From: an uncultured Ponticaulis sp.
Lineage (GTDB): Bacteria > Pseudomonadota > Alphaproteobacteria > Caulobacterales > Hyphomonadaceae
DNA: 64,000 nucleotides
Direction: 5' to 3'
NCBI GenBank assembly: GCA_963678615.1
Contig: OY782947.1
Coordinates: 2,118,688 to 2,182,687, forward strand
Shown here: one piece after another, positions 1 to 64,000 of the stretch
How the letters are laid out: each line of letters begins with the position of its first letter
How positions within the stretch are numbered: the stretch's first letter is position 1
Program-made: the position numbers and the translations under genes
The notes under the pieces: generated by a model
The model's database searches: none
What the model was told of the DNA's origin: nothing
Seen by the model: the letters and a program-made list of their open reading frames with translations, nothing else

Positions 1-492
1 TGACAAGACGCGTATGATCTCGTCTACTGAGCGCCCAACATTCATCGGATAGTGAATAATCGCCCGGACATAGCCTTCCGGATCAATGAAATAGACAGAC
101 CGCACAGCCGCTGTTGATGACGACTTGTCATGGATCATGCCATAGGCGCGGCTCACCGACATTGAAATGTCTTCGATAACGGGAAAGCTGATACGAACGC
201 CAAACCGGGTTTCAATATCCTTCACCCACGCCAAATGCGCATAAAGACTATCAACCGACAGGCCCAGCAGTTCGCAATTCAGCGCAGCAAACCGGCTCAA
301 CGCTTTTTGAAACGCAATGAATTCAGATGTGCACACCGGCGTAAAATCTGCCGGGTGAGAAAAGAAAACCAGCCATTTGCCGCGATAGTCCGACAAACGA
401 ACCTGACCCAGCGTTGTGCGCGCCTCAAATTCAGGGGCCAGCTCGTCAATGCGAACCAGATTGAATTTAATCAGCGGAACAGAGTCAATCAT
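1..492 (-). CDS. Peroxiredoxin (AhpC/TSA, Prx6-like), runs off the window's left edge
   Basis: Hand-translated, not in the ORF track: MIDSVPLIKFNLVRIDELAPEFEARTTLG...WLVFFSHPADFTPVCTSEF...YFIDPEGYVRAIIHYPMNVGRSVDEIIRVLS. PVCTxE peroxidatic motif; frame open to base 1. Confidence 0.92.
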   Translation of the reverse strand, partial: MIDSVPLIKFNLVRIDELAPEFEARTTLGQVRLSDYRGKWLVFFSHPADFTPVCTSEFIAFQKALSRFAALNCELLGLSVDSLYAHLAWVKDIETRFGVRISFPVIEDISMSVSRAYGMIHDKSSSTAAVRSVYFIDPEGYVRAIIHYPMNVGRSVDEIIRVLS

Positions 493-578
493 ATCGATTT
501 CCTTTCTTGTAATTTACATATTTCTAATATACATATTTGTCAACTGAAGCAGGTTCTAAAATTGAGAGATTGCGACCT

Positions 579-1004
579 ATGGAGAATTTCACCCCCCTTT
601 CAGCGAGTCTGGGCGGCGCGCTGATTGGCTTGTCAGCCGTCCTTTTAATGGCCCTGAATGGCCGGATTGCCGGAATTAGCGGCGTGTTGTCCGGAACGCT
701 GTTTGCAGACTCCGGAGACAAACAATGGCGCTGGTTCTTTGTGATCGGCCTTATCCTTGGCCCGCTCATCTATTGGGCCGTTCGTCAGGAACCGCCTCCC
801 TTCAAGATGGACGCCAGCTGGCCCGTCATTCTGATCGGCGGCGTGCTGGTTGGCTTTGGCACACGACTTGGCTCCGGCTGCACTAGCGGCCATGGCGTTT
901 GCGGTCTGTCCCGACTGTCCATCCGCTCAATGGTCTCAGTCGTCCTCTTCATGGCGGCAGGCATGTTCACCGTCGCACTTTTCAAACATCTGATCGGAGC
1001 CTGA
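579..1004 (+). CDS. YeeE/YedE family sulfur-compound transport membrane protein
   Basis: NGRIAGISG and GTRLGSGCTSGHGVCG motifs with 4 hydrophobic segments. Start moved from 537 to the ATG at 579 (MENFTP). Confidence 0.9.
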   Translation: MENFTPLSASLGGALIGLSAVLLMALNGRIAGISGVLSGTLFADSGDKQWRWFFVIGLILGPLIYWAVRQEPPPFKMDASWPVILIGGVLVGFGTRLGSGCTSGHGVCGLSRLSIRSMVSVVLFMAAGMFTVALFKHLIGA

Positions 1005-1005
1005 T

Positions 1006-1440
1006 ATGGGAAAATCGATTTCTGCTCTCATTGCCGGCCTGGTTTTCGGCCTCGGCCTGTCTGTCGCCGAAATGGTCAATCCAGAAAAAGTGCTCGGCTT
1101 TCTGGACCTGTTCGGAAACTGGGACCCGTCCCTCGCCTTTGTTATGGGCGGCGCACTGATCGTGACCGCCATCGGCTATCGACTGGTCTGGATGCGCTCA
1201 AAGCCTGTCTTTGAAGCCAAATTCCAGGTGCCGGGAAACCGCACCATCGACAAACGCCTGATGATTGGCGCTGTTTTATTCGGGATTGGTTGGGGGCTTG
1301 TCGGCCTGTGCCCTGGTCCGGCGATTGCCAGCCTCACTTTTGGCGGCACACCGGCGCTCGCCTTTAGCGCAGCCATGCTGGCTGGTGTCATGCTATTCGA
1401 AGTGTTCGACCGAGCAACCCGCAAACCAAAAACCACCTGA
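1006..1440 (+). CDS. YeeE/YedE family partner protein (DUF6691-like)
   Basis: M.NP.KVLGFLD..G.WDPSL.FVM and GWGLVGLCPGP motifs; 1 nt after the preceding gene. Confidence 0.9.
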   Translation: MGKSISALIAGLVFGLGLSVAEMVNPEKVLGFLDLFGNWDPSLAFVMGGALIVTAIGYRLVWMRSKPVFEAKFQVPGNRTIDKRLMIGAVLFGIGWGLVGLCPGPAIASLTFGGTPALAFSAAMLAGVMLFEVFDRATRKPKTT

Positions 1441-1470
1441 TCGCCAGCCCAAAACACCGCACTCAAACAA

Positions 1471-1500
1471 AAACCCCCGCAACAGTTGTTGCGGGGGTTT
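1471..1500. terminator. Bidirectional intrinsic terminator
   Basis: aaacccccgcaac-agtt-gttgcgggggttt, a 13-bp stem flanked by A/T runs between convergent genes. Confidence 0.85.
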
Positions 1501-1526
1501 CTTTTACTTCAGCAGAAGTGCCGATC

Positions 1527-3563
1527 TTACATGCCGCAAGGGCCATGCAGATAAGCTTCTATTTCTTTCAGAACTTTCTCTTTGTGCTCAGGCAGCCATT
1601 TGTTGGACTGGTGCCCCATTTGCTCCAGAACAAGAAGCTTGGACTGCGGAGACGCCGCCTTGATCTTATTGTAGAAGTCAACGCTGTGGAACAACGGCAC
1701 GCGAACGTCGTAGTCACCATGGTAGAGAAGGATCGGAATGTTGACCTTGTCTGTGTTCTGCATTGGATCCATGCCCGCAACAGTGTGCCCCTGAACGGTC
1801 CGCTGGATACGGTTCTGGCCCCAGTTGTTTGAAATCTTAGCGAGGTTGGATACACCCGCACCCGCAATTGCACACGCATATGGGCTGTTCGGACGAACAG
1901 ATGCGGCAATCGCAGCGAAGCCACCATAAGAATAGCCATGAATAGCGATCTTATCTGCGTCGACATACCCCTGATCTACCAGCCATGCAGCGCCGTCATC
2001 TTTGTCGTCCTGCATTTTCTGGCCCCACTCGCCGTCACCAGCCATCCAGAGCTTACGGCCCCAGCCGTCGGAACCACGGTATTGCGGCTGCAGAATTGCG
2101 TATCCACGACTTGCAAAATAGCCAGTCCAGCCTGAGCTGTCGAAACCTGCATAGTCACGCGCCCAAGGACCACCGTGCGGATGAATGATCGCACCGCGAA
2201 CCTTGTCACCCTTTTTGTAACCCGGAGGCAGTGTCAGCAGGCCAGGAATTTTCAGTCCATCGCGCGCCGTGTAATAGATAAGCTCCGTTTTGCCGAGGGA
2301 GGAGTCATCCATCCAAGGACGAGACTTACCGATCAGAACAACTGTCTTCTTGTCCAGCAGCAGGAAGTAGGTTGGCGGAAAGTCAGAAGCACTTACCGTA
2401 AACAGAATACGACCGCGGTCGTCAGTCCAGTCATCAAGAGAAACGTGCTTGCCAGGATAAGCGGCGTCGAGACCAGACTGGATTGATGCCATTTCCGGAT
2501 CAAGCCAATAATCTTTGTAGACTTCGGCCTGGTAAGAGAAACCAAGCACACGGCCATAATCTTCGGCACGACGTGACAGGATCAGACCACCAATATTGAA
2601 CTCCGGGTGCTGCAGGAGCGGCTGGTCAGAAAATTTGTCTGTTTCAGAGTTGTAAGAATAAACAGACACTTTATCGGAAAACTTGTCCGTCAACACATAG
2701 TAAACTGGCTGACCTTCAATCTTCGACGCAATGCTGAGCTCATAGCGGTCTTTAATATCACGCGTCAGCGGATCTTCGACCACAAACTCACCAGACGCAT
2801 CCGGAAGTTTGATATACTGCTTCCAATTGCCGTCCTCGAATTCAAGACGGGTTTTTGCAAAGACTTCGCCGGTTTTACCGCTGATCTGGAAACTATCCAC
2901 GTCATCGGCTTTGTAGAGAAACTTCTCTTTGCCGTTCTTCAGATTGTGTCGATAATAACGCGTATTATAGTCTGTATCTGTACGAGACAGAATTATGTCC
3001 GTCTTATCCAGCGGAAGCAAGCTGACCAGATTTGTCTGGCCGTTAAGCTCGAAGCAACGCTCGACCATTTTGTTTGCACCGATTTCAGTCCGGCCAGATG
3101 GGAGGTCATCAATTTTCTTGATGAGCTCATTACCCATATAGACTTTCTGAATGTACTTTTTGGTGGAACCTGTGGTTTTCCCCTCACCACAGCCCATCAA
3201 AGCACCCGTATACGGCTGAACCGTGAACCAAAGAGACTTTTTCTGTTTCAACGCATTCGCGGCGAAGAATTTGGATCGACCGGAAGTTGGCGTCACTGCA
3301 GTTGGGAACAAAGGTTTGGTTGGATCAATGTCCGCATTATTCTTTGGCAGGTCCCAGTAAGCAGCCGCCCGCTGCTCACCCGGCTTGGATGGATCCGATA
3401 CTACAGCAACCAGAATGTCGCCTTCGAGCGACATAGAGACGCTGCTAACGTCCGGAAATTTGGAAAACTGATCATACGGAATCGGCTCAGCTGAAGCAGA
3501 CATAAGTCCGAGTCCGGCAAAAATGCCTGTAAACAGCACCGAGAGGGGCACACGTTTGTTCAT
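1527..3563 (-). CDS. Secreted S9 family (prolyl oligopeptidase/acylaminoacyl) peptidase
   Basis: Signal peptide (MNKRVPLSVLF...ASA), beta-propeller-like N-terminal half, HPHGGPWARD, GYSYGG nucleophile, HGDYDVRV Asp, GH His. Confidence 0.9.
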   Translation of the reverse strand: MNKRVPLSVLFTGIFAGLGLMSASAEPIPYDQFSKFPDVSSVSMSLEGDILVAVVSDPSKPGEQRAAAYWDLPKNNADIDPTKPLFPTAVTPTSGRSKFFAANALKQKKSLWFTVQPYTGALMGCGEGKTTGSTKKYIQKVYMGNELIKKIDDLPSGRTEIGANKMVERCFELNGQTNLVSLLPLDKTDIILSRTDTDYNTRYYRHNLKNGKEKFLYKADDVDSFQISGKTGEVFAKTRLEFEDGNWKQYIKLPDASGEFVVEDPLTRDIKDRYELSIASKIEGQPVYYVLTDKFSDKVSVYSYNSETDKFSDQPLLQHPEFNIGGLILSRRAEDYGRVLGFSYQAEVYKDYWLDPEMASIQSGLDAAYPGKHVSLDDWTDDRGRILFTVSASDFPPTYFLLLDKKTVVLIGKSRPWMDDSSLGKTELIYYTARDGLKIPGLLTLPPGYKKGDKVRGAIIHPHGGPWARDYAGFDSSGWTGYFASRGYAILQPQYRGSDGWGRKLWMAGDGEWGQKMQDDKDDGAAWLVDQGYVDADKIAIHGYSYGGFAAIAASVRPNSPYACAIAGAGVSNLAKISNNWGQNRIQRTVQGHTVAGMDPMQNTDKVNIPILLYHGDYDVRVPLFHSVDFYNKIKAASPQSKLLVLEQMGHQSNKWLPEHKEKVLKEIEAYLHGPCGM

Positions 3564-3866
3564 TGAAAACTACTCCCGAGAATTTTCATTCTCTCTGGAT
3601 GTTACACTATAAGCGGGATGGTCAAGGTATGGCGCGCAAAGAATACTTTGTCACTATCCAAATGCAGGCAAGCCTGTTCCGAAAAGTGACAAAAACGACA
3701 CACTTCTGTTCTCAAACCACCATTGGTCTTACAAAAACGTCATATTTCCTTGCGCGGAGATTTTGACCGTGCATTCTGCTGCGCAAGCCCGGGAGTCGGT
3801 TATTGGGAACCGGTCTCGGCTTGGGGTTTTCCAGTGGGAAACATAACTTCAAAGGGGCCGTTTCAG

Positions 3867-6800
3867 ATGAAACATCTATCTCTGCGTCAGTCGATTTGTT
3901 CGAGTGTTGCTCTCAGCACACTTGTTCTCGCTGGCGGCGCATCATTTGCACAAAACGATGCCGACGCACCAGTCGTCATCGAAGAAAAGAAAACTGAAAA
4001 AGAAGCTCGTCAGGAAAAAGTCGTAATCACCGGCTCTCTTCTGGCACGTGACGAGTTCACTTCTGCTTCTCCAGTTCAGGTTATCACTGCTGAAGTTGCA
4101 ACTCTTGAAGGTCTGGTTGATACAGCTGACCTCCTCCAGGGGTCGTCGCTCGCAGCTGGCGCAACTCAGCTCAACAACACTTTCCAGAACTACGTTACAA
4201 ACGGTGGTGTTGGTACGCAGACTCTCGACCTTCGCGGTTGCGGTGACACACGTACGTTGGTTCTGATCGATGGTAAGCGCCCAGGCCCTGCCGGTACGCG
4301 TGGCTCAGTCTCTGCGTTCGATCTGAACAACATTCCTCAGTCTATCGTTTCCCGTGTGGAAATTCTGAAGGATGGCGCGTCCACGATTTACGGTTCTGAC
4401 GCAGTTTGTGGTGTTGTTAACGTCATCACTCGCGACTCAGTTGACGGTCTTGAACTTAACTTTACCGGCTCCGTTCCAGAGGAGTCCGGTGGCGAGAACT
4501 TCCGCCTGTCTGGTGCTTACGGGTTTGACTGGGGCGACAACGCTAGCTTCACAATCTCCGGTGAGTATCGCAAAAGCGCTGAGCTGAACATTGGTGACCG
4601 GTCTTATCTCGAATGCCCTGTTGACCGTGTAACCGATCCGCTGACCGGCAATCGTATTGACCGCCTGAACTATTCCGCAACAGCAACGGATCCGATGCGG
4701 AGCTGTTCAAACCTCTACCACAACACAGTGCTTGACTACACCGAGGTGCTTGCTGGTATATCTAACCAAATCTATCGTCTGATCCCGACTCCGGACGGCG
4801 TTGAAGCGCCAACTCCTTGGGGGGTCTTCATTCCGGGTTATCGTCCGCGTCCGCTTGCTGGCACAGGATATAATGCTGAAGGTCAGCCTTACTACGAAGA
4901 TATCCTAGACGCACCATTCCTGCGCAGCATCGACTTTGCCCCAGAGCAGGAGAACATCTCCCTCTTTGGTACCGCCGACGTAGAATTTGGCGGCCTGGTC
5001 TGGGATACAGAGATCCTCTACAACCGCCGTACGACCAAAGTTGATGGCTGGCGCCAGTTTGCACCTTTCGTAGGTGACGGGAACAACATCTTTGGGTCGC
5101 CATCTGTTGGTTATGCTTCTGATCCGACCTATTCCAGCGGTGCTGGTACGATAGTTCGTCCGATCCTGACCTTCCAGGATTACAGTGAATTTAAGATCGA
5201 CTACTTTAACGCGTCGACCTCTCTTTCTGGTGGTTATGGTGACATTGACTTCCTGTCTGACTGGTCCTGGAAAGTAGATGGTACATTCTCTCGAAGCAAA
5301 GGTACCTATGGGCTCACCCAGATCCTCCTTTCCAAGTCTGGTGACTGGAACTATCAAGGTGAAGACTGGGATGGAGACGGTACGCCGAACGTGATTACGC
5401 CGCCAACCATTGACTATCTCGATCCGGATGTCCTCAACGGTACACGCCAAGCTGAGCTCCGTGACGCCGTCACAGCATGGGATGAAGGCGAAACCATTTA
5501 CGAGCAGACAATTTTCACCGCAACAACCGCTGGTGAGCTCTTTGATGTGTATGCAGGTCCGGTCGGCCTCGCGCTCGGTCTTGAATATCGCGAATTCTCC
5601 ATTGATGACACGCCAGGCAAGTACACGCTCGAGGGCGATGTCTGGGGCCGTTCTACAGCTGGACCAACCCGCGGTGATAACAAGGTATTAGAGTATTTTG
5701 CTGAGACCAGTATTCCGCTGCTCAAAGGCATGCCATTCGCTGAAGACGTTGAACTATCTGCTTCCTGGCGTGGGTTCGATTATGATCTTGGTGGCTCAGA
5801 TTCGATCTACAAGATCGGCTTGAACTGGCAGATCAACCCGGTCTTCCGCGTCCGCGCAAGTCAGGGCACATCTTACCGTGCACCAGCATTGTTCGAATTG
5901 TTCCTGGAGGATCAAACAGGCTTCGTCGATCAGGGCTTTGACCCATGTGTCGAATGGGGCCAGAGCAACAACCCAAATATCCGTGCGAACTGTGCTGCTG
6001 CAGGTGTGCCGGACAATTATGGTGGGTCTACAGGTACAGCGCTCGCAATTTCCTCTGGTGGCGGCACCGATCTCAAACCGGAAACAGGTGATACCTTCAC
6101 CGCCGGTATCGTGTTCACGCCAACGTTTGCTGACCTGAACATCGCACTCGATTACTACGAGATCGAAATTGACGATCAGATTGCAAGCCTGTCTGCAGGT
6201 CAGGTTGTTGGTGGTTGTTATTCCGCTGAGACTTATCCGAACTACTTCTGCGGTCTGTTTGAGCGTACACCAGGCGGACAGACGGGTGCCTATGGCCTCG
6301 ACAATATCCGCACACCAACTCTGAACGTTGATAGCCAGCAACAGCGTGGTATCGACCTCGAAGTTCGTTACGAGAAAGAGTTCAACTTCGGTATCCTGAC
6401 TGTGGACCTCGGCATGAACTGGGCTCTCGAGCGTTATGTCAACGTCTTTGGTGCAAACGTAGTGTCCGGTATTGATAATAACGACTTCAACGGAACGATC
6501 GGCTACCCAAGCGTTGTTGGTGATGTTCTCATCACATTCGACCGTGGTGACTGGACCTATTCCTGGTTCACCGACTATGTCGGACATCAGGACGACAACC
6601 GTTACTTCAACGCTGATCTGAATGAACCACAGGGCTATTTCAATAGTGTTGGTTACTATGATTCAGCAACCGAAGCTCAGTTCACTCACGGTGCATCTGT
6701 TCGTTGGGAAGGCGACACATGGACCTTCGCTGGTGGTGTTCGCAACATCTTCGACGAGCACCCACCTGCAGTGTCTCCGGACGTTGCAACGACGAGCGCA

Positions 6801-6878
6801 GGTAACGTTCCGCTGTCAGCAACCCAGTACGACATACTCGGTCGCACATTCTTCTTCTCGGTTTCAAAAACTTTCTAA
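3867..6878 (+). CDS. TonB-dependent receptor (about 1003 aa)
   Basis: Signal peptide, EKVVITGS TonB-box region, plug motifs LRGCG...TLVLIDGKR and RVEILKDGASTIYGSDAVCGVVN, C-terminal GRTFFFSVSKTF. Start at ATG 3867 after SD aaagggg. Confidence 0.95.
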   Translation: MKHLSLRQSICSSVALSTLVLAGGASFAQNDADAPVVIEEKKTEKEARQEKVVITGSLLARDEFTSASPVQVITAEVATLEGLVDTADLLQGSSLAAGATQLNNTFQNYVTNGGVGTQTLDLRGCGDTRTLVLIDGKRPGPAGTRGSVSAFDLNNIPQSIVSRVEILKDGASTIYGSDAVCGVVNVITRDSVDGLELNFTGSVPEESGGENFRLSGAYGFDWGDNASFTISGEYRKSAELNIGDRSYLECPVDRVTDPLTGNRIDRLNYSATATDPMRSCSNLYHNTVLDYTEVLAGISNQIYRLIPTPDGVEAPTPWGVFIPGYRPRPLAGTGYNAEGQPYYEDILDAPFLRSIDFAPEQENISLFGTADVEFGGLVWDTEILYNRRTTKVDGWRQFAPFVGDGNNIFGSPSVGYASDPTYSSGAGTIVRPILTFQDYSEFKIDYFNASTSLSGGYGDIDFLSDWSWKVDGTFSRSKGTYGLTQILLSKSGDWNYQGEDWDGDGTPNVITPPTIDYLDPDVLNGTRQAELRDAVTAWDEGETIYEQTIFTATTAGELFDVYAGPVGLALGLEYREFSIDDTPGKYTLEGDVWGRSTAGPTRGDNKVLEYFAETSIPLLKGMPFAEDVELSASWRGFDYDLGGSDSIYKIGLNWQINPVFRVRASQGTSYRAPALFELFLEDQTGFVDQGFDPCVEWGQSNNPNIRANCAAAGVPDNYGGSTGTALAISSGGGTDLKPETGDTFTAGIVFTPTFADLNIALDYYEIEIDDQIASLSAGQVVGGCYSAETYPNYFCGLFERTPGGQTGAYGLDNIRTPTLNVDSQQQRGIDLEVRYEKEFNFGILTVDLGMNWALERYVNVFGANVVSGIDNNDFNGTIGYPSVVGDVLITFDRGDWTYSWFTDYVGHQDDNRYFNADLNEPQGYFNSVGYYDSATEAQFTHGASVRWEGDTWTFAGGVRNIFDEHPPAVSPDVATTSAGNVPLSATQYDILGRTFFFSVSKTF

Positions 6879-6900
6879 TCTGAAAGTTGAACGAACCAGA

Positions 6901-6927
6901 AAGGCCGCCTTCGGGCGGCCTTTTTTT
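6901..6927 (+). terminator. Intrinsic terminator with UUCG loop
   Basis: aaggccgcc-ttcg-ggcggcc followed by T7. Confidence 0.9.
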
Positions 6928-7047
6928 ATGCCTGCCCCAACCTTCGCGGTTTAACACCATGAAGACGCCACAGTTTTTTCTTCAAACCTGACGTAAAGCA
7001 TTGCTTTTTAGCGAAAGACACGCTGGATTGAGCGGGCGGGGGTTTGC

Positions 7048-7695
7048 ATGGATTCAACGACAAATGAAGAACTGATACGAACGTATGATCAGCTAAGTGC
7101 TGACCCGTCGTTTCAGACTTCTCTGCCAGTACCGCCGCCAGACCCCATTCAGCCGGACCTGTCTTTTCTGAACGGAATTTTCGCCGCCATCGGGGCGTTT
7201 TTTGCCTTCATAGGCCCAGCCTTGTTCTGGATACTCGTCGTCGGAGGCATCGCCTTATTGTGCTTTGTCCTGTTCAGCATTGGCCGCGCCATTTATGAGC
7301 GTCGTGACCGACTGAACGCCTTGCTGAAAAAAGACGCCCCCGAAGATGTTCTTTCAACGATGGATGTTCGTCCGGACGAGCATTTTGCAAAGAACCTGCT
7401 TAGTGAGGCTGATAAGCTGGCCAGTGAAGGCCGCTATGGCGAGGCGATCCGCCTCCTCCTGCACTCATCCATCTCGGACATGCAGGAGCGTATTCACAAA
7501 CGCATCGGCGTTTCCCTGACGGCCCGGGAGATCGGCCAGCTCGGCAGCATTCCGGATGACTCCCGCAGCGCCCTGCACCGCATTATCTATACGGTCGAAA
7601 TCAACGTGTTCGGAGAACAGGACGTTTCCAGTGACGACTTTGTAAAAGCCCGTCACGACTACACTGTGTTCGCCTTTAAGGGTGACCGGAAATGA
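7048..7695 (+). CDS. DUF4129-like membrane protein, first gene of MoxR cluster
   Basis: N-terminal TM segments; A..LA..GRY.EAIRLL...SLTAREI pattern; context. Confidence 0.7.
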   Translation: MDSTTNEELIRTYDQLSADPSFQTSLPVPPPDPIQPDLSFLNGIFAAIGAFFAFIGPALFWILVVGGIALLCFVLFSIGRAIYERRDRLNALLKKDAPEDVLSTMDVRPDEHFAKNLLSEADKLASEGRYGEAIRLLLHSSISDMQERIHKRIGVSLTAREIGQLGSIPDDSRSALHRIIYTVEINVFGEQDVSSDDFVKARHDYTVFAFKGDRK

Positions 7696-8918
7696 GCGGG
7701 AACTCGACCGCATCCAATGGTGTTTTTTCCTGGAAAGCCGGACTGATCGTTCTGGTCATCGGCATTTTCAGCTTTTCTGCCTTTATTGTGTTGTCTGCCT
7801 TTGCACCGGACCTTGAAGACAAGGATATGGCTGGCCTGCACGCTTTTTCGAAATCCGCGCTTGGCTATAATTTCTCCGTAAAGCTGCTCGAAAAGACAGG
7901 CTATCAGATCGATATCAGTCAGGATCCAGCTCGCCTGAAAGACAAGACCGGATATGGCATTCTTGTCCTGACACCTGAGGGCAGCCGCGATCTGTCTGAG
8001 ATGGAAGACATCAATTATGATCGCGCAGACCCGGTTCTGATCGTTCTGCCGAAGCGGTGGGGATCTGCTGACCCGAATATACGCAGCCATCAGGCGAGAG
8101 TCGGCGAATTGTCCCTCAATTCTGTCAGCCGTTTGCTGCAACCCGTTGATGACAGCTTTGGTATGCGCCGGGTACATGCGGTCAAGGAAGTCGATACGGC
8201 AATTGGCAGACTGCCCGTGACTTTCAATGATCGCACGCAATTGATCACCAGCGGCCCGATCGACACCATTATCGGAACCGATGAAGGCACCGTGTTTGGA
8301 CAGGTCACCGGACGAAACATTTATATCCTGTCTGACCCGGAACTGATGAACACGCATGGTCTGGCCCATATCGATAATGCCCGCCTGATGTTGATGATGT
8401 TCGAGGCTATCACCGGGAACGACAAATCCTTCCCGATCACTTTTGATACGACGATTAACGGCTTTGAGCGGTCACGAAACCTGTTGCAGCTCTTGTTCAA
8501 GCCACCTCTGCTTGGCGCAACGTTGTTTGCGTTTGCGGCCTCAATTCTGCTCGGCTGGGCGGCCTTTGTCCGGTTTGGCCGGGAGCCCGTGTCCAGACCA
8601 GAGTTTGCGACCGGCCGGGCCTCACTGATTGCCAGCACGGCAGGATTGTTCGAGCAAACCGCCAGAGAACACCTGCTCGCCAAACAATATGCTGACATTG
8701 TCGACCGGCTAACCGTCACAGAGCTTGGGTATCCGGACGATCTGACGCCTCAGCAAGTCCAGGACATTTTAAAAACAATCGAAACATCGCGCCGCGAAAA
8801 AGGCATTCAGGTCTCAGACAGACCCTCTGCCGATAACATTCACACTGCCGGTCAGTTTGTGAATTTCGCACGCGCCTACCACACTTGGAAAAGGGACATG
8901 AGTGATGAACGTAAGTGA
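7692..8918 (+). CDS. DUF4350-like membrane-anchored protein
   Basis: N- and C-terminal TMs, [16 protein letters not shown] motif; overlaps both neighbours in the MoxR cluster. Confidence 0.72.
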
Positions 8919-9861
8919 ACTCAAGGAACTGGGAGAGAAGCTCAGCGCTGAGATCAGCAAAGGCGTCATCGGACAGGGCGACGCTGTCGATCTGATGCTG
9001 ATCGCACTGTTTTCAAAGGGCCATGTCCTGTTGGAAGGTCCACCGGGAACAGCAAAAACGTTTCTGGCGCAGTGCTTTGCTGCATGTCTGAACCTCGATT
9101 TCGGACGGATCCAGTTCACACCGGACCTCATGCCAGGCGACGTCATCGGCACCAATCTGTTCAATTTTCAGACCAATACATTCTCACTCACCCGTGGCCC
9201 GATCTTTACCGATCTCCTGCTAGCGGATGAGATCAACCGGACCCCGCCGAAAACGCAGGCCTCTCTGCTGGAAGCGATGCAGGAACGCCGGGTCACAATT
9301 GACGGCGAAACCTATGCGCTCGGCGATCACTTCATGGTCGTCGCAACGCAAAACCCGATTGAGCAACAGGGAACCTATCCACTGCCTGAAGCACAGCTCG
9401 ACCGCTTCCTGTTCAAGCATTTGATGAGCTATCCGGCTGAAGCAGACGAGATGAAGATCATCGAAGCTCATGCCCGGGGTGTTGGTATGCCAAAAGTTTC
9501 TGACCTTGGCATTTCAGCGGTTATGACGGGTGAACAGCTTGCCGTCGCCATCAACACCGTGCTCAGCATCACGCTGACGGATGAGGTGATTGCCTATATC
9601 ACCCGCCTTGTCCGCGCGACGCGCGAAACCCCTGCCCTGACTGTGGGTGTCAGCCCGCGTGCAGGCGTCAATCTCGCGATTGCGGCACGCGCACGCGCCG
9701 GGCTGAATGGCCGCGACTATGTGATTCCGGATGACGTGAAAGCTTTGGCATTGCCAGCCATGCGCCACCGCGTTGTCTTGTCGGCCTCAGCAGAGATTGA
9801 AGGCCGTACGGCGGAAGACATTATCGCAGGTATTATCGACCAGACAGAGGCGCCACGCTAA
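8905..9861 (+). CDS. moxR: MoxR family AAA+ ATPase
   Basis: Walker [21 protein letters not shown], Walker [32 protein letters not shown]. Confidence 0.96.
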
Positions 9862-9864
9862 CTC

Positions 9865-11172
9865 ATGCCGGTCATCATTCCATCCAGATTTGCCATTCTT
9901 TTGATGGCAATCGGCGTGCCGGTGGCATTGCTGATCGCGGCGATCATTCCGTCTGGATGGGTGTTTGCCTTTGCAGGCATTGCAGCCATCTTAGCCGCGC
10001 TGGTATTGGACAGTCTGCTATCTGCTTCAGCCCGCAAAATCAGTGTTGAGACCAAACTTCCACCGCTCTTCTTTGTCGGTGACGACAATCAGCTTTCCTT
10101 AAGCGTTGAAGCCAAGAGTGGTCGGGTGCCCAACAGCATTCAGATCAAACTGGAAATGAATGACCTCATTGAGGAAGAGCCGGTCCGAAACCTGCCCGCC
10201 GACAATGAGGCCCATTACAAGCTGAAAACACGCAAACGCGGGGAAGCGCGCATTGAGGCCGTATGGCTGAAATGGCCCGGCCCGTTGCGCATGACGGCAA
10301 AACAGATCCGCATTCCGCTCGCTCTGGCGCGACCAGTGAATCCGGATATTCGCACCATGCAGGCTGATGCCATCCGGCTGATCAACCGTGAGGCTGAGTT
10401 CGGGATGAAGTCGCAGCTGGAACGCGGCGATGGCTCTGAATTCGACGCCATGCGCGAATTCGTTCAGGGCATGGACCATCGCAGTCTCGACTGGAAAGCA
10501 TCTGCGCGCCACCGCACGCTGATGGCGAAAGAGTTTCAGACAGAGCGGAACCACAATGTGGTTCTGGCTTTCGATACAGGCCGATTGATGTGCGAACCCA
10601 TTAACGGAATTTCTCGTTTGGATCACGCCGTCCATGCCAGCCTGTTGCTGGCTTATGCGTCTCTGCGAGGCGGCGACCGGGTCGGCGTTTACGGATTTGA
10701 TGCTCGCCCTCAACTCATGACCGGTCTGGTGCGGGGCCAGAACGCCTTTGCCAAACTCCAGACCGAAATGTCCCGTCTGAACTATTCGACGCTGGACGCC
10801 AATTACACGCTTGGCCTGACGCGTCTTTCAAGTGCGCTCAACAGGCGCTCACTGGTCATTCTATTCACGGACTTTGTGGATACCACACAAGCCGAGCTGA
10901 TGATTGAGAACGCGGCCCGTTTGTCAAAACGACATCTCGTCCTATTCGCCGTGTTTCAGGATGAAGACCTGTACAATGTGATCTCAAAATCGCCGGAAAC
11001 AGCTGATGATGTGACACGCGCCGTTATCGCAGATGGCCTGCTTCACGAACGCCGAACGGTTCAGCGTCGCCTCCAGAGACTTGGCATTGAAGTTCTGGAA
11101 GCCCCGGCCAAACAGTTTTCAAGCGAGCTATTGAGCCGCTATCTCACCCTCACCCGCCAGGAACGGATTTAG
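9865..11172 (+). CDS. DUF58 (vWA-related) protein
   Basis: EFDAMREFVQG.DHRSLDWKASAR and NVVLAFDTGRLM; follows moxR. Confidence 0.92.
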   Translation: MPVIIPSRFAILLMAIGVPVALLIAAIIPSGWVFAFAGIAAILAALVLDSLLSASARKISVETKLPPLFFVGDDNQLSLSVEAKSGRVPNSIQIKLEMNDLIEEEPVRNLPADNEAHYKLKTRKRGEARIEAVWLKWPGPLRMTAKQIRIPLALARPVNPDIRTMQADAIRLINREAEFGMKSQLERGDGSEFDAMREFVQGMDHRSLDWKASARHRTLMAKEFQTERNHNVVLAFDTGRLMCEPINGISRLDHAVHASLLLAYASLRGGDRVGVYGFDARPQLMTGLVRGQNAFAKLQTEMSRLNYSTLDANYTLGLTRLSSALNRRSLVILFTDFVDTTQAELMIENAARLSKRHLVLFAVFQDEDLYNVISKSPETADDVTRAVIADGLLHERRTVQRRLQRLGIEVLEAPAKQFSSELLSRYLTLTRQERI

Positions 11173-11180
11173 GATCAGAC

Positions 11181-12182
11181 ATGAGTGCAGAAGCTGAACT
11201 CAAAAGTTATCGTTTCCGGTCTGAACGGGAAACCGAATGGCGTGCGCTGGAAAGCCTGTTGGAGCGCATCCAGAAATCAGGTGTAAAATCCCTGTCTCAG
11301 GAAGACTTGCTGGCGCTGCCCAAACTGTATCGGTCGGCGGTGTCTTCACTGTCGACGGCGCGTGCGATTTCGCTGGACCGCAATCTGACCGACTATCTGG
11401 AGACGCTCTGCACCCGGGCCTATCTGTTCATGTATGGTCCACGAACAACATTCTGGCGCAAGGTTGCAGACTTTTTCATGCATGACTGGCCAACCGCAGT
11501 CGCAAAGGCCGGGTGGGCAACGCTTCTGTCTGCGCTCTGCATGTTTGGCGGGGCGCTGATTGCTTTCATCATGGTGTCGAATGACCCGGACTGGTTTTAC
11601 GCCTTCCAGCTAAGCGCGGGAGATACGCGCACCCCAGAAGCCACGACCGAACAACTGCGCGCAACGCTTTATACCGAAGACCATGAGCTGAAAGACTCAC
11701 TTTCAGTTTTCGCCGCCTTTCTGTTCCAGAACAATTCCATGGTGTCATTACTGGCGTTTGCGCTGGGCTTTGCCTTTGGCATACCGACGGCCATGTTGCT
11801 GATCCATAACGGCTTTGTGCTGGGGGCGTTTGTCTCTTTGTTTGCGAGTCGCGGGCTTGGCTTTGAGTTGGGCGGATGGCTTCTCATCCATGGTGTGACG
11901 GAATTGTTCGGCATTGTACTTGCCGGGACAGCCGGGTTCCTGATTGGCGGCACGCTTGCCTTTCCAGGGGATCGTCGACGCATTGATGCCGTCGCAGAGG
12001 CCGGCAAACAAGCCGGAACCATTGGCATGGGCGTTTTGATCATGATGATGATGGCCGCATTCCTTGAAGGGTTCGGACGTCAGATGATCAATTCCGATCT
12101 GATCCGCTATACGATAGCGGGCACAACCCTACTAGCCTGGCTCAGCTATTTCTACATTTACGGCCGACGGAAATTGTCATGA
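11181..12182 (+). CDS. Stage II sporulation protein M-like membrane protein
   Basis: LYR....LS.AR, YL..L..RAY, F.NNS.VSLLAFALG, HGVTEL.GI.LAG, AAFLEGF. Confidence 0.9.
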   Translation: MSAEAELKSYRFRSERETEWRALESLLERIQKSGVKSLSQEDLLALPKLYRSAVSSLSTARAISLDRNLTDYLETLCTRAYLFMYGPRTTFWRKVADFFMHDWPTAVAKAGWATLLSALCMFGGALIAFIMVSNDPDWFYAFQLSAGDTRTPEATTEQLRATLYTEDHELKDSLSVFAAFLFQNNSMVSLLAFALGFAFGIPTAMLLIHNGFVLGAFVSLFASRGLGFELGGWLLIHGVTELFGIVLAGTAGFLIGGTLAFPGDRRRIDAVAEAGKQAGTIGMGVLIMMMMAAFLEGFGRQMINSDLIRYTIAGTTLLAWLSYFYIYGRRKLS

Positions 12183-13102
12183 GCAAAACCGTCGCTGCCC
12201 ATAAGGCCGGATATATCAACGAACGCGAAGCAAAGATGTGGCGGGAAGTCGTCACACCAGAAGGCGCGACCATCAATCTGAGGCTCGCAGACGCTGCCGA
12301 ACGCGCCGGTGCGCTGATGATTGATGCGGCCATCATGCTGGCCACGCTTATCGCCGTGGCGCTAGCGCTGATCTTTATGGCGTCGATCTTTAATTTTCAG
12401 GACGATATGTCGGAACTAATCACGGTGGTGTGGTTTCTGTTCTTCTTCGTTATGCGCGCCCTTTATTTCACCCTGTTTGAAATGGGACGACGCGCAGCCA
12501 CCCCCGGCAAACGCCTCATGCGATTGCGGGTCGTCGCGCGTGAGGGACGCCAGCTGACAGCCAATGCCGTGTTCGCCCGAAATGTAATGCGCGAACTGGA
12601 AGTCTTCCTTCCATTTATCGTACTGATGGGCGGTCCCGGCGACACACAGATTTCCGGGCTTTTGACTTTGTGTCTGATTGTCTGGCTAGGCGTATTCGTT
12701 CTGATGCCGGTGTTCACCAAAGACAAGCTGCGCGCCGGTGACATCGTGGCCGGCACCTGGGTGATTCGAAATCCAAAACTGGAGCTGGAGAACGATATTT
12801 CGTTGCAAAGCACCGCTCATGACGATGACTTCCGTTTCTCAACAGAACAATTGCAAGCCTATGGCGAACACGAATTACAGGTTCTGGAAGACGTGCTTCG
12901 CGGCGACAATATCGAAATTCAGGCTGCTGTTGCAGACCGTATCCGCAAGCGAATTGGCTGGGAAAAAGGGCCAAAAGAGGCCAACCGGGACTTCCTGGAA
13001 GCCTTCTACAAAGGCCTTCGCAAAACGCTGGAAACCCGCATGCTGTTTGGCAACCGCAAACGGGACAAACACGATGCCGGTGATGCCTCACGCCTGTCTT
13101 AA
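12179..13102 (+). CDS. RDD family membrane protein
   Basis: RAGALMID, TPGKRLMRLRVV, RNVMR, R.GD..AGTWV. Confidence 0.9.
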   Translation: MSKTVAAHKAGYINEREAKMWREVVTPEGATINLRLADAAERAGALMIDAAIMLATLIAVALALIFMASIFNFQDDMSELITVVWFLFFFVMRALYFTLFEMGRRAATPGKRLMRLRVVAREGRQLTANAVFARNVMRELEVFLPFIVLMGGPGDTQISGLLTLCLIVWLGVFVLMPVFTKDKLRAGDIVAGTWVIRNPKLELENDISLQSTAHDDDFRFSTEQLQAYGEHELQVLEDVLRGDNIEIQAAVADRIRKRIGWEKGPKEANRDFLEAFYKGLRKTLETRMLFGNRKRDKHDAGDASRLS

Positions 13103-13147
13103 AAATTTCTGATGCAAAGATAAAACACACACGTGTAATGTCGGATC

Positions 13148-14068
13148 ATGAATATTCGGGATTTTGCACTTCTGTCCCTGATCTGTCTGGTCTGGGGAAT
13201 GAATCTTATTGTGTCGAGATGGGTCTTTATCTCGACCGATCTCGAGCCGTTATTTTATGCCGGACTACGGTTCGGACTGATCGCACTGGTCCTGACACCG
13301 ATCTTCTTTCAGAAATGGCCTGAAAAGCTGCACCGGATATTCCTGATCTCGCTGTGCATGGGATCAGCGCATTTCGGACTGTTGTTTTACGGCCTCGCCA
13401 ATGCCAGTGCGAGCTCCGCGGCAGTGGTTGGCCAGCTCGGCGTTCCGTTCTCCACCATTCTGTCGATGATCTTTCTCGGCGAGAAAGTCCGCTGGCGACG
13501 CGGCATCGGCATTTGCCTTGCTTTTGCAGGCGTGGTCATCATCTCGGTGAACCCGGATACGTTCTCTGTGTCCGTCGGCCTTCTCTACATCATGGCGTCG
13601 GCTTTTGTTGGCTCTGTCGGCGCCATATTGATGAAACAGGTCAGCGGTCTGACCGGCATGCGCATTCAGGCCTGGGTTGGCGTCTTTGCCTTTCTGCCTT
13701 TGTTTATTTCCTCAGCATTCATCGAGGGCGGCGAAGCCGGTTTTATGGGACAAATCCACGCCTTCTTTGAGGGGGGATGGATGCTGTGGGTCGCAACCGC
13801 CTTTGCCGTGATTGGCGTCTCCATTTTCGGCCATGGCAGTTTCTACATGCTGATTCAGCGCCATGATGTTTCGCTCTTGTCACCGCTGACCCTGATGGTG
13901 CCGGTCTGGGGCGTCATTCTGGGCGTCCTGTTGCTGGGTGAGCCATTCACTGTTCAATTCCTGATCGGCGGAGCGGTTTCCCTGCTCGGGATTCTGATCA
14001 TCGCCTTGCGCCCGAACAAGAAGCTGCCCATAGCTGCTATAGCGAAGAAACTGATTTCTGGTTCCTGA
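13148..14068 (+). CDS. DMT/EamA family transporter
   Basis: About 10 TMs; LVWGMN, A..VGQLGVPFSTILS...LGEK, LLLGEP. Confidence 0.9.
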   Translation: MNIRDFALLSLICLVWGMNLIVSRWVFISTDLEPLFYAGLRFGLIALVLTPIFFQKWPEKLHRIFLISLCMGSAHFGLLFYGLANASASSAAVVGQLGVPFSTILSMIFLGEKVRWRRGIGICLAFAGVVIISVNPDTFSVSVGLLYIMASAFVGSVGAILMKQVSGLTGMRIQAWVGVFAFLPLFISSAFIEGGEAGFMGQIHAFFEGGWMLWVATAFAVIGVSIFGHGSFYMLIQRHDVSLLSPLTLMVPVWGVILGVLLLGEPFTVQFLIGGAVSLLGILIIALRPNKKLPIAAIAKKLISGS

Positions 14069-14823
14069 TGGATATCATTCAAAGCCCAAGCCTGAACTTT
14101 AACGACCGTAAGCAAAAGCTGGACGTGCTGATTTTGCACTATACCGGCATGGAGGATGGTCCCTCTGCGCTGGAGCGCATGCAGGATGAAGCCGCAGAAG
14201 TCTCCGCACATTATATGGTCGATGTCGATGGAACGGTTTTCCAGCTGGTCGCCGAAGACAAGCGCGCCTGGCATGCCGGTCGCGGCAACTGGCAGGGCGA
14301 TGAAGACCTGAACTCACGCTCTATCGGCATTGAGATCGTCAATGGCGGCCATAACATTCCGCTCCCCGATGGCAGTCTGCCGCCTTATACCCGCGTCCAG
14401 ATTGATGCGGTGATTGCGCTCTGCAAAGGCATTATTGCGCGACACCATATTCCGCAGACACGCATTGTCGGCCATTCCGATATCGCCCCGACCCGCAAGG
14501 AAGATCCGGGTGAGCATTTCCCATGGGAGGAGTTTGCCTCACACGGGATTGGTCTCTGGCCGGAACAGATCGATTTCGCGCCGCCGCCAGAAGATCGGAT
14601 TGTGTTGGGAGATAAAGGGCCGAACGTGGCAGAGCTCCAGCATATGCTGAAAGTTATCGGTTATGGCATTGATGTGAATGCGGACTATGACGCGCTCACC
14701 CGCGATGTCGTCATTGCCTTCCAGCGCCGCTGGCATCAGGCCTATGTGACCGGGGAAGCTGATATCGTCACAGTGAAGCTGGTCGAGCGGATCGCAGAAC
14801 TCTCGTCAAACGCCAGCGTGTAG
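14068..14823 (+). CDS. N-acetylmuramoyl-L-alanine amidase (Amidase_2, AmiD/AmpD-like) with C-terminal PG-binding domain
   Basis: LILHYTG, VSAHY, RAWHAG, SIGIEIVN, GHSDIAPTRKEDPG; TGATG coupling to the transporter gene. Confidence 0.93.
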   Translation: MDIIQSPSLNFNDRKQKLDVLILHYTGMEDGPSALERMQDEAAEVSAHYMVDVDGTVFQLVAEDKRAWHAGRGNWQGDEDLNSRSIGIEIVNGGHNIPLPDGSLPPYTRVQIDAVIALCKGIIARHHIPQTRIVGHSDIAPTRKEDPGEHFPWEEFASHGIGLWPEQIDFAPPPEDRIVLGDKGPNVAELQHMLKVIGYGIDVNADYDALTRDVVIAFQRRWHQAYVTGEADIVTVKLVERIAELSSNASV

Positions 14824-14827
14824 AAGA

Positions 14828-14853
14828 CTCACCCCAGTGTGTGCCGGGGTGAG
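14828..14853. terminator. Hairpin between convergent genes, probable terminator
   Basis: ctcacccc-N10-ggggtgag 8-bp stem with no clear U-tract. Confidence 0.5.
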
Positions 14854-14863
14854 CTGAACTCGC

Positions 14864-15664
14864 TTACTGACCTTTAAAGTCCGGTGCGCGTTTTTCCAGA
14901 AGCGCAGTCACACCTTCAACATGGTCATCTGTATGATGAAGGATTGCCTGTTGCGCCGCAGACATTTCCATAATGGTTTCATAGTCAGCGTTCTGCGCTT
15001 TGCGGAGCAACATTTTTGCGGCGCGAAGCGCCAATGGTGGTTGCGCAGCTGTTTTCTCAGCGAGTTCCATGGCGGCATCCATCAGCTCACCGTCTGGCAC
15101 TTTGCGAGACGCCCAGCCCCACTCAATCGCCGTATCCGCATCATACATTGTGCCGGTGAAGATCATTTCTGAGGCACGCGACAGACCAACAATGCGCGGC
15201 ATGAGCCAGGAGCCGCCATCACCTGGAATCAGACCGATGCGCAGGAAGGACATACCGAACCGTGCGCTCTCACCAATGACGCGCATATCCGCCATACAGG
15301 CCACATCGCAACCAAGACCAACCGCTGGGCCGTTCACCGCTGCGACCAGTGGCAGTTCAAAATTCCAGAGTGAATTGACGATTTTGTGGATGTTCTTCGT
15401 GTAGCCGTTCTTGACCTCAAAAGGACTGCCGCCAAACGCGCCAGAGCGATCTTTCATCGCTTTCAGATCACCACCTGCAGAGAAGGCACGTCCCGCACCC
15501 GTCAGAATGCAGCACCGCAGTTCCTTGTCAGCGGCCAGTTCTTTCGTCACCTCAACAAACGCATCGCCATCGCCAGCCTTCCCCAGCGGGTTCAGCTGGT
15601 CAGGACGGTTGATGGTCATGATGGCAATCTTGCCGCGCTTTTCGACTTTCAGAAGGTCCTGCAT
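14864..15664 (-). CDS. Enoyl-CoA hydratase/isomerase (crotonase) family protein
   Basis: TINRPDQLN, AFSAGGDL, AAVNGPAVGLG, GLIPGDGG, KRAPDFKG. Confidence 0.93.
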   Translation of the reverse strand: MQDLLKVEKRGKIAIMTINRPDQLNPLGKAGDGDAFVEVTKELAADKELRCCILTGAGRAFSAGGDLKAMKDRSGAFGGSPFEVKNGYTKNIHKIVNSLWNFELPLVAAVNGPAVGLGCDVACMADMRVIGESARFGMSFLRIGLIPGDGGSWLMPRIVGLSRASEMIFTGTMYDADTAIEWGWASRKVPDGELMDAAMELAEKTAAQPPLALRAAKMLLRKAQNADYETIMEMSAAQQAILHHTDDHVEGVTALLEKRAPDFKGQ

Positions 15665-15702
15665 GTCGTCTCATTCTCCCGTAATGATGTTCTCAAACGG
15701 TT

Positions 15703-15718
15703 CTGACGAAAACGTCAG
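15703..15718. promoter_or_regulatory. Palindromic operator CTGACG-AAAA-CGTCAG (LiuR-like)
   Basis: Perfect 6-4-6 inverted repeat between divergent crotonase and thiolase; related sites at 24421 and 29852. Confidence 0.6.
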
Positions 15719-15824
15719 GAATTGCAATGCCAACTGCATAAACTTCCTGCTTGATTACCCTAAGGGCAGTTGTTGGAGATACTCTCCCAACACCAAGTTT
15801 ATAGTTCTCAGGGAGATTATTTAT

Positions 15825-17003
15825 ATGGCTGACGCTTATATCGTATCCGCAAAACGGACCGCAGGCGGTCGTAAGAATGGCGCGCTGGCAGGTTGGCACC
15901 CGGCAAACCTCGGCGCACAGGTTCTGAACGCTGTTATCAAAGACACAGGCATTGATCCTGCTGTTGTTGAAGACGTGATCATGGGCTGCGTCACTCAAGC
16001 CGGTGAGCAAGCTGGCCAGGTTGGCCGCACATGCGTCATGGCATCTGATCTCCCAGACAGCGTTCCTGCGGTTACAATCGACCGTCAGTGTGGTTCGTCT
16101 CAGCAATCTATCCAGTTCGCAGCGCAGGCCGTTATGTCTGGCACGCAGGACGTTGTGATCGCGGCTGGTATTGAGAGCATGTCTCACTGCCCGATGGGGC
16201 TGAACTTCCAGGCTGGTAAAGTCATGGACATCCCAACTGATCCAACGCCGAAAAACCTCAAAGAGAAGTATGGCATTCGCGGTTTCAGCCAGTTTGCTGG
16301 TGCGGAAATGATCGCGAAAAAGCACGGCCACACAAAAGAAATGCTCGATGCATTCTCTGTTGAGAGCCACAAGCGTGCGGCGGCAGCAACAGCGGCTGGC
16401 GCATTCAAAGACGAGCTGGTCGTGATTGAAGGCCGTGACGGCGAAGGCAACGCAGTCATGCACGACAAGGATGAAGGCATTCGTTACGACGCCTCTATGG
16501 AAGGCATGGCGAAGCTGAAAATCCTCATGGAAGACGGCGTTATGACTGCGGCAAACGCGAGCCAGATCTGTGACGGTTCTTCTGCGGTTATGGTTGTGTC
16601 TGAGCGCGCTCTGAAAGAGCACGGCCTCACCCCATTGGCGCGTATTGCGAACCTCACCGTCACCGCTGGCGACCCGGTCATCATGCTCGAAGAGCCACTC
16701 TTCGCAACTGACCGCGCTCTGCAACGCTCTGGCATCAACATCAACGATATCGACCTTTACGAAGTGAACGAAGCCTTCGCGCCAGTTCCACTTGCCTGGC
16801 TCAAGCATGTCGGTGCTGACCCAGCGAAGTTGAACGTCAATGGCGGCGCGATCGCTCTGGGTCACCCACTCGGTGCATCAGGCGCAAAGCTGATGGCAAC
16901 TCTGGTTCACGCTCTGAAAGCACGTGGCGGCAAATACGGCCTGCAAACCATGTGTGAAGGCGGCGGCGTTGCAAACGTCACAATCATCGAGAACCTCGCT
17001 TAA
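15825..17003 (+). CDS. Acetyl-CoA C-acyltransferase (thiolase)
   Basis: DRQCGSSQ catalytic Cys, NEAFA, GGAIALGHPLGASG, TMCEGGG. Real start is ATG 15825 after gggag; the 138-aa extension in the ORF track is spurious. Confidence 0.96.
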   Translation: MADAYIVSAKRTAGGRKNGALAGWHPANLGAQVLNAVIKDTGIDPAVVEDVIMGCVTQAGEQAGQVGRTCVMASDLPDSVPAVTIDRQCGSSQQSIQFAAQAVMSGTQDVVIAAGIESMSHCPMGLNFQAGKVMDIPTDPTPKNLKEKYGIRGFSQFAGAEMIAKKHGHTKEMLDAFSVESHKRAAAATAAGAFKDELVVIEGRDGEGNAVMHDKDEGIRYDASMEGMAKLKILMEDGVMTAANASQICDGSSAVMVVSERALKEHGLTPLARIANLTVTAGDPVIMLEEPLFATDRALQRSGININDIDLYEVNEAFAPVPLAWLKHVGADPAKLNVNGGAIALGHPLGASGAKLMATLVHALKARGGKYGLQTMCEGGGVANVTIIENLA

Positions 17004-17031
17004 GCGATTTCGACAGACATTGGTTCTGGAA

Positions 17032-17061
17032 AGGCGGGCCTTCGGGCTCGCCTTTTTTATT
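17032..17061 (+). terminator. Intrinsic terminator, copy 1 of a 30-nt direct repeat
   Basis: aggcgggcc-ttcg-ggctcgcc-ttttttatt. Confidence 0.88.
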
Positions 17062-17140
17062 GCGCCAACTAATCGTTGAACCTACGCTTCCCGGTAATCG
17101 ACCGCAAAGACGCCGGTCAAATGGAGGGAGTGAAAACCAC

Positions 17141-17878
17141 ATGTCCAAATCCGCACGCCTCTGGCTTTCGGCCGGCGCATTTGCGCTAACGGCTCTGACT
17201 TCTGCGGCATCAGCGCAAGAATACAGAATGGAATCCGTCAAAGTTACATCGAGCAAGATGTCTGAAGATCTCCCAGGTGTTGTTTTGAAACATCAGGGCG
17301 ACTTCCTATTGATGGATATAGCCATCGAAAGCGATTCTCGTGAACTTTCTGTTCGGAAAAAAGAAATTCAGGAAACCGTCGATAAGCTCCTGAAGTCGGC
17401 AAAACAAAAAGAAGACATCACCGTCAGCATTGATACCAATGGAATGGTCTTTCCTCTTTTGACATCCGCAAATCTCCCAATGACCTCAGGGGCACGTCCT
17501 GATACTTCGCTCGTCAATCTCGTTTTGCGAACCCCCATTCCAAAGGAAGTGAAGGATGTGCAGGATCTCTCCTCACGTCTGAGTGTATTTGCGAATTCCA
17601 TCAACGGCGTCGGTCGGGCGACAGTCGGCGCGTATGCCGATACGACTGTCAGCGTTGTGAACCCTCAGCAATATCGCATGGACGTTATCTTTGCGGTTCT
17701 CGATGAAGTGAAAGCTGTCACTGAGCGACTGGGCCCCGACTATCGCGTTGTCCTGACCGGCATCGACAACCAAATGGAGTGGCGCGGCGTCGACAATACC
17801 AATGTGCTTTTCTACATCCCCTATAGCTACGATGTCATTCCAACGAGTCTGAACGCAAGACTGGACAGCGACTATTAA
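17141..17878 (+). CDS. Exported hypothetical protein, possibly SIMPL-like
   Basis: SD ggagggag, signal peptide MSKSARLWLSAGAFALTALTSAASA|QE; no catalytic motif recognised. Confidence 0.7.
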   Translation: MSKSARLWLSAGAFALTALTSAASAQEYRMESVKVTSSKMSEDLPGVVLKHQGDFLLMDIAIESDSRELSVRKKEIQETVDKLLKSAKQKEDITVSIDTNGMVFPLLTSANLPMTSGARPDTSLVNLVLRTPIPKEVKDVQDLSSRLSVFANSINGVGRATVGAYADTTVSVVNPQQYRMDVIFAVLDEVKAVTERLGPDYRVVLTGIDNQMEWRGVDNTNVLFYIPYSYDVIPTSLNARLDSDY

Positions 17879-17890
17879 TTCCTTCGGCAC

Positions 17891-17920
17891 AGGCGGGCCT
17901 TCAGGCTCGCCTTTTTTATT
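17891..17920 (+). terminator. Intrinsic terminator, copy 2 (29/30 identical to copy 1)
   Basis: aggcgggcc-ttca-ggctcgcc-ttttttatt. Confidence 0.88.
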
Positions 17921-17964
17921 TAGGAGGCGCGCTTAAAAGGGCCAATTGACCCAGTCACACATTT

Positions 17965-19008
17965 TTATTTCAGAACATCTTCGGCGTCTGCGATTTCTAC
18001 ATCCCGCATCATGGCTAGGTATGCGTCCAGATAGCCTTTATGAGACGCGCCGACGATGACCAGCATACGGCTGCCTGGATGCGCACCAAAAGCCTCGCGA
18101 ATATTAGCCGCCATACGAAGGTTCCGTGTTTCCCAATAGGTCACATACTGACGTCCATATTGTCTTTCTGAAGGATCCGCCAAGGCTGCTCCGAAGTCAC
18201 GAGCATAGACTTGTTTCGGATATGCCGGATCATTGTACAGCCGATAGGCGTCCAAAACGCCTTCCGGCGAATACAATCCCGGTCCCCGGGCGTCAGCCTC
18301 CCTCTTCGAAGGTTCAGATGCCGCCGTATTCCAGGCCGCAGAAATCGCTTTACCGTAAGCGTCATCATCGTCAATTGGGATGGAAACGGCCTGATCATCA
18401 TATTGTACCACACGCTGCAGACCGAGCTGCACGGCCAACGGTGCGGCAATCCAATAATTCTCATTTCGTCGTCCGATCCGCGAGTTGAGATAGTCAACCA
18501 ATTCGGGCGTGAGCCGGTCACTTTCGATACGGTCTGCTTCCGCCAGATAGAGCCATTGTATCGTTGCAGAGACCGGATCACCGGCTGCCAGCATAACTGC
18601 CGCAAGGTTGCGGCGCATAGCTGGAGCAGGATCGGACGGCCAATCCGACAAAAGCCTTTCACGTTCTGCAATCGCAGCAGCCACATCCAGACCCGTGGCA
18701 ATACGGGCAGCTTTCGTATCCGGGCAGTACGTTTCTGCTTCATCAATGAATTCTTTCTGCCGGCGCATCAGATCGCATTCATCACCGGGTATTGACTCAA
18801 TGCCGATGATTTGCGGCCGCCAAGTTTCGAGGCGATCTATCAGCGGATCAAGATTTTCAATTTCAACATCTTCTGGCCAATAGGCGATATGCGGTGTGCC
18901 AAGCACCAACACTTCATTTGGCATGCGCGCACCTACCGCGTCTTGTGCATACACAACGCCAAGGGAATTGACCGCTGCCAGACTCCACAAAAAAAGTGCT
19001 CGTATCAT
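17965..19008 (-). CDS. Secreted DUF5694-like protein
   Basis: Signal peptide, VLVLGTPH, W..RNLRMAANI, LVIVGASHK. Confidence 0.75.
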   Translation of the reverse strand: MIRALFLWSLAAVNSLGVVYAQDAVGARMPNEVLVLGTPHIAYWPEDVEIENLDPLIDRLETWRPQIIGIESIPGDECDLMRRQKEFIDEAETYCPDTKAARIATGLDVAAAIAERERLLSDWPSDPAPAMRRNLAAVMLAAGDPVSATIQWLYLAEADRIESDRLTPELVDYLNSRIGRRNENYWIAAPLAVQLGLQRVVQYDDQAVSIPIDDDDAYGKAISAAWNTAASEPSKREADARGPGLYSPEGVLDAYRLYNDPAYPKQVYARDFGAALADPSERQYGRQYVTYWETRNLRMAANIREAFGAHPGSRMLVIVGASHKGYLDAYLAMMRDVEIADAEDVLK

Positions 19009-19099
19009 GAAAATTCCCTCATCTCCGCCATTAGGATAGACCAGATGACAAGCGGGACAAGATCAATATTCGTCGTATGCAGACCGACCGATCTGCTGA

Positions 19100-19390
19100 T
19101 TAAAATGCCTCGGCATCCGCCTCATACAGCCGGAGCTGACGGTCTGAAATGCCAATCATCGGCCAGGCTTCCCGCCACGCCCGAATATGATCGGTCTGCA
19201 GATGCGCCGCGAGATGCGCGCGACTTTCCCAGCGTTCAATCACCCGAAACAGACCCGGCTCGAGCAGATCCTGCGCATAAGCATAGTCAATGCAGCCGTG
19301 TTCAGCGCGGCTTGCGGCGATCATCGCCGCCATGTGAGGCCTTGCCGCTTCCGGATTGGCAACGCGAATGGTTCCCTCAACAATGATCAT
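19100..19390 (-). CDS. Putative quinol monooxygenase (ABM domain)
   Basis: SRAEHGCIDY, F.VIERWES..HL..H...H. Confidence 0.88.
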   Translation of the reverse strand: MIIVEGTIRVANPEAARPHMAAMIAASRAEHGCIDYAYAQDLLEPGLFRVIERWESRAHLAAHLQTDHIRAWREAWPMIGISDRQLRLYEADAEAF

Positions 19391-20133
19391 ATCAGTAGCT
19401 TCAACGCTTCATTCAGCGTCACGCCAATTTCAGCATTGATGACGAGGTCTGCAATCGGGTCCTGATCCGTTGGTTCACGGTTGAGGATGACATATTTTGC
19501 ACCGGTCTGTTTGGCGATGATCGGGATGTTCGCCGCCGGATACACCACCAGCGATGATCCGATAGCAATACAAAGATCGCACGCATGAGCGGCGGCTTCC
19601 GCCAGCATGACCTCATCTTCCGGCATGGCCTGACCAAAGGAAATCGTCGCCGATTTCAGCAAGCCCTCACAGACGTCACAGGTCAGATCTTCGCCCGCTT
19701 CATAGCGCGGCTTCAATCCGTCAAAACTATAGGTCTGCCCGCAGTCCAGACATTTGGCGTAAGAGGCATTGCCGTGGATTTCGACCACCATTTCGTCACG
19801 TACGCCGGAATCCTGATGCAGATTGTCGACATTCTGGGTGACGATCATTTTCACCTTGCCCATATCGACCAGGGTTTTCAGCGCCAAATGCCCTGAATTC
19901 GGAGCAGCGCCTGTCCAGCCCGCCGTTTTGTTGTAAACGCGGTCCCACGCCTCTTTGCGCTTTTCACGAGAGGCGACAAAGTCCTGAAAGTAAATCGGTT
20001 GCATCTTGGTCCAGACACCACCCGGACTGCGAAAATCAGGAATGCCGCTTTCGGTGGAGATACCCGCGCCGGTGAACACCATGATATTGCGCGCTTCACT
20101 GATCAGATTTGCCAAAGCCTGAGCGTCAGACAT
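19387..20133 (-). CDS. cobB: NAD-dependent protein deacylase (Sir2/CobB family)
   Basis: TGAGISTESGIPDFRSPGG, TQNVDNLH, EIHG, CxxC...CxxC, GSSLVVYPAA. Confidence 0.93.
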   Translation of the reverse strand: MSDAQALANLISEARNIMVFTGAGISTESGIPDFRSPGGVWTKMQPIYFQDFVASREKRKEAWDRVYNKTAGWTGAAPNSGHLALKTLVDMGKVKMIVTQNVDNLHQDSGVRDEMVVEIHGNASYAKCLDCGQTYSFDGLKPRYEAGEDLTCDVCEGLLKSATISFGQAMPEDEVMLAEAAAHACDLCIAIGSSLVVYPAANIPIIAKQTGAKYVILNREPTDQDPIADLVINAEIGVTLNEALKLLI

Positions 20134-20191
20134 GTCGTATCCCTCCCTGACTGTTGTTCGGGATCAGATTAGCTGCGCTTACCGGAACGGT

Positions 20192-20332
20192 CTATCCAAA
20201 CCGACCAGGCTTGTGATCTTCCGGCTTGGGCGGAAAAGCGCCTTGCTTGGCTTTCCAGTCTTTTCCCTTGTGAAGCCACATCACGCCAATGATTGCGACA
20301 ATCGCAATCGGTAAAACCACTATTGCAAGCAT
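20192..20332 (-). CDS. Small single-pass membrane protein, 46 aa, not in the ORF track
   Basis: MLAIVVLPIAIVAIIGVMWLHKGKDWKAKQGAFPPKPEDHKPGRFG*; starts 3 nt after the upstream stop and fills the gap before cobB. Confidence 0.6.
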   Translation of the reverse strand: MLAIVVLPIAIVAIIGVMWLHKGKDWKAKQGAFPPKPEDHKPGRFG

Positions 20333-20335
20333 TGC

Positions 20336-20623
20336 TTAAAACGCACCGCCATCACTGCCGCCAACATCATGGAACCCACTCGTTTCCGAGGGTTCCGAGG
20401 TGTCACCCCTGCCACCAAAAAGGACCGCGATCAACGCGACAATTCCGGAAAACACGATGGCGGTGATATGAAAGAGCGGCGCCATCATAAAGGCTTTGAA
20501 AACAGAGAGCCCGCCCTGCGCCGGGTCGGTCAACTGAATCAGAATGCCAAGCCCGATCGGGATAACCATCAGCATCAGATATGTCTGAAACAGTTTAATG
20601 ATGAATCGTTTCAGCATCCTCAC
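20336..20623 (-). CDS. Small hypothetical membrane protein (2 TM)
   Basis: Two hydrophobic helices and a G/D/S-rich tail; co-oriented in the operon. Confidence 0.65.
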   Translation of the reverse strand: MRMLKRFIIKLFQTYLMLMVIPIGLGILIQLTDPAQGGLSVFKAFMMAPLFHITAIVFSGIVALIAVLFGGRGDTSEPSETSGFHDVGGSDGGAF

Positions 20624-20674
20624 CCCACTCTCAACGTAACCGGGAAGATAATCTGAATCCGGACTAACCGCAAA

Positions 20675-21151
20675 TCACACTATCAGCAGCTCATTACAAA
20701 TCGCTTCGAGCCATTCCTGATCGACAGTATCGAAGGCGTTATAGTCGGTTGAATCGACATCGAGAACCGCAACGAGGTTTCCGTCTTTGTCGCGAACCGG
20801 AACCACAATTTCCGAGTTCGACCGGCTATCGCATGCAATATGGCCCGGAAAGGCGTGGACGTCCGGAACCAGCTGTGTTTCGCCGCTTTGCGCGCACGCT
20901 CCGCATACACCTTTGCCAAACGGAATGCGCAAACAGCCCAGCGTGCCGTTATACGGACCGACCACGAGTTCCTCTGGTTTGAGCGGGTCCACCACGTAAA
21001 ATCCGGTCCAGAAAAATCGCGGACGAAACGCTTCAGACAACAGGCAGGCTGTCGTTGCCAGACGAGCGGGCAGATAGGTTTCCCCGGCAACCACCGAAAG
21101 AATTTCATCCTTAAGGTCTGCGTATTTTTCGGCGCGATTATCAACAGTCAT
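20675..21151 (-). CDS. msrC: GAF domain protein, free methionine-(R)-sulfoxide reductase-like (MsrC/YebR)
   Basis: FWTGFY, LVVGPYNGTLGCLRIPFGKGVCG, DVHAFPGHIACD..SNSEIVVP, VLDVDS. Confidence 0.85.
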   Translation of the reverse strand: MTVDNRAEKYADLKDEILSVVAGETYLPARLATTACLLSEAFRPRFFWTGFYVVDPLKPEELVVGPYNGTLGCLRIPFGKGVCGACAQSGETQLVPDVHAFPGHIACDSRSNSEIVVPVRDKDGNLVAVLDVDSTDYNAFDTVDQEWLEAICNELLIV

Positions 21152-21221
21152 GAGACGGGCTTTCTGTAACAGGAGCCCGTCATGTGATCATGAAGTTTCA
21201 AAGGTCAAGACCGGGGCGCCG

Positions 21222-24200
21222 TTATAACGGACAACTGAGCGGGCTGTTCTCCCCGCCTGTGTTCTCATAGACCGTGAGCAAGTCGACAGCAGCAGCCGCC
21301 AATCGCCCAACACCCGCAAAGCAAGCAAGCCCAATCGCTTTGGCAATTTCACAAGCCATGCCCGCAATCACTTTCTGGACAGCAGGGGCAATGCCGCTCG
21401 CATCCATGAGGACCAGCGTGACGCTGACCGCTGCATACAATCGGGCAAGCCGCTGACCATAAGCGGCAACAATGCCAAGCGATGCACCCGCGATGCCGCC
21501 AATGGCACCGGTCCAGCCAACCACCATGATCAACAGGTTCAGGGCCGAGATAATCTCATCAATTTCTTTCAGCTGGCGCATAATGCGTTCTTCTTCGGCG
21601 CCGCCGCCGCTGCCATCGGAAAGCAGGCCATAAACTTCACCGGTTTCCCGGTCGACCGACCAGCTTGCCAGTGTCTGATAGTCCGACGCGGTGACATGAA
21701 TGGCCCCCTTGGGGAAGCGGGATTTGGCTTCTTTCTGGAAGCGGTGCCAGGCCGGTTCCATCTCCTCCGGGCCGGTCTCTCTTGCCGCCTTCAGGTCAAA
21801 GGCTGTCAGCTGTTTGCCTTGCAACAGACTGCGCGTGCTCTTTGAGAACAAAGCCGTTTCGCCATTGGCAAGTCGCAGGCTGGACAACATAGCCATTTCA
21901 ATCGCCGTGTTCTGATCTTTCGCCAGCGTGTAGGTTTTGCTGAACGGCATAATGTCGAGCTTGCGCACGAATTTGTCCGTTCCGATGACGGGATGCTCAG
22001 AATAATAGACCGTGCGAAGCCCCTGCTCAGAGAAGCAATAGCCCTCCCCCGCCCCTGGCATGGTGCGCGCCATAAAGGTAGCGAGCTCGCCCGGCAGATA
22101 GTCCACGCCCTCTTCCAGAACGGACATCATCTCATCGGCTGAATCGGCGTGGTCCTGTGAGGCCTGATACAAGTTCTCGACGCTGAGCTTTGCCTTCAAC
22201 ACATCATCCATCAGTGTCGAAATAGATGGTGCGGCCCCTTCAAACGCTATCAGATGTGAGCCGAACATTGCGCCATGGATCGCGCCGTAATCCTCTTCGG
22301 TCGGGGCATCGCCATTTCCGTCAAAACCCGCAATCAGGCGGGTGATGCTGTTACCCGACATGCGAACCGTGAGATAAATGCCCGCGATTTTCTTACCGAA
22401 GCGCTGAACGTCTGGCCGGGTGTAGTCGGCCTGAGCCGAGGCCGCACCGATCTTTGCTGTCACGATATGCTTACCGGCTGACTGATCCGGCGCACGATAA
22501 GATACCAGATATGGCAAGTCTGCCTCGCCAACTTCCAGATAGCGCGTCATCAGCGCTTCGATCTCGGACTGGTCTTCCTCGCTGACATTTACCGCTTCGC
22601 CGCCGGTTGCCCGCGCCATGGCGTCCATCACACTGTCAGCATTGCTTTCGCGACGCTTTTCCAGTTTGGACTTCACATCCATCATAATGGTCTTCGGACC
22701 ATTCGCGAGGCGTTCCAAAATGTCTTTTGACGGCCCGCCATTCACATCACCATCCGTGGCATAGACAATCAGGCTGTACTCACCTTGAGCGTATCTGGCG
22801 AGATTATGCCAAAGCGACGAATTCGTGCCCGTCACTGTGACTTTCGCGTCCGGGTGAATGGTTTTAGCAATTGCCTCAACGCGCTCGGACAAGGCTTTCA
22901 TCTGAGGGGCTTTACCGCCCCGAAAGGCCGTCGGCATGGAAAGCGACTCATCTGCCAGAAACAGAATATGGGGTGCGACTGAGGTATTATACAGACGAAC
23001 GGCAGCGGCTTGTTCCTGATCCGTGATGAGGAAGTCGCCAGCGCTCAGCCCATCGACCAGCTTTCCATTCTCATCGCGCGGCATGACCTTCAAACGTATA
23101 TCCGGAAAGTCCGTAGCTACCGTTTCAACGGTGACAGATCTGACGCGCCCGGCAAGGCCGCTCGGCTCCGGCGATGGCAGTTTCTCACCATTCTTGAGGA
23201 TCTCACCGGATTCTGTAACGGTGATGCGGTCCCCTTCCAGGGTGAAGGCATCCCCCATCCGGAACTTCTGATCCGGCTCGATAACTTCCCCGTCCAGCGC
23301 CTGCAAAGCCAGAACCGGAGAGAAGGTCCGCACATCTCCGATACGCGCACCGAGCATGGCAACGCTGTCCATTGCGGACTTAAAGCCGATACGAACTTGT
23401 CGCCCGGCAAGATCGTGACTGGTCCAGCGACCCTTCACCAGATCAATATGCTTATCGAGATCGTCATTCATTACCGCCGACAGTGTGATACTGACACCGG
23501 AACCGCCTGACAGTTTGCGGAAAGTCGTAGACGAATGACCGTCCGGCCAGGGTTTGAACTCACCATTCGGGCGAATCGGATCGGCGTAATAGCGCGTTCC
23601 GTCTTCTTCAGTGATTTCGACGACCGGCAGACCGCCCGTCCCTTTATAGCTGAGAACAGCATTTCCGATACGCGCCCTGGTATCGTCATCCAGCAACCCC
23701 ATGAGCTCCGGCGCGAGGGAGTCGATATCCCCTGCCTGTTCTTCAATGGTCGGCGGCGGCGGGTCCGTGTCAGGCTGGCCTAGGCGGCGCTTCCAGTCCT
23801 TTAGTTTGTCTCTGGAAAAATCAGGCTCGAAGGGTTGCTCATAGCTGCGAAAAAAAATGCCCTTTGTTTCGCCCTCATCAGGATTGTCGGCGTTAACGAC
23901 CCGCGCTTTGCGACCTGTCTTGCGGACAAGCTCAGCAAAGATTTCCGCCTTTTCCCGTGCGGTTCCTGCCCCGGCTCGTAAGGCTGCGCGTGTGCCTGTA
24001 TAGGCTTCATATCCATAGCGAAAACTGTTTTTCCGATTGGAGATCAGCCGGATCTCATCACGCACGAACCGGTGCAAGGCCTGTAGATCGCCTGCGGCAA
24101 CCAACCGGGCTGCGCGGCCCACTGTATGGTCGGGGCTGACGCGCAAAGCCGCCTGCACTTCGCGCCAGACAGAGAACGGCCCCGGCTCCGCCGCCGGTAA

Positions 24201-24323
24201 CGGCTCTTGCTTCTGACAGGCAGACAACGCTCCCGGCAGACCACCAATGACCACGCCTGTAACGCCGAGTTTCCATCCGCTGCCAAGTAAGGCACGCCTC
24301 GAAATACCGTTCAGTTCTGCCAT
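21222..24323 (-). CDS. Large Tat-exported lipoprotein (1033 aa): degenerate transglutaminase-like region, vWA domain, hydrophobic C-terminus
   Basis: SD gaggagga; SRRALL Tat motif, LSAC lipobox; ALRAGAGTAREKA...LVRKTGRKARVV; LFLADESLS MIDAS plus YATDG and ATGG; Gly-rich hydrophobic tail. Confidence 0.7.
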   Translation of the reverse strand: MAELNGISRRALLGSGWKLGVTGVVIGGLPGALSACQKQEPLPAAEPGPFSVWREVQAALRVSPDHTVGRAARLVAAGDLQALHRFVRDEIRLISNRKNSFRYGYEAYTGTRAALRAGAGTAREKAEIFAELVRKTGRKARVVNADNPDEGETKGIFFRSYEQPFEPDFSRDKLKDWKRRLGQPDTDPPPPTIEEQAGDIDSLAPELMGLLDDDTRARIGNAVLSYKGTGGLPVVEITEEDGTRYYADPIRPNGEFKPWPDGHSSTTFRKLSGGSGVSITLSAVMNDDLDKHIDLVKGRWTSHDLAGRQVRIGFKSAMDSVAMLGARIGDVRTFSPVLALQALDGEVIEPDQKFRMGDAFTLEGDRITVTESGEILKNGEKLPSPEPSGLAGRVRSVTVETVATDFPDIRLKVMPRDENGKLVDGLSAGDFLITDQEQAAAVRLYNTSVAPHILFLADESLSMPTAFRGGKAPQMKALSERVEAIAKTIHPDAKVTVTGTNSSLWHNLARYAQGEYSLIVYATDGDVNGGPSKDILERLANGPKTIMMDVKSKLEKRRESNADSVMDAMARATGGEAVNVSEEDQSEIEALMTRYLEVGEADLPYLVSYRAPDQSAGKHIVTAKIGAASAQADYTRPDVQRFGKKIAGIYLTVRMSGNSITRLIAGFDGNGDAPTEEDYGAIHGAMFGSHLIAFEGAAPSISTLMDDVLKAKLSVENLYQASQDHADSADEMMSVLEEGVDYLPGELATFMARTMPGAGEGYCFSEQGLRTVYYSEHPVIGTDKFVRKLDIMPFSKTYTLAKDQNTAIEMAMLSSLRLANGETALFSKSTRSLLQGKQLTAFDLKAARETGPEEMEPAWHRFQKEAKSRFPKGAIHVTASDYQTLASWSVDRETGEVYGLLSDGSGGGAEEERIMRQLKEIDEIISALNLLIMVVGWTGAIGGIAGASLGIVAAYGQRLARLYAAVSVTLVLMDASGIAPAVQKVIAGMACEIAKAIGLACFAGVGRLAAAAVDLLTVYENTGGENSPLSCPL

Positions 24324-24420
24324 GGTGGTCTCCTCCTCTTCCCCTGTTTTCACGTCAGAAACTTACAAAGCCGGACATTTTTTCTAAGCCCACCGAAGAC
24401 CTTTTACTTTCGATAGATCG

Positions 24421-24436
24421 TTGACGCGGACGTCAA
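24421..24436. promoter_or_regulatory. Palindromic operator TTGACG-CGGA-CGTCAA (LiuR-like)
   Basis: Perfect 6-4-6 inverted repeat between the two divergent Tat-lipoprotein genes. Confidence 0.62.
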
Positions 24437-24498
24437 TTTTGACTTGCGTCCGGACGGCGAAAGCGAAACACTCCACTCAAAAATACCGGGAGGAAAAA

Positions 24499-25989
24499 AT
24501 GACTCATATTACACGGCGTCAGGCGCTGGTTTCTGGTGGCGCGCTCGGCGCGTTTCTGCCTATGGCTGCGGCTTGCGCCCCCGCAAAGACGGCAAATGCC
24601 TCTCCGGACGAGAGCAAATTCACCGATGGTGTGCGCCTGGCTGAATTGATTGCCAAAGGCGAGTTGACGGCACTGGAAGCCGTTAACGCTGCGATTGATC
24701 GCGCAGAATCAGTCGAGCCAAAGATCAACGCGATTGCCAGCAAAATGTATGACAGTGCGCGCGACATGGCCGCCTCCACCCCACAAGGTCGACTGGGCGG
24801 TGTGCCGAGCTTCATCAAAGACCTGAATGACTGGAAAGGCGCGCCAACCTTTTATGGCAGTCAGGCGTTTAAAGGCTATATCGCCCAGTCCGACCATGAA
24901 ATTTCAATGGCCTGGCGCAAGGCTGGCATTATTCCAATCGGCAAATCGACCTCACCTGAGCTCGGTTTGACGGCGACCACTGAAACGCTGGTGACGGGCG
25001 CGTCTCGCAATCCGTGGAACACCGATCATTCAACCGGCGGATCATCTGGCGGTGCAGGCGCACTTGTCGCCGCACGTGTTGTACCTTTCGCGCATGCCAC
25101 CGATGGCGGCGGCTCTATCCGCATTCCAGCCAGCTGTAATGGTGTGTTCGGCCTGAAACCATCGCGCGGACGCACTTACCTTCGGGCCAGTGAGCCGCCT
25201 GTGCCAATTTCAGTCTCGCTGGCAGAGACCCTCACCGTTCGTGACAGTGTGGCGGTGTTCCGCGTCAATCAGACCGGCAATTATGATGACATTGGTGCAA
25301 TTTCCGGACCGTCAGAAAAGCGACTGAAGATCGGTCTTCTGACAATGCCGCCTTCCGGCAAGCCTGCTGATGCTGAAGTCGTTGCAGCAACCGAAAAAGC
25401 CGCCGCACTTTGTAACTCGCTTGGCCATGAGGTCGTGCCGTTTGCCTTCCCGGCTTCTTTCAGCACCGCGGAATTTGTCGAAAACTTTGTCCTCTACTGG
25501 TCCGCAGGCGCGGCAGAATTCGTCCAGCAGGCCAGCAAGTTTACCGGCAAACCGCCGGGACCAGATATTGTCGAGCCTCTGACGCTTCATCTGGCAGGTC
25601 ACTTCCAGAAAAACGCCGCAGCCTTTGGCGACGCAGTTGCTTATCTGAAGGGCTTTGAAGCCGTCTATGACAGCTGGTTTTCGAATATGGACATTCTTCT
25701 GACGCCAACCCTGCCGCATCTGCCGTTCAAGATTGGTGAGATCGGCCCGACCGTTGATCCAGAAGTGCATTTCTCAAAAGTGATCGACTATGCAACGTTC
25801 ACCCCGCTGATGAACGTATCCGGCGCAGCGAGCATGTCTGTGCCGCTCGGCTGGAGCACATCGGGTCTGCCAATCGGAATTATGTTCTCTGGCAAGCGCG
25901 GTGATGACGGCAAGCTTTACGGACTTGCTTACGAACTGGAACAGGCCGCTCCGTGGATCGACAACATCCCGCCGGTACATGCCAGCTGA
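24499..25989 (+). CDS. Amidase signature family enzyme with Tat lipoprotein signal
   Basis: TRRQAL...AAAC; IKDL (Lys), [20 protein letters not shown]. Start at ATG 24499 after ggagga. Confidence 0.92.
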
Positions 25990-26049
25990 TCAACATTTGA
26001 GTGATTGACGGTAATCGGTTAGAAGCGGCGCTTTGTTACGATAAAGCGC

Positions 26050-27066
26050 ATGAAAAAAATCGATTACCGTTTCTCTGTAGCTCCCATGATGGACTGGACC
26101 GACCGGCATTGCCGGGCGTTTCATCGTGAGCTGTCGGACCATGCGCTGTTATACACCGAAATGGTGACAGCGGACGCGGTGATCCATGGCGACCGCGAGC
26201 GCCTGATCGGCTATTCCGATGCAGAACACCCTGTCGCGTTGCAATTGGGCGGAAACGAACCGGACAAGCTGGCCGAAGCCGCCCGTATCGTTGAAGATTT
26301 CGGCTATGACGAGGTCAATCTGAATTGCGGCTGCCCATCGGATCGGGTGCAGTCAGGCGCGTTTGGGGCGTGTCTGATGCGCGAGCCTGATCTGGTCGCT
26401 GACTGCCTGTCTACCATGCAAAAAGCCGTTTCCATCCCTGTCACGGTGAAGCACCGGATTGGCGTCGACGAAGATGACGAGCGCGACTGCGTGTATCGTT
26501 TTGTCGAAACGGTGACGGACAAATCAGACTGCACAGTCTTTATTGCCCATGCGCGCAAAGCCTGGCTGAAAGGACTAAGCCCGAAAGAAAACCGGGATAT
26601 TCCACCGCTCAATTATCCGCTGATTCATGAGCTGAAGTCAGACTTTCCCGATCTCACCATTGTTTTGAATGGCGGTCTGGCGACTGTCGATGACAGCCTG
26701 CCTCACCTTGCAAAACTGGACGGCGTCATGCTGGGGCGTGCGCCTTATCAGAACCCCTCGCTTATGCTTGAGGTCGATTCAAAAGTTTTTGGCGCACCGC
26801 AGAAACATGAGGACATGATTTCCGCCCTGCTTGCCTACCGGGAATATATCGTCCGTGCACTGGAAGCCGAAACCCCGCTGCACGGCATTACGCGGCATTT
26901 GCTGGGCTCTTTCAATGGCTTGCCCGGCGCGCGCCTTTGGCGTCGTCACCTGTCTGAAAACGCGCCACGAGCAGGCGCAGACATTACCGTTTTTGATACA
27001 GCGCTTGAATTTGTTCAGCGCTATCAGGACGAAGCCGAACCGATCACGAATGCGCAACCGGCGTAA
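26050..27066 (+). CDS. dusA: tRNA dihydrouridine(20/20a) synthase
   Basis: FSVAPMMDWTDRHCR, NLNCGCPSDRVQSGAFGACLM, HARKAWLKGLSPKENRDIPPL. Confidence 0.96.
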   Translation: MKKIDYRFSVAPMMDWTDRHCRAFHRELSDHALLYTEMVTADAVIHGDRERLIGYSDAEHPVALQLGGNEPDKLAEAARIVEDFGYDEVNLNCGCPSDRVQSGAFGACLMREPDLVADCLSTMQKAVSIPVTVKHRIGVDEDDERDCVYRFVETVTDKSDCTVFIAHARKAWLKGLSPKENRDIPPLNYPLIHELKSDFPDLTIVLNGGLATVDDSLPHLAKLDGVMLGRAPYQNPSLMLEVDSKVFGAPQKHEDMISALLAYREYIVRALEAETPLHGITRHLLGSFNGLPGARLWRRHLSENAPRAGADITVFDTALEFVQRYQDEAEPITNAQPA

Positions 27067-27109
27067 AACATCGCTTGCTCTGATCGATTTCGCCTGCGAC
27101 TAAGCGAAC

Positions 27110-27934
27110 ATGATCGAAACGCTTATCCCTTATCTTCCGCTGCTCGGAGCGCTCATCGTTGCGGGCCTGTTTGCAGGTCTCGTCGCCGGATTGTTCGGCA
27201 TTGGCGGCGGCGTCGTCATCGTGCCAACGCTGGCTTTTGTCTTCACACAGCTCGGCTATCCGGATGTCGCGATGCACTCTGCGGTCGGCTGTTCGCTGGC
27301 AACCATTGTGGCAACGTCACTTCGGTCGGCGAGCGCCCACCATAAACGCGGCGCGGTAGATATGGACGTGGTGAAAGGCTGGGTGCCGTTCATCATGATC
27401 GGTTCAATTCTTGGCGCACTGATTGCCGGTATGCTGCCTGCGGCAGGCATGCGCGGCGTTTTTGGCGGCGTCCTGTTCGTCATTGCTCTGCAGTTCATTT
27501 TCGGACGCCCGACCTGGAAGCTGGCAGATCAACTGCCGTCCGGCCTGCCGCGCATTGGCATTGCCTCGTCGCTCGGGGCGTTGTCAGGCATTATGGGCAT
27601 TGGCGGCGGCGTGTTCGGCGTGACGCTGATGACGCTGTGTGGCCACCCGGTTCACCGGGCGGTTGGCACAGCTGCTGCTTTTGGGGCCGCGATCGGTTTT
27701 CCGGCCGCAATAGGCTTTGCCTATACCGGCTGGGGCGTTGAAAATCGCCTGCCGCTGTCGATTGGTTATCTGAATGTGCCAGCCATTGTGATCATTGCTC
27801 TCCTGACGACCAGCATTGCCCCGCTTGGCGCGGCACTTGCCCATCGTCTGGATGCAACAACCCTTCGCCGCGTGTTTGGCGTCGTGACTGTAATTTTGTC
27901 AGCAAATATGTTGCGGGTGGCGTTCGGCTTTTAA
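27110..27934 (+). CDS. Sulfite exporter TauE/SafE family protein
   Basis: GLFGIGGGVVIVP, GIMGIGGG; about 8 TMs. Confidence 0.9.
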   Translation: MIETLIPYLPLLGALIVAGLFAGLVAGLFGIGGGVVIVPTLAFVFTQLGYPDVAMHSAVGCSLATIVATSLRSASAHHKRGAVDMDVVKGWVPFIMIGSILGALIAGMLPAAGMRGVFGGVLFVIALQFIFGRPTWKLADQLPSGLPRIGIASSLGALSGIMGIGGGVFGVTLMTLCGHPVHRAVGTAAAFGAAIGFPAAIGFAYTGWGVENRLPLSIGYLNVPAIVIIALLTTSIAPLGAALAHRLDATTLRRVFGVVTVILSANMLRVAFGF

Positions 27935-27942
27935 AGCGTGTC

Positions 27943-28467
27943 TCATTGACCGCGAATAATCATGGTCGAACCTCGAACTTCGTAAGACTTCAGCTCACTC
28001 ATAAAGCTCATTCCGAGCAATGATTGCTTGAGGTGTGCGTTTTCCAGAACCAGCGCGCCGACATTTTTCACAACGACATCGCCAATTTGCACTTCGTCCA
28101 GCATAACGACAGCGCCGCGTGTTTCCCCGCCAGCCGTGAAGACTTTGATATTATACTCAAGGTCGTCATCTTTGACGCCGAGGCGTTTCGCATCGGTCCG
28201 GGTCAGCGCAACGCTTTTGGCCCCTGTGTCGACCATGAATTTCACATGGACATTGTCGACCTTGGCATCCGCCCAGAAATGGCCGTCCTCTTTGCGCTTC
28301 AAAACAGCCGCGCGCGGACCGGGTGCTTCAGGGCGAAACGTATTGACGGCAACCTCTTCAACGACCTTCGTTTCTTTCTCGGAGCTGAAAAACGAATCGT
28401 TCATTTTCAGCGCTACCCAAAAGGCCGCGCACATGACCAGAAACAACGGAAAGAAAAAACGGGACAT
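27943..28467 (-). CDS. Clan AA aspartic protease (TIGR02281-like)
   Basis: DGHF, FMVDTGA, SLLGMSF; N-terminal TM. Confidence 0.92.
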   Translation of the reverse strand: MSRFFFPLFLVMCAAFWVALKMNDSFFSSEKETKVVEEVAVNTFRPEAPGPRAAVLKRKEDGHFWADAKVDNVHVKFMVDTGAKSVALTRTDAKRLGVKDDDLEYNIKVFTAGGETRGAVVMLDEVQIGDVVVKNVGALVLENAHLKQSLLGMSFMSELKSYEVRGSTMIIRGQ

Positions 28468-28478
28468 TCAGGTTACTT

Positions 28479-28676
28479 TCAGCCGAGTTTGCCGTCCGCA
28501 CGCAGTTCATCCAAACGCACGGGCAATGACTTCATAACGTCATCTCGTTGCTGTTCGGTATACCGCGACCATTGACTTATCTCTTTTAGTGTCCGCCCAC
28601 AGCCCAGACACCAGCCACTTGGTCCATCTATTGCACAAACCCGGATACAGGGTGTTTTCACAGCGATTGGTTTCAT
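28479..28676 (-). CDS. DUF1289 domain protein
   Basis: TPCIRVC...GWCLGCGRTLKEISQW. Confidence 0.92.
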   Translation of the reverse strand: MKPIAVKTPCIRVCAIDGPSGWCLGCGRTLKEISQWSRYTEQQRDDVMKSLPVRLDELRADGKLG

Positions 28677-28830
28677 GTGACTAATATGCAGGCAAAACAG
28701 TCTGTGTCACCTTCATGTTTGCCGACTATAATGGAAATGTCATATTTCCTATGTACGACGACCACTAATCACAGCTTTCTTTTTGCAGACAGACGCAATA
28801 GGAACTCTTTTTTCAAACCGGATTGTTAGA

Positions 28831-29811
28831 ATGACGGACACACCATTTAATGATGTGAGGGATTTGATTGCGCGAATGCCCGACCTGAATTTGCCGAGCG
28901 AGTACAATGCCGATGGCAGCGTACCGCACAACAAATTTGGCCGGCTCACGCGAATCGGAGACTGGCTCAGCGCAAGCCAGCGACGCGAAATCCCTGAAGT
29001 CGAGAAAACGACGCTGGCCCTGTTCGCCGGATCGCATGGCCTTGCCAAATATCAGGTCTCCGTGTCTGACCCGGATGCCACCCGTCATCGCATTGAGAAG
29101 CTGCAAAAAGGCACGCTGCCAACAAACGGTATCGCTGCAGATGCCCGCGCGACCGTGAAAGTCTTTGAACTGGCACTGGAACAGCCAACAGGTGACATTT
29201 CTGTCGAACCGGCCATGTCTGAAAAAGACTGCGCTGCGACAATCGCCTATGGCATGGAAGCCGTAGCGGACACGCCTGACTGTCTGGCGCTCGGCGTTCT
29301 TGGTGTTGGCGGCGGTACAGCCGCAGCCGCCGTTGCCGCCAGCCTTTATGGTGGAGATGCACGCTATTGGGTGCGCGCAGGTGTCGGCCCGACCAGCGAA
29401 GTCAATCTGGCCCGTGAAGCCATCGTCAACAAAGCTGGTGAATTCCACCGCGGGCACCTTCAGGATCCGTTGGAAATTCTGCGCCGTCTGGGCGGCCGCG
29501 AACTGGCAGCCTGTGTCGGTGCAATCATCGCTGCACGCCATCAGGGCGTTCCGGTTCTGCTCGATGGATTTGCGACCTGTGTGGCCGCTGGCATTGTCCA
29601 CAGCCTCAATCCGCGTGGCATTGAACATGTCATGGCAGGTCAGATCACTGATCGGCCATCGCACACAGCGATTCTCGATCGGATTAAGCTCGATCCGGTC
29701 TATGATTTGCGTCTTCAACTCGGCGAAGGCTTTGGTTCAACACTCGCAATTCACGTTTTGCGGGCTGCTGCAATTACACGACGCCTCCAGTCTGAGGCCT
29801 CAAACGGCTAA
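28831..29811 (+). CDS. cobT: Nicotinate-nucleotide:dimethylbenzimidazole phosphoribosyltransferase-like protein, divergent
   Basis: FGRL, VFELAL..PT.DI..EPAM, LGGRELAA, LLDGF, LRLQLGEG.G; several active-site motifs altered. Start set at ATG 28831. Confidence 0.8.
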   Translation: MTDTPFNDVRDLIARMPDLNLPSEYNADGSVPHNKFGRLTRIGDWLSASQRREIPEVEKTTLALFAGSHGLAKYQVSVSDPDATRHRIEKLQKGTLPTNGIAADARATVKVFELALEQPTGDISVEPAMSEKDCAATIAYGMEAVADTPDCLALGVLGVGGGTAAAAVAASLYGGDARYWVRAGVGPTSEVNLAREAIVNKAGEFHRGHLQDPLEILRRLGGRELAACVGAIIAARHQGVPVLLDGFATCVAAGIVHSLNPRGIEHVMAGQITDRPSHTAILDRIKLDPVYDLRLQLGEGFGSTLAIHVLRAAAITRRLQSEASNG

Positions 29812-29851
29812 ATCGACAATTAGACGCAGATAAAATGCGAGATTCTTCACG

Positions 29852-29867
29852 TTTACGTTCGCGTCAT
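29852..29867. promoter_or_regulatory. Degenerate LiuR-like operator TTTACG-TTCG-CGTCAT
   Basis: Matches the 15703/24421 palindrome with mismatches; about 60 nt upstream of the acyl-CoA dehydrogenase pair. Confidence 0.45.
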
Positions 29868-29925
29868 AGGTTGAAGCTAGCAAACTATATTCTATTATCG
29901 CCCCAAACCGTCATGGGAGCATAAT

Positions 29926-31122
29926 ATGAATTTGGAATTCTCGCCGGAGGAAATCGCGTTTCGAGACGAAGTGCGAACATTTATCGAAGAAAACTACCCA
30001 GCTGAGCTGAAAGGCAAAGGTCACCGTGAAGACCTGACACCTGACGAGTTCACTGCCTGGCACAAAATTCTCGGCAAAAAAGGATGGTCTGTACCGTCCT
30101 GGCCGGTTGAGTATGGCGGCACAGGCTGGACCCCAACTCAGAAATATATCTGGTCAGAAGAGAATGCGCGCGCTGACACAATCATGCCGCTTCCATTCGC
30201 TGTCTCAATGGTTGGCCCGGTTATCTACACATTCGGTAGCCAGGAGCACAAAGACCGCTTCCTGCCAGGTATCGTCGACGGCACAACATGGTGGTGTCAG
30301 GGCTTCTCAGAGCCGGGCGCTGGATCTGACCTTGCTGGTCTGAAAACAACAGCTGTTCGCGATGGCGATGAGTGGGTCATTAACGGCCAGAAGACTTGGA
30401 CGACCCTCGGCCATTATGCTGAATGGGGCTTCTTCCTCTGCCGCACAAACCCGGATGCTGCGAAAAAGCAGGAAGGTATTTCCTTCATCCTCGTAAAAAT
30501 GGACACTCCAGGCGTTGAAGTACGTCCAATCATCATGGCCGATGGTGGCCACGAAGTGAACGAAGTCTGGCTGACAGACGTTCGCGTTCCAGTGGACAAT
30601 CTGGTTGGTGAAGAAAACAAAGGCTGGACTTACGCAAAATTCCTTCTCGCTCACGAGCGGACTGGTATTGCAGGCGTTGCACGCTCTAAGCGTGGCATTG
30701 AGCGTCTCCGCGAGATCGCTTCAACTGAAGTCAGCAATGGCAAGCCACTTCTGGAAGATGCAGACTTTGCAGAAAAAATCTGCAAGCTGGAAATCGACCT
30801 GACTGCGCTTGAGTTCACTGAGCTGCGCACCCTGTCTGCAATGCAGGCTGGCAAAGGCCCGGGCCCTGAAAGCTCCCTGCTGAAAATCAAAGGTACTGAG
30901 ATTCAGCAGCGCCTGACAGAGCTCACCATGGAAGCGGTTGGCAATTACGCTCTCCCATATTTCCGCGGGTTCCCGGAAGACGGCGACAACCGTTTCCCAA
31001 TCGGTCCGGATTACGCACACCATTCTGCACCGAACTATTTCAACATGCGTAAAACATCGATCTATGGTGGATCGAATGAGATTCAGCGCAACATCATCGC
31101 CAAAGCCGTACTCGGCCTCTAA
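29926..31122 (+). CDS. Acyl-CoA dehydrogenase, PimC-like large subunit
   Basis: WCQGFSEPGAGSDLAGLKT, NGQKTWTT, SIYGGSNEIQRNIIAK. Confidence 0.93.
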   Translation: MNLEFSPEEIAFRDEVRTFIEENYPAELKGKGHREDLTPDEFTAWHKILGKKGWSVPSWPVEYGGTGWTPTQKYIWSEENARADTIMPLPFAVSMVGPVIYTFGSQEHKDRFLPGIVDGTTWWCQGFSEPGAGSDLAGLKTTAVRDGDEWVINGQKTWTTLGHYAEWGFFLCRTNPDAAKKQEGISFILVKMDTPGVEVRPIIMADGGHEVNEVWLTDVRVPVDNLVGEENKGWTYAKFLLAHERTGIAGVARSKRGIERLREIASTEVSNGKPLLEDADFAEKICKLEIDLTALEFTELRTLSAMQAGKGPGPESSLLKIKGTEIQQRLTELTMEAVGNYALPYFRGFPEDGDNRFPIGPDYAHHSAPNYFNMRKTSIYGGSNEIQRNIIAKAVLGL

Positions 31123-31223
31123 GCTACAACTCAGAACAAAGGGTAGCACTGGCAATTTCGATAGCTCGATCATTTCACTGAACGAGCTATCAATGCGCTG
31201 GACGCTCATAAGGGAGAATAGAC

Positions 31224-32381
31224 GTGGATTTTAATTTCACCGAAGAACAAGGCATGATCCGGGACTCACTGTCTCGTCTGATCCGTGAACAATACGACTT
31301 CGAAACTCGCCGTAATGTTGTGAACTCTGAGTCTGGCTGGCGTCCGGAAATGTGGGCTCAGTTCGCTGAACTCGGTCTTCTGGCAGCTCCATTCTCAGAA
31401 GAAGATGGCGGTCTTGGCGGCAATGCAGTTGACTCCATGGTTGTCATGGAAGAGTTCGGCAAAGGCCTGGTTATCGAACCATTCGTACCATCCGTTGTTG
31501 GCGGTGGTGGCTTCCTGAAGCATGGCGGCAACGCAGCTCAGAAAGAAGAATACCTGGCAGGCATTATTGGCGGCGAAATGATTTTCGCGGTTGCTGCATC
31601 TGAACCACAAAGCCGGTTCAGCATGTCTGATGTCACAACAACAGCGCGCGCAAACGGTTCATCTTACGTGCTCAATGGCCACAAGGCAGTTGTCATGGGT
31701 GCGCCATGGGCCACTCACCTCGTTGTGACAGCTCGCACATCTGGCGGTCAGTATGATGCAGACGGCATTTCTGTCTTCATCGTTCCTAAGTCTGCAAACG
31801 GCGTCGTCACACGTGACTACCCGACTGTTGACGGCTTCCGCGCGTCTGAAGTTTACCTTGAGAACGTGGAAGTTTCTGGCGACGCAATGATCGGCGAAGA
31901 AGGCAAAGGCCTGCCTCTGATCGAGCGCGTTCGTGACGATTCTATCGCTGCGACATGTGCGGAAGCTTGCGGCGCAATGCAGGTGCTTCACGCGCAGACT
32001 CTGGAATATGCAAAGAGCCGTAAGCAGTTCGGCGTTCCGATTTCAACATTCCAGGTTCTGCAACACCGTATGGTCGACATGTTCGTTGAGCATCAGCAGT
32101 CTGTTTCCATGACATATCAGGTCACTCTGCGTCTGGAAGAAGATGCAACAGCCCGCATGAAAGCGGCATCTGCTGCAAAAGTTCAGATCGGCAATTCTGC
32201 TCGTTTCGTTGGTCAGAGTGCAGTTCAGATCCATGGCGGCATGGGCGTAACAGACGAGCTGGCAGCCAGCCACTACTTCAAGCGTCTCACCATGATCGAC
32301 ACTCAGTTCGGCAATGTAGACTACCATCTGCGTCGCTACACTGATCTGTCTGGTGCAGAGATCGCGGCTGCGGCTGAATAA
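31224..32381 (+). CDS. Acyl-CoA dehydrogenase, PimD-like small subunit
   Basis: MDFNFTEEQ, RKQFGVPISTFQVLQHRMVDM, QIHGGMGVTDE; GTG start after gggag. Confidence 0.92.
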   Translation: MDFNFTEEQGMIRDSLSRLIREQYDFETRRNVVNSESGWRPEMWAQFAELGLLAAPFSEEDGGLGGNAVDSMVVMEEFGKGLVIEPFVPSVVGGGGFLKHGGNAAQKEEYLAGIIGGEMIFAVAASEPQSRFSMSDVTTTARANGSSYVLNGHKAVVMGAPWATHLVVTARTSGGQYDADGISVFIVPKSANGVVTRDYPTVDGFRASEVYLENVEVSGDAMIGEEGKGLPLIERVRDDSIAATCAEACGAMQVLHAQTLEYAKSRKQFGVPISTFQVLQHRMVDMFVEHQQSVSMTYQVTLRLEEDATARMKAASAAKVQIGNSARFVGQSAVQIHGGMGVTDELAASHYFKRLTMIDTQFGNVDYHLRRYTDLSGAEIAAAAE

Positions 32382-32400
32382 GCCGAGCGGTACACAGCTT

Positions 32401-32439
32401 AAAAAGACGCCCATCCTGTTCAACAGGATGGGCGTTTTT
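32401..32439. terminator. Bidirectional intrinsic terminator
   Basis: aaaaag-acgcccatcctg-ttcaa-caggatgggcgt-tttt. Confidence 0.9.
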
Positions 32440-32462
32440 CTGTCCGGCGGTGAGGGCCTGAA

Positions 32463-33257
32463 TCAGGCGTTATCGCAAATATTCAGAACCCCTTTAGAGA
32501 CCAGCGTCTCCCACGCCTCTTCAGGGCTGTTGGCATAAGAGAACAGTTTCAGATCGTCTTGAGAAATTGTGCCAGCCTCAAGGAGCGTTTCCATATTCAG
32601 GAAGCTTTTCCAGAAGTCTTCATCGTAGAGCACAATCGGAACCGGTTGATCGATCTTGAGTGTCTGGCGCAGAGTGAGCAGTTCAAACAACTCATCCATC
32701 GTGCCAAATCCGCCGGGAAAAACTGCGAGACCATTTGCGCGCATTGCCAAGTGCATCTTGCGCATATTGAAGTAGTGGAAATTGAAAGTCAGGTCAGGCG
32801 TCGAATAAGCATTCGGCTCCTGTTCGAACGGCAGAGTAATGTTGAAGCCCACCGATGGCGCACCAACATCATGGGCGCCGCGATTGGCCGCTTCCATAAT
32901 GCCCGGGCCGCCGCCCGTTGCGATGACATTGTCCCGCATACGTCCTTCAGTAAACAAGGAGCCGCCGTGTTTCGCGGCGAGCTGTCCGAATTTGCGCGCG
33001 TCATTATACCATTTGGCGTGGCGTTCCGGTCCATCCGGGCGGAAGCGGGCCGAGCCGAACACGACAAGTGTTGAGCGAACGCCCCATTCGCGCAAATGCT
33101 CCTCAGCCTTTTGATATTCCAGCATGAAGCGCGCACCGCGCATGGAATCGCCAAGCAGGAAGTCTGCGTCGAACGCAGCCAGCTTATACGCTGGAGACGC
33201 CATATTGGCTTCGACAGATGGATGGGCCTGAACGTCAGGAAGAACTTTTTTGATCAT
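32463..33257 (-). CDS. LOG/SLOG family nucleotide-binding protein (TIGR00730-like)
   Basis: VVFGSAR, TGGGPGIMEAANRGA, PGGFGTMDELFE. Confidence 0.9.
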   Translation of the reverse strand: MIKKVLPDVQAHPSVEANMASPAYKLAAFDADFLLGDSMRGARFMLEYQKAEEHLREWGVRSTLVVFGSARFRPDGPERHAKWYNDARKFGQLAAKHGGSLFTEGRMRDNVIATGGGPGIMEAANRGAHDVGAPSVGFNITLPFEQEPNAYSTPDLTFNFHYFNMRKMHLAMRANGLAVFPGGFGTMDELFELLTLRQTLKIDQPVPIVLYDEDFWKSFLNMETLLEAGTISQDDLKLFSYANSPEEAWETLVSKGVLNICDNA

Positions 33258-33295
33258 AATCAGAGAAATAGGCGCTTCCCGGCAGGCTTACCACT

Positions 33296-33712
33296 CTAAT
33301 CCGGTCTGAAATGCATCACGACGCGGCGATTATGCGGCGCATTTCGGTGTTCAAACAGATAGATACCTTGCCAGGTGCCCAGCATGAGCCGACCACCCGC
33401 CACGGGTATAGAGAGGTTCACCTGCGTTAGCGCGGATTTGATATGCGCGGGCATATCATCCGGCCCTTCATCGCGATGGAGAATATAGCTCATGGACGGG
33501 TCATTTGTGTCCGGCACGAGCCGCTCAAAAAATGCCTGCAGATCGCGGATCACATCCGGGTCGGCATTTTCCTGAATGGTGAGCGAAGCTGATGTGTGCT
33601 GGCAGAACAGCGTCAACAGGCCAGCCCCCTGCCCGCGCACAAACGCTGCCGCGTCTGAGGTAAACTCATATAGCCCCGGCCCGCGGGTGGAGAGGGAATG
33701 CGTTTGGATCAT
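33296..33712 (-). CDS. yjbQ: YjbQ/UPF0047 family protein
   Basis: HTSASLTIQENADPDV, HRDEGPDDMPAHIKSAL, LGTWQGIYLFEHR. Confidence 0.93.
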   Translation of the reverse strand: MIQTHSLSTRGPGLYEFTSDAAAFVRGQGAGLLTLFCQHTSASLTIQENADPDVIRDLQAFFERLVPDTNDPSMSYILHRDEGPDDMPAHIKSALTQVNLSIPVAGGRLMLGTWQGIYLFEHRNAPHNRRVVMHFRPD

Positions 33713-33733
33713 TCCCTTTTGAACCTCAGTTTA

Positions 33734-35530
33734 TCAGCCAAGTAAATCCGCAGGCACTTTTACCGGGAAATCCAGCAATTGCTGGGCTTTGCCTTTGGCA
33801 AGCGGATCAATGCGGAGGCTGGCAAACTGACCGCCACCAAGCGAGTCTTTCAGATGAAAATTCAGGGCATTGAGGCCGGGCAGTTCGTAAATATCAAGCT
33901 GCGGGTTCACCGCGCCTTCATACTCATGCGCGAAATAGGTCATGACCGCGTCTTTGGTGAGAGCCGCGCGAATGTAAGGCAAATATTCCGGCTTGCGGGC
34001 AATGACGCCCACATTAAAGGCATCGCCCTTATCGCCTGACCGGGCCCAGGCAAGGTCGATCAGCTCTTTCTCAACAAAGCTTTCCTCGACCTTCGCGGTT
34101 TCTCCAGCGTCAGGGCGGTTGACCATAGACAGGTTGAACGGCGTTGCCGGGGCTGGACCGTCCACAGTGAACTCCTTGCCATCAAGGACCACAGTGGCGG
34201 GCACGCCTTCGGTCGGAACAGTGAAAGAGAACACCTTCATCACTGGCGTGATCTGTGCGCGCGCACCGAACCAGCATGTCGTACCAGCAGACATGGACGT
34301 GGCAGGCGCATCCCACTCCCGCACAAACACATTGAGCGCGGCTTCCTCGTCATGCTCCACAGCAAGCTTTGACATGACTTCACGCACATCACGGGCGCGC
34401 GAGTTTGCGCCATAACTTGATTCAGCCCCTATGGATTCAAGACGTTTGGCACGGAATGGGCCCATCTGACGATCGCGCAGCATTTCCTCAACGCGCGTGA
34501 TGATGGCCTCCATCTGGCGCTCTGCCTTCAGCGCAGCCTGACGACCGAGAACCGGCATAAAGGCCATACACCGATAGCCGTCCTTATGCGTCAGCGAGAC
34601 CTTGTAGCGCCCTGTCGCTGGATAGCCGATACAATTGGTAACGCGAACCCGGTTTTCGCCGGTTTGTTCCAGCTTCAGCTGCGTAAAATCACACACAACA
34701 TCCGGCAGCATATAGGCTTGCGGATCGCCAACTTCGTACAGTGTCTGTTCGGCGATCACGGCAGGCGTAATCAAGCCACCAGTGCCTGCAGGTTTGGCGA
34801 CCGTAAAGGCGCCATCCGCCTCGCACTCAACAATAGGATAGCCAATATGCGCCCAATCCGGCACGTCTTCCCAGTCAGTGAAGAGACCGCCCGAGCCTTG
34901 TGCACCGCACTCAATGATATGCCCGGCAAGAGAGCCCGCCGACAGCTTGTCCCAATCATCTTCTGCCCAGCCAAATTCATGCACGAGCGGGCCGAGCGTC
35001 AGCGCCGAATCCACCGCGCGGCCCGTGATAACAATATCAGCCCCAGCCGCCAGCGCTGCCGCAATCGGACGCGCACCAAGATAGGCGTTGGCCGTGACGA
35101 CCTTTTCTAGGTCCGGGAAGGCATCACCTTTAAAGAGCTCCGTCACACCGGCTTTTGCGAAATCGGGAACGCGCGGTAACAGGTCATCGCCCTCAACCAC
35201 GGCAATCTTGAAACTCAGCCCGGCTTCTTCAGCCATCGCTTTCATGCGAGCGACGCAGGCGCGCGGATTCAATCCGCCCGCATTGGTGATGAGCCTGGTG
35301 CCCGTCTCTTTCAGACGGTGCATATTTTCTTTCCAGATCCAGTCTACAAGGTCGAGCGCATAGCCGAGCTGGTCGTGCTTTGCCTTCATCTGTCCAAGCG
35401 CCGACATCGTCGCCTCAGCCAGATAATCCATCACCAGATAATCAACACCCGCTTCAATGAGCTGGCGCGGAGCGACGGAGGAATCTCCGTAAAAGCCACC
35501 CCCACCGCCAATCTTGATAATCTTGCTCAT
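33734..35530 (-). CDS. atuA: Acyclic terpene utilization AtuA family protein (DUF1446)
   Basis: GFYGDS, DYLAE, NAYLGA, GHIIECGAQ, C-terminal ARSGDKGD and IDPLAKG. Confidence 0.9.
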   Translation of the reverse strand: MSKIIKIGGGGGFYGDSSVAPRQLIEAGVDYLVMDYLAEATMSALGQMKAKHDQLGYALDLVDWIWKENMHRLKETGTRLITNAGGLNPRACVARMKAMAEEAGLSFKIAVVEGDDLLPRVPDFAKAGVTELFKGDAFPDLEKVVTANAYLGARPIAAALAAGADIVITGRAVDSALTLGPLVHEFGWAEDDWDKLSAGSLAGHIIECGAQGSGGLFTDWEDVPDWAHIGYPIVECEADGAFTVAKPAGTGGLITPAVIAEQTLYEVGDPQAYMLPDVVCDFTQLKLEQTGENRVRVTNCIGYPATGRYKVSLTHKDGYRCMAFMPVLGRQAALKAERQMEAIITRVEEMLRDRQMGPFRAKRLESIGAESSYGANSRARDVREVMSKLAVEHDEEAALNVFVREWDAPATSMSAGTTCWFGARAQITPVMKVFSFTVPTEGVPATVVLDGKEFTVDGPAPATPFNLSMVNRPDAGETAKVEESFVEKELIDLAWARSGDKGDAFNVGVIARKPEYLPYIRAALTKDAVMTYFAHEYEGAVNPQLDIYELPGLNALNFHLKDSLGGGQFASLRIDPLAKGKAQQLLDFPVKVPADLLG

Positions 35531-35660
35531 GTCTACGCCTCTCCCGATCTTGTTTTTTGAGACCGTAGCGCAGCTTCATATGCCTTTTCCATGGTGACGC
35601 AGCGACAATAGAACGGTATTTATTTTCGTGAAAGTTTAAAGCGAACAAGGGGAAATCGTC

Positions 35661-36515
35661 ATGCGCTGGAAAGAGGGCCGCACAGGCGGGAATGTTGAAG
35701 ACCGCCGTGGAAGTGGGGGCGGAAAAGCAGCGGCAGGCGGCGGCCTTGGCATTATCGTAATCGCCTTGGTCGGCTATTTCGTTTTCGGTATCAGCCCGGA
35801 CCAGACCATGAAGCTTGCCAGTCAGTTTGGCGGCGCAGGCTCAAGCGAACAGGTTGACGGCCAGCGCGGCACTCCGGCTGATGAAGCGGGCAAATTTGTC
35901 GACATTATTGGCGCCAATGTGAACGATGTCTGGAGCCAGATGTATAGCGGCTATAAAGAGCCAACTGTCGTCATCTATAATACCGGCACCCAGACCGGCG
36001 GCTGTGGCTATGGTCAGGCCGCGATGGGCCCGTTCTACTGCCCGGCTGACCAGAAGGTCTATCTGGATCTGGAATTCTGGCAGACAATGGAAACACAGCT
36101 TGGCGCATCCGGTGCAGACTTTGCCCGCGCCTATGTGATCGCCCATGAATTTGGTCACCATGTGCAAACGCTGATGGGAACCAATTCGAAAGTGCGCAAA
36201 GCCCAACAGGCGGCACGCTCTAAAGCCGAAGCCAACCAGTTTCAGGTCGCAATGGAATTGCAGGCCGATTGCTATGCTGGCGTCTGGGCCGCAAATGCCG
36301 CCAAGGTTTCTGGCGGTCGCGTCTCAATGGATGCGGCTGACATCGCCGAAGGCATGAAAACAGCCAAGGCAATCGGCGATGATGCTCTGATGCGCAATGC
36401 AGGCCAGAAAGTCGTTCCGGAAGCCTTCACTCATGGCTCGTCTGAACAACGCATGGCGTGGCTGAAACGCGGATACCAGACCGGTGATCCGCGCCAGTGC
36501 AACACATTTGACTAA
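35661..36515 (+). CDS. Neutral zinc metallopeptidase (YpfJ-like)
   Basis: NVEDRRG, GPFYCPAD, AHEFGHHVQ, ELQADCYAG, FTHGSSEQR. Confidence 0.93.
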   Translation: MRWKEGRTGGNVEDRRGSGGGKAAAGGGLGIIVIALVGYFVFGISPDQTMKLASQFGGAGSSEQVDGQRGTPADEAGKFVDIIGANVNDVWSQMYSGYKEPTVVIYNTGTQTGGCGYGQAAMGPFYCPADQKVYLDLEFWQTMETQLGASGADFARAYVIAHEFGHHVQTLMGTNSKVRKAQQAARSKAEANQFQVAMELQADCYAGVWAANAAKVSGGRVSMDAADIAEGMKTAKAIGDDALMRNAGQKVVPEAFTHGSSEQRMAWLKRGYQTGDPRQCNTFD

Positions 36516-36532
36516 AGCCAGGCCCTGGCAGC

Positions 36533-37999
36533 TCAGTTTTGCTGCCAGTTATCCGGAAACCATGTCCCATTGAGAATGTCGTCACCAGGTCCATAAAGAC
36601 GCATGACGACATTCAGCGGGATATCCTTAGATTTCGCATTCGGTATCCAGTTCGCCAGATAGCTTTCATCTTTTGGTGGCTCCGGGGAAATGAACACCCG
36701 CAGGGATCCGTCCGGCTCAATCTTCAGACCGGGCGTGTTGTCGCCAATCCGGTATTTATTTGCGTCATTGTCGATCAGCTGCGCAGTATCGGAGTTGTAA
36801 AGCGTGATCGACCAGAACTCTTTAACTGGCGGTGCAACAGCGAGGCGCAGCTCGTAAGACTTGCCGCCCGTCATGTCCTTTTTGTCGGCATCTTTCGTCG
36901 TGGTCAGATAAACCGACTCTTCCTTCGTATTCACGAGAATGCCGTACTCCATCAGACTCGCGCGCAATAACCACGACCATTCAGGCGTGGAAAGCTCAGG
37001 CGGGGTCAGGCGCCAGCCTGACAGGCGCCCCGCCAATGGCGATGTGCGGATCATGCGCTGGCTATCAAACGCGGCCTGTTTGAGCGCAGATTTGAAGACC
37101 GGATTGTCCGGCATGCCCGCGCCCGGTATGATTTCTTCAAAAATCTCAGCCGACACCAGATCTTTTCCGTAAGGCGGGTTACGTTCCAGAATTTGCTTGT
37201 AATTGTTGAAGATGGCTGTGGTCTGACGTGCATTCGGATCAATCAGCTCATAACTGCGACCCGGCAGAACATTCGTCTTTTTCGGCACACCTGTCGCCGC
37301 CTGAAGGCCTTCGACAGTGACCAGATCAAGAGCCGCCTGCGCAAGTTTCACATCTTCCGGCACTTCCGGACTCACCCGGATTCGGCCAAGCAGCGCGACC
37401 GTATTTGTTGGAGAGTTAAGGCGGATCACACCGTCAGGAAGATCGCCCGTCCAGCCCGGCCCAACCAGTGCCACGCGCTGATCACCGCCAGCATGGGTCT
37501 GGCTGGATACATTCGCGATAATATTGTGCCAGGCATCCACGAACATGAACGTGAAATACCGGTCGTCTTCGATCGGCGGAATGGTCAGAATTTGCGGCTG
37601 CTCTGCCAGATCGAAATAGGACACGATGTTCAATACATCGAGGTTCGGCGTGACATAGATTTTGTCGCCAGCCTTGGGCGGGTCTCTGTATTTCAACAGC
37701 GTGTTGATCTGCGCGCCATGTTCCTCAACGAATTTGTATTCCTCAAGGATCATCCGCCAGCGGCCATAAAACCAGATATAGGCCTGCCCGCCGAGATCAT
37801 AGGCATATTTCTCAGCGAATTCAGCGACCGGATACGGTTCGATATCGTTCAAATCTGAGGCTGTGGCCGCACTGCCAGAAGGCGCAACCGCACGGATCGC
37901 GACAGCGACCGTCTTATTACGGGCCACGAACACAGCCGTCACCGCGCTGACGGCCAGCATGACCAAAAGGATTACACCAAATTTCAGAAATGTTTTCAC
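36533..37999 (-). CDS. DUF1254/DUF1214 family protein
   Basis: TPNLDVL...FDL, RYFTFMFVDAWHN, PPVKEFWSITLYN, MRLYGP. Probable GTG start at 37999 after ggaggg (ORF track start 38047). Confidence 0.85.
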   Translation of the reverse strand: MKTFLKFGVILLVMLAVSAVTAVFVARNKTVAVAIRAVAPSGSAATASDLNDIEPYPVAEFAEKYAYDLGGQAYIWFYGRWRMILEEYKFVEEHGAQINTLLKYRDPPKAGDKIYVTPNLDVLNIVSYFDLAEQPQILTIPPIEDDRYFTFMFVDAWHNIIANVSSQTHAGGDQRVALVGPGWTGDLPDGVIRLNSPTNTVALLGRIRVSPEVPEDVKLAQAALDLVTVEGLQAATGVPKKTNVLPGRSYELIDPNARQTTAIFNNYKQILERNPPYGKDLVSAEIFEEIIPGAGMPDNPVFKSALKQAAFDSQRMIRTSPLAGRLSGWRLTPPELSTPEWSWLLRASLMEYGILVNTKEESVYLTTTKDADKKDMTGGKSYELRLAVAPPVKEFWSITLYNSDTAQLIDNDANKYRIGDNTPGLKIEPDGSLRVFISPEPPKDESYLANWIPNAKSKDIPLNVVMRLYGPGDDILNGTWFPDNWQQN

Positions 38000-38173
38000 A
38001 ACCAGTCCCTCCGCCGAATACCGGGTCAGGACAGGTATGACAAACACCCATTTTAATTACAATGAATTATTTTAATCTGAATATATCAGGCAATTAGCCT
38101 CACCTAGCGTTAATATGAATTCATTTGAATTATATCAGGCGTATATACGTCCAGGAAGATCGCAAGCTCTCGA

Positions 38174-38638
38174 TCAGAATAACTGCCGCTTATCCGGATG
38201 AGACATGGTTTGCGCCTCGGTATCAGCCAGGTTGATACCAAGGGCAGCTGCACCCGCTTCCAGATAGTCGCCGAGCATCGGCATGCCGGAGAGATAATGC
38301 GCGACATCGCCGTTATCGCGTTCGGCCGCGAGCTTACGGGCCTCGTCCCATTCATCACCGTCAAAGTCACCGCGGCCAATCCAGACCAGCGCGACCAGCG
38401 TTTCCTGCTCTTCCATGCTGAGACCGGCAATGCCTTCCAGAAGGACCTGTTCAGCCGGGTTGTCCGCCTGATCTTCCAGAACGGAAACCTCGCCGTCATC
38501 CATGTCGTTAGAGCCTTCGTCTTCATCGACTTCATCAACGGTCGCGTCGAAAGCGCGTGCTTCGAGAATGATGGCCGCGATTGTATCATCGGAGACACCG
38601 AGGTCTTCAACCTTACGGCCTGTGTCAATGGTTCTCAT
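38174..38638 (-). CDS. DUF3775 domain protein
   Basis: LVALVWIGRGDF...W..A and YL.GMPMLGDYLEAG; acidic. Confidence 0.88.
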   Translation of the reverse strand: MRTIDTGRKVEDLGVSDDTIAAIILEARAFDATVDEVDEDEGSNDMDDGEVSVLEDQADNPAEQVLLEGIAGLSMEEQETLVALVWIGRGDFDGDEWDEARKLAAERDNGDVAHYLSGMPMLGDYLEAGAAALGINLADTEAQTMSHPDKRQLF

Positions 38639-38716
38639 GGCGCTCTCCTGTCTTGTTACAGGAGTAATGTGGGCCCAAATCCACGTATTGCGAATAGGGT
38701 TTCCTGTCGCAGGGGG

Positions 38717-39196
38717 TTAGTCCGGCTTCACCGCAATGCACTCGATTTCAAGGCTCGCGCCAAGCGCAATTCCATCAACGCCAAAGGTCGAACGGGCTGG
38801 CTTCGGATCTGGCAAGGCGGCTTTATAAGCTGCATTCATTTCGCCATAGTCCGCCATGTCTTCCAGAAAGACTGTGCATTTCACAATGTCGGACAAGCTC
38901 GCGCCATGGCGCGCCAGTGTCGTTTCAATGTTTTTGAAAATCTGAGTGGTTTCCGGCCCTGCCCCACCTTCAACCGGCGTACGTGTGCCCGGCTCAATGC
39001 CAAGTTCGCCGGACAGAAAGATCAGGTCATCAACGCGCACGCTTTTGGAAAATGGCAGACCAAGACCTGTGCCTTCTGGCCCGAGATCATATTCGACTGA
39101 AGACGTTTTCGTGATGATCCGTTCTTCGTGATCCACCACAACACAGGCTGACAGATATATCAGGGCTGTAGATGCGAGCGCTAAACGTACAAACAT
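38717..39196 (-). CDS. RidA/YjgF family protein with lipoprotein signal
   Basis: LPFSKSVRV..LIFLSG, DIVKCTVFL, PARST, LEIECIA; N-terminal MFVRLALASTALIYLSAC. Confidence 0.88.
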   Translation of the reverse strand: MFVRLALASTALIYLSACVVVDHEERIITKTSSVEYDLGPEGTGLGLPFSKSVRVDDLIFLSGELGIEPGTRTPVEGGAGPETTQIFKNIETTLARHGASLSDIVKCTVFLEDMADYGEMNAAYKAALPDPKPARSTFGVDGIALGASLEIECIAVKPD

Positions 39197-39325
39197 GAGA
39201 CTCTCCGGCATAACTTCAGTGTCAGGATTACACGACCGCAGTATTTCTCAAGGCAGGGAACGTAAAAATCACGCTCTTGGTTATTGAATGCGCGATCGCG
39301 TATCGCTTTGCGGGCAACCAGACTA

Positions 39326-39703
39326 TCAACCGTCTCGTTTTGCGCCGAACATATCGCCAAGCGTTGTCAGCGCTCCACGCGCATATTGCGTTAATGTCGG
39401 TGTTTTGCCGCGCGCATGCCGAACGAAGTGAACACAGTTTGAGCCTGTCAGATCATAGTCATGGCCCAGGCGACGCAGCGCACGGTGATGCGCCAGATAT
39501 TCGCTGTCGCCGCTCGTGTTGGGGTGATGCGTGACCTCCCGGCCCTTGGCAAACTCACCAAAGGTTTGAGACACAACACCGCCCTCTTCGCCGTTATTGG
39601 AGAGTATTCGACCACCAAACGTCACCACGCCGTAATGGCGCAACACGCCACCAAAACGGACAGATACAATGTCACCAGGACGCAGATCATCTTTAAAATT
39701 CAT
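39326..39703 (-). CDS. Permuted NlpC/P60 (LRAT-like) protein
   Basis: PGDIV...RHYGV (His) and YDLTGSNCVHFV, resembling the LRAT NCEHF motif (Cys). Start uncertain (39703 or 39775). Confidence 0.65.
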   Translation of the reverse strand: MNFKDDLRPGDIVSVRFGGVLRHYGVVTFGGRILSNNGEEGGVVSQTFGEFAKGREVTHHPNTSGDSEYLAHHRALRRLGHDYDLTGSNCVHFVRHARGKTPTLTQYARGALTTLGDMFGAKRDG

Positions 39704-39854
39704 CGATAAACGATAATTGCATTTGATGTCGTCGTCAATCTCATTTGCAGCGACCCCGGATGACGCCGAAAACACGCAAACTAAAAATGGTTGATATGCA
39801 TTTGCCCCTCTCCTAATCCTGAGACATCAGAGGAAACCGGCACACCGCACTGAC

Positions 39855-40202
39855 ATGTTGTTCGCACTCACCATATCGCGCTTGCGCCTGTGTCTGGCTG
39901 TTTTGCTGACTGCTGTTTATCTGGCTGCGCCAATCGCAGAAGCACGCCATTCTGAGCACACAATCGAACATATCTGTGAAACGGCTATCACTGATGGTGC
40001 TGTAGCGAGTGATAAACTCGATCCACCAGCCGATCATACCCACCACACCCACAATTGTGGCAGTTGCCATATCCATCTTCTGAACGGAGACGCTGTGGTC
40101 GCCACAACTGGCCAACTTGTTTCCAGCTCACCCGGTCCACGACCTGCTGAAGCTGTTCTGAACCGCCCACCTGGGAACCCATACCGCCCTCCTCGCGGCT
40201 GA
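39855..40202 (+). CDS. DUF2946/CruR/CutF-like His-rich upstream ORF with CxxC and C-terminal RPP motifs
   Basis: Signal peptide (..APIAEA|R), 9 His, HNCGSCH, ends RPPGNPYRPPRG*, 65 nt before a TonB receptor. Confidence 0.75.
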   Translation: MLFALTISRLRLCLAVLLTAVYLAAPIAEARHSEHTIEHICETAITDGAVASDKLDPPADHTHHTHNCGSCHIHLLNGDAVVATTGQLVSSSPGPRPAEAVLNRPPGNPYRPPRG

Positions 40203-40260
40203 AACGGACTCCATCGGCACCTGCTCACCAGGCTGCCTTTCTCGTTTCAGTTTAAAGGGC
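40199..40260 (+). promoter_or_regulatory. Alternative RNA structures between the uORF stop and the receptor SD
   Basis: ctgaaacg(40199-206)/cgtttcag(40243-250); inner ggcacctg/cagg-c-tgcc; anti-SD gccttt(40235-240)/aagggc(40255-260). Confidence 0.55.
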
Positions 40261-40267
40261 AATCAAA

Positions 40268-42247
40268 ATGTCAAAGCAGTATTGGAGCAGCGCGGCTGCT
40301 CTCATCCTCTGTGCAATGGGACTTAACTCTATCTATGCGCAGGAAACACATCCACCGGGAGACGATCACGACGATGAAGCCGTGATGCAGAAAGTGGTCA
40401 TCTCAACCACACGATCTGGTCGGCTGGCTCAGGATGAACCAATGAAAGTCGAAGTCATCAACCGGGAGGAAATTGAAGAAAAAGCCATTATGCGTCCCGG
40501 CAATATCGCCACCATGGTGAATGAAACCGGCGGCATTCGGGTGCAGGTCACCTCTCCCGCGCTTGGCGCCGCAAATGTCCGGGTTCAGGGGCTGTTTGGC
40601 CGATACACTCAACTGCTCGCCGACGGTTTACCGCTTTATGGCGGACAGGCCTCTTCTCTCGGATTATTGCAGATTCCACCAACTGATTTGCGCAAGGTGG
40701 ACGTGATCAAAGGCAGCGCATCATCCCTGTACGGGGCGTCCGCTCTGGGTGGAGTGATCAACCTGCTCTCACGCCTGCCGGGCGATGAAGCCGAAGGCGA
40801 AGTTCTGTTCAATGTGACGTCCCGCAATGGTCAGGATATCACGGCCTATTATGCAACCCCGATCAACGACCAGCTTGGCGTCTCGATCACGGGCGGCGCG
40901 CACAAACAGGGTCTGGAAGACTTCGACAATGATGGCTGGATCGACATGCCGTCATATGAACGCTGGACGGCCCGGCCTCGCCTGTTCTGGGACAACCATA
41001 ATGGCGCGAGCATTTACGCTACGCTTGGCTTCATGACCGAAGACCGGACAGGCGGCACCAGAGATGGCGTCGACGCGCCAGATGGTTTGCCTTTCGTTCA
41101 GGCACAGGACACAACCCGCCTTGATGGTGGACTGATTGGTCAAAAAGACCTCAGCCATGCACTGACCGCACAGGTTCGGGCCTCGGCCATGGTGCAGGAT
41201 CACACCCATCAGTTCGGCAGTGTGATCGAAGATGATGAACATCAAAGTTATCTGTTCGAAACGTCTCTGACGGGCGCCTATGACGCGTCAAACTGGGTTC
41301 TGGGCCTCGCCTGGCAATCAGATCGCTATACGTCAGACACCTTTCCAGACTTTGACTACACCTATGATGTGCCGGGTGTGTTTGGGCAATATGATCGCGA
41401 CATTTCCGACGATCTGACCCTGTCACTCAGCGCGCGCCTTGATGACCATAACGTTTTTGGCACGCAATTCAGCCCGCGCGTTTCAGCGCTTTATCGGCCC
41501 GGAAACTGGACGATCAGAGGCTCTCTCGGCAAAGGCTTCTTCGCGCCAACGCCCTTTGTAGAAGAGATTGAAGATGCTGGCCTCTCTCGACTGGACCCGT
41601 TGTCAGGTCTGGTCGAAGAAACGGCGAAAACGGCATCACTGGATGTCGGCTATCAGACAGGAGGCATTGAGACCAATCTCACTTTGTTCGCCTCAGATGT
41701 CGAGCATGTCACCGAACTCGAAGCCTATGCGAGCAGTCCGGGCGGCGTTGAAGACCGCGTCCGCCTCGTCAACACAAGAGGCACAACCCGGATTCGCGGC
41801 GCAGAGCTCTTGCTTCGCTATGTGTGGAATGACTTCAAAATCACGGGAAGCTATCTCTTCATCGACTCAAGTGAGCCAAGTGTTGCCGGCTCACCGAACG
41901 ATGAAATTCCGCTGACACCAAAACACTCAGCCGGCATGGTCGCCATGTGGGAACGCCATGGTGAATTCCGGCTGGGTATGGAGATGTACTATACCGGCGA
42001 GCAGCGCATTGACGACAGCCCGTTCCGGACGCGCAGCGACAGTTTCCTCGATATTGGTCTGTTGGGGGAGATCACAATCGGCCCGGCGAGCTGGTTTATC
42101 AATGCCGAGAACCTGCTCGATGTTCGTCAGACCCGTGAAGAGTCGATTCTGCGCCCGATCCGCACGGCGAGCGGTCGGTGGACGACCGATATCTGGTCAC
42201 GCAATGACGGTTTCATCGTCAATGGCGGCGTGCGTCTGAAATTCTGA
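40268..42247 (+). CDS. TonB-dependent receptor (659 aa), probably metal-related
   Basis: Signal peptide, HPPGDDHDDE, KVVISTTR, VDVIKGSASSLYGASALGGVINL, C-terminal GGVRLKF. Confidence 0.93.
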   Translation: MSKQYWSSAAALILCAMGLNSIYAQETHPPGDDHDDEAVMQKVVISTTRSGRLAQDEPMKVEVINREEIEEKAIMRPGNIATMVNETGGIRVQVTSPALGAANVRVQGLFGRYTQLLADGLPLYGGQASSLGLLQIPPTDLRKVDVIKGSASSLYGASALGGVINLLSRLPGDEAEGEVLFNVTSRNGQDITAYYATPINDQLGVSITGGAHKQGLEDFDNDGWIDMPSYERWTARPRLFWDNHNGASIYATLGFMTEDRTGGTRDGVDAPDGLPFVQAQDTTRLDGGLIGQKDLSHALTAQVRASAMVQDHTHQFGSVIEDDEHQSYLFETSLTGAYDASNWVLGLAWQSDRYTSDTFPDFDYTYDVPGVFGQYDRDISDDLTLSLSARLDDHNVFGTQFSPRVSALYRPGNWTIRGSLGKGFFAPTPFVEEIEDAGLSRLDPLSGLVEETAKTASLDVGYQTGGIETNLTLFASDVEHVTELEAYASSPGGVEDRVRLVNTRGTTRIRGAELLLRYVWNDFKITGSYLFIDSSEPSVAGSPNDEIPLTPKHSAGMVAMWERHGEFRLGMEMYYTGEQRIDDSPFRTRSDSFLDIGLLGEITIGPASWFINAENLLDVRQTREESILRPIRTASGRWTTDIWSRNDGFIVNGGVRLKF

Positions 42248-42262
42248 AACCCGTAACAGGAT

Positions 42263-42287
42263 TGCCCGTCTGCTGAGCGGACGGGCA
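42263..42287. terminator. Hairpin between convergent genes, probable terminator
   Basis: tgcccgtctgc-tga-gcggacgggca. Confidence 0.6.
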
Positions 42288-42290
42288 GTT

Positions 42291-43070
42291 CTAATTCGCC
42301 GTCACCATGACGTTCTGACGTTGCAGCAGAGCTGAACCAAAAATCGTCATGAAGCTGATATCGGTCGCATCGCGACCATAAGTGATCCGCACCAGACTTT
42401 CTTCTTTCGCGAGGCGGGTCGGGTCAATCAGATGCCAACTGCCATCCAGCCAGACTTCAGCAACGGCGTGAAAGTCCGGCGGATTAATATCCGGCGCATA
42501 ACAGGACACCATGCGCGCCGGAATGCCGACAGAGCGCGCCAGCGAAATCAGAACATGCGCATAATCGCGACACACACCCTGTCTTTGCAGGAAACTGTCC
42601 GTCGCCGTGGTCGTCGCATCAGAAGCGCCCGGAACATAGTCGAAATTCTCGAAAATCCAGTCAGCCATTTGAAGGATCTGATCACCGCCGGAGACATCTC
42701 CAAACCGTTTCACCGCATAGGTTTCCAGTCGGTCTGACTCGCAATAGCGGCTGGGGAACAGATAATGGATCACATCCGGCGGTAACTCGCGACGCGGTGG
42801 CACGCAAAGGCCTGCAATGCTGAGCGGCTTTCGCTTCACATCCATAACCGCTTCATACCGGATGCGGGTGTTGCCACGTGTTTCCGTCCATTGACGACGC
42901 CCCGGCGTGCCATGCTCTTCAACGCTGCGCAACGTCGTGCTCTCACCTGTCACCGTGAGGCGATCGCGGATGAGTTTCTGATCCAGCATTGGAATGGCCT
43001 CAACCGCCAACAGAACATCTGTCGGTTCGGAAAAGAAATAGTCGAGTTCGGCTGTGATCGACACGCGCAT
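42291..43070 (-). CDS. Transglutaminase-like family protein
   Basis: YLFPSRYCESD, GVCRDYAH (Cys), DFHAVAEV (His), LIDPT (Asp). Confidence 0.92.
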   Translation of the reverse strand: MRVSITAELDYFFSEPTDVLLAVEAIPMLDQKLIRDRLTVTGESTTLRSVEEHGTPGRRQWTETRGNTRIRYEAVMDVKRKPLSIAGLCVPPRRELPPDVIHYLFPSRYCESDRLETYAVKRFGDVSGGDQILQMADWIFENFDYVPGASDATTTATDSFLQRQGVCRDYAHVLISLARSVGIPARMVSCYAPDINPPDFHAVAEVWLDGSWHLIDPTRLAKEESLVRITYGRDATDISFMTIFGSALLQRQNVMVTAN

Positions 43071-43218
43071 GGGCCAAATCCTCTGGGGTCAAAACAATTT
43101 TACGGGGGACACAAACTAGTCTCGCCCCTAACACGAAGCTCCGGGGCATTGGCAAGCCTAATTCGCGAAGTATTCAAAATAATTCTCCCTCAGAGAGTCT
43201 TCAGAGGGAGAAACTTAC

Positions 43219-43614
43219 TCAGTGATACCGGCAAGGGGTCAGTTCATTGGGTTTCGCCACCACTTGCTGCGCGTCGCGGTAGAGGATCTGCCCAGGCTGA
43301 TTGGTCCGCAGAACCCGAACCGGCAACCCCGCTTCGCGGAACAAGGCCGCCAGCGCCCACGCCCGGGAAACCGTTTGGGCATGCTGACAATCAAACCAGC
43401 AAATCCCGTGATATTGCCGGACACCCTTGGATCGCACCCAGGTGCGGTCCGGAAATGGAAGATTGGTGTTGAACCAATCCAACTCGGTATTGATCGCCTT
43501 GCGGAGATATACAGGCGCATCGTCACAAATATCCCAGGTCAGATCAGACCGGAAGAATCCAGGCGCAATGCCGCGCGCAGGCCCACGGCCCGGCGTAACA
43601 AATCGCATATACAT
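43219..43614 (-). CDS. Hypothetical protein (about 131 aa)
   Basis: Protein-like composition (LDWFN..LP.P, GICWF, RT..PG.ILYRD..QVVAKP). Start MYMRFV at 43614 is a guess. Confidence 0.65.
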   Translation of the reverse strand: MYMRFVTPGRGPARGIAPGFFRSDLTWDICDDAPVYLRKAINTELDWFNTNLPFPDRTWVRSKGVRQYHGICWFDCQHAQTVSRAWALAALFREAGLPVRVLRTNQPGQILYRDAQQVVAKPNELTPCRYH

Positions 43615-43629
43615 GAATAGCCATTTCTC

Positions 43630-43780
43630 ACCCCGCAGCTTTTGCGGGATGTCCAATTTCAAATTGTGAGGAGAACGGTCCGAACCGCTCAGATAAAACA
43701 GGCGTCGTTACGCCTTGTGAGAGACCTCACATGGCGGCGCGCTGTGGCTATATTTCTCAATGAAACGCATCGCTCTCTCC
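43630..43780 (-). promoter_or_regulatory. Attenuator-like structured leader: four hairpins with alternative pairing
   Basis: tgtgag/ctcaca, aggcgt/acgcct plus gttttat, gagcggt/accgttctc, cccgca/tgcggg; long-range tgtgagg/cctcaca. Confidence 0.55.
43708..43770 (-). CDS. Candidate 20-aa leader peptide MRFIEKYSHSAPPCEVSHKA
   Basis: SD ggagag 4 nt upstream of ATG; stop TAA lies in the terminator-like hairpin loop. Confidence 0.45.
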   Translation of the reverse strand: MRFIEKYSHSAPPCEVSHKA

Positions 43781-44100
43781 GATATTGTAGCCTGCCCGAT
43801 ATCACAGGTGGTATTTTTCAGCAAGATAAAGCCAGACGTTTTGTTCAGCCGAACCTCATTGCAGCTGATTACTTTCTCGCCTCTGGAGTCATGCTAAGCA
43901 GGTAGTGGAGTGATCGTTGGGGGATGAGATGAGTTCACGCACATTCGATATGAATTTCCGCCCGGACTATAATCCGCGAGCGCTGTTCGGCGAGTTGGCT
44001 GTAGGGCGCCAAAAACAATAATTTATTTGAACGGAGCCATTTCCCAATGCAGATGAAGTTTGTGGCGATCAGCGCTTCAATAGTCGAGCTAACCCGGCCT

Positions 44101-44238
44101 CTAGTTACATCCATAAAAGCCAGCACTTAAAGGCCAGGCAGTGTTTGCTTCTCCAAGCGCCGGATCGCTAAACTCCGCAAAAACAATGGACGCAACAAAT
44201 ACCGTTACTGTCAGGAATAGTGCCACTCTCTTCATCAT
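44101..44238 (-). CDS. Candidate small exported or membrane peptide (45 aa)
   Basis: MMKRVALFLTVTVFVASIVFAEFSDPALGEANTAWPLSAGFYGCN*; SD ggaagg; signal-peptide-like N-terminus. Confidence 0.4.
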   Translation of the reverse strand: MMKRVALFLTVTVFVASIVFAEFSDPALGEANTAWPLSAGFYGCN

Positions 44239-44268
44239 TCCAGTTGACCTTCCACGACTGTTGCTCCG

Positions 44269-44294
44269 AAAAAAACGGGCGCCGAAGCGCCCGT
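44269..44294 (-). terminator. rpoD intrinsic terminator with UUCG loop
   Basis: Minus strand: acgggcgc-ttcg-gcgcccgt followed by T6. Confidence 0.9.
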
Positions 44295-44304
44295 CCAAAT
44301 CTTC

Positions 44305-46272
44305 TTATGTATCCAGGAAGCTGCGAAGCTTACGAGACCGGCTCGGATGCTTCAGCTTGCGAAGCGCTTTGGCCTCGATCTGACGGATACGTTCCCGTGT
44401 AACCGAGAATTGCTGACCAACTTCTTCCAGCGTGTGGTCGGTGTTCATACCGATACCAAAACGCATCCGCAGAACACGTTCTTCACGCGGCGTCAGTGAC
44501 GCCAGAACGCGGGTTGTGGTTTCGCGCAGGTTTGACTGGATCGCGGCATCCACCGGCAGAAGGGCTGCTTTATCCTCGATGAAGTCGCCAAGGTTTGAAT
44601 CCTCGTCGTCACCGATTGGTGTTTCGAGAGAGATTGGCTCTTTCGCGATTTTCAGAACCTTACGGATCTTCTCCAGCGGCAGACCGAGCTTTTCTGCCAG
44701 TTCTTCCGGTGTTGGCTCGCGGCCAATCTCGTGAAGCATCTGACGCTGAGTGCGAACGATCTTGTTGATCGTCTCGATCATATGCACCGGAATACGGATC
44801 GTACGGGCCTGGTCTGCGATAGAGCGGGTAATGGCCTGACGGATCCACCAGGTCGCATAGGTCGAGAACTTGTAACCGCGACGGTATTCGAATTTATCAA
44901 CCGCTTTCATCAGGCCGATATTGCCTTCCTGAATGAGATCGAGGAATTGCAGGCCACGGTTGGTATATTTCTTCGCGATGGAAATCACGAGACGCAGGTT
45001 TGCCTCGACCATTTCCTTCTTCGCGATGCGGGCTTCACGCTCGCCTTTCTGAACCGTCTGAACAATGCGGCGGAAATCATCGATCGGAATACCGATTTCC
45101 TGAGCCGTTTCAGAAATGTCGTTACGGAGGATTTCGATTTGCGCATCCTCTTTCTCGACGAAACGTTCCCATTTCTTCGACTTGCCGCGAACGTCTTCCT
45201 GCCAGTCTGGTGCCAGCTCGTGGCCCAGATAAGCTTCAAGGAATTCACGACGCGGAACGCCATGTGAGTCTGCCAGACGCATCAGCTTGCCTTCAAGGCC
45301 CATCAGACGCTTATTGATCGCGTAAAGCTGCTCCACCAGTGCCTCAATACGGGCATTGTTGAGGTGCATCGTCTTCAGGTTTTCGATGATGTTGTTCTGG
45401 ATCGAGTCATAAGAGGACTGATCCTTATCGGTGAGGCCCTTGCCTTCCATGCGGCGGGAAATCAGCGTTTCCTGCAGCTGACGGAATTTGTTGAACTCGC
45501 CGGCAATCTCATCGAGCTTGCTGGTTACGCCGTCACGAAGTTCCGCTTCCATGGCCGACATGGACATGGCTGCGCCTTCGTCATCATCGTCATCTTCTTC
45601 GCGTTTGCGCTCGCCGTCTTCACCCTCTTCAGAGTTTTCAGACTCGTCTTCCTCGTCTTCTTCTTCCTCTTCCTCAGGCTCCGGAGGCGGGTTTTCCGCA
45701 CCATAAGTCGCCTCAAGGTCGATAATGTCACGCAGGAGAACGCGCTCATTCACGAGTTCGTCACGCCAGACCATCATCGCTTCGAAAGTCAGCGGGCTTT
45801 CGCACAGGCCGCGGATCATCGCATCACGACCCGCCTCAATGCGTTTCGCAATCGCGATCTCGCCTTCACGAGAGAGAAGCTCGACCGAGCCCATTTCGCG
45901 CAGATACATGCGAACCGGATCATCGGTTCGGTCAGATCCGCGGGCATTGCCCTTGGTCGTGGTAACGGCTTTTGACCCGGAAACGGTCGCCAGCTCGTTT
46001 TTCTTTTCGGCTTCTTCTTCGCCTTCTTCATCGGAGTCGACGACGGTAATGCCCATCTCAGAGAGTTGGGACATGATATCTTCGATCTGGTCAGGGTTGA
46101 CCTCATCAGACGGCAGAACTTTGTTCAGTTCCTCATGGGTGATGTACCCACGGGTCTTCGCCTTCTTGATGAATTTCTTTACACCTGCATCATTGAGATC
46201 CAGCACAGGACCTTCACCCTCATTGGTTTCAGTCTCATCTTCTGTGGCTGGGTTCGCTGCAGCTTTGCTCAT
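44305..46272 (-). CDS. rpoD: RNA polymerase primary sigma factor
   Basis: [83 protein letters not shown]. Confidence 0.99.
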
Positions 46273-46319
46273 CGACACTCTCTCTCCAGTCGCGGGCCCG
46301 GCACCAACGCCCGCTTGAA

Positions 46320-48206
46320 TTATTTTCGCGCTTTTTTGCGTCTCACCGCGTCATCAAACGCAGAAATCGCATCCCGAAGACCTGATTTTGAATTTTCAGG
46401 CCCATGGTTATTTTCATCACCTCGGGTTAGATCTCTGATCTCCGTCTTCAGTCGCGCCTTCTTTGATACGCAATCAGGCACAATAGCTTGTCCCCCGGCT
46501 TCACTACGAAGCCGTTGCTCGTCCTGGGACAGCTCGTCCACCGCGCAGAACCGCTCTAAGGCACTTAGCCATTCCCGACCCTCCGGAGAATTGGGGTCGA
46601 GCGGGGATACAGCCGGTTGCGTGCGCAGATATTGTAGAGCAGACTTCTTCCCAAGAGTCCGTAGATGGAGTGTCAAGCCCGTTCGGTCAACCTCTTCACC
46701 GTTTTCTAAGAGATCAAATACTGAATCTTTCAGGTCTGCGACCCCCGGATCGGGAAATTTTGCCAGTGCGAGCCGCTCCAAAGACGCCTCCAACAAGGCT
46801 GGCGAATCGATCAAACGCAGCAAAATGCCAAGCCCGCGCAAGTTTCCGGATGGCGTAACAATCGGAGCGGGCGCTGCTGGGCGTCCAGCGGGGCGGAAAT
46901 TCCCCTGACCGGCCCGTCTTAGCTCATAAAGGTGATTTCGCAGTCTTTGATGCAGTTCCCGGCCATAGGCCTTTTTCACCCCATCATGGGAAATCGTCGC
47001 GACCGCATGATCAAGGCGCTGCTCAAACCCTGCCTGACGTTCTGGGGTGTTCAGCGGATGCGCGGCAAGCTCTCTCGACCACAAAAGGTCGACCAAAGGC
47101 CGCGCGCCATCAAGCGCTTCTTTCATGGCATCCTTACCGCGTTCGCGGATCAGATCGTCCGGGTCGAGACCATCTGGAAGCATGGTGAAGAACAAAGACC
47201 GGCCCGGCTCCAGAAACGGTAAAGCGCGATCAATCGCCTTGTACGCCGCGCGTACGCCCGCCTCATCACCGTCAAAACACAGAATAGGCTCGCCGCCGAC
47301 TTTCCAGAGCAGCGAGAGCTGATCTTCGGTCAGCGCCGTTCCGAGCGGCGCAACCGCCCAGCCAAACCCGGCTTCGGTCAGCGCGATGGCGTCCATATAG
47401 CCTTCGCAGACAATCAGCCCTTCGCGATTCTCCATCGCAGCAGCCTCACGGGCACGGCGATAGCGGTAGAGCTGATGGCCCTTATGGAAGAGGTCCGTCT
47501 CAGGTGAGTTCAGGTATTTCGGCTTGGCATCTTTTTCCATCGCCCGGCCGCCAAAAGCGATGACATGGCCCTGCGTATCTTCAATTGGAAACATGACCCG
47601 GCCACGAAACCGGTCATAGGGCTCACGGCCAGTATCAGGCTGAATGATCAAACCGGCGTCCAGCATGTCATCAACACGTGCGCCGCTCGCTTTCAGCTTG
47701 TCCTGAAGATGTCGCCAGCCATCCGGCGCAAAGCCGAGACGATGACGCCCCCAGGCATCTTTCTTCAGTCCGCGACCTTCCAGATAGGCGCGCGCCGCTG
47801 CCCCGTCCGGTCCACGCAGGCTCTCTTCGAAAAAGATGCAGGCTGCTTCCATGACATCCAGAAGCCGGCCTCGGCGAGAGCGCTCCGCCCGGTCTTGCGG
47901 CGTATCCTGAGGCAGTTCCATACCAGCTTCTGCAGCGAGGCGCTCAATCGCCTCTGCAAACGAGGCGCGCTCTGTTTCCTGAATGAAGGAAATGACGTCG
48001 CCAAACTTGCCGGACGAGAAGCATTTGAAGAACTGCTTCTGATCATTGACGTAAAAGCTGGGTGTTTTTTCGGCAGTGAATGGCGACAGGCCGACCCATT
48101 CCTTACCCTTTTTGGTGAGCTTCACCTTGCGGCCAACCACATCTGAAATCCGGATGCGGGATTTCAGTTCATTGATGAAACTGTCATTGAAACGGGTGGT
48201 GGCCAT
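46320..48206 (-). CDS. dnaG: DNA primase
   Basis: [48 protein letters not shown]. Confidence 0.98.
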
Positions 48207-48327
48207 CGCGGGAGTTTACATTTTTTTTACGATGATTCCAGTGTAGCAAATGCCTCTGCCCCTGTGGATAATGGGCAATTCCTTACCGCCACGCCGGTTT
48301 CGCATCATAGAAGGGCTTAGGCCCGCC

Positions 48328-49335
48328 TTAGTTTGCGCTCACAACATCAATCTCGCTGAGATATTTTGCTTTATGCTCGTCAGACAGAAACGCGCCGGTA
48401 AAGCTGTTCTTCGCCAGCGTCACAATCTCATCTGACGACAGGTTCAACGCCTCGGCAATCGCGATGTAATTGTCATTCACATAGCCGCCGAAATAGGATG
48501 GATCATCGGAATTCACCGTCACACTGACGCCAGCGCGCAGAAGGTCTGCCAACGGGTTGTCTTTCAGGTCAGGCGTGACGCAGAGGCGCTGGTTTGACAG
48601 CGGACACATGGTCAGCGTCAGCCCACGCGCCTTGATCTCTTCAATCAGCCTTACATCTTTCGCAGAGGCGTTGCCGTGGTCGATGCGGTCAATCTTCAAC
48701 AGGTCCAACGCTTCCCAGACATAGTCCGGTGGACCTTCTTCACCAGCGTGAGCCACAAGCTTCAGCCCGGCATCCCGCGCTTTTGCAAAAACGCGCTCGA
48801 ACTTAGACGGGGGATGGCCCATTTCAGAGCTATCAAGACCAATGCCGTGAAGGCGAGAAAGATGCGGTGTCGCGATTTCCCACAGCTCCAGCGCGTCTGC
48901 TTCCGGCAAATGGCGCAGAATGCACATGATCAGCTTGTACGAAATGCCGTGTTTCGCCTCGCCATCCTTCAGTGCGCGCTCAATGCCATCAAGCACGGTT
49001 TCAAACGCAATGCCGTGCTCCATATGCGCTTGCGGGTCGAAAAAGACCTCGACATGGCGCACATTATCGGCTGCGGCACGCTCAAGATAGGCAGCCGTAA
49101 GATCATAAAAATCTGCTTCCTTCAGAAGGACGCCCATGCCCTGATAGTAGAGATCCAGAAAGTCCTGCAGATTTGAAAAGTCATAGGCTGCACGGATGTC
49201 GTCTACGGAGGCATATTTCAGCGCCACGCCATTTCGCTGCGCCAGCTCAAACATCATTTCAGGCTCAAGTGAGCCTTCAAGGTGAAGATGGAGTTCTGCC
49301 TTTGGCAGCGCATGAATGAGGTCCTTGATGTCCAT
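48328..49335 (-). CDS. add: Adenosine/adenine deaminase family protein
   Basis: PKAELHLHLEGS, VAHAGEEG, RIDHG, VNSDDPSYFGG. Confidence 0.92.
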   Translation of the reverse strand: MDIKDLIHALPKAELHLHLEGSLEPEMMFELAQRNGVALKYASVDDIRAAYDFSNLQDFLDLYYQGMGVLLKEADFYDLTAAYLERAAADNVRHVEVFFDPQAHMEHGIAFETVLDGIERALKDGEAKHGISYKLIMCILRHLPEADALELWEIATPHLSRLHGIGLDSSEMGHPPSKFERVFAKARDAGLKLVAHAGEEGPPDYVWEALDLLKIDRIDHGNASAKDVRLIEEIKARGLTLTMCPLSNQRLCVTPDLKDNPLADLLRAGVSVTVNSDDPSYFGGYVNDNYIAIAEALNLSSDEIVTLAKNSFTGAFLSDEHKAKYLSEIDVVSAN

Positions 49336-49343
49336 GTCTGCCC

Positions 49344-50243
49344 TTAGCTCCCGCACGGCCCGATCCAGTCCACAATCGCATCTGTCAGTGCATTTCGGGA
49401 CCAGGAGAATGAGTGATCGCCTGACAAGGTAACATGCTTGAGGGTGATCGTGTCATTCCCGCTATACGCATCTGCGATTGACTGCACCATAACTGGGGAA
49501 ACCGAGGCGTCTTTATCCCCCGCAATCAGCAATACGGATTTGCCAGAGAGCTTCTCACTGAGAGGCGACAAGAGCAGCGCCTCCTTGCTTGTTGTCAGCT
49601 CCTTGATGGCCTTTTCGCCCGTCCATCCGTTCAGCATTTGAAGCGTATCAGAATAAAGCGCAAAGCCGCTCGCAGCCTCTTTCCCGAACTCAGGGATACG
49701 CGCCATATCAGCCGGGGCAATGCCTGCAACACATGTCACGCCATCATCATTGGCCGCGCCCTGCAGAGCTGCCAGCCCACCCATTGAGTGACCAATCAGG
49801 ATCAGCTTGTCCGGATCGACCCGATAGGCCGCCGCATTGTTCCGCAGAAAATCGAGGCCACTGGCAACATCTTCGATCACATTGCCAAAGGAGAACTCGC
49901 CCTCGCTGCCCCATGCGCCGCGATAGTGAAAGAACAATACGTTATAGCCGATACGGCGCAGAGACTGCGCCAGATCGAGGTTCTTTTCATTGCCAGGATA
50001 GCCATGCAGCAGAACAACTGTCGGGTGCGGCCCCTCGCCATTGGCAAGATAGATCAGGCCATTGAGGCGCTTGCCGTGACTGTCAAAAAACACTTCGTTG
50101 ATGGCGGGCGGCGCGGTCTCATCGAGTGTCAGCGGATCGGTGTAGTGCGGCGGCGTAGCCTGCATCACACCACCCGGAGAATGCGCGCATCCGACCAGTA
50201 AGCCAAACGCACCAGCGGCCAGCATCGTGCTTAGAACTCTCAT
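49344..50243 (-). CDS. Alpha/beta-hydrolase lipoprotein
   Basis: MRVLST...LLVGC lipobox; LHGYPG, YRGAWGSEG, GHSMGG, GDKD, DHSF. Confidence 0.88.
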   Translation of the reverse strand: MRVLSTMLAAGAFGLLVGCAHSPGGVMQATPPHYTDPLTLDETAPPAINEVFFDSHGKRLNGLIYLANGEGPHPTVVLLHGYPGNEKNLDLAQSLRRIGYNVLFFHYRGAWGSEGEFSFGNVIEDVASGLDFLRNNAAAYRVDPDKLILIGHSMGGLAALQGAANDDGVTCVAGIAPADMARIPEFGKEAASGFALYSDTLQMLNGWTGEKAIKELTTSKEALLLSPLSEKLSGKSVLLIAGDKDASVSPVMVQSIADAYSGNDTITLKHVTLSGDHSFSWSRNALTDAIVDWIGPCGS

Positions 50244-50378
50244 CCCATCCTCCCAAGTCTGCCGGTCGAGTATGACGGAAACGACCTCTATTTGAACTGT
50301 TTTCTTTGCATTTCGACAAAAAACGCCATTTAAGAGACCGCTGAACCTATCCCATCGCTGAGGAGAAAAAGACAGTAA

Positions 50379-51317
50379 ATGCCGATCCGAATTCCTGATG
50401 GACTGCCCGCTCGCGACCACCTCATTCAAGAAGGTGTGCGCGTGATGAGTGAACGCGTGGCCATACGTCAGGATATCCGGCCAATGCGCATTGGTCTTTT
50501 GAACCTCATGCCGAACAAGATCCGTACCGAGTTACAAATGGCGCGCCTGATTGGCGCAAGCCCGCTTCAGGTCGAACTGACGCTGGCTCGCGTTGGCGGG
50601 CACACGCCGAAAAACACCTCTGCCGACCATTTGTTTTCGTTTTATCATACATGGGATGAGATCAAGGATCAGAAGTTTGACGGCTTCATCATCACAGGGG
50701 CGCCAGTCGAAAAGCTCGACTTTGAGGACGTTACCTATTGGGATGAAATGAAGGCGATTTTCGACTGGACCGCCACGAATGTGCATTCCACGCTGAATGT
50801 CTGTTGGGGGGCAATGGCGGCGATCTGGCATTTCCACCGCGTGCCGAAATACGTGCTCGATCACAAAGCCTTTGGTGTGTACCGCCACCAGAACCTCAAC
50901 CCGGCCTCGCCTTATATGAACGGGTTTTCCGACGACTTCATGATCCCGGTGTCACGCTGGACCGAATGCCGCGCAGAAGATGTCGACAAGGTTGAAGGTC
51001 TGGAAGTTCTGATGGATTCAGAAGAAACTGGTCTCTGCATCGTTCACGAAAAAACGTGCAACCGGCTCTATGTGTTCAATCACATTGAGTATGATTCAAC
51101 TTCGCTGAAAGAGGAATATGTGCGCGATCTGGAAGCGGGACAGCAAATCCAGATGCCGTTCAACTATTTCCCGGATGACAATCCGCAGAAAGAGCCTCTG
51201 AACCGCTGGCGCTCACACGCGCATTTGCTGTTCGGCAACTGGATCAACAATATGTACCAGACCACGCCGTACGACATCTCCAAAATCGGCATGGAAGAGC
51301 ACGATCCGGGCTATTAA
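50379..51317 (+). CDS. metA: Homoserine O-acyltransferase, acetyl-type predicted (MetAA)
   Basis: [45 protein letters not shown]. Confidence 0.95.
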
Positions 51318-51784
51318 AACGCGCCCGGCGCACCCGGCATGGTCGTTTCAACCTTGTACTCCGGCGGCACGTCTTCCGGAGCGCAGGCAAACTTCATCAC
51401 CCGAAATGACAGCTGATGCAGCAGAGCGCCCTCTGGTGACATCACCAGGGCGCGCCGAATGCGCTCTTTCGCGTCCAGCACCACAAGCAAACTGTTTTCA
51501 CCAGCGGGCACGGCGACGGATGTCAGACCATTTCGGAAGATGAAATGGCCCTCTGCCAGTTGTACAATCGCAAAGTGGCGCAAGCTGATCAGCGAATAGA
51601 GCATCACAAAAATCAGCAATCCCAGCAAAGGCGGAATGAACAGGCTCGCCCGCGTCGCATCCGGGGCAGAATACACAGCAAACCCACCCTTCTCGACAAA
51701 GGTAAAGCCCAGCCATGCTAAGGTTGCCAGCATGAACAACCAGAGCGGAATAGCGCGCTTAAGGTCCCAGATGATAAGCGGCAC
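51314..51784 (-). CDS. Hypothetical membrane protein
   Basis: Two N-terminal TMs; stop codon overlaps the metA stop (ttaa, 51314-51317). Confidence 0.6.
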
Positions 51785-51786
51785 GT

Positions 51787-52194
51787 TTATCCCTTAACGC
51801 GTTTCCAGGTCAGCTTGGTCACATAGACAGTGCCGGACTTTGACGTTTCAGGCGCTGTAACAAGGCGGATCGTGTCCTCGTCGATCACTTGAATTGTGCG
51901 CTCAAACTGCGTCCCGACTTTTGTCGGGACCGATGAATAAAGAATGGTGTGACAGACCTGATCGCCGTCACGTTCCCATGTCCCGCCATACGAGAAGAAT
52001 TCGGTGAAGCTGTTGGCAATCGTGGTATTGTCGCCGCGCGACGCCCAGTCCGGGTCCATCAGAAACGCGGACATGCGCCCATCCGCCGTGTATTGAATCT
52101 GTCCGGCAGGCGGCTCGCCAAAGGTCGGCTTCGGCTCATCGCCGCGATAATTGATACTGGAAACCAGCGTCCACGCACCAAGCAGATTTGTCAT
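51787..52194 (-). CDS. Lipocalin-like domain protein (Lipocalin_5-like)
   Basis: LLGAWTLVS, GQIQYTADGRMSAFL, FSYGGTW, LTWKRV. Confidence 0.85.
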   Translation of the reverse strand: MTNLLGAWTLVSSINYRGDEPKPTFGEPPAGQIQYTADGRMSAFLMDPDWASRGDNTTIANSFTEFFSYGGTWERDGDQVCHTILYSSVPTKVGTQFERTIQVIDEDTIRLVTAPETSKSGTVYVTKLTWKRVKG

Positions 52195-52204
52195 ATCTCT
52201 CTCC

Positions 52205-52231
52205 CGTTTCAGATCTGAGTAATCTGAAACG
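52205..52231 (-). terminator. 10-bp hairpin between yqeY stop and lipocalin SD
   Basis: cgtttcagat-N7-atctgaaacg; no U-tract. Confidence 0.45.
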
Positions 52232-52275
52232 CAGAGCGACTAAAGCCCCTTACCCTGGATAGAGACAGGATTTGA

Positions 52276-52764
52276 TTAGCTGCAAAGAGCTTTCTTGACG
52301 AGCTTGCCCGCTTTTTTCGCGTCAATGTCTTCAGAATAGCGAGACTTCAGCTCGTTCATGCAACGGCCAAGGTCTTTCAGGCTGACCGCATTGAGGTCGC
52401 CAATCACGCTTTCCACGGCGGCGCTGAGCGTTTTGTCATCCATTGGCGGCGGCAGATAGCGCTGAATCACGTCGATTTCTTCGCGCTCATTATCCGCCAT
52501 GTCGATGCGGCCTGCGTCTTCATATTTGGACGCAGATTCTTCGCGCTGACGAACCATCAGTTGAAGGACGGTCTTGATGACTTTGTCGTCACAGCCAGAA
52601 CACGAATCGTTCGCACGGGCTTCGACGTCGCGGTCATGCACAGCGCACATAACCAGTCGAAGTGTGGCAGCTTCTACGCCGCAGGAATTCTCCGATTCGG
52701 CGCGCGCCAGATCAGCTTCCAACTGGTCGCGAAGTTTGAGATGCATTTTTTCGGTATCAGTCAT
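52276..52764 (-). CDS. GatB/YqeY domain protein, Cys-rich variant
   Basis: TLRL..AV.DRD, MVRQREES...YE.AGR.D.A..E..EI.VI..YLP; divergent from carA. Start at ATG 52764. Confidence 0.88.
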   Translation of the reverse strand: MTDTEKMHLKLRDQLEADLARAESENSCGVEAATLRLVMCAVHDRDVEARANDSCSGCDDKVIKTVLQLMVRQREESASKYEDAGRIDMADNEREEIDVIQRYLPPPMDDKTLSAAVESVIGDLNAVSLKDLGRCMNELKSRYSEDIDAKKAGKLVKKALCS

Positions 52765-52920
52765 ATAGAGAAACTTGTGCCTATTCAGCTCGTTCCGATG
52801 TGCACGCGTTACAATCTTCTTTTCTTGCGCTTGACGCGAGCGCCTCTCAGCATTAGGCGTCGCGCGTTTGCCTGACGGCCAAATACGCAGCCGCCCATTT
52901 AAAAACAAGGAACCCTCTCT

Positions 52921-54114
52921 ATGCCTTTCCTCACCGATGATCAAGTCAGGATTGAAGCCTCCGGTGCCCTCGTACTTGCAAGCGGTGAAGTGTTTTTCGG
53001 TCGAGGGTGCGGCGCAGTCGGCTCTTCCCCGGCAGAAGTCTGCTTCAACACAGCCGTAACAGGGTATCAGGAAATCCTGACTGATCCATCCTATGCAGAT
53101 CAGATTGTTGTGTTCACCTTCCCGCACATTGGTAATGTCGGCGCAAATGGTGACGACAATGAGGAATCTTCCCCACAAGCAGCCAGCGCAGCGCGCGGCG
53201 CGATCATCCGCGCACCGATCACACCGCCATCAAACTGGCGTGCCGTTGACCATTTCGATGCCTGGCTTGTCCGTAAAGGCATTGTCGGCCTGTCTGGCGT
53301 TGATACACGCGCCATCACGCGTCGCATTCGTGAAGGCGGCATGGTGAACGGCGTTATCGTCCACGCACCTGTCGAAACGCTGTCGATCGCAGACATCCGC
53401 AAAGAACTGGAAAATTTCGCTGGCATTGAAGGCGCAGACCTCGCCGCGAAAGTCGGTCCGCTGTCGCGCTATGCCAACACAGAGCGTAACTGGCGTCTGG
53501 CGGAAGGCTTCACACAGATCGAAGACGCAAAGTACCATGTCGTTGTCTTGGATTTCGGCGTGAAGAAAAACATTCTGCGCAATCTGTCAGAAGTCGGTGC
53601 GCGCTGCACGGTCGTTCCTGGCAACACCAAGGCGGAAGATATTCTGGCGCTCAATCCAGACGGCATTGTTCTGTCAAACGGCCCGGGCGACCCATCGGCA
53701 ACAGGCGTTTATGCAGGTCCGGAAATCAAGAAACTGATCGATTCTGGTAAGCCAATTCTCGGCATCTGCCTTGGCCACCAGATGCTGGCTCTGGCGCTGG
53801 GCGCGAAGACCGTCAAAATGCCTCAAGGCCACCATGGCGCAAACCACCCGGTGAAAGACATGGAAACCGGCAAGGTGGAAATCGTTTCCATGAACCATGG
53901 TTTCACAGTCGACCCGACATCCCTGCCTGCTGGCGTAGAGCAGTCTCACGTTTCGCTGTTTGATGGCACAAACTCTGGCCTGAAAGTGGTTGGAAAGCCG
54001 ATCATTTCTGTTCAACACCACCCCGAAGCGTCGCCGGGGCCTCAGGATAGCTTCTATCTGTTCAGCCGCTTTGCAGGCCTTATGGACCGCTATCTGGCGA
54101 CTGAAACAGTTTAG
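52921..54114 (+). CDS. carA: Carbamoyl-phosphate synthase small subunit
   Basis: [45 protein letters not shown]. Confidence 0.98.
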
Positions 54115-54126
54115 TATTTCGATTTT

Positions 54127-54161
54127 AAAGGGGCCCTCGATTGTCATCCAGGGCCCTTTTT
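54127..54161. terminator. Bidirectional terminator between carA and rsmE
   Basis: aaaggggccct-N12-agggcccttttt. Confidence 0.75.
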
Positions 54162-54165
54162 GAAC

Positions 54166-54963
54166 TCAGTCGTCTTTCACGCCTGTACTTTCATAAGCGC
54201 GCCAGTCCCCGCACATCGCCTGATAGAGCGTCAGCGCCGCAATCGCAGCCGTTTCAGCGCGCAGGATTCGCGGCCCGAGGGACACAGGGACAACATTTTC
54301 CAGCTTACGCAGCATATCGCGTTCCTTTCGCGAGAAACCGCCTTCAGGGCCGATCAGAACCGCCGCGCTGCCCGCTGGCGCTTTACGCAACACCTCAGCC
54401 ATTGGCTGTGCGCGATTTTCATCGCCGCCCCAGACCGCGTTCTCATCATCGCCGCGCTCATCACAGAAATAGATGCGACGCTGTTGAGACAGTTCATGCA
54501 GCGCCGTGATCAAAGGCTTTGCTTCAAGTACGCGCGGTGTGTTGAGCCGTTCAGTTTGCTCAGCCGCTTCCAGCGCAATACGGTTCAGCCGGTCAGTACG
54601 AACACGCTCTGCATTGGTAAATTCAGTGACAACAGGTTGCATCACTTCAACGCCAAGCTCAGTTGCCTTTTCAACGACAAAATCGGTGCGCGTTTTTTTC
54701 AAAGGGGCAAACAACAGATAAAGGTCTGTCAGTTTTCCCTGTGTACGCAGGCGCTCATCCACACGCAGAAGCCCGGAAGACTTGCCGAGAATTTCCTGGA
54801 CGCTGGCGCGCCATTCCCCGTCTCGTCCGTTGAAGACCCGAACCGGGTCCCCAATCTGAAGGCGCATCACCTTGAACAGATATTTGGACTGCGCATCATC
54901 GAGAGCGACCGGGCCGCCCTCAGTTAAATCGGTCGGAACGAATAGTCGTGGGATATTACTCAT
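54166..54963 (-). CDS. rsmE: 16S rRNA m3U1498 methyltransferase
   Basis: VMRL..GD.V.VFNG.DGEW, EKATELGV, IGPEGGFS, LGPRILRAETAA. Confidence 0.96.
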   Translation of the reverse strand: MSNIPRLFVPTDLTEGGPVALDDAQSKYLFKVMRLQIGDPVRVFNGRDGEWRASVQEILGKSSGLLRVDERLRTQGKLTDLYLLFAPLKKTRTDFVVEKATELGVEVMQPVVTEFTNAERVRTDRLNRIALEAAEQTERLNTPRVLEAKPLITALHELSQQRRIYFCDERGDDENAVWGGDENRAQPMAEVLRKAPAGSAAVLIGPEGGFSRKERDMLRKLENVVPVSLGPRILRAETAAIAALTLYQAMCGDWRAYESTGVKDD

Positions 54964-55071
54964 AACTCTGTGATGTCATCCCTCTTTCGGCAGGGCAAGA
55001 AAAACCAATATAAAGACATTCTCGAATCCATGCGATAAGTCATGCATTCAGTCGACGGCAAAGGACACAAA

Positions 55072-55998
55072 ATGATTGATGCCACACGACCGGGTGATTC
55101 CCGTGACAGCTGGGTAGACCGGCTGCCTGGCGGCCTGCAACCCTTTGCACGGCTGTCCCGGTTTGACCGACCGATTGGGTTCTGGCTGCTCGCCATTCCC
55201 TGCTGGATGGGGATTACGTTCGGCGCGATGACCGCCGAATGGCACCAGGAAAATCTGTTATATCTGTTCCTGTTCGGAATTGGTGCCGTCGCCATGCGCG
55301 GCGCGGGCTGTACCTATAATGACATTGTCGACAAGGACCTTGATGAACAGGTCGACCGGACAGCCGGACGACCGCTGCCATCTGGTCAGATCACAACGAC
55401 CTCAGCCTGGCTGTGGCTGGCGCTGCAAATTGCGGTCGGCTTCATGGTGTGGCTGTGCTTGCCGCTCGGCGCAAAGATCACCGCACTTTTATCTATTCCG
55501 CTGGTTGCCGCCTACCCATTCATGAAACGCATCACATGGTGGCCTCAGGCCTGGCTTGGCTTGACCTTTAACTGGGGCTTTCCGGTTGGATATGTGGCCG
55601 CGGGCGGCGATTCAATTTTCTGGCCCATCCTGTATTATTTCGGACTGTTCTGCTGGACGATCGGCTATGATACGATTTACGCGCGTCAGGACGTTGAGGA
55701 CGACGCACTGGTCGGCATCAAATCTACTGCCCGGCTGTTTGGTGACAGCACTCTGCCCGCTGTGACCGCGCTTTATGCGGCCTCTGGTTTGCTCGTCGGA
55801 CTTGCCCTGACCAATGGCGGGCCACGCATTCCCGGCATTATCGTGACGCTGGCCTTTCTCGCGCATCTGATGTGGCAGCTCTGGCAATATAAAGCACAAG
55901 GCGATAAAGCGTCACTATACGTGTTTAAGTCCAACCGGCAGGCAGGCCTGTTGGTGGTGTTCGGGCAATTGGTAATTCTCGCTCTTTCGGCGTTCTAA
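55072..55998 (+). CDS. ubiA: 4-hydroxybenzoate polyprenyltransferase
   Basis: RLSRFDRPIG, MRGAGCTYNDIVDKDLDEQVDRTAGRPLPSG, YPFMKR, YDTIYARQD. Confidence 0.96.
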   Translation: MIDATRPGDSRDSWVDRLPGGLQPFARLSRFDRPIGFWLLAIPCWMGITFGAMTAEWHQENLLYLFLFGIGAVAMRGAGCTYNDIVDKDLDEQVDRTAGRPLPSGQITTTSAWLWLALQIAVGFMVWLCLPLGAKITALLSIPLVAAYPFMKRITWWPQAWLGLTFNWGFPVGYVAAGGDSIFWPILYYFGLFCWTIGYDTIYARQDVEDDALVGIKSTARLFGDSTLPAVTALYAASGLLVGLALTNGGPRIPGIIVTLAFLAHLMWQLWQYKAQGDKASLYVFKSNRQAGLLVVFGQLVILALSAF

Positions 55999-56026
55999 CG
56001 AGAGAGGGTGAACGAGGTGAAGTTTC

Positions 56027-56884
56027 GTGAGCGGGGCCAAGGACAAACCTTCAGATAAGGCAAATGATCCAGCGGAGAACCGCCCGAAACTGTTCTGGGC
56101 AGACCCGCTGTTCAGTCTGGTGTTTGGCCTGTTGTTTGGTGTGCTGGTCTTTGTCGCCGGGCGTTTTGCGTTCGCGGCCTACCAACCCGCGCACCAGCTT
56201 TCGCTCGCTGAACCGGCAAATGGCAATTCCTCTCCGCGCCTTTTGCTCGAAGCCGAAACTGATCAGTTTATCTACCGCGCGTCCGGAATTGATCTTCAGC
56301 CCGGATCCGACATTCTTGCCTCGATTATGAGCCAGTTGCCTGCTGAAATCACAGCCCTCCAAGCTGGCTTTGCGAACGCATCGAGCGCGCCAAACCTGAT
56401 AGATGTCACCTATCAGCGGCTCGCCTCATCAGGACCGGTGCACAGTCTGGTGCGTATAGAGCGCCTGGTGTTTGACGAAGGCCACAGCGAACTCAGCTAT
56501 GCGACCAGCCTGTTCAACTCGCTTGCCCCGACAGAAAACGACATTCGGCCAATGTTTCGGACGTATCCGGGCATGGCTACAAGCCTGACCAAGCGCCTCT
56601 GCCGTGAAATCCAGAAACAAAAAGCCATTCGAATTGGGAAAAGTGCGGTTTTCGAGTGCGAGGGCTATAAAGCCATCGACTTTTTCGAGGGGGCGCCGCA
56701 CGCCTTTGTCCGATCAGATCAGCCAAACCAGTTTGGCGGGCTGCGATATTACTTCAGCGCCGAATCAATCGGCGACGCGTCTGAAGGCATGTATATCGTT
56801 ACTGTGCCGCAGTCCGAATTTCGAAGTGAATTGAAAGAGGGCTACCAATCCCTGTTCGGCGGGTCGCCAGCCGCCGCGAAGTGA
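56027..56884 (+). CDS. Membrane-anchored periplasmic protein, DUF3298/RsiV-like C-terminus
   Basis: N-terminal TM; GLRYYFS..SIG..SEGMY.V.VP pattern; Cys pair LC...C. GTG start. Confidence 0.55.
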   Translation: MSGAKDKPSDKANDPAENRPKLFWADPLFSLVFGLLFGVLVFVAGRFAFAAYQPAHQLSLAEPANGNSSPRLLLEAETDQFIYRASGIDLQPGSDILASIMSQLPAEITALQAGFANASSAPNLIDVTYQRLASSGPVHSLVRIERLVFDEGHSELSYATSLFNSLAPTENDIRPMFRTYPGMATSLTKRLCREIQKQKAIRIGKSAVFECEGYKAIDFFEGAPHAFVRSDQPNQFGGLRYYFSAESIGDASEGMYIVTVPQSEFRSELKEGYQSLFGGSPAAAK

Positions 56885-56890
56885 GGCTGG

Positions 56891-57406
56891 CTACTCAACA
56901 GCGCATTCCTGCGACCAGACGCCAGCATCAGTTTGACACGCCGCGCCGATAAAGGGCTGTATGGCTTGTCCCAGCCAGTCAGAACGAGTTTGCAATTCCT
57001 CTAAAGAAGGCAAATCAGCCTCAAATACGAACGCCCATTCAGGAATTTCGAGTGCAGCAGATGTCGTTCTATCGACAAGTCCTGCCTGAAAGGCTTCGTT
57101 CCGCAATAGCATCAGATTGTGTACGCCATTCAAAAGCGCCCTGTGAATACGCAAACGCCCATCTTCATCCGAAAGGGAATAGGCCCTTGTGACAGGCTCC
57201 CGTCCGCGGGCATTGTCGATCATCACATCCCAGCGCTCTGCTTCAATGGCAAGGTAGAACGGATCAATCGGATCTGATTTGACGTCGGCATCTGCGCCCG
57301 GCTTCGGCTTGCTGGTATCAGCAACAGCCTTCGGTTCGACAGTCTCTGCCGTACAACCAACAACTCCACCCAACGCCGCGATGAGAATGAGCCACTTCTG
57401 GGGCAT
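56891..57406 (-). CDS. Hypothetical lipoprotein
   Basis: SD ggagga; MPQKWLILIAALGGVVGC lipobox. The long upstream extension in the ORF track overlaps the DsbA gene and is spurious. Confidence 0.75.
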   Translation of the reverse strand: MPQKWLILIAALGGVVGCTAETVEPKAVADTSKPKPGADADVKSDPIDPFYLAIEAERWDVMIDNARGREPVTRAYSLSDEDGRLRIHRALLNGVHNLMLLRNEAFQAGLVDRTTSAALEIPEWAFVFEADLPSLEELQTRSDWLGQAIQPFIGAACQTDAGVWSQECAVE

Positions 57407-57490
57407 CTGCTTCCTCCTGCAACGTTGAAAAACACGATCCTCAAGGATTCTTGACCTGACATTCTCAGAGAAAGAGGGCAGACTTATGGC

Positions 57491-58180
57491 ATGACTGTGT
57501 TGATCGAAATGGTTTCCGACCTTGTCTGCCCGTGGTGCTGGCTGGGTCTTCGTCGTCTTCATTCTGCTGTCGAAGAAGTTCGAGGCGAGATCGAAGTTGA
57601 AGTGGTGTATCGACCGTATCAGCTGGATCCGACAATCCCTGAGGCTGGAATCCCGTACAAGGAATACATGTCGCAAAAGTTTGGCGGCGTCGGTGAAACC
57701 GAGAAAAGCGAAAGCAAGGACCGCTTCTCCCAAATGCGCGCCGCGCTGGAAGAATATGGTCAGGCGGAAGGCATTCCGTTCAGGTTTTCCGGCATAGAGA
57801 TGCGCCCGAACACCATAAATGCGCACCGCGTCGTTCGCTGGGCTCAGGGCCAGGGAAAAGGCTGGGCCGCAAAGGAAATGCTGTTCAACGCCTATTTCAA
57901 TGAGCACCACGACATTGGCGATAAAGAGGTACTGGCAGACATTGCCTCTGCTGCCGGGCTCGACCGCGCCCTCGTCGCCGACCTTCTGAAGGGTCAGGCC
58001 GATATGGAAACCACGCTTCAGGAAGAAGTCTATTACCGCCAGCTCGGAATTTCAGGCGTGCCGACCTATATCGCAAACCGCAAAGTCGCCGCGCAGGGCG
58101 CAGAAGATGTTCACAAGCTGGTTCGGTTCATTCGCACTGCAGCAAAGGAATATCCGCTGGAACTCGAAGCAAACAACTAA
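57491..58180 (+). CDS. DsbA family oxidoreductase (FrnE-like)
   Basis: SDLVCPWCWLG, RPYQLDP, PNT..AHR, ISGVP. Confidence 0.92.
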   Translation: MTVLIEMVSDLVCPWCWLGLRRLHSAVEEVRGEIEVEVVYRPYQLDPTIPEAGIPYKEYMSQKFGGVGETEKSESKDRFSQMRAALEEYGQAEGIPFRFSGIEMRPNTINAHRVVRWAQGQGKGWAAKEMLFNAYFNEHHDIGDKEVLADIASAAGLDRALVADLLKGQADMETTLQEEVYYRQLGISGVPTYIANRKVAAQGAEDVHKLVRFIRTAAKEYPLELEANN

Positions 58181-58185
58181 GCGCG

Positions 58186-58932
58186 CTATTTCACTTTTAA
58201 AAAGCCGAGCGGCAGATCTTCAGCAATGATGGCTGCCGTCAGCGGGCCGCCAAAGACTGCTCCTGTATCAACATTGATCCGGGTATTTCGTCCGGCTATT
58301 TCAGGGTCGCCGCCCAGCGTTGGCGTGTGTCCATGGACAACCTGATACCCCTCAATCGCCGGATACCCCTTCCATTGAGTTGGGTCGAAGAACTTCATGG
58401 AGCGCGTCCAAAGATAATGCTGCGGATTGCAGTTTGGAAATGTCGACGGGTCAATGCCCGCATGTACAAAAACCAACTTTCGCTGATCATCGTGCAAAAT
58501 CGAAGGTAGATTTTCCAGCCAGCGGCGATGCGCCATCGGGAAGTGATACAGCACATCCTCCATATCCTGGCCTCTGCGCTTATAGCTGCGCAACGTTGCC
58601 CGCCCCCCATTGTTTAGCCACATATCCGTGGCCATTGCGCCACCTTCCAGCGCATCCAAAAGCATTTGTTCGTGGTTTCCACGGAGCGACAGAACCGTCA
58701 GGCTTTCCAACCGCCGCGCCTTCGCCTCAAGTGCCAGAATGGTGTCGATCACCCCGCGCGAATTCTTGCCGCGATCCACATAATCGCCAAGATGGACGAT
58801 CGCGAGCGGTCGCTTCTTGTGATAGGCCGCATGGTGCTTGAAGATTTCGCCATGCAGTCTCTGCAGGTGCTTATCCATGCCATGCACATCGCCAATGGCG
58901 TAAATTATGGATTCGGGTTGAAATAAAGTCAT
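58186..58932 (-). CDS. Metallophosphoesterase (PPP-like Ser/Thr phosphatase)
   Basis: GDVHG, GDYVDRG, LRGNHE, HAG, VHGHTP, VDTGA. Confidence 0.92.
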   Translation of the reverse strand: MTLFQPESIIYAIGDVHGMDKHLQRLHGEIFKHHAAYHKKRPLAIVHLGDYVDRGKNSRGVIDTILALEAKARRLESLTVLSLRGNHEQMLLDALEGGAMATDMWLNNGGRATLRSYKRRGQDMEDVLYHFPMAHRRWLENLPSILHDDQRKLVFVHAGIDPSTFPNCNPQHYLWTRSMKFFDPTQWKGYPAIEGYQVVHGHTPTLGGDPEIAGRNTRINVDTGAVFGGPLTAAIIAEDLPLGFLKVK

Positions 58933-58966
58933 ACGTGTTTGGTCCTGAGCGACCGACCCTGATTAT

Positions 58967-59125
58967 TCAGGAATGTTTCGAAATTGGGGCAGCTCGGCGG
59001 CATCTCTCGGAACAGTATTTTACCTCATCCCAGCAATTTTCCCATTTCTTTCTCCAGTGAAAGGGGCGATTGCAGACAGGACATTGCTTGTGCGGGCGTT
59101 CGGAAGGTGGGCGATGACGGCTCAT
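58967..59125 (-). CDS. DUF2256 domain small protein
   Basis: [28 protein letters not shown]. Confidence 0.9.
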
Positions 59126-59225
59126 TTCAGGGGATATAGGACTGCCGACGGAAATTGCGCGCGAAATCAACAATACGCTTAATGTTTTTGTTTTGTTCCG
59201 CGACAAATCCTGCTAACCTGACAAG

Positions 59226-60716
59226 ATGAATACTGCGATTGTCTTATTTGGCGATGTTGCGCTTGATGCGCTTCATCTGATTTTTATTGGCTTATTGATC
59301 TGTTTCGGTGCTGTGTCTGTCTGGCTGTTTCAGGAGCGCAAACGCCTGTCTGCCATTGATGCCCGCCGCGAAGCGCTAGCGATTAAATGCGAAGAGCTGG
59401 ACACACAGAATGATGATCTCAGCCGGGACGCAGCCATTCTGAAAGTGCGCCTCGAAGATCAACTTTCAAGCTTTGAGCGCGAACGTCTGGCCTTCACCAC
59501 ACGCTTGTCTGAGGTTGAGGAAGCCCGCAGAACCCTTCAGCTGCGGCTGGAAGATGCGGAAAAGAGACTCGAGGCGTCGACCGTCCGCGAAGAAGAGCGC
59601 GCCCGTACATTCGATGAAGAACGCAAGCGCCTGATCGAACTGCGCGAAGAAGTTCAGACCAAATTCAGCGAGATCGCTCAAACGGCCCTTTCAAAGTCTC
59701 AGAAACTGTTTCTGGAAACCGCTAATGAGACACTTGGTAAACAGAAAGAGGCCGCCGAGGGCAATCTGAAAGAAATGTTCAGCCCTCTGAAAGAGGCAAT
59801 TGGAAAATTCGAAAACCGGGTTGAGAACCTCGAAAAAGTCCGCGCCGAGGACAAGTCAGCCATTTTCGAACAGGTCAAACATATCAGTGCCCAACTGATC
59901 GAAAACCGCACAGTGACGAACAAGCTCGTCAATGCTCTCTCCACGCCGAAGGGCGGCGGCAGCTGGGGCGAAGAATCGCTGAAGAACGCGCTTGAACTGG
60001 CCGGTGTTTCAGAACATTGCGACTTCCGTCAGCAATCCACCGATGATGACGGAAAGCGCCCGGACGTCGTCATCAAAATGCCGGGTGGCCGGGAAATCGT
60101 CATCGACTCCAAATTCAGCTGGACAGATTATCGCCAAGCTGCCGAAGAGGCTGACGAGCAAAAGCGGGACCTTTATCTGTCCGAACACGCGCGCAAAATG
60201 CGCGACCATGTCCGCGGCCTTGCGAGCAAGGAATACTGGAAAGACATTGAACACCGGGTCGATTTCGTTGCCATGTGGGTTCCAAATGAAGGGCTTTATT
60301 CCGTCGCCCTTCAATATGACCGGGGGCTTTTCGACTTCGCCGCGCGAAACCGTGTTCTGATTGTTACGCCCTCCACGCTGATCGCGCTTGCGAAAGCAGT
60401 TGCCTATGGCTGGCGTCAGGAAGAGGCCTCCAAGAATGCTCTGGAAGCGGCCGCAATTGGACGTGAACTCCATAAACGCCTCAAAACACTGGCAGACCAT
60501 GTTGAAAAGGTTGGCAAACACCTTGGGCAGTCAGTGACCGCGTATAACAGAATGACCGGCTCGTTCGATCGAATGGTTCTGTCACAAGCGCGAAAGTTTG
60601 AAGATTTGCAGCTTAATGAAAGCGGAACCGAGCTTCCAAAGCCGGAACTTCTGGACTCCATGCCGAACAATTCCGGTCAGGCCTTGCTTCCAATGGAAGA
60701 AGACCCCACTGAATGA
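59226..60716 (+). CDS. rmuC: DNA recombination protein RmuC
   Basis: N-terminal TM, coiled coil, G.WGE..L, RPDVVIKMPG...IVIDSKF, DFVAMWVPNE, TPSTLIAL. Confidence 0.95.
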   Translation: MNTAIVLFGDVALDALHLIFIGLLICFGAVSVWLFQERKRLSAIDARREALAIKCEELDTQNDDLSRDAAILKVRLEDQLSSFERERLAFTTRLSEVEEARRTLQLRLEDAEKRLEASTVREEERARTFDEERKRLIELREEVQTKFSEIAQTALSKSQKLFLETANETLGKQKEAAEGNLKEMFSPLKEAIGKFENRVENLEKVRAEDKSAIFEQVKHISAQLIENRTVTNKLVNALSTPKGGGSWGEESLKNALELAGVSEHCDFRQQSTDDDGKRPDVVIKMPGGREIVIDSKFSWTDYRQAAEEADEQKRDLYLSEHARKMRDHVRGLASKEYWKDIEHRVDFVAMWVPNEGLYSVALQYDRGLFDFAARNRVLIVTPSTLIALAKAVAYGWRQEEASKNALEAAAIGRELHKRLKTLADHVEKVGKHLGQSVTAYNRMTGSFDRMVLSQARKFEDLQLNESGTELPKPELLDSMPNNSGQALLPMEEDPTE

Positions 60717-60752
60717 GTTGAATAAAACCCTGATCAAGCTTATTTTCTAAAC

Positions 60753-61277
60753 ATGGCTATTCGAGAAATTCTGACCGTTCCAAATCCAGTGCTCAAAAAA
60801 GTCTCCGAACCTGTACAAGGCGGCGTGACAGATGAGCTGCGTGTTCTCATGGATGACATGCTGGAAACCATGTATGACGCGCCCGGCATTGGCCTGGCCG
60901 CCATTCAGATCGGCGTTCCGAAACGCGTCATCGTGATGGATCTGGCGCGCGAAGGTGAAAAGCCTCAGCCAAAATTCTTCGTAAATCCGGAAATCGTGGA
61001 AACGATTGAAGAAACGCAGCCATACGAAGAAGGCTGTCTGTCCATTCCGGAATATTACGACACAGTCGACCGTCCGGCCAAATGCCTGATCCGGTATGTG
61101 GATTATGATGGCAAACAGGTCGAAGAATGGGCAGAAGGCCTCTATGCCGTCTGCATTCAACACGAGATGGACCATCTCGAAGGCACATTGTTCATCGACC
61201 ATCTGTCACGTCTCAAGCGCCAGCGCGCCGTTGAGAAAGTGAAGAAAAGCAAACGCCTTAAAGAAAAGGCCGCCTGA
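60753..61277 (+). CDS. def: Peptide deformylase
   Basis: [24 protein letters not shown]. Confidence 0.98.
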
Positions 61278-61300
61278 TCGTTTCAGCAAAATATAGATGG

Positions 61301-61471
61301 ATGTTCGCCCTTGGCGGCGCCGCGCTGATCGTTCTGTTGACGCTAGGCTTTTTCATCATGGCTGGAAAAATCGCTCACACACTTTCGGTGAATAGCTGTC
61401 TGGAAAATGACGGACGCTGGGACTATACCGAACAGCGTTGCTATCTCCCGCGTCAGACAAAGGACCGCTAA
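61301..61471 (+). CDS. Small membrane-anchored protein with a Cys pair, 56 aa, not in the ORF track
   Basis: MFALGGAALIVLLTLGFFIMAGKIAHTLSVNSCLENDGRWDYTEQRCYLPRQTKDR*; fills the def-fmt gap and ends 3 nt before fmt. Confidence 0.65.
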   Translation: MFALGGAALIVLLTLGFFIMAGKIAHTLSVNSCLENDGRWDYTEQRCYLPRQTKDR

Positions 61472-61474
61472 CCC

Positions 61475-62404
61475 ATGCGCCTGGCTTTTATGGGCTCACC
61501 TGATTTCGCCGTTCCTGCACTCGCCGCCCTGATTGAGGCGGGGCACGATATTGCGTGCGTCTACACTCAACCCCCTCGCCCAGCCGGTCGCGGAAAAAAA
61601 CTCACGCCAACACCCGTCCATGCCTTTACTGAAGACAAAGGCCTGGAGGTTCGCCACCCTGACAGCCTGAAGTCTCAGGAAGAGAAAGATGCCTTTGCGG
61701 CGCTCAATCTCGATGTTGCTGTTGTGGTGGCCTATGGGCTGATCCTGCCAAAAGCGGTTCTGAACGCGCCAAAGCTCGGCTGCATCAATATTCATGGCTC
61801 GCTTTTGCCACGCTGGCGCGGCGCTGCACCCATGCAGCGCGCCATCATGGCGGGTGACGACATTACCGGTGTACAGAGCATGCAAATGGAAGCCGGTCTC
61901 GACACCGGCCCGGTTTATCTGACGGCCACAACGCCGATCTCCAAAGACGACACAGCAGGCACGCTTCATGACCGTTTGGCCGCGCTTGGCGCAGAGCAAA
62001 TCGTGCTGACACTCGACGCCTTGGCGAAAGGACATCTGGAACCCAAGCCGCAAAGTGACCTCGGCATCACCTATGCCCACAAGCTCGGCCCGGATGACAC
62101 CCGCATTGACTGGACCAGACCCGGTAATGAAATCGACTGGCAAATACGGGGACTTTCTCCTTTTCCTGGGGCGTGGTTCGAGATTGAACAGAATGGCAAG
62201 CCCGTTCGCGTCAAAGCGCTGATGTCTGAATATATTGAAGATCTTTCCGGCGCACCGGCGAGCGTTCTGGATGACCAACTGACCATCGCTTGTGGTCGTG
62301 GCAGCGTCCGCCTCACACGCGTTCAGAAAGCCGGAAAAAGCGCCTGTTCCGCGGAAGATTTTCTGCGCGGAAATCCGCTCGCATCCGGCGACAAGGTGCT
62401 CTGA
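61475..62404 (+). CDS. fmt: Methionyl-tRNA formyltransferase
   Basis: [43 protein letters not shown]. Confidence 0.98.
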
Positions 62405-62405
62405 C

Positions 62406-62909
62406 ATGCCCGGCACGACGCTTCGCCCCGCAACACCAGCCGACCTTTCAGCCATTTGCGCGTTGAACGACCTCGCCTTTGGCGGAGAGGACGAGAGCCG
62501 CATCGTAGAAAACCTCGTCGCGGCAGATGAATGCCTTCTGTCCCTTATTGCGGAAACCGAAAGCGGCGACCTTGTCGGCCATATCCAGTTTTTCCCGATT
62601 AATGTAATCAACGCCATCGAACACGCTCGCTTTGCAGGGCTCGGTCCGATGAGTGTCCATCCGGATTATCAACGCCTAGGCATTGGCGGTGCGATGATCC
62701 GACAAGGGCTCAGCGAACTCAAAGCCATGGGCCTTCAGCGGGTCTTCGTACTGGGTCACACTGACTATTATCCAAAATTCGGCTTCAGCGTAGAGACGAC
62801 GGCAGGCTTTGCTTCGGCATGGGGCGGCCCGGCCTTCATGGCCAAAGTCCTCAATTCCGGCGGACCCGATTTTGGTGAACTCATCTATCCGGAGGCATTC
62901 GCAGACTGA
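62406..62909 (+). CDS. GNAT family N-acetyltransferase (YhbS-like)
   Basis: AFGGEDE..IV..L, LGPMSVHPDYQRLGIG, VLGH.DYYPKFGF. Confidence 0.88.
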   Translation: MPGTTLRPATPADLSAICALNDLAFGGEDESRIVENLVAADECLLSLIAETESGDLVGHIQFFPINVINAIEHARFAGLGPMSVHPDYQRLGIGGAMIRQGLSELKAMGLQRVFVLGHTDYYPKFGFSVETTAGFASAWGGPAFMAKVLNSGGPDFGELIYPEAFAD

Positions 62910-63652
62910 TGCCACGTTACAAGCTGACAATTGAATATGACGGACGCCCTTTCTCCGGATGGCAGCGCCAGTCAGACCAGCCGAGCGTTCAACAGGCTCT
63001 TGAAGACGCCTGCGCCAAGCTCGATGGCGCGCCGGTCGTTGTTTATGGCGCGGGCCGCACCGATTCCCGCGTTCATGCGACGGGCCAGGTGGCGCATATC
63101 AATCTGCAGAAAGACATGCCGGCCGATACGGTGATGGATGCCGTAAACTATCATCTGAAGCCCAACCCGGTGGCCGTCACCTCATCAGAGCTGGTCGATG
63201 AAACCTTTCACGCCCGGTTTTCGGCAACCGAGCGGCACTATCTCTATCGCATTGCCAACCGCCGCGCGCCGCTGACATTGGATGCTGGATTTGCCTGGCG
63301 CGTAGCCGTCTCGCTCGATGCCGACGCAATGCACGCCGCTGCGCAGGCGCTGGTCGGGCATCATGACTTTTCGACATTTCGCGACAGTCAGTGCCAGGCT
63401 GATAGCCCTGTCAAAACATTAAATGCTATTTCCGTGAGCCGTGTGGGCGAGGAAATCCATTTGCGCTGCCGCGCGCCGTCTTTCCTGCATCGTCAGGTTC
63501 GATCCATGGTCGGCTCCATCGCCGAAGTCGGGCGTGGAAAGGAACCGGTTTCCTATATTGCCGACATTCTGGCGGCGGCGGATCGGTCTGCCTGTGGCCC
63601 GGTTGCTCCACCCGATGGCCTCTATCTGACCCGTGTGGATTATCCAAATTAA
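62909..63652 (+). CDS. truA: tRNA pseudouridine(38-40) synthase
   Basis: IEYDG..F.GWQRQ, GAGRTDSRVHATGQ, FHARFSA, SFLHRQVRSMVG, APPDGLYL. Confidence 0.98.
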   Translation: MPRYKLTIEYDGRPFSGWQRQSDQPSVQQALEDACAKLDGAPVVVYGAGRTDSRVHATGQVAHINLQKDMPADTVMDAVNYHLKPNPVAVTSSELVDETFHARFSATERHYLYRIANRRAPLTLDAGFAWRVAVSLDADAMHAAAQALVGHHDFSTFRDSQCQADSPVKTLNAISVSRVGEEIHLRCRAPSFLHRQVRSMVGSIAEVGRGKEPVSYIADILAAADRSACGPVAPPDGLYLTRVDYPN

Positions 63653-63726
63653 GCACGCATCAGGGCTTTCCTTCGTCTTAGAAATATTCCAGCTTCTGAC
63701 GGTCTGATTGAATCCAAGAGACCGTT

Positions 63727-64000
63727 ATGGAAACTTTCGAAAAACACCATATCGAACACGTCCTGCGTACGTTTGAACAAAGGCTGCAAGCCTTTGGGTT
63801 TCGTCGGAAAAGAAAAGATCAGTTCGTCCGGGATGCATCAGATGGCATCGTTCACGCCGTCACTGTCAGTTGCTCAAAATACTGGGGAACGTTGAAAATT
63901 TGCCCCATCCTGTCAGTTATGCACGCTGGTGCGGGCGCGTTGGTATCTGAAGCGTTATCACCCGGAAGAAGCGGCAGTCTTGCGCGACAAAAAGAGTGGG
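63727..64000 (+). CDS. Possible hypothetical protein, truncated by the window end
   Basis: METFEKHHIEHVLRTFEQRLQAFGFRRKRKDQFVR...; frame open to base 64000; SD weak. Confidence 0.4.
   Translation, partial: METFEKHHIEHVLRTFEQRLQAFGFRRKRKDQFVRDASDGIVHAVTVSCSKYWGTLKICPILSVMHAGAGALVSEALSPGRSGSLARQKEW

Follow-up and report, generated by a model that had tools for sequence, protein, structure and literature searches.

A candidate LiuR-like operator before acyl-CoA dehydrogenase, enoyl-CoA hydratase and exported amidase genes of Ponticaulis

Introduction

In Alphaproteobacteria, regulators of the LiuR family control the breakdown of fatty-acid and branched-chain acyl-CoAs. LiuR itself, in the account of Kazakov et al. 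2009, is said to be a MerR-family regulator of branched-chain amino-acid degradation and, in Alphaproteobacteria, of fatty-acid degradation. In a 196-genome RegPrecise compendium, members of the LiuR regulon include acyl-CoA dehydrogenase (ACAD), enoyl-CoA hydratase (ECH) and thiolase genes (PMC5343134, supplement); acdH, acdB and acdA are LiuR targets there, and no amidase is placed under LiuR (PMC5343134). The regulator has been described as a MerR-family repressor (PMC3223726). A text search of the literature for the literal dyad or LiuR motif strings returned no match.

Here we analyse a 64-kb stretch of DNA from an uncultured Ponticaulis sp., referred to as the window. Its resemblance to the LiuR systems lies in a 16-bp dyad with TKACG...CGTMA half-sites, in the functions of the putative targets (acyl-CoA dehydrogenase, enoyl-CoA hydratase and possibly thiolase genes), and in a regulon content that differs among lineages. 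It departs from them in that no liu or ivd genes lie near the targets, in the presence of an exported amidase among those targets, and in the placement of the sites for ACAD1 and the amidase just 5' of a predicted -35 box, whereas many LiuR-like sites, unlike that of ACAD1, are located inside the -35/-10 spacer.

Two further systems provide counterparts for individual genes. In the pim operons of Alphaproteobacteria, thiolase, FadB and CoA ligase genes occur together, with IclR regulators adjoining. The two acyl-CoA dehydrogenases of the window, ACAD1 and ACAD2, share 54-59% identity with pimC-like genes carried on plasmids, but the pair stands alone behind cobT and is preceded by a LiuR-like dyad; the plasmid pimC-like loci are IclR-linked operons without the dyad and are uninformative on the operator question. 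NylA, the 6-aminohexanoate-cyclic-dimer hydrolase (PDB 3A2P), belongs to the same amidase-signature family as the window protein, to which it is likened by sequence only; unlike NylA, the window amidase carries a Tat signal and a lipobox, and is hence predicted to be exported.

Results

Three intergenic dyads

A pattern scan of the window recovers two exact copies of TGACG-N4-CGTCA (15704-15717 and 24422-24435), which become perfect 6-N4-6 palindromes when extended by one base per side, and a third site with the core TTACGTTCGCGTCA (29853-29866). All three match TKACG-N4-CGTMA exactly. The first-pass annotation of this DNA had reported dyads at 15703, 24421 and 29852, and each is present there, in intergenic DNA (Table 1). 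Copy 1 is flanked by the start codons of ECH, at 39 nt (15664, minus strand), and of the thiolase gene, at 108 nt (15825). Copy 2 has the amidase start codon (24499) at 64 nt and, on its other side, that of the giant-protein gene (24323, minus strand) at 99 nt, and copy 3 is 60 nt away from the ATG of ACAD1 (29926). Weaker variants had also been listed at 3728 and 35594. The former corresponds to an intergenic site with one mismatch (TTACAAAAACGTCA at 3729, 139 nt 5' of the ATG of a probable TonB receptor at 3868); the latter, TGACG-cag-CGACA, combines the wrong spacing (N3) with a mismatch, looks like chance, and was rejected as an operator.

Table 1. Positions of the dyads and neighbouring features, counted from the first letter of the window.
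Feature	Coordinates	Strand	Sequence, family or context
Operator copy 1	15703-15718	.	CTGACGaaaaCGTCAG; divergent ECH/thiolase spacer
Operator copy 2	24421-24436	.	TTGACGcggaCGTCAA; amidase/giant-protein spacer
Operator copy 3	29852-29867	.	TTTACGttcgCGTCAT; before ACAD1-ACAD2 (pimCD-like)
Crotonase-type enoyl-CoA hydratase (ECH)	14864-15664	-	PF00378, NF006699
Thiolase	15825-17003	+	Pfam thiolase domains
Giant Tat-lipoprotein, VWA-like regions	21222-24323	-	Spacer in common with amidase
Conserved ATGTCCGGCTTT element upstream of giant gene	24367-24378	-	TGTCCGG in homologue loci
Amidase-signature enzyme	24499-25989	+	PF01425; Tat signal TRRQAL, lipobox MAAAC
Predicted promoter of ACAD1-ACAD2, TTGAAG-16-TATTAT	29871-29898	+	Consensus scan; block kept in five genomes
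ACAD1, pimC-like (pimeloyl-CoA dehydrogenase large subunit)	29926-31122	+	Pfam ACAD domains; TIGR03204
ACAD2, pimD-like (small subunit)	31224-32381	+	Pfam ACAD domains; TIGR03203

How much weight can the window carry by itself? Dinucleotide shuffles of the window give an expectation of 0.18 copies of TGACG-N4-CGTCA, and the figure of 0.06 per 64 kb given earlier was naive. Three exact TKACG-N4-CGTMA matches were equalled in none of 100 shuffles, and on the earlier suggestion to compare coding with intergenic DNA, all three fall in intergenic DNA, which makes up 10.5% of the window; one-mismatch matches, by comparison, are coding in 10 of 11 cases. Across 120 kb from four lineages, seven of eight exact matches are intergenic, against 12% intergenic DNA. 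The motif was, however, picked post hoc, after inspection of the sequence, and when the intergenic DNA of the window (6.6 kb) was shuffled under a Markov model, 45% of trials contained two or more copies of some 5-Nk-5 palindrome with k between 0 and 10 (6% for a 5-N4-5 palindrome alone). The window alone is insufficient; its statistics are weak proof by themselves, and significance comes from the cross-species footprint.

A conserved site before ACAD1-ACAD2

The dyad before ACAD1 is kept in all five genus-level genomes (the window, L025, L024, L030 and L010), with constant half-sites around a variable N4; the orthologous sites read TTGACGttcgCGTCA (L025), TTGACGcccgCGTCA (L024), TTGACGcgccCGTCA (L030) and GTGACActggCGTCA (L010), and of the two half-sites the right one is more strongly conserved. 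The motif is absent from the ACAD1 upstream regions of TMED5 (L032) and L035. In the window, copy 3 ends 4 nt 5' of the predicted -35 box, with its centre near -46. ACAD1 and ACAD2 are probably co-transcribed, and the gene pair is kept in every relative examined. The pimC and pimD models are the best-matching families for the two proteins, yet both scores fall under the equivalog cut-offs (510 bits vs 624 for ACAD1 with TIGR03204, 430 bits vs 653 for ACAD2 with TIGR03203), and for that reason we call the genes only pimCD-like. The alignments of the upstream site suggest that the pair is the conserved core target of the dyad.

The amidase, and the giant gene across the spacer

The amidase scores 440 bits to NF005899, over its cut-off, and its closest solved structure by sequence comparison is that of NylA (3A2P, E = 1e-58, residues 42-491). 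When its upstream spacer is aligned among the window, L025, L024 amidase 2 and P. profundi, the longest invariant run is TGACGC-G-CGTCA, in surroundings that have otherwise diverged. The site is kept in three of five lineages and missing in the other two, L052 and L054. In L024, the amidase orthologue (77% identity, with a Tat-lipobox) retains the dyad upstream across a synteny break. The conserved copy in these three lineages favors the earlier assignment of the amidase to the regulon, of which it would be a clade-level, lineage-variable member.

The first-pass annotation had also placed the giant Tat-lipoprotein in the regulon, with copy 2 controlling both divergent Tat-lipoprotein genes. 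In keeping with this idea, the window, L025 and P. profundi have the amidase/giant spacer in common, each with the dyad, and towards the giant gene the sequence reads TTGACG, then 15 nt, then TATCGA. In L024, however, a paralogue has been inserted between the two genes. There the dyad stands before the amidase orthologue, whereas the giant gene retains a TGTCCGG element in a spacer of its own that lacks the dyad. Among the giant-protein homologue loci with an upstream region (L001-L016), the dyad is found only in the syntenic spacer of P. profundi, the others being without it. The TGTCCGG element itself precedes the giant gene at 8 of the 17 homologue loci, Maricaulis among them, and is taken as a control element of this gene separate from the dyad; the dyad lies about 45 nt further upstream. 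We therefore consider joint control of the two genes unlikely, and the giant lipoprotein is probably not under control of the dyad.

A probably recent site at the hydratase

Copy 1 is identical in L025, a 97% relative, and occurs only there and in the window species; the corresponding spacers of L030 and L054 lack it, retaining no more than its left part, GGTTCTGAC. As read from the sequence, copy 1 could form part of a promoter, CTGACG-17-TGAGAA with a 20-nt leader, that fits ECH. The invariant promoter block of the thiolase gene, GCTTGATTACCC, lies about 35 nt beyond copy 1, and the relocated thiolase orthologue of P. profundi is without a site. ECH is a probable target and control of the thiolase doubtful; the link to acyl-CoA catabolism drawn earlier is weakened at this spacer, where the site is on the ECH side and restricted to the window species and L025. 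The ECH gene lies inside the ACAD1-ACAD2 cluster in L035 and L032.

Likeness to sites before LiuR-like genes

With a MerR probe, LiuR-like genes were found at the head of MerR-thiolase-FadB-ACAD operons (L036, L038, L041 and L043), in a MerR-ACAD-GST-thiolase-FadB cluster of Paracoccus (L037), and in a liuR-ivd-mccB arrangement in Marinobacter. Of 16 plasmid or chromid loci, nine have an exact TKACG-N4-CGTMA site upstream of the LiuR-like MerR gene. Its distance is 36-67 nt from the annotated start in five and, in four records lacking annotation there, 107-151 nt measured from where the protein match begins. Among 74 metagenome loci, scanned with a four-sequence alignment as query, 19 have such a site at most 250 nt upstream (chance, about 0.07). 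The inner base is T in 38 of 42 half-sites of these canonical sites; in the 16 half-sites of the Ponticaulis clade it is C in 10, T in 4, A in 1 and G in 1, a pyrimidine mostly being kept and the ACGT core not. No LiuR-like gene examined has a C-inner site of the window type upstream, and neither the window nor the roughly 100 kb of syntenic loci of relatives yielded a regulator gene, the MerR probe likewise giving no hit there. The LiuR resemblance noted at first pass extends to the TKACG/CGTMA half-sites and stops at the inner ACGT bases. Sequence comparison supports the dyad as a shared operator of the class seen before LiuR-like MerR genes.

Discussion

We propose the following model, which we regard as somewhat more likely than not. 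TGACGY-N2-RCGTCA would be the operator of a dimeric, acyl-CoA-responsive factor encoded outside the window, most likely a LiuR-family regulator of the MerR type. By binding on or beside the -35 region, the factor would keep its targets repressed, and an acyl-CoA effector would lift the repression by releasing it. The ECH site would be a recent gain in the window species, and may follow the split of the hydratase from the dehydrogenase operon, while the giant lipoprotein would only share the spacer of the amidase. The sites, their conservation and their class identity with sites before LiuR-like genes are established by the comparisons, whereas the identity of the regulator, repression as its mode of action and its effector are inferred.

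Could the dyads instead be the operators of another family, such as TetR, GntR or IclR, recognizing TGACGC-N2-GCGTCA, with a convergent likeness to LiuR sites? The predominance of C at the inner position, where the canonical base is T, would fit such an origin, as would the IclR regulators adjoining pimCD-like operons elsewhere and the lack of a MerR gene in the syntenic DNA of relatives; moreover, the absence of the motif before ACAD1 in TMED5 (L032) and L035 indicates turnover of the regulator. Against this, all ten specified positions agree with the pattern before LiuR-like genes, the targets have the functions known from LiuR regulons of Alphaproteobacteria, and a candidate regulator of any family is lacking beside the targets. 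We regard a different family as rather unlikely. Far less probable still is that the dyads have no regulatory role and are either chance palindromes arising from -35-like TTGACG hexamers or else small RNA hairpins or terminators. The post hoc recurrence probability, the resemblance of TTGACG to a -35 box, the terminator-like score of copy 2 and the unconserved ECH site all speak for this reading. Yet both half-sites are kept with variable spacers in four lineages, the dyad travels with the amidase through a rearrangement, and the pattern shows a strong association with LiuR-like genes. No gene ends at copy 2 and no T-run follows copy 3; a terminator at copy 2 is ruled out because both flanking genes diverge from it, and a mere -35 box because it is the right half-site that is better conserved.

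A more specialized variant of the LiuR-like model deserves mention, although we think it improbable. The regulon might constitute a dedicated pathway for extracellular amides (a lactam, oligoamide or N-acyl amide) under one regulator derived from LiuR, its specificity having shifted from an ACGT to a GACGC core. If so, the exported NylA-like amidase would act at the cell surface to free a dicarboxylic or medium-chain acid, with degradation then falling to a thiolase together with the hydratase and the pimCD-like dehydrogenase. Overall, the comparisons are best described by an ordinary LiuR-like regulon with a lineage-specific amidase member.

What is the relevance of such a regulon? For a marine Hyphomonadaceae bacterium, it is concrete and testable. 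It would illustrate regulon turnover at close range, with one site conserved, another that has followed its gene across a rearrangement, and a third newly gained. The idea of the giant Tat-lipoprotein as a part of the regulon is corrected, this gene having a conserved upstream element of its own. Finally, tying an exported NylA-like amidase to acyl-CoA catabolism may offer a hint at the class of substrate on which the enzyme acts.

Dyads in the window and their significance

Pattern scanning and direct sequence reading recovered all three dyads proposed by the first-pass annotation, two as the only exact TGACG-N4-CGTCA matches in the window and the third under the relaxed pattern TKACG-N4-CGTMA, and Pfam and NCBIfam annotation bore out its gene identities. 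These annotations contain no transcription-factor gene in the 64-kb window except rpoD.

Dyads, flanking genes (Pfam/NCBIfam) and neighboring sequence elements in the window
Feature	Position	Strand	Remarks
Operator copy 1	15704-15717		CTGACGaaaaCGTCAG
Operator copy 2	24422-24435		TTGACGcggaCGTCAA
Operator copy 3	29853-29866		TTTACGttcgCGTCAT; relaxed pattern
Crotonase-type hydratase (ECH)	14864-15664	minus	divergent from thiolase
Thiolase	15825-17003		divergent partner of ECH
Giant Tat-lipoprotein, 1033 residues	21222-24323	minus	divergent from amidase
Amidase-signature Tat-lipoprotein	24499-25989		divergent from giant gene
pimC/pimD-like acyl-CoA dehydrogenases (ACAD1, ACAD2)	29926-31122, 31224-32381		after cobT
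(A/G)TGTCCGG(C/T)TT	24367-24378	minus	50-100 nt upstream of giant gene
Imperfect inverted repeat CGGACGTCAA..TTGACTTGCGTCCG	24436-24456		overlaps right half of copy 2; partly altered in the 97% relative (L025)
ACAAAAACG(A/T)CA, twice, 42 nt apart	3687-3700, 3729-3742		upstream of TonB-dependent receptor (probable ATG at 3868); second copy is the operator pattern with one mismatch

Shuffled sequence predicts 0.18 copies of the pattern in the window. Intergenic DNA makes up 10.5% of the window and holds all three exact matches, whereas 10 of 11 one-mismatch matches are coding. The motif was picked post hoc, after the sequence had been inspected; in 45% of trials with shuffled intergenic DNA (6% with k=4 only) one 5-Nk-5 palindrome or another turns up twice, and a second palindrome, AAGCA-N1, also recurs here, so the window by itself is not decisive on significance. 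With four lineages pooled, 7 of 8 exact matches are intergenic, where intergenic DNA amounts to 12%.

Conservation of the sites in relatives

By its giant-protein homologues, the window belongs to a Ponticaulis-like lineage of the Hyphomonadaceae. The dyad upstream of ACAD1 reads TTTACGttcgCGTCA in the window, TTGACGttcgCGTCA in the 97% relative, TTGACGcccgCGTCA in L024 (giant protein 80% identical), TTGACGcgccCGTCA in the TARA scaffold L030 (ECH 89% identical) and GTGACActggCGTCA in Ponticaulis profundi (L010; neighboring proteins 58-94% identical), the half-sites being conserved and the spacer free to vary. No dyad precedes ACAD1 in L032 or L035, whose ECH proteins are 73% and 67% identical, respectively. 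Judged by this conservation, the ACAD pair is the predicted core target of the putative operator.

Among the orthologous ECH/thiolase loci compared, only the window and its 97% relative have a dyad; at that position L030 and L054 lack a full dyad and keep just GGTTCTGAC, and none was found at the relocated P. profundi thiolase. The ECH site thus appears to be recent. It lies 39 nt from the ECH ATG, fitting a putative CTGACG-17-TGAGAA promoter with a short leader. Control of the thiolase by site 1 is doubtful, given the invariant thiolase-proximal block GCTTGATTACCC about 35 nt beyond it. ECH directly follows ACAD1-ACAD2 in L035 (7455-10801) and belongs to the same cluster in L032 (5235-10801), with three hypothetical genes between, which suggests an ancestral operon, split in the window's lineage, whose genes the regulon would reunite.

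Which gene does copy 2 serve? TGACGC-G-CGTCA is the longest invariant run in the alignment of the otherwise diverged amidase spacer. In L024 an inserted signal-less amidase paralogue separates the giant gene from the true amidase orthologue (77% identical, Tat-lipobox present); a dyad precedes this orthologue by 69 nt, and none is present in the giant-gene spacer. In L052 and L054 (amidase 74% and 68% identical) the dyad is gone, rearrangements having left just 44-54 bp upstream. This pattern supports the earlier assignment of the amidase to the regulon, as a predicted clade-level member. The giant lipoprotein, assigned to it as well, is probably no target: the dyad parts from it in L024, and among its other homologue loci with upstream DNA (L001-L016) only the syntenic P. 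profundi spacer has one. The conserved TGTCCGG element, which occurs at 8 of 17 loci with a homologue, in Ponticaulis-like genomes and as far afield as Maricaulis (the window, L025, L024, L001 and L005-L008), is a candidate separate control element for it.

The giant protein is 46% identical to its P. profundi counterpart (L010 10001-13126) where flanking proteins reach 58-94%, reflecting either unusually fast evolution or replacement. L030 (4235-6450) has EgtB/EgtD-like genes (FGE-sulfatase/DinB plus methyltransferase) in place of the giant protein and amidase. L024 (2999-5507 and 8412-9860) carries two insertions, the extra signal-less paralogue beside the giant gene and, between tauE and dus, a histidine kinase/GerE response-regulator pair.

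Resemblance to LiuR operators

LiuR is described as a MerR-family repressor (PMC3223726); its regulons, compiled by RegPrecise for 104 genomes including alphaproteobacterial groups, comprise thiolase, hydratase and ACAD genes and no amidase (PMC5343134). A MerR-family probe sequence, searched against plasmid and chromid records, matched 43 of them at 57-79% identity. Matched genes head MerR-thiolase-FadB-ACAD operons at four loci (Alloyangia, two Azospirillum species, Martelella), a MerR-ACAD-GST-thiolase-FadB cluster in Paracoccus and a liuR-ivd-mccB operon in Marinobacter. An exact TKACG-N4-CGTMA site (for example TTTACGTTTACGTAAA, TTGACGTTCACGTAAA and CTTACGCGCACGTCAA) precedes the MerR gene at 9 of 16 loci. 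In five of the nine it stands 36-67 nt ahead of the annotated start; in the other four, from unannotated records, 107-151 nt separate it from the point where the protein match begins. Metagenomes searched with four of these proteins yielded 80 loci, 74 with enough upstream DNA; 19 of the 74 carry an exact site in the 250 nt upstream (about 0.07 expected by chance), and 13 more sites lie elsewhere in the loci (1.7 expected). Two LiuR-like MerR genes lie side by side before the ACAD-GST-thiolase-FadB cluster of Paracoccus ferrooxidans (L037 4450-5372), with an exact dyad only upstream of the second.

The likeness to LiuR operators noted in the first-pass annotation therefore holds for the pattern but not for the innermost half-site base, which is T in 38 of 42 canonical half-sites, giving an ACGT core, whereas of 16 half-sites in the window's clade 10 have C and 4 have T, giving TGACGY-N2-RCGTCA. 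The predicted ACAD1 promoter, TTGAAG-16-TATTAT, lies 4 nt downstream of its operator, whereas the left half-site itself forms the -35 box in several LiuR-like promoters. The MerR probe found no LiuR-like gene in the window or in about 100 kb of the relatives' syntenic loci.

Discussion

The dyads are present and conserved in relatives, and very probably functional. As to the regulator's identity, the effector and whether binding represses or activates, we infer the following model. A dimeric regulator encoded elsewhere would bind the dyads and repress the ACAD pair, the amidase and ECH, and an acyl-CoA intermediate would relieve repression. That this regulator is LiuR-like is somewhat favored; resemblance to the class is supported, membership in it unproven.

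The regulon inference is in itself ordinary; the half-site is a variant, and the amidase is a modestly interesting lineage-specific member. Its best solved relative is NylA, the 6-aminohexanoate-cyclic-dimer hydrolase (E = 1e-58), and the dehydrogenases are pimCD-like, with scores under the model cut-off. Together these suggest, speculatively, that the regulon may serve to break down an extracellular amide whose acid moiety is medium-chain or dicarboxylic.

Follow-up and report, generated by a model that had tools for sequence, protein, structure and literature searches.

An Unnamed, Widespread Family of Putative Tat-Exported Lipoproteins with a vWA/MIDAS Domain and a Conserved Hydrophobic Tail

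Introduction

What kind of protein is encoded by a gene that begins with a twin-arginine signal, ends in a hydrophobic domain and belongs to no named family? The gene lies in the window, the whole stretch of 64,000 nucleotides from an uncultured Ponticaulis sp. that we analyzed, and the combination it suggests (export by Tat, a lipid at the N-terminus and a hydrophobic C-terminal domain that is conserved) is rare. This makes the protein well suited to two questions: how hydrophobic domains are transferred in the folded state across the cytoplasmic membrane, and how prokaryotic envelopes use vWA/MIDAS modules.

The family is large, widespread, unnamed and unstudied. It comprises at least 474 clusters at 50% identity (E ≤ 1e-30), nearly all of 1000–1100 aa, and these several hundred clusters, found in a haloarchaeon besides more than eight bacterial phyla, have as yet neither a family name nor a literature. 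Members occur in Hyphomonadaceae, Rhodothermales, Gemmatimonadota, Myxococcota, Actinomycetota, Chloroflexota, Planctomycetota and the archaeon Haladaptatus; their hosts are free-living in marine, soil or hypersaline settings. The uncharacterized architecture proposed in the original prediction is indeed uncharacterized: no family in Pfam, NCBIfam, PADLOC, PHROG or PDB covers it, and a literature search found no paper on the protein family. Cultured hosts (Henriciella litoralis, Ponticaulis profundi, Longimonas halophila and Haladaptatus litoreus) are available, making genetics and biochemistry feasible.

Gene, Product and Export Signal

The original prediction placed an open reading frame at 21222–24323; the frame is real and encodes 1033 aa, but its strand had to be corrected to minus. 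According to the ORF list and translation, the minus strand is open without interruption from 21222 to 24353, whereas the plus-strand frame across the same interval is full of stops. The probable start is the ATG at 24323, with a GGAGGAG ribosome-binding site 6–8 nt upstream, and the product has the same length as a 97%-identical database relative (P0001). We divide the gene as follows.

21222..24323, minus strand: complete CDS, 1033 aa plus stop (21222–21224); from the ORF list and translation, the GGAGGAG site and 47 full-length homologues
24216..24323, minus strand: putative Tat-type lipoprotein signal, residues 1–36; from the sequence, conservation of R9, R10 and C36, and Pfam TAT_signal/TIGR01409 matches in several members
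23664..24194, minus strand: helical/α+β N-terminal domain, residues 44–220, resembling a transglutaminase (TG) core without the Cys nucleophile; from a Transglut_core match and a model with pLDDT 85–96
22974..23663, minus strand: β-rich region, residues 221–450, with two or three predicted β-sandwich/Ig-like domains; from DSSP of the AF2 model and weak Foldseek similarity
22524..22973, minus strand: vWA-like α/β domain, residues 451–600; from the MIDAS residues, TIGR03436, PF00092, PDB 4cn8 and Foldseek
21585..22523, minus strand: C-terminal body, residues 601–913, a predicted β-sandwich (605–666) plus an α/β domain; from invariant columns and pLDDT 75–92
21225..21584, minus strand: Ala/Gly-rich hydrophobic tail, residues 914–1033; from hydrophobicity, conservation and Cys statistics

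All motifs quoted in the original prediction are found in the translation: SRRALL, LSAC, HRFVRDEI...ALRAGAGTAREKAEIFAELVRKTGRKARVV, RDENGKLVDGLSAGDF, DESLS, TDG, WSVDRETGEVYGLLSDGSGGG and SCPL. Judged by conservation, the motifs are beyond chance: across 48 homologues of 23–97% identity, conservation is complete or reaches at least 90% at R9/R10, C36, the GAGT-x-REKA block, D458/S460/S462/S502/D524, G906/G907 and C991/C1031.

At the N-terminus, a twin-arginine motif of the S/T-R-R-x-F-L-K type, SRRALL (residues 8–13, nt 24285–24302), is followed by a weakly hydrophobic, Gly-rich h-region, GSGWKLGVTGVVIGGLPGALSA, and the signal ends in a lipobox of the [LVI][ASTVI][GAS]C type, LSAC with Cys36. 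This pairing, which the original prediction had singled out, is borne out by the at least 90% conservation of R9, R10 and C36 in the 48 homologues. The RR motif is present in 141 of 182 full-length members, the TAT_signal and TIGR01409 profiles match some family members, and Tat motif and lipobox are conserved across phyla, the archaeon included: the Haladaptatus member retains the lipobox, as do myxobacterial members, which carry Sec-type signals. The SRRxLL motif suggests that the protein is exported by Tat, and the lipobox points to lipid modification of Cys36.

A Transglutaminase-Like Domain without a Nucleophile

The N-terminal domain is predicted to be TG-like and, with its nucleophile absent, catalytically dead. 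Its HRFVRDEI...ALRAGAGTAREKAEIFAELVRKTGRKARVV segment occupies residues ~83–145, and SPDH, FVRD and LRAGAGTxREKA are conserved motifs. Transglut_core (PF01841) aligns residues 81–152 with profile positions 19–84 of 108 and scores 19.4 bits with the full protein and 22.0 bits with the isolated domain, below the cut-off of 23; the profile matches five of the 48 members at E ≤ 0.01, and one distant member also matches, weakly, the CEP76 peptidase-like (TG-like) domain. The likeness to the TG-like superfamily (for example, membrane TG-like proteins such as TgpA) lies in the nucleophile helix and its flanks, where FVRDxI...G.R..LR.G.GT..EKA.....L.R..G..A..V aligns at 22 bits, whereas the score stays under the gathering threshold, Ala, Pro or Leu stands in for the nucleophile, and the core's His/Asp half is undetectable. 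Ala122 occupies the Cys position in the window protein; among 182 members this position is P (71), A (38), L (13) or another residue, V, M and F included, and never C, so the pattern without a catalytic Cys that the original prediction described stands. The profile match ends ahead of the His/Asp part, and splicing out residues 150–223, a helical insert, gave no extension. With the full model as query, no TG- or papain-like structure stood among the PDB matches that Foldseek listed (top 50, E ≤ 0.22).

β-Sandwiches Leading into a vWA/MIDAS Domain

The β-rich region shows weak Foldseek similarity to invasin Ig-like domains, and its RDENGKLVDGLSAGDF strand pair (residues 416–431) leads into the vWA domain, an order, β-sandwich ahead of vWA, that we take to be the TIGR03436-type arrangement. 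The Ig-like stretch followed by a vWA domain had been foreseen, and the MIDAS set is complete: D458-x-S460-x-S462 (nt 22938–22952), S502 and D524, with DESLS at 458–462 and TDG at 523–525. D458, S462, S502 and D524 are invariant and the fifth residue is at least 90% conserved in the 48 sequences; the pattern is present in 147 of 182 members, and its residues are among the ~20–37 invariant positions of the whole protein (19 in A2, 37 in A1). The vWA assignment is supported by TIGR03436 (23 of the 48 members, best E 2.2e-9), by PF00092 (distant members P0042 and P0043, E 1.6e-6), by the vWA domain of PDB 4cn8, which the family profile matches at E 0.009, and by phage VWA-like domains found by Foldseek (probability 0.94, rmsd 4.9 Å), which also matched flavodoxin-like folds. 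The window protein's own shortened domain retrieves only flavodoxin-like folds from the PDB, and ~37 aa of the βB–βC region are missing from the Hyphomonadaceae clade relative to distant members.

TIGR03436 ('acidobact_VWFA', NCBIfam) resembles the family in the β-sandwich strand pair (..D..G..V.GL...DF..) that runs into a vWA domain with DxSxS and TDG, but family members match it at ~31 bits, far under the curated cut-off of 81. The model has 324 positions, compared with ~1030 aa here, its match is limited to the β-sandwich/vWA part, and it holds no counterpart to the TG-like N-domain, the 300-aa C-terminal body or the tail. TIGR03436 proteins are likewise uncharacterized.

The C-Terminal Body and the Hydrophobic Tail

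The C-terminal 430 residues have no solved or recognizable structure. AlphaFold models the body of the protein confidently (pTM 0.78), and in the model ~300 residues (601–913) appear to be without a recognizable structural relative: this part gave no Pfam match at E ≤ 10 and no PDB sequence match, Foldseek with a domain-focused model reached at best E 0.43 (probability 0.08), and residues 600–1033 found no PDB relative by Foldseek. Y609, Y634, G666, E695, D706, D790, E822, W859 and W888 are invariant. WSVDRETGEVYGLLSDGSGGG occupies residues 888–908, and the body ends in a β-hairpin, WSVDRETGEVYGLLS-DGSGGG (DGSGGG at nt 21600–21617).

The tail is the sole hydrophobic region besides the signal peptide, its windows falling at 1–6 kcal/mol compared with at least 8.3 kcal/mol in the body, and also the most conserved region (majority-residue frequency 0.66, and 0.79 in helix 2, versus ~0.57 in the body), which argues for a specific interaction rather than a mere anchor. 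The original prediction made it too short and too rich in Cys: it spans ~120 aa, not ~80, with four predicted helices (~915–941, 946–972, 980–1003 and 1006–1022), and it holds three Cys (991, 1001 and 1031), not four, the remaining non-lipobox residue, Cys763, being an unconserved residue of the body. Hydrophobic helices are predicted as expected, but their supposed GxxxG richness shrinks to a modest enrichment of small-xxx-small motifs (16 per 124 aa of tail versus 65 per 869 aa of body). In most members the tail would be only marginally hydrophobic enough to span a membrane; 109 of 177 (87 of 145 Tat-type and 22 of 32 Sec-type) have no 19-residue tail window with dG < 3.5 kcal/mol. Sec-type tails are less hydrophobic than Tat-type ones by median best-window dG (5.2 versus 3.9 kcal/mol, p = 0.009) and by per-residue mean (p = 5e-6), a correlation that is confounded by phylogeny since Sec-type members are mostly Myxococcota.

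Cys is enriched 10-fold in the tail (2.0 versus 0.19 per 100 aa in the body). Its count is even in 137 of 167 members, zero in 12 and one in only 3; the spacing is conserved at 37–43 residues, and the last Cys lies within six residues of the C-terminus in 144 of 167. Even count, spacing and terminal position are the signature of an extracytoplasmic disulfide, and these statistics suggest that the conserved pair C991...C1031, whose second member lies in the terminal SCPL, is so bonded. Six diverse tails gave no Pfam match at E ≤ 10 beyond noise when pore-forming, glycine-zipper and toxin domains were sought, PADLOC and PHROGs yielded no toxin or glycine-zipper match, and a profile of the tail alone retrieved nothing but fragments of this family.

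Genomic Neighborhood

Does the protein belong to a multi-gene system? We regard this as very improbable and the idea, in each of its three forms (with the divergent amidase, with a MoxR-DUF58/vWA cluster, or in anti-phage defense), as largely refuted. An amidase is divergently transcribed, and the intergenic region holds a palindrome that both genes share:

24421..24436, no strand assigned: 16-bp perfect palindrome TTGACGTCCGCGTCAA in the divergent intergenic region; from the sequence, where it is flagged as a stem-loop

The palindrome, identical in L001 and partly retained in Ponticaulis profundi, is a candidate operator and may be functionally separate from the protein family. The amidase/Dus/TauE and GAF/SIR2 neighbors are conserved within Ponticaulis only. 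Other lineages, Henriciella among them, lack these neighbors, and the loci of Henriciella and of vent metagenomes are flanked by unrelated genes. When flanking ORFs were clustered over 6–8 kb at 65 loci, no neighbor family occurred in more than five, and four of those five were Ponticaulis. The amidase link, which the original prediction had raised to a joint system, is therefore synteny at the level of Ponticaulis, and the protein must work either by itself or with partners encoded elsewhere. The same window also holds, ~8 kb away, a MoxR AAA_3/DUF58-VWA_2/SpoIIM/RDD cluster (7692–13102), and MoxR systems often include vWA and TG-like proteins. MoxR, however, is cytoplasmic and this protein would be exported. 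BatA, BatB and other MoxR-associated proteins likewise have membrane-attached vWA domains, but they have N-terminal membrane helices and sit in operons with MoxR and DUF58, a linkage not seen at the 65 loci. Against a role in defense, PADLOC gave no match.

Possible Functions

What the analysis shows is which motifs are present and how far they are conserved, where the domains begin and end, that catalytic residues and partner genes are absent, and how Cys is distributed. We tentatively favor, with a confidence just short of even, a lipid-anchored, non-enzymatic envelope scaffold or adhesin that acts alone, an account in which the export route, lipidation, metal and ligand binding, the disulfide and the role of the tail are what we infer. 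The protein would fold in the cytoplasm, be exported by the Tat pathway, be lipid-modified at Cys36 and then sit on a membrane, facing away from the cytoplasm. The body would form a rigid multi-domain stalk of dead TG-like domain, β-sandwiches, vWA domain and the domain without a recognizable structural relative, with the Cys-less TG-like domain serving as a binding module rather than an enzyme. The vWA domain would be the working part, its MIDAS (D458-x-S-x-S462, S502, D524) holding a divalent cation whose coordination is completed by an acidic group of the ligand, the way integrin I-domains and the Myxococcus adhesin CglB bind theirs. The C-terminal 120 residues would be a four-helix, Ala/Gly-rich hydrophobic domain kept on the oxidizing side and clamped by a disulfide that ties C991 in helix 3 to C1031 in the penultimate residues, and could provide a second, specific attachment by (i) inserting into the membrane interface or (ii) homo-oligomerizing. 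Several observations speak against a scaffold or adhesin: the protein lacks the repeats typical of adhesins, its hosts share no lifestyle that suggests a common ligand, AlphaFold leaves the tail unplaced (pLDDT < 50 in both models), the Hyphomonadaceae vWA domain is ~37 aa short and Foldseek favors generic flavodoxin-like folds over PDB vWA domains, and the invariant E695, D706, D790, E822, W859 and W888 would also fit a catalytic or sugar-binding site.

This last point is the core of a rather unlikely alternative, an envelope enzyme in which residues 670–913 form a new hydrolase or carbohydrate/polymer-processing domain, with invariant carboxylates (E695, D706, D790, E822) and aromatic platforms (Y609, Y634, W859, W888), and the vWA and TG-like domains bind substrate. 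Glu/Asp and Trp/Tyr dominate the invariant positions of this region, as is common in glycoside hydrolases and at sites that bind sugars, and a domain without known relatives leaves room for an activity; yet it resembles no enzyme family in sequence or fold, and linked metabolic or transport genes are absent at the 65 loci. The tail, for its part, could make the protein a latent membrane-inserting or pore-forming effector, which we think quite unlikely: Tat would export the folded protein with its hydrophobic helices buried in a disulfide-locked bundle, in the manner of the buried hairpin of pore-forming colicins or of saposin-like proteins, until MIDAS ligand binding, disulfide reduction or proteolysis at the DGSGGG hairpin freed them for insertion. 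The tail's conservation and hydrophobicity, the Cys pair(s) that bracket it, the invariant Gly-rich hinge G906/G907 between body and tail, and a patchy distribution over phyla and domains that suggests horizontal transfer are in keeping with such a device, as are the less hydrophobic Sec-type tails, which fit a need for Tat to carry a hydrophobic domain past the membrane, were it not for the phylogenetic confounding. But the lipobox would tether an effector to its producer, no lineage among the 65 loci has an adjacent immunity-like or secretion gene, the tail is conserved rather than polymorphic, most tails of either signal type miss the 3.5 kcal/mol mark, and toxin and glycine-zipper matches are lacking in Pfam, PADLOC and PHROG. 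A bolder version is improbable: a new Tat-exported, lipid-anchored class with a redox-gated, disulfide-locked membrane-insertion module, in which the folded body senses a ligand at its MIDAS, the invariant DGSGGG hinge frees the tail to insert and build a trans-envelope tether or pore, and residues 600–913 are a fold new to the PDB. Its target could be the cell's own second membrane or a neighbor's.

A double anchor in the cytoplasmic membrane, which we consider unlikely, would pair the lipid with the first tail helix (~920–945) as a Tat-integrated, N-out/C-in TM segment, making the last ~85 residues a cytoplasmic domain. Tat can integrate C-tail-anchored proteins (PMC10924467), this helix is TM-like in the window protein (dG ~1.4 kcal/mol), and acidic residues before it and conserved Arg958/Arg961 after it fit the positive-inside rule. 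However, known Tat tail anchors have one helix near the C-terminus (PMC10924467), and here ~85 conserved residues follow; even-numbered, co-lost Cys argue for an oxidizing compartment; most members lack a window below the TM threshold; and a lipoprotein sorted to the outer membrane (Gln at +2) would have to span the periplasm to be held in the inner membrane as well. Tat C-tail-anchored proteins (HybO/HyaA/FdnH type; actinobacterial, Gallego-Parrilla et al. 2024, PMC10924467) do resemble the family in starting with a twin-arginine signal, exporting a large globular domain and ending in a hydrophobic stretch, but theirs is a single TM helix, whereas this family has four helices in 120 aa, ~85 residues beyond the most hydrophobic one, a Cys pair, marginal hydrophobicity in most members and a lipobox.

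Should the tail turn out to insert into membranes on a trigger, or the C-terminal body to be an enzyme with a new fold, the family would represent a new functional class; should the tail be merely an anchor, the protein would be an ordinary, though unusually large, envelope scaffold. For the scaffold or adhesin that we favor, the best-studied example is CglB of Myxococcus xanthus, a vWA outer-membrane lipoprotein adhesin (PMC9946355). The likeness, drawn by description and not by sequence, is that of a lipobox-anchored envelope protein with a vWA functional core; in this family, conserved partners are absent and a hydrophobic tail is present. CglB, by comparison, has ~400 aa and is essentially a single vWA domain that works with the Glt gliding machinery encoded elsewhere.

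Gene and domain organization

The gene for the window protein lies on the minus strand, where a single unbroken ORF is listed at 21222-24353; an ATG at 24323, with GGAGGAG 6-8 nt upstream, gives 1033 aa, the length of P0001, a database relative 97% identical to it. A plus-strand reading of 21222-24323 was rejected, its frame being riddled with stops. The motifs named in the original prediction are all found in the translation:

Residues 8-13: SRRALL, Tat motif
Cys36: LSAC, lipobox
Residues ~86-145: FVRDEI...LRAGAGTAREKAEIFAELVRKTGRKARVV block, within the transglutaminase (TG)-like domain
Residues 416-431: RDENGKLVDGLSAGDF
Residues 458-462, 502 and 523-525: DESLS, S502 and TDG, the MIDAS motif set of the vWA domain
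Residues 888-908: WSVDRETGEVYGLLSDGSGGG
C-terminal end of the hydrophobic tail: SCPL

An AlphaFold2 model built from a 48-sequence alignment reached a pTM of 0.78, with pLDDT mostly 80-95 for residues 44-913 and below 50 for residues 1-43 and 914-1033. Ahead of the tail the protein comprises:

Residues 1-36: Tat-type lipoprotein signal (R9, R10 and C36 at least 90% conserved)
Residues 44-220: TG-like domain (Pfam Transglut_core, below cut-off)
Residues 221-450: beta-sandwiches
Residues 451-600: vWA domain
Residues 601-913: C-terminal body, a beta-sandwich plus an alpha/beta domain, with Y609, Y634, G666, E695, D706, D790, E822, W859 and W888 invariant

Of 182 full-length members, 141 carry the RR motif, a count made, like those of the other motifs, by regular expressions on ORFs with mechanically chosen start codons. 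Myxobacterial members lack the motif and retain a Sec-type lipoprotein signal (...FAASAC|G), which argues that predicted lipidation is the more universal feature.

Against a cut-off of 23, Transglut_core scores 19.4 bits with the full protein and 22.0 bits when the domain is searched alone, the match running over profile positions 19-84 of 108. Motif alignment puts Ala122 at the nucleophile position, which across the family holds P, A, L, V, M or F and never Cys, in agreement with the predicted TG-like segment devoid of a catalytic Cys. The His/Asp half of the core went undetected even after removal of the helical insert, and there is no papain-like structure among the Foldseek matches listed for the window-protein model. 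A split core, in which PVVEITEEDGTRYYADP (residues 232-249) would supply the His/Asp hairpin beyond the insert, was rejected: splicing in seven members neither raised the Transglut_core score nor lengthened the match. Judged by its sequence, the segment 44-220 is a TG-like remnant predicted to be incapable of Cys-dependent catalysis.

The anticipated vWA domain with a MIDAS is backed by homologue alignments, in which D458, S462, S502 and D524 never vary and S460 is conserved to at least 90%, by matches of TIGR03436 to 23 of 48 members and of PF00092 to distant members, by a match of the family profile to the vWA domain of PDB 4cn8, and by a structural match of phage VWA-like models to the window protein (probability 0.94). 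The Hyphomonadaceae/Rhodothermales clade lacks ~37 aa of the canonical betaB-betaC/alpha2 region (columns ~638-676 of the homologue alignment A1; residues ~493-500); this stretch, between betaB and the S502 helix, is kept in Gemmatimonadota, Myxococcota and Actinomycetota members. Its absence is probably why Foldseek matched the window-protein vWA domain only to generic flavodoxin-like folds in the PDB.

The C-terminal body closes in a hairpin that turns at the conserved DGSGGG motif, the third position being S, T or R across the family. It gave no Pfam match at E <= 10 and no PDB sequence match, and Foldseek on the domain-focused model returned nothing better than E 0.43. Equating DGSGGG with the serine-protease GDSGG or the ASKHA DxGGGT motif was rejected by inspection, since the residues are differently ordered and spaced and the third position is not constant. 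Also rejected was a CHAT/caspase-like body, which had a weak match in 2 of 48 members (E 0.004), no conserved His/Cys and no Foldseek support.

The N-terminal building blocks are of known kinds. For the whole architecture, for the C-terminal body of 300 aa and for the tail, we found no described or structural relative, and a literature search on the family found no paper; the architecture is as unfamiliar as first stated. The best structural matches from any database came from a BFVD search with the full-length model: giant-virus proteins, all uncharacterised, namely A0A248SJB6 and two from Terrestrivirus (~800 aa), at E 7.7e-7 to 1.8e-4 over 430-670 aligned columns with TM-scores of 0.11-0.14, possibly reflecting a shared beta-sandwich/vWA arrangement.

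The hydrophobic tail

The signal peptide and the tail (residues 914-1033) are the only hydrophobic regions of the protein. The tail spans ~120 aa, not the ~80 aa originally estimated, and holds three Cys (991, 1001 and 1031) rather than four, the fourth being C763, which lies in the body and is unconserved. On the Hessa scale the best 19-residue windows reach 1.4-8.7 kcal/mol in the tail and none below 8.3 in the body. No part of the protein is more conserved than the tail, with a majority-residue frequency of 0.66 (0.79 in SLGIVAAYGQxLARLYAA) compared with ~0.57 in the body; this suggests that the tail is more than a mere anchor.

Cys is enriched 10-fold in the tail (2.0 versus 0.19 per 100 aa in the body). 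Tail Cys are even in number in 137 of 167 members (two in 103, four in 31), absent in 12 and single in only 3. Members with two have one in the [ML]AC[END] of helix 3 and the other 37-43 residues further on; the last Cys is at most 6 residues from the C-terminus in 144 of the 167. We read this pattern as a conserved disulfide that would pin the C-terminus to helix 3, placing the tail end in an oxidising, extracytoplasmic compartment. Four tail helices were predicted in each AlphaFold run at pLDDT <50, the second, domain-focused run being no more confident; such low values would fit a structure dependent on membrane or oligomerisation. Sec-type members have tails of lower hydrophobicity than Tat-type ones (p = 0.009 and p = 5e-6), consistent with the use of Tat to avoid Sec stop-transfer of the tail, but the comparison is confounded by phylogeny. 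None of the statistics across members is phylogenetically independent. A tail-only profile search returned 7 matches, all fragments, and is uninformative about whether the tail is a mobile module on other architectures, the word index probably being weak for a low-complexity query.

Family and distribution

A word-indexed search found 47 homologues, every one annotated as hypothetical and nearly all 980-1060 aa long, in Ponticaulis, Henriciella and marine metagenomes. When 1.84 billion cluster representatives were searched exhaustively with a profile, 474 proteins passed E <= 1e-30 and 710 passed E <= 1e-10; of the best 150, almost all are full-length (980-1100 aa). A scan of one genome per species, which under-samples the family because a single peptide motif was its seed, yielded 59 loci, with identities of 40-47% in Hyphomonadaceae, 33% in Rhodothermales, 34% in the haloarchaeon Haladaptatus, and 26-31% in Gemmatimonadaceae, Polyangiaceae/Myxococcales, Anaeromyxobacter, Actinomycetes, Chloroflexota, Planctomycetaceae and Acidobacteriota.

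A full-length member occurs in Haladaptatus litoreus (locus L059, 5803-8910). It has an RR motif, a lipobox, the MIDAS motif set and DGSGGG, and its tail ends in SCT. Its nearest relatives are in a Thermoanaerobaculia MAG (46%) and, next, in halophilic Rhodothermales (39-40%); a plasmid of Haladaptatus pallidirubidus (L032) carries a truncated family copy; together these suggest inter-domain horizontal transfer. Five variants, P0105, P0135 and P0139 (1279-1307 aa), P0159 and P0182, match only from profile position ~385 onward, that is, over the last beta-sandwich, vWA, C-terminal body and tail. Their different N-terminal regions (420-660 aa) contain no domain found by Pfam search, so the TG-like module is exchangeable.

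Proposed function and alternatives

We tentatively posit, with a confidence a little short of even, that the window protein is a non-enzymatic, Tat-exported, lipid-anchored envelope scaffold or adhesin. Its MIDAS site would bind a ligand in the manner of integrin I-domains and of CglB (PMC9946355), and the disulfide-clamped hydrophobic four-helix tail would make a second specific contact, with the membrane interface or through self-association. A Tat C-tail anchor of the classical type, its C-terminus in the cytoplasm, would likewise pair the Tat signal with the hydrophobic tail, but is unlikely, disfavoured by the tail Cys pattern and by the definition of such anchors in PMC10924467. Less likely still is a new enzyme in residues 670-913, where several invariant acidic residues lie. 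As for a latent membrane-inserting effector, the tail of the window protein is the hydrophobic extreme of the family; family-wide the first tail helix alone nears the transmembrane value, and no tail window falls below 3.5 kcal/mol in 109 of 177 members. We rate such an effector as more improbable again, and give a slightly smaller, modest chance to the tail representing a categorically new kind of triggered membrane insertion.

A multi-gene system is scarcely credible. The neighbours of the target gene are the divergent amidase, Dus and TauE in one direction and GAF, SIR2 and DUF5694 in the other, an arrangement retained in the 97% relative and Ponticaulis profundi; a partnership with the amidase was rejected because Henriciella litoralis and a hydrothermal-vent lineage have wholly different neighbours. 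When ORFs called in 65 loci were clustered all-against-all, no family other than the protein's own (60 loci) occurred in more than five, and the top cluster was 4/5 Ponticaulis. The absence of a recurrent neighbour family points to a stand-alone unit, contradicts the original prediction of a system with the amidase, and makes that pairing lineage synteny. A defence-system or phage origin was also rejected, with no PADLOC match and no meaningful PHROG match.

Surrounding genes

The gap separating the target gene from the divergent amidase holds a candidate shared operator of the two divergent promoters:

24421-24436: perfect 16-bp palindrome TTGACGTCCGCGTCAA, intergenic

The 97% relative has the identical palindrome, and Ponticaulis profundi retains part of it as cTGACGcCtGCGTCAt. 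The DUF5694 gene (17965-19008, minus strand, 347 aa) has no counterpart called at the corresponding place in L001, the locus of the 97% relative, apparently a local indel between close strains.

The window holds no tRNAs. An ORF of ~1050 aa (3723-6878, plus strand) was rejected as a paralogue, being a TonB-dependent receptor without similarity to the window protein; it belongs to the ordinary chromosomal context of a marine alphaproteobacterium:

3723-6878 (+), 40268-42247 (+), 1527-3563 (-), 44305-46278 (-) and 33734-35530 (-): two TonB-dependent receptors, S9 prolyl oligopeptidase, RpoD and AtuA

An operon-like run lies ~8 kb from the target:

7692-13102 (+): whole run, including a 408-aa ORF without Pfam match
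8902-9861 (+): MoxR AAA_3 ATPase
9865-11172 (+): DUF58/VWA_2 protein
11181-12182 (+): SpoIIM-like protein
12179-13102 (+): RDD protein

Its RDD and SpoIIM genes occupy the equal relative position in L001.

Follow-up and report, generated by a model that had tools for sequence, protein, structure and literature searches.

A candidate co-translational metal sensor of the DUF2946 family upstream of a TonB-dependent receptor in an uncultured Ponticaulis

A short ORF (39855..40202, + strand) stands directly upstream of a gene for a TonB-dependent receptor (40268..42247, + strand; 659 aa, with Plug and TonB-barrel domains) in the window, i.e., the whole stretch of 64,000 nucleotides analyzed here, raising the question of whether and how this ORF controls the receptor. 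To our knowledge, only two leader peptides of the DUF2946 type, CruR and CutF, have been studied so far, and they operate in opposite modes: CruR acts via Rho, and metal turns its receptor off, while CutF acts via a hairpin, and metal turns its oxidase on. The window locus joins the type of target of CruR with the type of RNA device of CutF. The initial annotation had proposed an exported leader of this family which controls the receptor post-transcriptionally, a core reading upheld by the family membership, a ruler-like spacing between motifs, a hairpin and a spacer without promoter-like sites. The feature is real, and it is a further member of the CutF/CruR (DUF2946) family, not a new kind of system. 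Judging from sequence, we consider that the leader is probably (roughly 60%) a CutF-type co-translational metal sensor gating the translation of the receptor.

The leader has an ATG start and 115 aa, and is backed by the ORF list, the Pfam family DUF2946 and 55 relatives. Its translation contains every sequence detail quoted in the initial annotation, namely RHSEHTIEH at residues 31-39, DHTHHTHNCGSCHIH at residues 60-74, a CxxC (C68-C71), the C-terminus RPPGNPYRPPRG and nine His in total. A Sec signal peptide is predicted by eye from the translation at residues 1-30 (39855..39944, + strand), with R9 and R11, a hydrophobic segment at 12-25 and AEA followed by R at 28-31; P26, A28-E29-A30 and the hydrophobic core are kept in the alignments of relatives. 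This size and N-terminal export signal, the latter recognized by eye and by conservation, place the leader within the filter used for CutF-like proteins (<150 aa; PMC9973294). A candidate metal-binding cluster, H61-x-H63-H64-x-H66-x-C68-G-S-C71-H72-I-H74 (40035..40076, + strand), is delimited by subfamily conservation. The leader ends in Y110-R111-P112-P113-R114-G115, with the Arg immediately before the Pro-Pro and without Ala, so that its last 15 residues hold P112-P113, two residues before the end, as well as P105-P106. The corresponding RPP codons, expected at about 40165-40193, were found at 40164..40172 (R104-P105-P106) and at 40185..40193 (R111-P112-P113), both on the + strand; the terminal one, two codons before the stop codon (40200-40202), is the candidate arrest site. 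The spacer between this stop codon and the receptor ATG (40268) measures 65 nt. The leader is not preceded by a good Shine-Dalgarno sequence and is expected to be unstructured.

The assignment to DUF2946 and the Pfam search suggested for checking it are borne out by a match to PF11162 with 26.6 bits (gathering cut-off 23.7; E = 1.1e-5), which spans leader residues 12-109 and profile positions 4-101 of 117. The same profile is matched at E<=0.01 by 39/48 subfamily members. An exhaustive HMMER search recovered the motifs and their spacing in 55 representative clusters; three long proteins among its matches (P0127, P0132 and P0149) lack the motif and were discarded as repetitive false positives. 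The subfamily can be described by the signature HxHHxHxCGxCH[IV]H, followed by 39 aa and then by (F/Y)RPPRx-stop. In the alignment of 48 sequences, H66, C68, C71, R111, P112 and P113 are invariant, while H72 and H74, and also C41, are nearly so. In the window leader, C71 and R111 are separated by 39 residues, as are their counterparts in 47/55 representatives (38-40 in 54/55). Of the 27 receptor-linked loci, 19 have this distance and 8 have 38, and 26/27 have two residues after the Pro-Pro. This stretch is fixed in length and variable in sequence, and the N-terminal half of the leader is full of indels. Therefore, the constraint on length only argues for a nascent-chain ruler rather than for a folded domain. 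Two details of the initial annotation need to be revised in the light of the relatives. The leader is not unusually His-rich, nine His being ordinary for a subfamily in which representatives carry 7-15. As for the doubled RPP, both copies are present in the window, but only the second is invariant: the first, a clade-specific extra Pro-Pro, is shared by the Ponticaulis-like clade and about one-fifth of the subfamily, appearing as RPPGxxYRPP in loci L037, L053 and L098 and in several representatives, and is absent in Hirschia maritima.

The leader and the receptor are connected by a predicted three-tier hairpin (40186..40260, + strand) which emerges from folding, from a covariance model and from covariation. 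In its outer stem (GCCCU/AGGGC, + strand), the Arg-Pro codons at 40186-40190 fold onto the receptor Shine-Dalgarno sequence at 40256-40260, making the GCCCU of the RNA, inside the terminal RPP codons, an anti-Shine-Dalgarno arm. The middle stem (+ strand) pairs 40197-40208, i.e., the last codon, the stop UGA and 6 nt, with 40240-40252, and an apical G+C hairpin occupies 40216-40237 (+ strand). The predicted fold has -29.5 kcal/mol (z = -3.0), with most of the 65-nt spacer base-paired. RNAalifold predicted zero pairs when 35 spacers were aligned with plain MAFFT, which misaligned the 3' arms; the pairing was instead assessed by folding each sequence separately, by comparing cognate with non-cognate arms and by covariance models. 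For the RPPxx-stop codons and the Shine-Dalgarno window, at least 3 base pairs are expected in 30/35 loci, compared with 1.2 after shuffling, and cognate arms pair at -9.5 vs -6.1 kcal/mol for non-cognate ones (permutation p<1e-4). The covariance model recognizes the hairpin in 49 related loci, where compensatory changes occur. A first model, built from efflux-linked spacers alone, picks up 11 receptor-linked spacers and gives just 7.8 bits for the window; the iterated model R2 matches the window at 40185-40270 with 27.2 bits (E = 3e-4 in 545 kb). Across 47 distinct sequences, many of them related and aligned by fitting to the covariance model, the pair counts give 82% paired vs 68% in shuffles (0/500), with 91 double-change cells vs 29 (0/500) and with slid controls at 20-46%. 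The outer stem could partly be a by-product of coding, since CCU-CCN Pro codons resemble an anti-Shine-Dalgarno sequence by nature. The independent evidence for the hairpin is the stop-codon stem, in which all six pairs show compensatory changes. Rfam returned zero matches within 39600-40500, so that a riboswitch of the NiCo/czcD type is not the explanation.

This anatomy, with its short spacer and a hairpin over the Shine-Dalgarno sequence, fits CutF better than CruR. In CutF, encoded in the cutFOG operon of Rhodobacter capsulatus (PMC9973294; PMC8456105; bioRxiv 10.1101/2025.02.05.636593), the stalled ribosome unmasks the next gene, and the metal-induced stalling at the Pro motif depends on Sec export and EF-P (PMC9973294; bioRxiv 10.1101/2025.02.05.636593). 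Like CutF, the window leader is a DUF2946 protein of <150 aa that combines a Sec signal and a Cys-based metal motif with a Pro-rich, arrest-like motif at the C-terminus, and for the window we predict the same logic of a stem-loop over the Shine-Dalgarno sequence of the next gene, melted by a stalled ribosome. The signal peptide would direct the nascent leader to the Sec channel during translation. Once translation arrives at the terminal Arg-Pro-Pro, the His/Cys cluster would lie exactly 39-40 residues behind the peptidyl-transferase center and hence, at that moment, at or just past the tunnel exit, where metal binding may lengthen the Pro-Pro pause. The footprint of the paused ribosome (about 40179-40206) would cover both 5' arms of the hairpin, i.e., the anti-Shine-Dalgarno Arg-Pro codons and the stop-codon stem, leaving the receptor Shine-Dalgarno sequence single-stranded and the receptor translated. 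Without a prolonged pause, translation of the leader would terminate, the hairpin would re-form and receptor levels would stay low. In this scheme, the stalling itself and the role of the metal are inferred.

The correspondence to CutF is nevertheless partial. The metal motif is CxxxC in CutF and CxxC with flanking His in the window leader, and the motifs lie 45 residues apart in CutF rather than 39. CutF senses copper, whereas the window leader would probably sense a divalent metal, and its target is a multicopper oxidase, a Tat substrate, instead of an outer-membrane TonB-dependent receptor, a Sec substrate. With its Arg-Pro-Pro codons as the anti-Shine-Dalgarno arm and its stop codon in a stem, the window hairpin may also differ from that of cutF. 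The general principle of an exported nascent chain arresting the ribosome over a hairpin which masks the next ribosome binding site is also that of SecM, VemP, MifM, ApdA and ApdP. These peptides, however, monitor secretion activity and not metal, have no sequence relationship with the window leader and use the motifs RAGP and RAPP, as opposed to (F/Y)RPPRx in this subfamily.

The nature of the signal and the direction of the response are suggested by the genomic context of the relatives. In an unbiased metagenome sample, loci were selected by the DNA pattern TGYGGN4TGYCAYN3CAY-N108-CGNCCNCC, and the next gene encoded an efflux outer-membrane protein in 39 of them and a receptor in 7. The sister leaders stand upstream of czcC-like genes, with CzcB/NccB, IhpA-like, CDF and CadR/PbrR-like MerR proteins as neighbors, and this association with divalent-metal loci of the Czc/CDF/CadR type backs the earlier suggestion that the metal might not be copper. 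In several receptor-linked loci (L040-42, L044, L047 and L050), the leader lies behind a MerR-type promoter; Hirschia maritima also has a promoter of this type (L001, 2383-2412). Because the leader subfamily and its hairpin mostly head Czc-like efflux operons, and because of these promoters in some receptor-linked relatives, we infer a divalent metal (Zn/Cd/Co/Ni) which would turn the receptor ON. An operator/promoter of the MerR type was looked for in the window and is absent, and the polarity is thus carried over from the relatives; moreover, a metal-induced importer is counter-intuitive, which counts against it.

Ahead of the window leader, in a divergent intergenic region of 79 bp, a promoter-like site (TTGATA-17 nt-TAATCC; 39791..39819, + strand) is weakly suggested by eye. 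Its second hexamer lacks the final T, the consensus promoter scan did not flag it, and its spacing is the ordinary 17 nt vs the 19 nt of the MerR-type promoters of relatives. The same scan found nothing promoter-like in the spacer, in line with the receptor lacking a promoter of its own there. The sequencing runs found for this organism (X1-X4) are all of genomic DNA. A Caulobacter-type Zur box (TGTTAYnnnRTAACA, <=3 mismatches) was found upstream of none of the receptor-linked leaders, and Zur control is therefore not indicated and was set aside. A terminator-like site inside the leader (40096-40114) was likewise rejected, as such sites occur at chance level (2 found, 3.0 expected).

The receptor starts with a signal peptide (aa 1-24) followed by a short His/Asp-rich periplasmic stretch, QETHPPGDDHDDE (40340-40378, + strand), before the TonB-box region. 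The HPPGDDHDDE given as its mature N-terminus is present, but the predicted stretch runs three residues longer, and the orthologues carry far longer His-rich N-terminal extensions than the window receptor. Comparison with NCBIfam yielded no match to a curated equivalog: the best of the matches (best 25 of 30) are IreA, BtuB and CirA-like, which fall well short of their cut-offs, and TIGR01778, for copper receptors of the OprC/NosA type, is absent among these 25. Among relatives of solved structure, the colicin I receptor CirA comes closest (E = 1.9e-21). No consistent partner gene follows the receptor among the compared loci. In the literature, we found neither a description of this His-rich receptor subfamily nor a metal-induced TonB-dependent receptor. 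The pairing as such, suspected to be undescribed, does have precedents, as DUF2946 leaders paired with TonB-dependent receptors appear in Fig. 7 of PMC9426467 and Fig. 6B of PMC9973294, and these receptors form the second most frequent neighbor class of CutF-like proteins (PMC9973294). The survey of such pairs recommended in the initial annotation recovered the leader, with its motifs and spacing, upstream of orthologous receptors at 26 genomic loci. We tentatively propose, as a reading with less than even odds, that an excess of divalent metal (Zn/Cd/Co/Ni) in the periplasm switches the receptor ON. A sensor-hairpin cassette which usually drives Czc-like efflux pumps would, more than once among marine Hyphomonadaceae, have been transferred to a separate family of TonB-dependent receptors whose periplasmic N-terminal tail is His-rich; in some genomes, this cassette also stands behind a CadR/ZntR-like MerR promoter. 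If so, this receptor family would belong to the response to metal excess rather than to scavenging import; for example, the tail could buffer periplasmic metal, or the receptor could import a protective or competing ligand. The 39-residue ruler of the leader would then also be distinct from the 45-residue one of CruR and CutF.

The opposite polarity would follow from attenuation of the type described for CruR (Bp2923) of Bordetella pertussis, located upstream of bfrG (PMC9426467). Here, the RPP-arrested ribosome would shield a C-rich Rho site, and metal would relieve the arrest, so that Rho would stop transcription in the spacer and switch the receptor OFF, alone or with the hairpin. The resemblance is considerable, since CruR is also a DUF2946 leader with a CxxC and a C-terminal Arg..Pro-Pro near the stop, its target is a TonB-dependent receptor (BfrG), its poor translation recalls the absent Shine-Dalgarno sequence of the window leader, and repression of uptake by metal has an intuitive logic. 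In addition, a scan with 78-nt windows, after PMC9426467, located a C>G bubble over the leader 3' end and the spacer (40100..40260, + strand; C 38-45%, G about 21%), a candidate Rho-utilization region in which C outweighs G by 15-23 percentage points, a skew that served as the signature for bp2923. Nevertheless, much of this C excess stems from codons for Pro, Arg and Ala, and the 65-nt spacer, mostly locked in a stable conserved hairpin that masks the Shine-Dalgarno sequence, would be a poor Rho substrate compared with the 162 nt of CruR, where termination is Rho-dependent. The spacing from CxxC to RPP is 39 and not 45 (45+-2 in CruR), and RAPP lies three residues from the end of CruR as opposed to two for the YRPP of the window leader. 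CruR has a PepSY_TM partner gene downstream, which is missing in the window, and operons of the BfrG type show no linkage to Czc/MerR islands. Copper represses the receptor of CruR, in contrast to the induction by metal proposed for the window, and both the efflux operons that most sister leaders precede, which metal must switch ON, and the metal-activated MerR-type promoters before several receptor-linked copies speak against metal-dependent repression. A control of this type as the main mechanism is thus unlikely, although the C>G bubble may leave room for a Rho component.

An improbable but coherent alternative is that the 85-residue mature peptide is itself a working periplasmic metal-binding protein, either a regulator similar to CopL or CzcI or a chaperone or buffer feeding the His/Asp-rich N-terminus of the receptor, and that the hairpin serves translational coupling for stoichiometry, with no regulated stalling. 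The signal peptide, the conserved His/Cys cluster, the near-invariant C41 and the periplasmic His-rich tail of the receptor family would all suit such a protein, and hairpins overlapping stop codons are a classic coupling device. Small proteins of the CzcI/CusD/SilD/CopL type form clusters of CutF-like proteins (PMC9973294) and are, like the window leader, exported and His/Cys-rich, with the same gene position as the sister leaders before czcC-like genes. CzcI of C. metallidurans, discussed as a regulator, differs in having no C-terminal Pro motif (PMC9973294). For CopL, the window leader reaches only E = 0.37 against the NCBIfam model, far under the cut-off. An exact 39-residue spacer free of sequence constraint and an invariant RPP are unexpected in a folded protein or chaperone, CutF is degraded straight after export and the action of CutF and of CruR is confined to cis (PMC9973294; PMC9426467), and the absent leader Shine-Dalgarno sequence suggests a low output. 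Finally, a chance or mis-annotated ORF, whose His, Cys and Pro features would be compositional accidents in a 5' untranslated region, could be suspected from its shortness, the absent Shine-Dalgarno sequence and the one close homologue in a word-indexed protein search, but is extremely improbable and refuted by conservation, given the Pfam match above threshold, the 55 representative relatives with invariant motifs and the retention of the ORF before the orthologous receptors of 26 genomes whose DNA has diverged.

The subfamily is attractive for its unusually sharp, testable rules: a ruler of 39 residues, an RPP placed two codons ahead of the stop, and an anti-Shine-Dalgarno sequence provided by Pro codons. 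With its cultured relatives Hirschia maritima DSM 19733 and Ponticaulis koreensis DSM 19734, the locus would be a clean system in which to ask how metal bound outside the ribosome tunes a Pro-Pro pause, whether spacer length determines where sensing occurs, and why a TonB-dependent receptor whose periplasmic tail is His-rich would be wired like a metal-efflux pump. Regarding annotation, such leaders and their hairpins are recognizable from sequence, and they should not stay "hypothetical proteins".

The leader preceding the TonB-dependent receptor in the window belongs with the CutF/CruR-type DUF2946 leader peptides, essentially as the initial annotation proposed, and its anatomy is closer to that of CutF than to that of CruR. 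Translation of 39855-40202 on the forward strand gives exactly the 115-aa protein with nine histidines described in the initial annotation, including RHSEHTIEH, DHTHHTHNCGSCHIH (which carries C68-x-x-C71), and the terminal NRPPGNPYRPPRG, and the proposed DUF2946 membership is confirmed by Pfam (26.6 bits; threshold 23.7). Judged by eye, its N-terminus reads as a predicted Sec signal (R9 and R11, hydrophobic residues 12-25, cleavage between AEA and R). No Shine-Dalgarno (SD) sequence was found at a useful distance upstream of the leader start, the closest GAGG being 21 nt away; an ordinary-looking promoter site (TTGATA-17-TAATCC) is located at 39791-39819, and neither a MerR operator nor a Zur box was found upstream of the leader. 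The leader stop (40200-40202) and the receptor ATG (40268) are separated by 65 nt, as claimed, and no promoter-like site was found in this spacer. The receptor gene (40268-42247, forward strand) encodes 659 aa with Plug and TonB-barrel domains and a predicted mature N-terminus QETHPPGDDHDDE; among proteins of solved structure, CirA is the nearest in sequence, and the receptor matched no curated NCBIfam equivalog. The surroundings are a housekeeping region (rpoD at 44305-46278, long ORF at 46320-48206) rather than a metal island, and neither the divergent gene at 39326-39775 (reverse strand; 149-aa LRAT/NlpC-like protein, sub-threshold Pfam match, E = 7.6e-4) nor the very acidic 154-aa ORF further upstream (38174-38638, reverse strand) shows an obvious connection with metal homeostasis.

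Both studied metal-sensing leader peptides, CruR and CutF, belong to DUF2946 (PMC9426467, PMC9973294). CruR (Bp2923) from Bordetella pertussis is found upstream of the TonB-dependent transporter gene bfrG, and copper at its CxxC relieves the arrest at a C-terminal RAPP, whereupon Rho terminates in the 162-nt spacer (PMC9426467). CutF from Rhodobacter capsulatus is found upstream of the multicopper oxidase gene cutO, and copper on its CxxxC prolongs the pause at a Pro-rich motif that lies 45 residues further on, at the C-terminus (PMC9973294).

HMMER, run exhaustively against 1.84 billion representative proteins, returned 58 matches at E<=1e-3, three of which were repetitive proteins discarded as false positives. 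The 55 remaining small proteins share HxHHxHxCGxCH[IVLF]H, an unconserved stretch, and (L/P)(F/Y)RPPRx followed by the stop. The second cysteine is 39 residues from the arginine in 47 of the 55 (38-40 in 54), and exactly two residues follow Pro-Pro in 52. Since histidines range from 7 to 15 per protein, the nine in the window, initially considered unusual, are ordinary for this subfamily. In an alignment of 48 sequences, H66, C68, C71, R111, P112, and P113 are invariant, and C41, H72, H74, and R114 nearly so; indels are abundant in the N-terminal half and almost absent from the C-terminal spacer, despite its free sequence. We read this length-only constraint as the mark of a nascent-chain ruler. 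The doubled RPP (RPPGxxYRPP), noted as a possible sign of two-step stalling, recurs in the Ponticaulis clade (the window, L037, L053, and L098) and in roughly one in five representatives, but only the second RPP is universal, the first being missing in Hirschia maritima. The spacing (39 residues in this subfamily, 45 in CruR/CutF) and the C-terminal motif (YRPP in the window, not RAPP) set it apart from both CruR and CutF.

Receptor-based scans, using one genome per species, returned about 100 loci, and this survey of leader-receptor pairs recovered a subfamily leader before the orthologous receptor in 26 of them, all from Hyphomonadaceae, Maricaulales, or Parvularculales (Ponticaulis, Henriciella, Hyphomonas, Hirschia, Oceanicaulis, and Hyphococcus). 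The CxxC-to-RPP spacing in these loci is 39 or 38, Pro-Pro is followed by two residues in all but one (L049), and, in the 25 loci (of 27, including the window) whose receptor start could be located, the spacer measures 60-74 nt. The closest relatives of the window receptor are from Ponticaulis (77%, 74%, and 72% identity), and most Alteromonadales orthologs are found without the subfamily leader. Across the receptor family (L001-L116), a His/Asp/Glu-rich low-complexity stretch of up to ~80 residues, which would be a periplasmic tail, separates the signal peptide from the TonB-box region (e.g., L001 2848-3030; L023; L007), the shortest seen being that of the window. Our literature searches did not find this His/Asp-rich-tailed receptor subfamily described.

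The leader-receptor junction is predicted to fold into a three-tier hairpin (40176-40275: -29.5 kcal/mol, z = -3.0 against shuffles). The outer stem is formed by GCCCU (40186-40190, from within the codons for R111 and P112) and AGGGC (40256-40260), which is the receptor SD; the middle stem is formed by GGCUGAAACGGA (40197-40208, spanning the last codon, the UGA stop, and the six bases after it) and 40240-40252; and a G+C-rich hairpin (40216-40237) forms the apical cap. The three tiers are present in every relative folded, with a different sequence in Hirschia maritima (CCUGAAUUUU...AAAAUUCAGG). Of 35 loci, 30 have at least three expected base pairs linking the SD window to the RPPxx-stop codons (1.2 in shuffled sequences); the outer stem may partly reflect the resemblance of CCU-CCN codons to an anti-SD sequence. 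The stop-codon arm pairs better with its own 3' arm (-9.5 kcal/mol) than with those of other loci (-6.1 kcal/mol; permutation p<1e-4). A covariance model built only from eight spacers preceding efflux genes recovered 11 receptor-linked spacers and, after iteration, 49 loci, every match falling between the leader end and the next-gene start (window: 40185-40270, 27.2 bits, E = 3e-4 in 545 kb). In the model alignment, which is fitted to the covariance model and composed of related sequences, 82% of the cells are paired versus 68% when shuffled (0/500) and 20-46% with slid partners, 91 are changed on both sides versus 29 (0/500), and the stop-codon stem shows compensatory changes in all six of its pairs. 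RNAalifold found no structure in a plain MAFFT alignment of the spacers, and the hairpin region had no match in Rfam. In some efflux-linked spacers (L026 4390-4420 and L027 2190-2225), a U-run (UUAUUUUAUUCUUUUUU; UUUUUAUU) comes after the apical G+C hairpin. This arrangement resembles an intrinsic terminator sitting within the hairpin that masks the SD, so at these loci attenuation of transcription may act in addition to translational control; the tail in the window is only moderately U-rich.

A ribosome with P113 in the P site would cover ~40179-40206, including both 5' arms of the hairpin, so that a prolonged Pro-Pro pause would free the receptor ribosome-binding site, and prompt termination at the leader stop would let the hairpin re-form. 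At the pause, the His/Cys cluster would be 39-40 residues from the catalytic center, at or just past the tunnel exit, which could explain the fixed spacer length. [quoted passage not shown] Rho may also contribute at the window locus, as in CruR, given a C>G bubble from about 40100 to 40260, although the spacer is short and mostly base-paired.

A scan with the leader motif retrieved ten Hyphomonadaceae and Maricaulaceae loci with the same leader subfamily and hairpin but another operon downstream, whose genes specify an efflux protein of the outer membrane and an adaptor of the CzcB/NccB type that has a His-rich N-terminus; genes for a MerR regulator and, in divergent orientation, for a CDF transporter lie upstream. 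The nearest NCBIfam families are IhpA (divalent metal exporter), CzcB/NccB, CadR-PbrR, and ZitB, and the MerR has cysteines at 80, 115, and 123, which we take to be a divalent-metal-sensor pattern. In metagenome contigs, searched with a motif-and-spacing DNA pattern blind to the downstream gene, the gene after the leader encodes an efflux outer-membrane protein 39 times and a receptor of this family seven times; judging from gene order, the usual job of the subfamily is heading Czc-like efflux operons. Efflux-linked and receptor-linked leaders are interspersed in a rough tree built from the last 62 residues. A MerR-type promoter (TTGACC and TAAnnn, separated by 19 nt that contain the palindrome CTCYAGnnnCTRTAG) precedes the leader in efflux loci (L029-L036) and in receptor-linked ones (L040-42, L044, L047/L001, L050). 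In L029-L036, it lies ~40 nt 5' of the leader start codon (e.g., L036 3961-3995), and its -10 element (TAATTA/TAACTA) ends only ~6 nt before this start codon, so near that the leader mRNA may be leaderless or nearly so. Several receptor-linked loci (L040-L042, L046, L055) retain genes that border the efflux-linked loci, namely that of the CDF transporter and, in places, that of MerR or of a membrane methyltransferase-like protein; it looks as if the receptor had taken the place of czcCBA while the rest of the island stayed intact. In Hirschia maritima (L001), the receptor has CDF-MerR on one side and, on the other, a second leader accompanied by a multicopper oxidase of the CopA type. This second small Cys/His-rich exported ORF, which comes immediately after the receptor (4987-5388; Pro-rich C-terminal part, weak DUF2946 match, E = 0.45), and the Met/His-rich oxidase with a Tat signal located 3' of it (5457-7391) resemble the cutF-cutO pair, in the same island as the receptor.

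Metal must switch efflux pumps on. Because the pumps and the receptors share the sensor, the ruler, the hairpin, and partly the promoter, we infer that metal would prolong the Pro-Pro pause and that these receptors would be induced by a divalent metal, a polarity opposite to that of CruR-BfrG.

The catalogue of CutF-like proteins lists 5,334 members, sorted into 29 sequence clusters whose motifs are Cys-based, His-based, or mixed; some clusters were suggested to sense other metals, and the commonest downstream neighbors are efflux outer-membrane proteins, followed by TonB-dependent proteins (PMC9973294). Therefore, this kind of system and its pairing with TonB-dependent receptors were already published (PMC9973294, PMC9426467). 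Beyond the published accounts found, our analyses point to the 39-residue ruler, to Pro codons acting as a putative anti-SD with the stop codon inside the stem, and to a cassette apparently swapped repeatedly between efflux pumps and His-tailed receptors; the sharing of this cassette with efflux pumps further leads to the prediction of a metal-induced receptor.

Another Cys-rich exported leader (124-156 aa) precedes the same receptor family in Pseudoalteromonas and Psychrosphaera (L009 2431-2805, L011-L018, L022, L024, and L025). It was not recognized by Pfam and matches NCBIfam CopL weakly, below the cut-off (E = 5e-4). This gammaproteobacterial leader contains the Cys block DDCCEVDCCExxCICPxNAC and ends in (L/F/Y)RPPIF(T/A)(S/A/H)-stop, e.g., YRPPIFTS; in the one locus counted by hand (L009), the last cysteine is 38 residues before the arginine, almost the ruler of the window.

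Follow-up and report, generated by a model that had tools for sequence, protein, structure and literature searches.

A predicted Shine-Dalgarno clamp stacked on a stop-codon hairpin at the end of a DUF2946 leader, upstream of a TonB-dependent receptor gene

We know of no bacterial post-transcriptional gene regulation by copper-type metals other than that exerted by leaders of the DUF2946 family, and the CutF and CruR leaders disagree on almost everything, from the mode of control (unmasking of a Shine-Dalgarno (SD) sequence versus Rho) to the role of the metal, which causes the stall in one and relieves it in the other. In SecM-secA and MifM-yidC2, ribosome arrest close to the 3' end of the upstream ORF opens up a helix in which the downstream SD is sequestered. 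SecM and MifM, in contrast to the DUF2946 leader described here, to which they are unrelated in sequence, sense protein-export activity and control the export machinery.

CutF precedes cutO in the cutFOG locus of Rhodobacter capsulatus (PMC9973294; bioRxiv 10.1101/2025.02.05.636593). It combines an export signal with a Cys metal motif of the form CxxxC and a proline-rich C-terminal stalling motif, PPP, and the next gene, for a multicopper oxidase, is separated from the leader by a stem-loop that shields the SD until a stalled ribosome opens it; the anti-SD (CTTC) is located within this intergenic stem-loop. CruR (Bp2923) of Bordetella pertussis is encoded ahead of the TonB receptor BfrG/CrtA (PMC9426467; PMC12992588; PMC12914433), which it controls, and its arrest places both Pro codons of its RAPP motif in the P and A sites (PMC9426467; PMC12992588). 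This motif lies 45 residues after a CxxC and is followed by three residues, the spacer measures 162 nt and control proceeds through Rho-dependent termination; a helix that masks the SD is not known from the CruR locus, where a PepSY_TM gene follows the receptor.

The locus considered here lies in a window of 64,000 nt from an uncultured Ponticaulis sp. (assembly GCA_963678615.1, contig OY782947.1), and its features are collected in Table 1. Our model of it is most likely that of a compact variant of the CutF-cutO and SecM-secA logic set on a CruR-like receptor operon. With CutF it shares a DUF2946 leader with a Cys metal motif, and its N-terminus is signal-peptide-like where CutF has an export signal. 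Also in common are a proline-rich C-terminus, here a presumed stalling motif, and, by prediction, a stem-loop that separates the leader from the next gene, shields the SD and would be opened by a stalled ribosome. However, the gene downstream encodes a TonB receptor, CxxC-39-RPP[RK]x-stop takes the place of CxxxC and PPP, the predicted anti-SD is made of the codons of the presumed arrest motif itself (in relatives, of the last codon and the stop codon), and the hairpin, unlike that of CutF-cutO, is anchored on the stop codon. With CruR it shares the DUF2946 leader, the CxxC, a C-terminal motif of the Arg-Pro-Pro type, a position as first gene before a TonB-dependent transporter and, over the 3' half of the leader, an excess of C over G (a C>G bubble). 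In contrast to CruR, RPP is followed by two residues and stands 39 residues after the CxxC, the spacer of 65 nt holds a conserved predicted SD clamp, and the PepSY_TM gene is absent.

Table 1. Positions, within the window, of the features of the leader-receptor locus
Feature	Positions	Strand	Basis
Leader ORF ('uORF'), DUF2946 family, 115 aa	39855-40202	+	ORF list, Pfam PF11162
C>G bubble, rut-like composition as described for cruR	40020-40240	+	Base composition
CxxC codons (C68-G-S-C71), HTHHTH just before	40056-40067	+	Alignment A1
Terminal R111-P112-P113-R114-G115 codons, presumed arrest motif, two codons ahead of stop	40185-40199	+	50-locus comparison
Predicted anti-SD GCCCU (second and third letters of the Arg codon, then the first Pro codon)	40186-40190	+	Pair probabilities, MFE
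Predicted hairpin (5' arm 40197-40208, 3' arm 40240-40252, inner stem-loop 40216-40237)	40197-40252	+	RNAfold
Receptor SD region AAGGGC, core predicted to be paired in free RNA	40255-40260	+	Pair probabilities
TonB-dependent receptor, 659 aa, ATG at 40268, mature N-terminus His/Asp-rich, last gene of unit	40268-42247	+	Pfam Plug plus barrel

The leader protein and the receptor operon

The leader protein carries a His-rich CGSC metal motif and ends in NRPPGNPYRPPRG followed by the stop codon. PF11162 matches it weakly over residues 12-109 (26.6 bits, the gathering cut-off being 23.7; E = 1.1e-5), and a whole-genome search with this model at E <= 1e-6 does not include it among the matches. The N-terminus is signal-peptide-like, with a basic n-region, a hydrophobic core LCLAVLLTAVYLAAP and AEA, and the region is conserved in an alignment of 17 homologues (A1). 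In the same alignment C68, C71, R111, P112 and P113 are invariant, the CxxC is embedded in HDHHxHxCGxCHxH, and RPP follows CxxC at a distance of 39 residues in 16 of the 17 sequences, whereas the remainder of the peptide is about 30% identical. The CruR signature, RAPP or RGPP about three residues from the end and 45 +/- 2 after the CxxC, is absent; the leader instead has RPP plus two residues at a distance of 39, and the typical members of the RAPP/RGPP class that were sampled differ from it. On these sequence comparisons, it is a variant branch of the DUF2946/CruR-CutF leaders.

As in CruR-type loci, the leader opens an operon that includes a TonB-dependent transporter. In NCBIfam the receptor obtains generic TBDR matches alone, all below their cut-offs, and its best PDB match is Cir, over query residues 43-262 (the plug and the start of the barrel); the gene after it in the ORF list is convergent. 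Searches with the receptor as query returned mainly gammaproteobacterial orthologues, which carry a different leader. A promoter and terminator scan detected no internal promoter for the receptor and no terminator-like site at the hairpin, and no operator-like inverted repeat was found upstream of the leader. Within the bubble C reaches up to 45%, with G at 22% (at 40200).

Predicted pairing at the end of the leader

RNAfold of 40190-40275 returns the hairpin at -25 kcal/mol (z = -2.5; 3/200 shuffles as good), with pair probabilities of 0.97-1.0. As a single sequence it is moderately above chance, and its significance comes from conservation. The elements that the preliminary description had picked out by eye are borne out: the outer stem (ctgaaacg, 40199-40206, with cgtttcag, 40243-40250) is complementary and predicted by RNAfold, as is the inner ggcacctg/cagg-c-tgcc stem that it encloses (40216-40223 with 40229-40237), and the leader stop codon TGA (40200-02), which falls in the outer stem and its 5' arm, and the AAGGG at 40255-59 are where they had been placed. 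Rfam 15, searched at E up to 10, gives no family match at the site, and two chance snoRNA matches elsewhere (E = 6-9).

The same description had the outer stem leave the SD free, which the folding contradicts. Given at least 14 nt of upstream context, AGGGC (40256-60) pairs with GCCCU (40186-90) at P 0.91-0.98, and the predicted unpaired probability of 40256-60 in free RNA is 0.00-0.08; the SD is thus predicted to be base-paired in the free mRNA (P at least 0.92), as in the CutF and SecM systems. When the leader end is masked as single-stranded from 40170 to 40203, 40206 or 40212, both the hairpin and the clamp pairs are lost and the SD becomes more accessible, with unpaired probabilities of 0.8-0.9 at 40255-57 and 0.3-0.45 at 40258-60. 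The predicted opening is partial, G40258-C40260 being still 55-70% paired with the start-codon region. The mask to 40212, which represents a terminating ribosome, opens the clamp as well as that of a stalled one.

An alternative pairing had also been proposed, in which gccttt (40235-40) would hide the SD by binding aagggc (40255-60). The two 6-mers are complementary, but their pairing has P = 0.00 in free RNA and, with the 5' arm masked, P 0.07-0.10 at 2.3 kcal/mol above the masked MFE; it is disfavoured, its gcc being part of the stable inner stem. A pair of mutually exclusive folds with the SD hidden inside the spacer is hence reduced to a minor conformer in the window, and to one depleted across the homologous loci discussed below. 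What survives of the notion that a ribosome at the leader end shifts the structure is the coupling itself, the helix starting at the stop codon and the strand that holds the SD lying under the footprint of a ribosome on RPP; the switch between two folds does not.

Conservation across homologous loci

Members of the family occur at more than 140 places. A set of 50 non-redundant homologous loci, all of the same bacterial family, was compared, and the fold of each locus was set against dinucleotide shuffles; given the relatedness of these loci, the shuffle statistics make them look more independent than they are. All 50 leaders end in [YFL]RPP[RK]x-stop, with the stop always two codons past Pro-Pro, and the spacers span 39-81 nt (median 67). 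Pairing joins the stop codon to the 3' part of the spacer at a mean P of 0.90 (0.43 +/- 0.04 in shuffles), and the helix starts within -3 to +1 nt of the stop codon in 46/50 loci. Covariation among homologous spacers, which had been named as a check on the fold, is present, the partner tracking the identity of the stop codon: UGA faces UCA in 25 loci, UAG faces CUA in 7 (and CUG in 2), and UAA faces UUA in 3. The homologous hairpins, which start at the stop codon, have a median length of 53 nt and a median energy of -19 kcal/mol; their sequences differ among loci, and their position relative to the stop codon and the SD is kept.

RNAalifold on a plain MAFFT alignment of the 50 divergent spacers gave no structure, the 3' arms being misaligned. 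The structure was therefore assigned by hand before a covariance model (CM) was built, and the per-locus folds with their shuffles are the more informative evidence. In alignment A2, which was not fitted to the structure, 62% of cells are paired, versus 32-47% for slid partners, and its covariation score is reached by 0/500 shuffles; the CM-fitted alignment A3 gains slightly on this, with 66% paired cells. The antisense strand, which is G-rich, folds overall at least as well as the sense strand (mean -32.5 versus -29.8 kcal/mol), so that thermodynamics alone does not give the strand.

The SD is likewise paired across the set, with the last eight leader codons and the stop, at a mean P of 0.70 versus 0.33 +/- 0.03 in shuffles (about 12 sd). 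In all 50 loci its MFE partners lie at -1 to -23 nt from the stop codon, which puts the sequestering strand within reach of an arrested ribosome, as in CutF and SecM. Most of these partners are P-P-R codons (UCCUCG:CGAGGA) or combine the last codon with the stop (CCUGAA:UUCAGG), and different lineages arrive at SD masking through different pairings. Codon choice follows the same lines, CCU accounting for 54% of first Pro codons against a background of 22% (p = 1e-6) and CGU for 34% of Arg codons against 16% (p = 0.002), so that the bias at synonymous sites falls exactly on the wobble positions facing the SD. In the masked state, pairing of the SD with the spacer interior drops below that of shuffled spacers (0.21 versus 0.41 +/- 0.04) and the SD is freer than in shuffles (unpaired 0.42 versus 0.35 +/- 0.02); family-wide, the SD 6-mer is unpaired with a mean probability that rises from about 0.25 in free RNA to 0.42 under the mask, again a partial predicted opening. 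The fold, its conservation, the covariation, the partner positions and the codon bias are all computational results.

In the last 78 nt of the leaders, C stands at 38% and G at 26%, with C exceeding G in 48/50 loci. The gene behind the leader is an orthologue of the Ponticaulis receptor in 20/50 loci and a TolC/IhpA-like exporter subunit in 27, and importer- and exporter-linked copies often occur in one genome.

A proposed clamp and its alternatives

We consider it reasonably probable that the hairpin forms part of a clamp, which hides the receptor SD until a ribosome arrests on the RPP codons of the leader. With the leader stop codon at the base of the hairpin, the helix between the SD and the Arg-Pro codons would stack on the hairpin across a small internal loop, closing the receptor's ribosome-binding site in naked mRNA. 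A ribosome arrested on R-P-P would hold the anti-SD strand in its E and P sites, with its leading edge at the foot of the hairpin, and the SD, 3 nt past the hairpin, would be freed for a second ribosome to initiate on the receptor gene (ON). Were the leader translated through without a long arrest, the ribosome would depart and the clamp would re-form (OFF), in which state the C-rich 3' half of the leader may let Rho terminate, so that polarity would possibly be additive. The preliminary description had held that the direction of regulation could not be determined by eye; at the RNA level, we would propose that a ribosome on RPP exposes the SD and turns the receptor on.

We infer the arrest at RPP, the sensing of metal and the direction in which metal acts. 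RPP is not the canonical RAPP/RGPP, its Arg adjoining Pro-Pro directly, and arrest there is presumed. The nascent leader, with an export signal and a His-rich CxxC 39 residues before RPP, would adjust how long the arrest lasts in response to metal, which may either lengthen it, as copper does in CutF, or shorten it, as copper does in CruR. The same device stands before importer and exporter genes, and the RNA therefore does not reveal the physiological direction. It is also conceivable, although we offer this tentatively, that the stop-anchored hairpin mechanically prolongs the arrest and that the polarity of the metal response is encoded wholly in the paralogous nascent peptides. With a ribosome arrested on R-P/P, the hairpin would start 6 nt after the A-site codon, a spacing that is also used by frameshift-stimulating structures.

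Transcriptional attenuation of the CruR type could act alone, the arrested ribosome shielding a C-rich rut site from Rho, the hairpin being an RNA-polymerase pause or Rho-related element, and the SD pairing a by-product of Pro-Pro codons that resemble an anti-SD. Part of the SD complementarity does come free with the peptide motif, because CCUCC is both a Pro-Pro codon pair and a generic anti-SD. The bubble, conserved as noted above, is as reported for cruR (PMC9426467), and a TonB receptor lies downstream as in B. pertussis. Yet the spacer is 65 nt rather than 162 nt, cruR loci being noted for "Long intergenic distances", the pairing of the SD with the leader end exceeds that of shuffles, and the biased wobble positions are those that face the SD; nor would a by-product be expected to recur in lineages that attain the same masking with the last codon and the stop. 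We therefore think attenuation alone unlikely, while noting that it is compatible with the clamp, since Rho polarity on untranslated receptor mRNA could follow closure.

Somewhat less likely still is constitutive translational coupling, or an mRNA-stability element, with neither regulated arrest nor metal sensing. Plain coupling would use the same structure, any ribosome at the stop codon opening the helix, and the effect of the terminating-ribosome mask speaks for it; the arrest at RPP is so far only presumed, and the hairpins are stable. However, coupling does not require a stop exactly two codons beyond Pro-Pro, and the invariance of R-P-P, CxxC and the 39-residue spacing within an otherwise divergent peptide is the signature of the experimentally studied CruR and CutF sensors.

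The two-fold switch of the preliminary description, taken here with a paused ribosome favouring the gccuuu/aagggc fold and so turning the receptor off, we regard as very improbable: beyond the complementarity of the 6-mers and the slight pairing that appears once the 5' arm is masked, it would need the inner stem to break, its outer-stem fold does not leave the SD free, and across the 50 loci pairing of the masked SD with the spacer interior is half that of shuffled spacers. The least probable readings are an intrinsic terminator or attenuator, a riboswitch of known type, a palindromic repeat of the dispersed kind and an inverted repeat arisen by chance. A stem-loop is followed by TTT (40251-53) and the single-sequence z-score is modest, but these letters are not a terminator tail according to the terminator scan and the homologous hairpins (at least 5 U within the next 8 nt in 1/50), and the combination that marks a terminator, a G+C-rich stem with a U run directly behind it, is lacking. 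In addition, no Rfam family matches, and the sequences vary among loci while their place relative to stop codon and SD is kept.

The leader-receptor family appears to unite a receptor operon resembling that of CruR and an SD mask resembling that of CutF within a spacer that, at 65 nt, is unusually small and easily mutated. The comparative data point to the bases expected to matter: the stop codon with the triplet it pairs with, the wobble bases of Arg-Pro-Pro, and the SD. The non-RAPP motif RPP[RK]x-stop, at its fixed distance of 39 residues from the CxxC, is under strong selection and predicts a further arrest sequence. 'Hypothetical' ORFs of 115 aa followed by spacers of this type would be better read as regulatory leaders. 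Importer and exporter paralogues behind one RNA device give experiments direct access to the way in which polarity is set and, if that polarity does reside in the nascent peptides, they would constitute a natural test bed for the contradiction between CruR and CutF.

Folds at the leader-receptor junction

The preliminary description of this site drew an outer stem that includes the stop codon of a small ORF, hereafter the leader, encloses an inner stem and leaves free the SD of the TonB-dependent receptor gene that follows. RNAfold returns both stems (Table), with -25 kcal/mol and z = -2.5 for 40190-40275, a stability equalled by 3 of 200 shuffles. The SD, however, is not left free: once the last leader codons are included in the fold, its core AGGGC pairs with GCCCU, which consists of positions 2-3 of the Arg111 codon and the Pro112 codon, at a probability of 0.91-0.98. 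In the predicted fold this pairing, which we call the clamp, stacks on the hairpin, from which a 6/3-nt internal loop separates it.

The alternative proposed earlier, in which gccuuu pairs with aagggc and hides the SD, has a probability of 0.00 in the free RNA and of only 0.07-0.10 when the ribosome-covered region is held single-stranded (to 40203, 40206 or 40212). It needs the inner stem to be broken and is a minor conformer in these models, 2.3 kcal/mol less stable than the masked optimum. Nor does a second, SD-hiding fold emerge more generally: when the leader 3' end is masked, that is, held single-stranded in imitation of ribosome cover, natural spacers do the opposite, with SD-interior pairing of 0.21 versus 0.41 +/- 0.04 in shuffled spacers. 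By a terminator scan at the site, the TTT 3' of the stem does not form a terminator tail, and the hairpin has no match in Rfam.

Features of the leader-receptor locus (window positions)
Feature	Position	Strand	Basis
Leader ("uORF"), 115 codons	39855-40202	+	ORF and Pfam DUF2946 match
TonB-dependent receptor, 659 aa	start 65 nt 3' of leader	+	Plug plus barrel (Pfam)
RPPG motif (R104-P-P-G)	40164-40175		
Clamp, GCCCU with AGGGC	40186-40190/40256-40260		RNAfold
Hairpin, outer stem	40197-40208/40240-40252		RNAfold
Hairpin, inner stem	40216-40223/40229-40237		RNAfold
Minor conformer, gccuuu with aagggc	40235-40240/40255-40260		RNAfold
His/Asp-rich stretch of receptor	40334-40384		
Inverted repeat	42262-42289		

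The leader, its receptor and their relatives

DUF2946 proteins are metal-sensing leader peptides, the family of CruR and CutF, and the Pfam match of the leader barely exceeds the gathering score. The leader opens with a region resembling a signal peptide, carries a His-rich CGSC motif at residues 68-71 and ends in NRPPGNPYRPPRG. Its ATG is the first start codon of the open frame, and the sole GAGGA upstream lies 21 nt before it. With no normally spaced SD at 39829-39857 and no sigma-70-like promoter called on the + strand, the start may be leaderless or independent of an SD. Seven codons 5' of the terminal RPP stands an RPPG motif, and at the corresponding position several leaders of the receptor class in our protein alignment (A1) have RPPG, RPPE or RPPD. 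PPG being a classical motif of EF-P-dependent pausing, the leader may carry two successive pause sites, RPPG and then the terminal RPP.

The receptor is the final gene of the unit, as the next gene, transglutaminase-like, is convergent; between the two lies a G+C-rich inverted repeat (tgcccgtc...gacgggca) that is probably a bidirectional terminator. The mature receptor N-terminus is rich in His and Asp (HPPGDDHDDE, residues about 23-39) directly before the TonB-box region, and in orthologues the HDH/HEH runs of this region are longer still, a composition that suggests a metal-binding extension.

In the same GTDB family, 108 of 251 sampled genomes match a profile of the leader; 77 loci were extracted and reduced to 50 non-redundant ones. 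All leaders of this set end in [YFL]RPP[RK]x-stop. Besides Met1, only C68, C71, R111, P112 and P113 are invariant among 17 aligned leaders, which elsewhere share about 30% identity with the window's leader; the distance from CxxC to RPP is 39 residues in 16 of the 17. The spacer measures 39-81 nt (median 67). Downstream, 20 loci have an orthologue of this receptor and 27 a TolC-like outer-membrane factor, whose top NCBIfam match, under its cut-off, is the divalent-metal exporter subunit IhpA; its gene probably comes first in a metal-efflux RND system. Loci of this class (L007, L008, L011-L013, L018, L019, L021 and L024 among them) have the same leader, hairpin and SD design, and often share a genome with a receptor-linked copy. 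The exporter arrangement has a precedent in the literature, in Caulobacter, where a DUF2946 gene stands before czrCBA (PMC4176598). At one receptor locus (L006, genome G003) the orthologue stops after 143 codons and continues in another ORF, either a pseudogene or an assembly error, with leader and hairpin intact. Gammaproteobacterial orthologues (Pseudoalteromonas and Psychrosphaera; L034, L036-L043, L047, L049 and L050), at 56-60% identity, follow a Cys-rich leader of another kind, ending in [LYF]RPPIF[TA][SAH]-stop, with about 200 nt between leader and the start of the receptor match; this is a further RPP-type branch, one with a long spacer.

The stop-codon hairpin and the SD clamp

Across the 50 loci, folded one by one, the bases of the stop codon find their partners in the 3' part of the spacer at a mean probability of 0.90, against 0.43 +/- 0.04 in dinucleotide-preserving spacer shuffles (highest shuffle set <= 0.51); the loci are phylogenetically related, and z-scores based on shuffles are upper bounds. 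In 46 of the 50, the helix begins at -3 to +1 nt relative to the first base of the stop codon. Homologous hairpins have medians of 53 nt and -19 kcal/mol, and only one is followed by a U-rich tail; overall, folds of the antisense strand are as good as those of the sense strand. Covariation among homologous spacers, which the preliminary description had named as a check, is present: the partner changes with the stop codon (UGA-UCA in 25 loci, UAG-CUA in 7, UAG-CUG in 2, UAA-UUA in 3, partial versions in the others). In a MAFFT alignment fitted to no structure, 14 named pairs (stop helix plus clamp) were formed in 62% of cells versus 32-47% with the 3' partners slid by 1-3 columns, and the covariation score was equalled by 0 of 500 shuffles; a covariance-model alignment formed 66% of pair cells. 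In a class-wide sample of typical RAPP/RGPP DUF2946 loci, 36% have stop pairing above 0.8 versus 84% here (Mann-Whitney p = 3e-4), and we therefore regard the stop-anchored hairpin, as modelled, as a property of the short-spacer branch.

The SD 6-mer pairs with the last eight leader codons, the stop and 4 further nt at a mean probability of 0.70 (shuffles 0.33 +/- 0.03), with the caveat that CCUCC, intrinsic to Pro-Pro codons, supplies part of the SD complementarity for free. In all 50 loci its MFE partners lie at -1 to -23 nt from the stop. Two solutions are common, CGAGGA with UCCUCG of the Pro-Pro-Arg codons and UUCAGG with CCUGAA of the last codon and stop; the window uses a third. That different pairings give the same predicted result speaks for selection acting on this result. 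Synonymous codon use fits the clamp: the first Pro is CCU in 54% of loci, against 22% for the other Pro codons of these loci (p = 1e-6), Arg is CGU in 34% versus 16% (p = 0.002), and the biased wobble bases face A residues of GAGGA. With the leader end masked, the natural SD is more accessible than in shuffled spacers (0.42 vs 0.35 +/- 0.02).

Arrest at RPP as a proposed switch

In CruR arrest both Pro codons in the RAPP motif fill the P and A sites (PMC12992588). An analogous arrest on R-P|P in the window's leader would place 40188-40190 in the ribosome's P site and the anti-SD GCCCU in its E and P sites. Counted from the first P-site base, ribosome footprints place the mRNA entrance about 11-13 nt downstream, which would be 40199-40201, the hairpin foot; arrest would thus free the SD, 3 nt beyond the hairpin, with no need for the hairpin to melt, and the receptor would be translated. 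Short of a long arrest, the ribosome would terminate two codons on, the clamp would re-form and the receptor mRNA would go untranslated. Because the last 78 nt of the leader are C-rich, with C>G in 48 of 50 loci, as likewise at the cruR rut site, and a C peak of 45% versus 22% G in the window's leader, Rho-dependent polarity may add to this OFF state. Arrest at RPP, metal binding and a metal effect on arrest would be properties shared with the family, from which we infer them. A live rival is constitutive coupling, in which a terminating ribosome likewise opens the clamp; the predicted opening of the SD on masking is partial.

The proposed arrest switch shares its logic with CutF-cutO and SecM-secA, in which the next gene's SD is unmasked by an arrested ribosome. 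In Rhodobacter capsulatus, copper-induced stalling on CutF melts a stem-loop masking the SD of cutO (PMC9973294; bioRxiv 10.1101/2025.02.05.636593); the CutF anti-SD lies inside the spacer, whereas here it is part of the arrest codons or of the stop. The gene context resembles CruR-BfrG of Bordetella pertussis, where arrest on the C-terminal RAPP blocks Rho-dependent termination before bfrG and copper relieves the arrest (PMC9426467). RAPP or RGPP at a spacing of 45 +/- 2 is reported for DUF2946, but the window's leader, with RPP at 39 residues, is without the RAPP at spacing 45 that defines canonical DUF2946/CruR. The searchable literature yielded no description of a stop-codon-anchored hairpin or of the RPP[RK]x-stop branch. 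Importer and exporter-subunit loci have the same RNA design, with equal scores in both classes. Physiological polarity is not given by the RNA; the rule that it would encode, on these models, is that a ribosome on RPP means ON.
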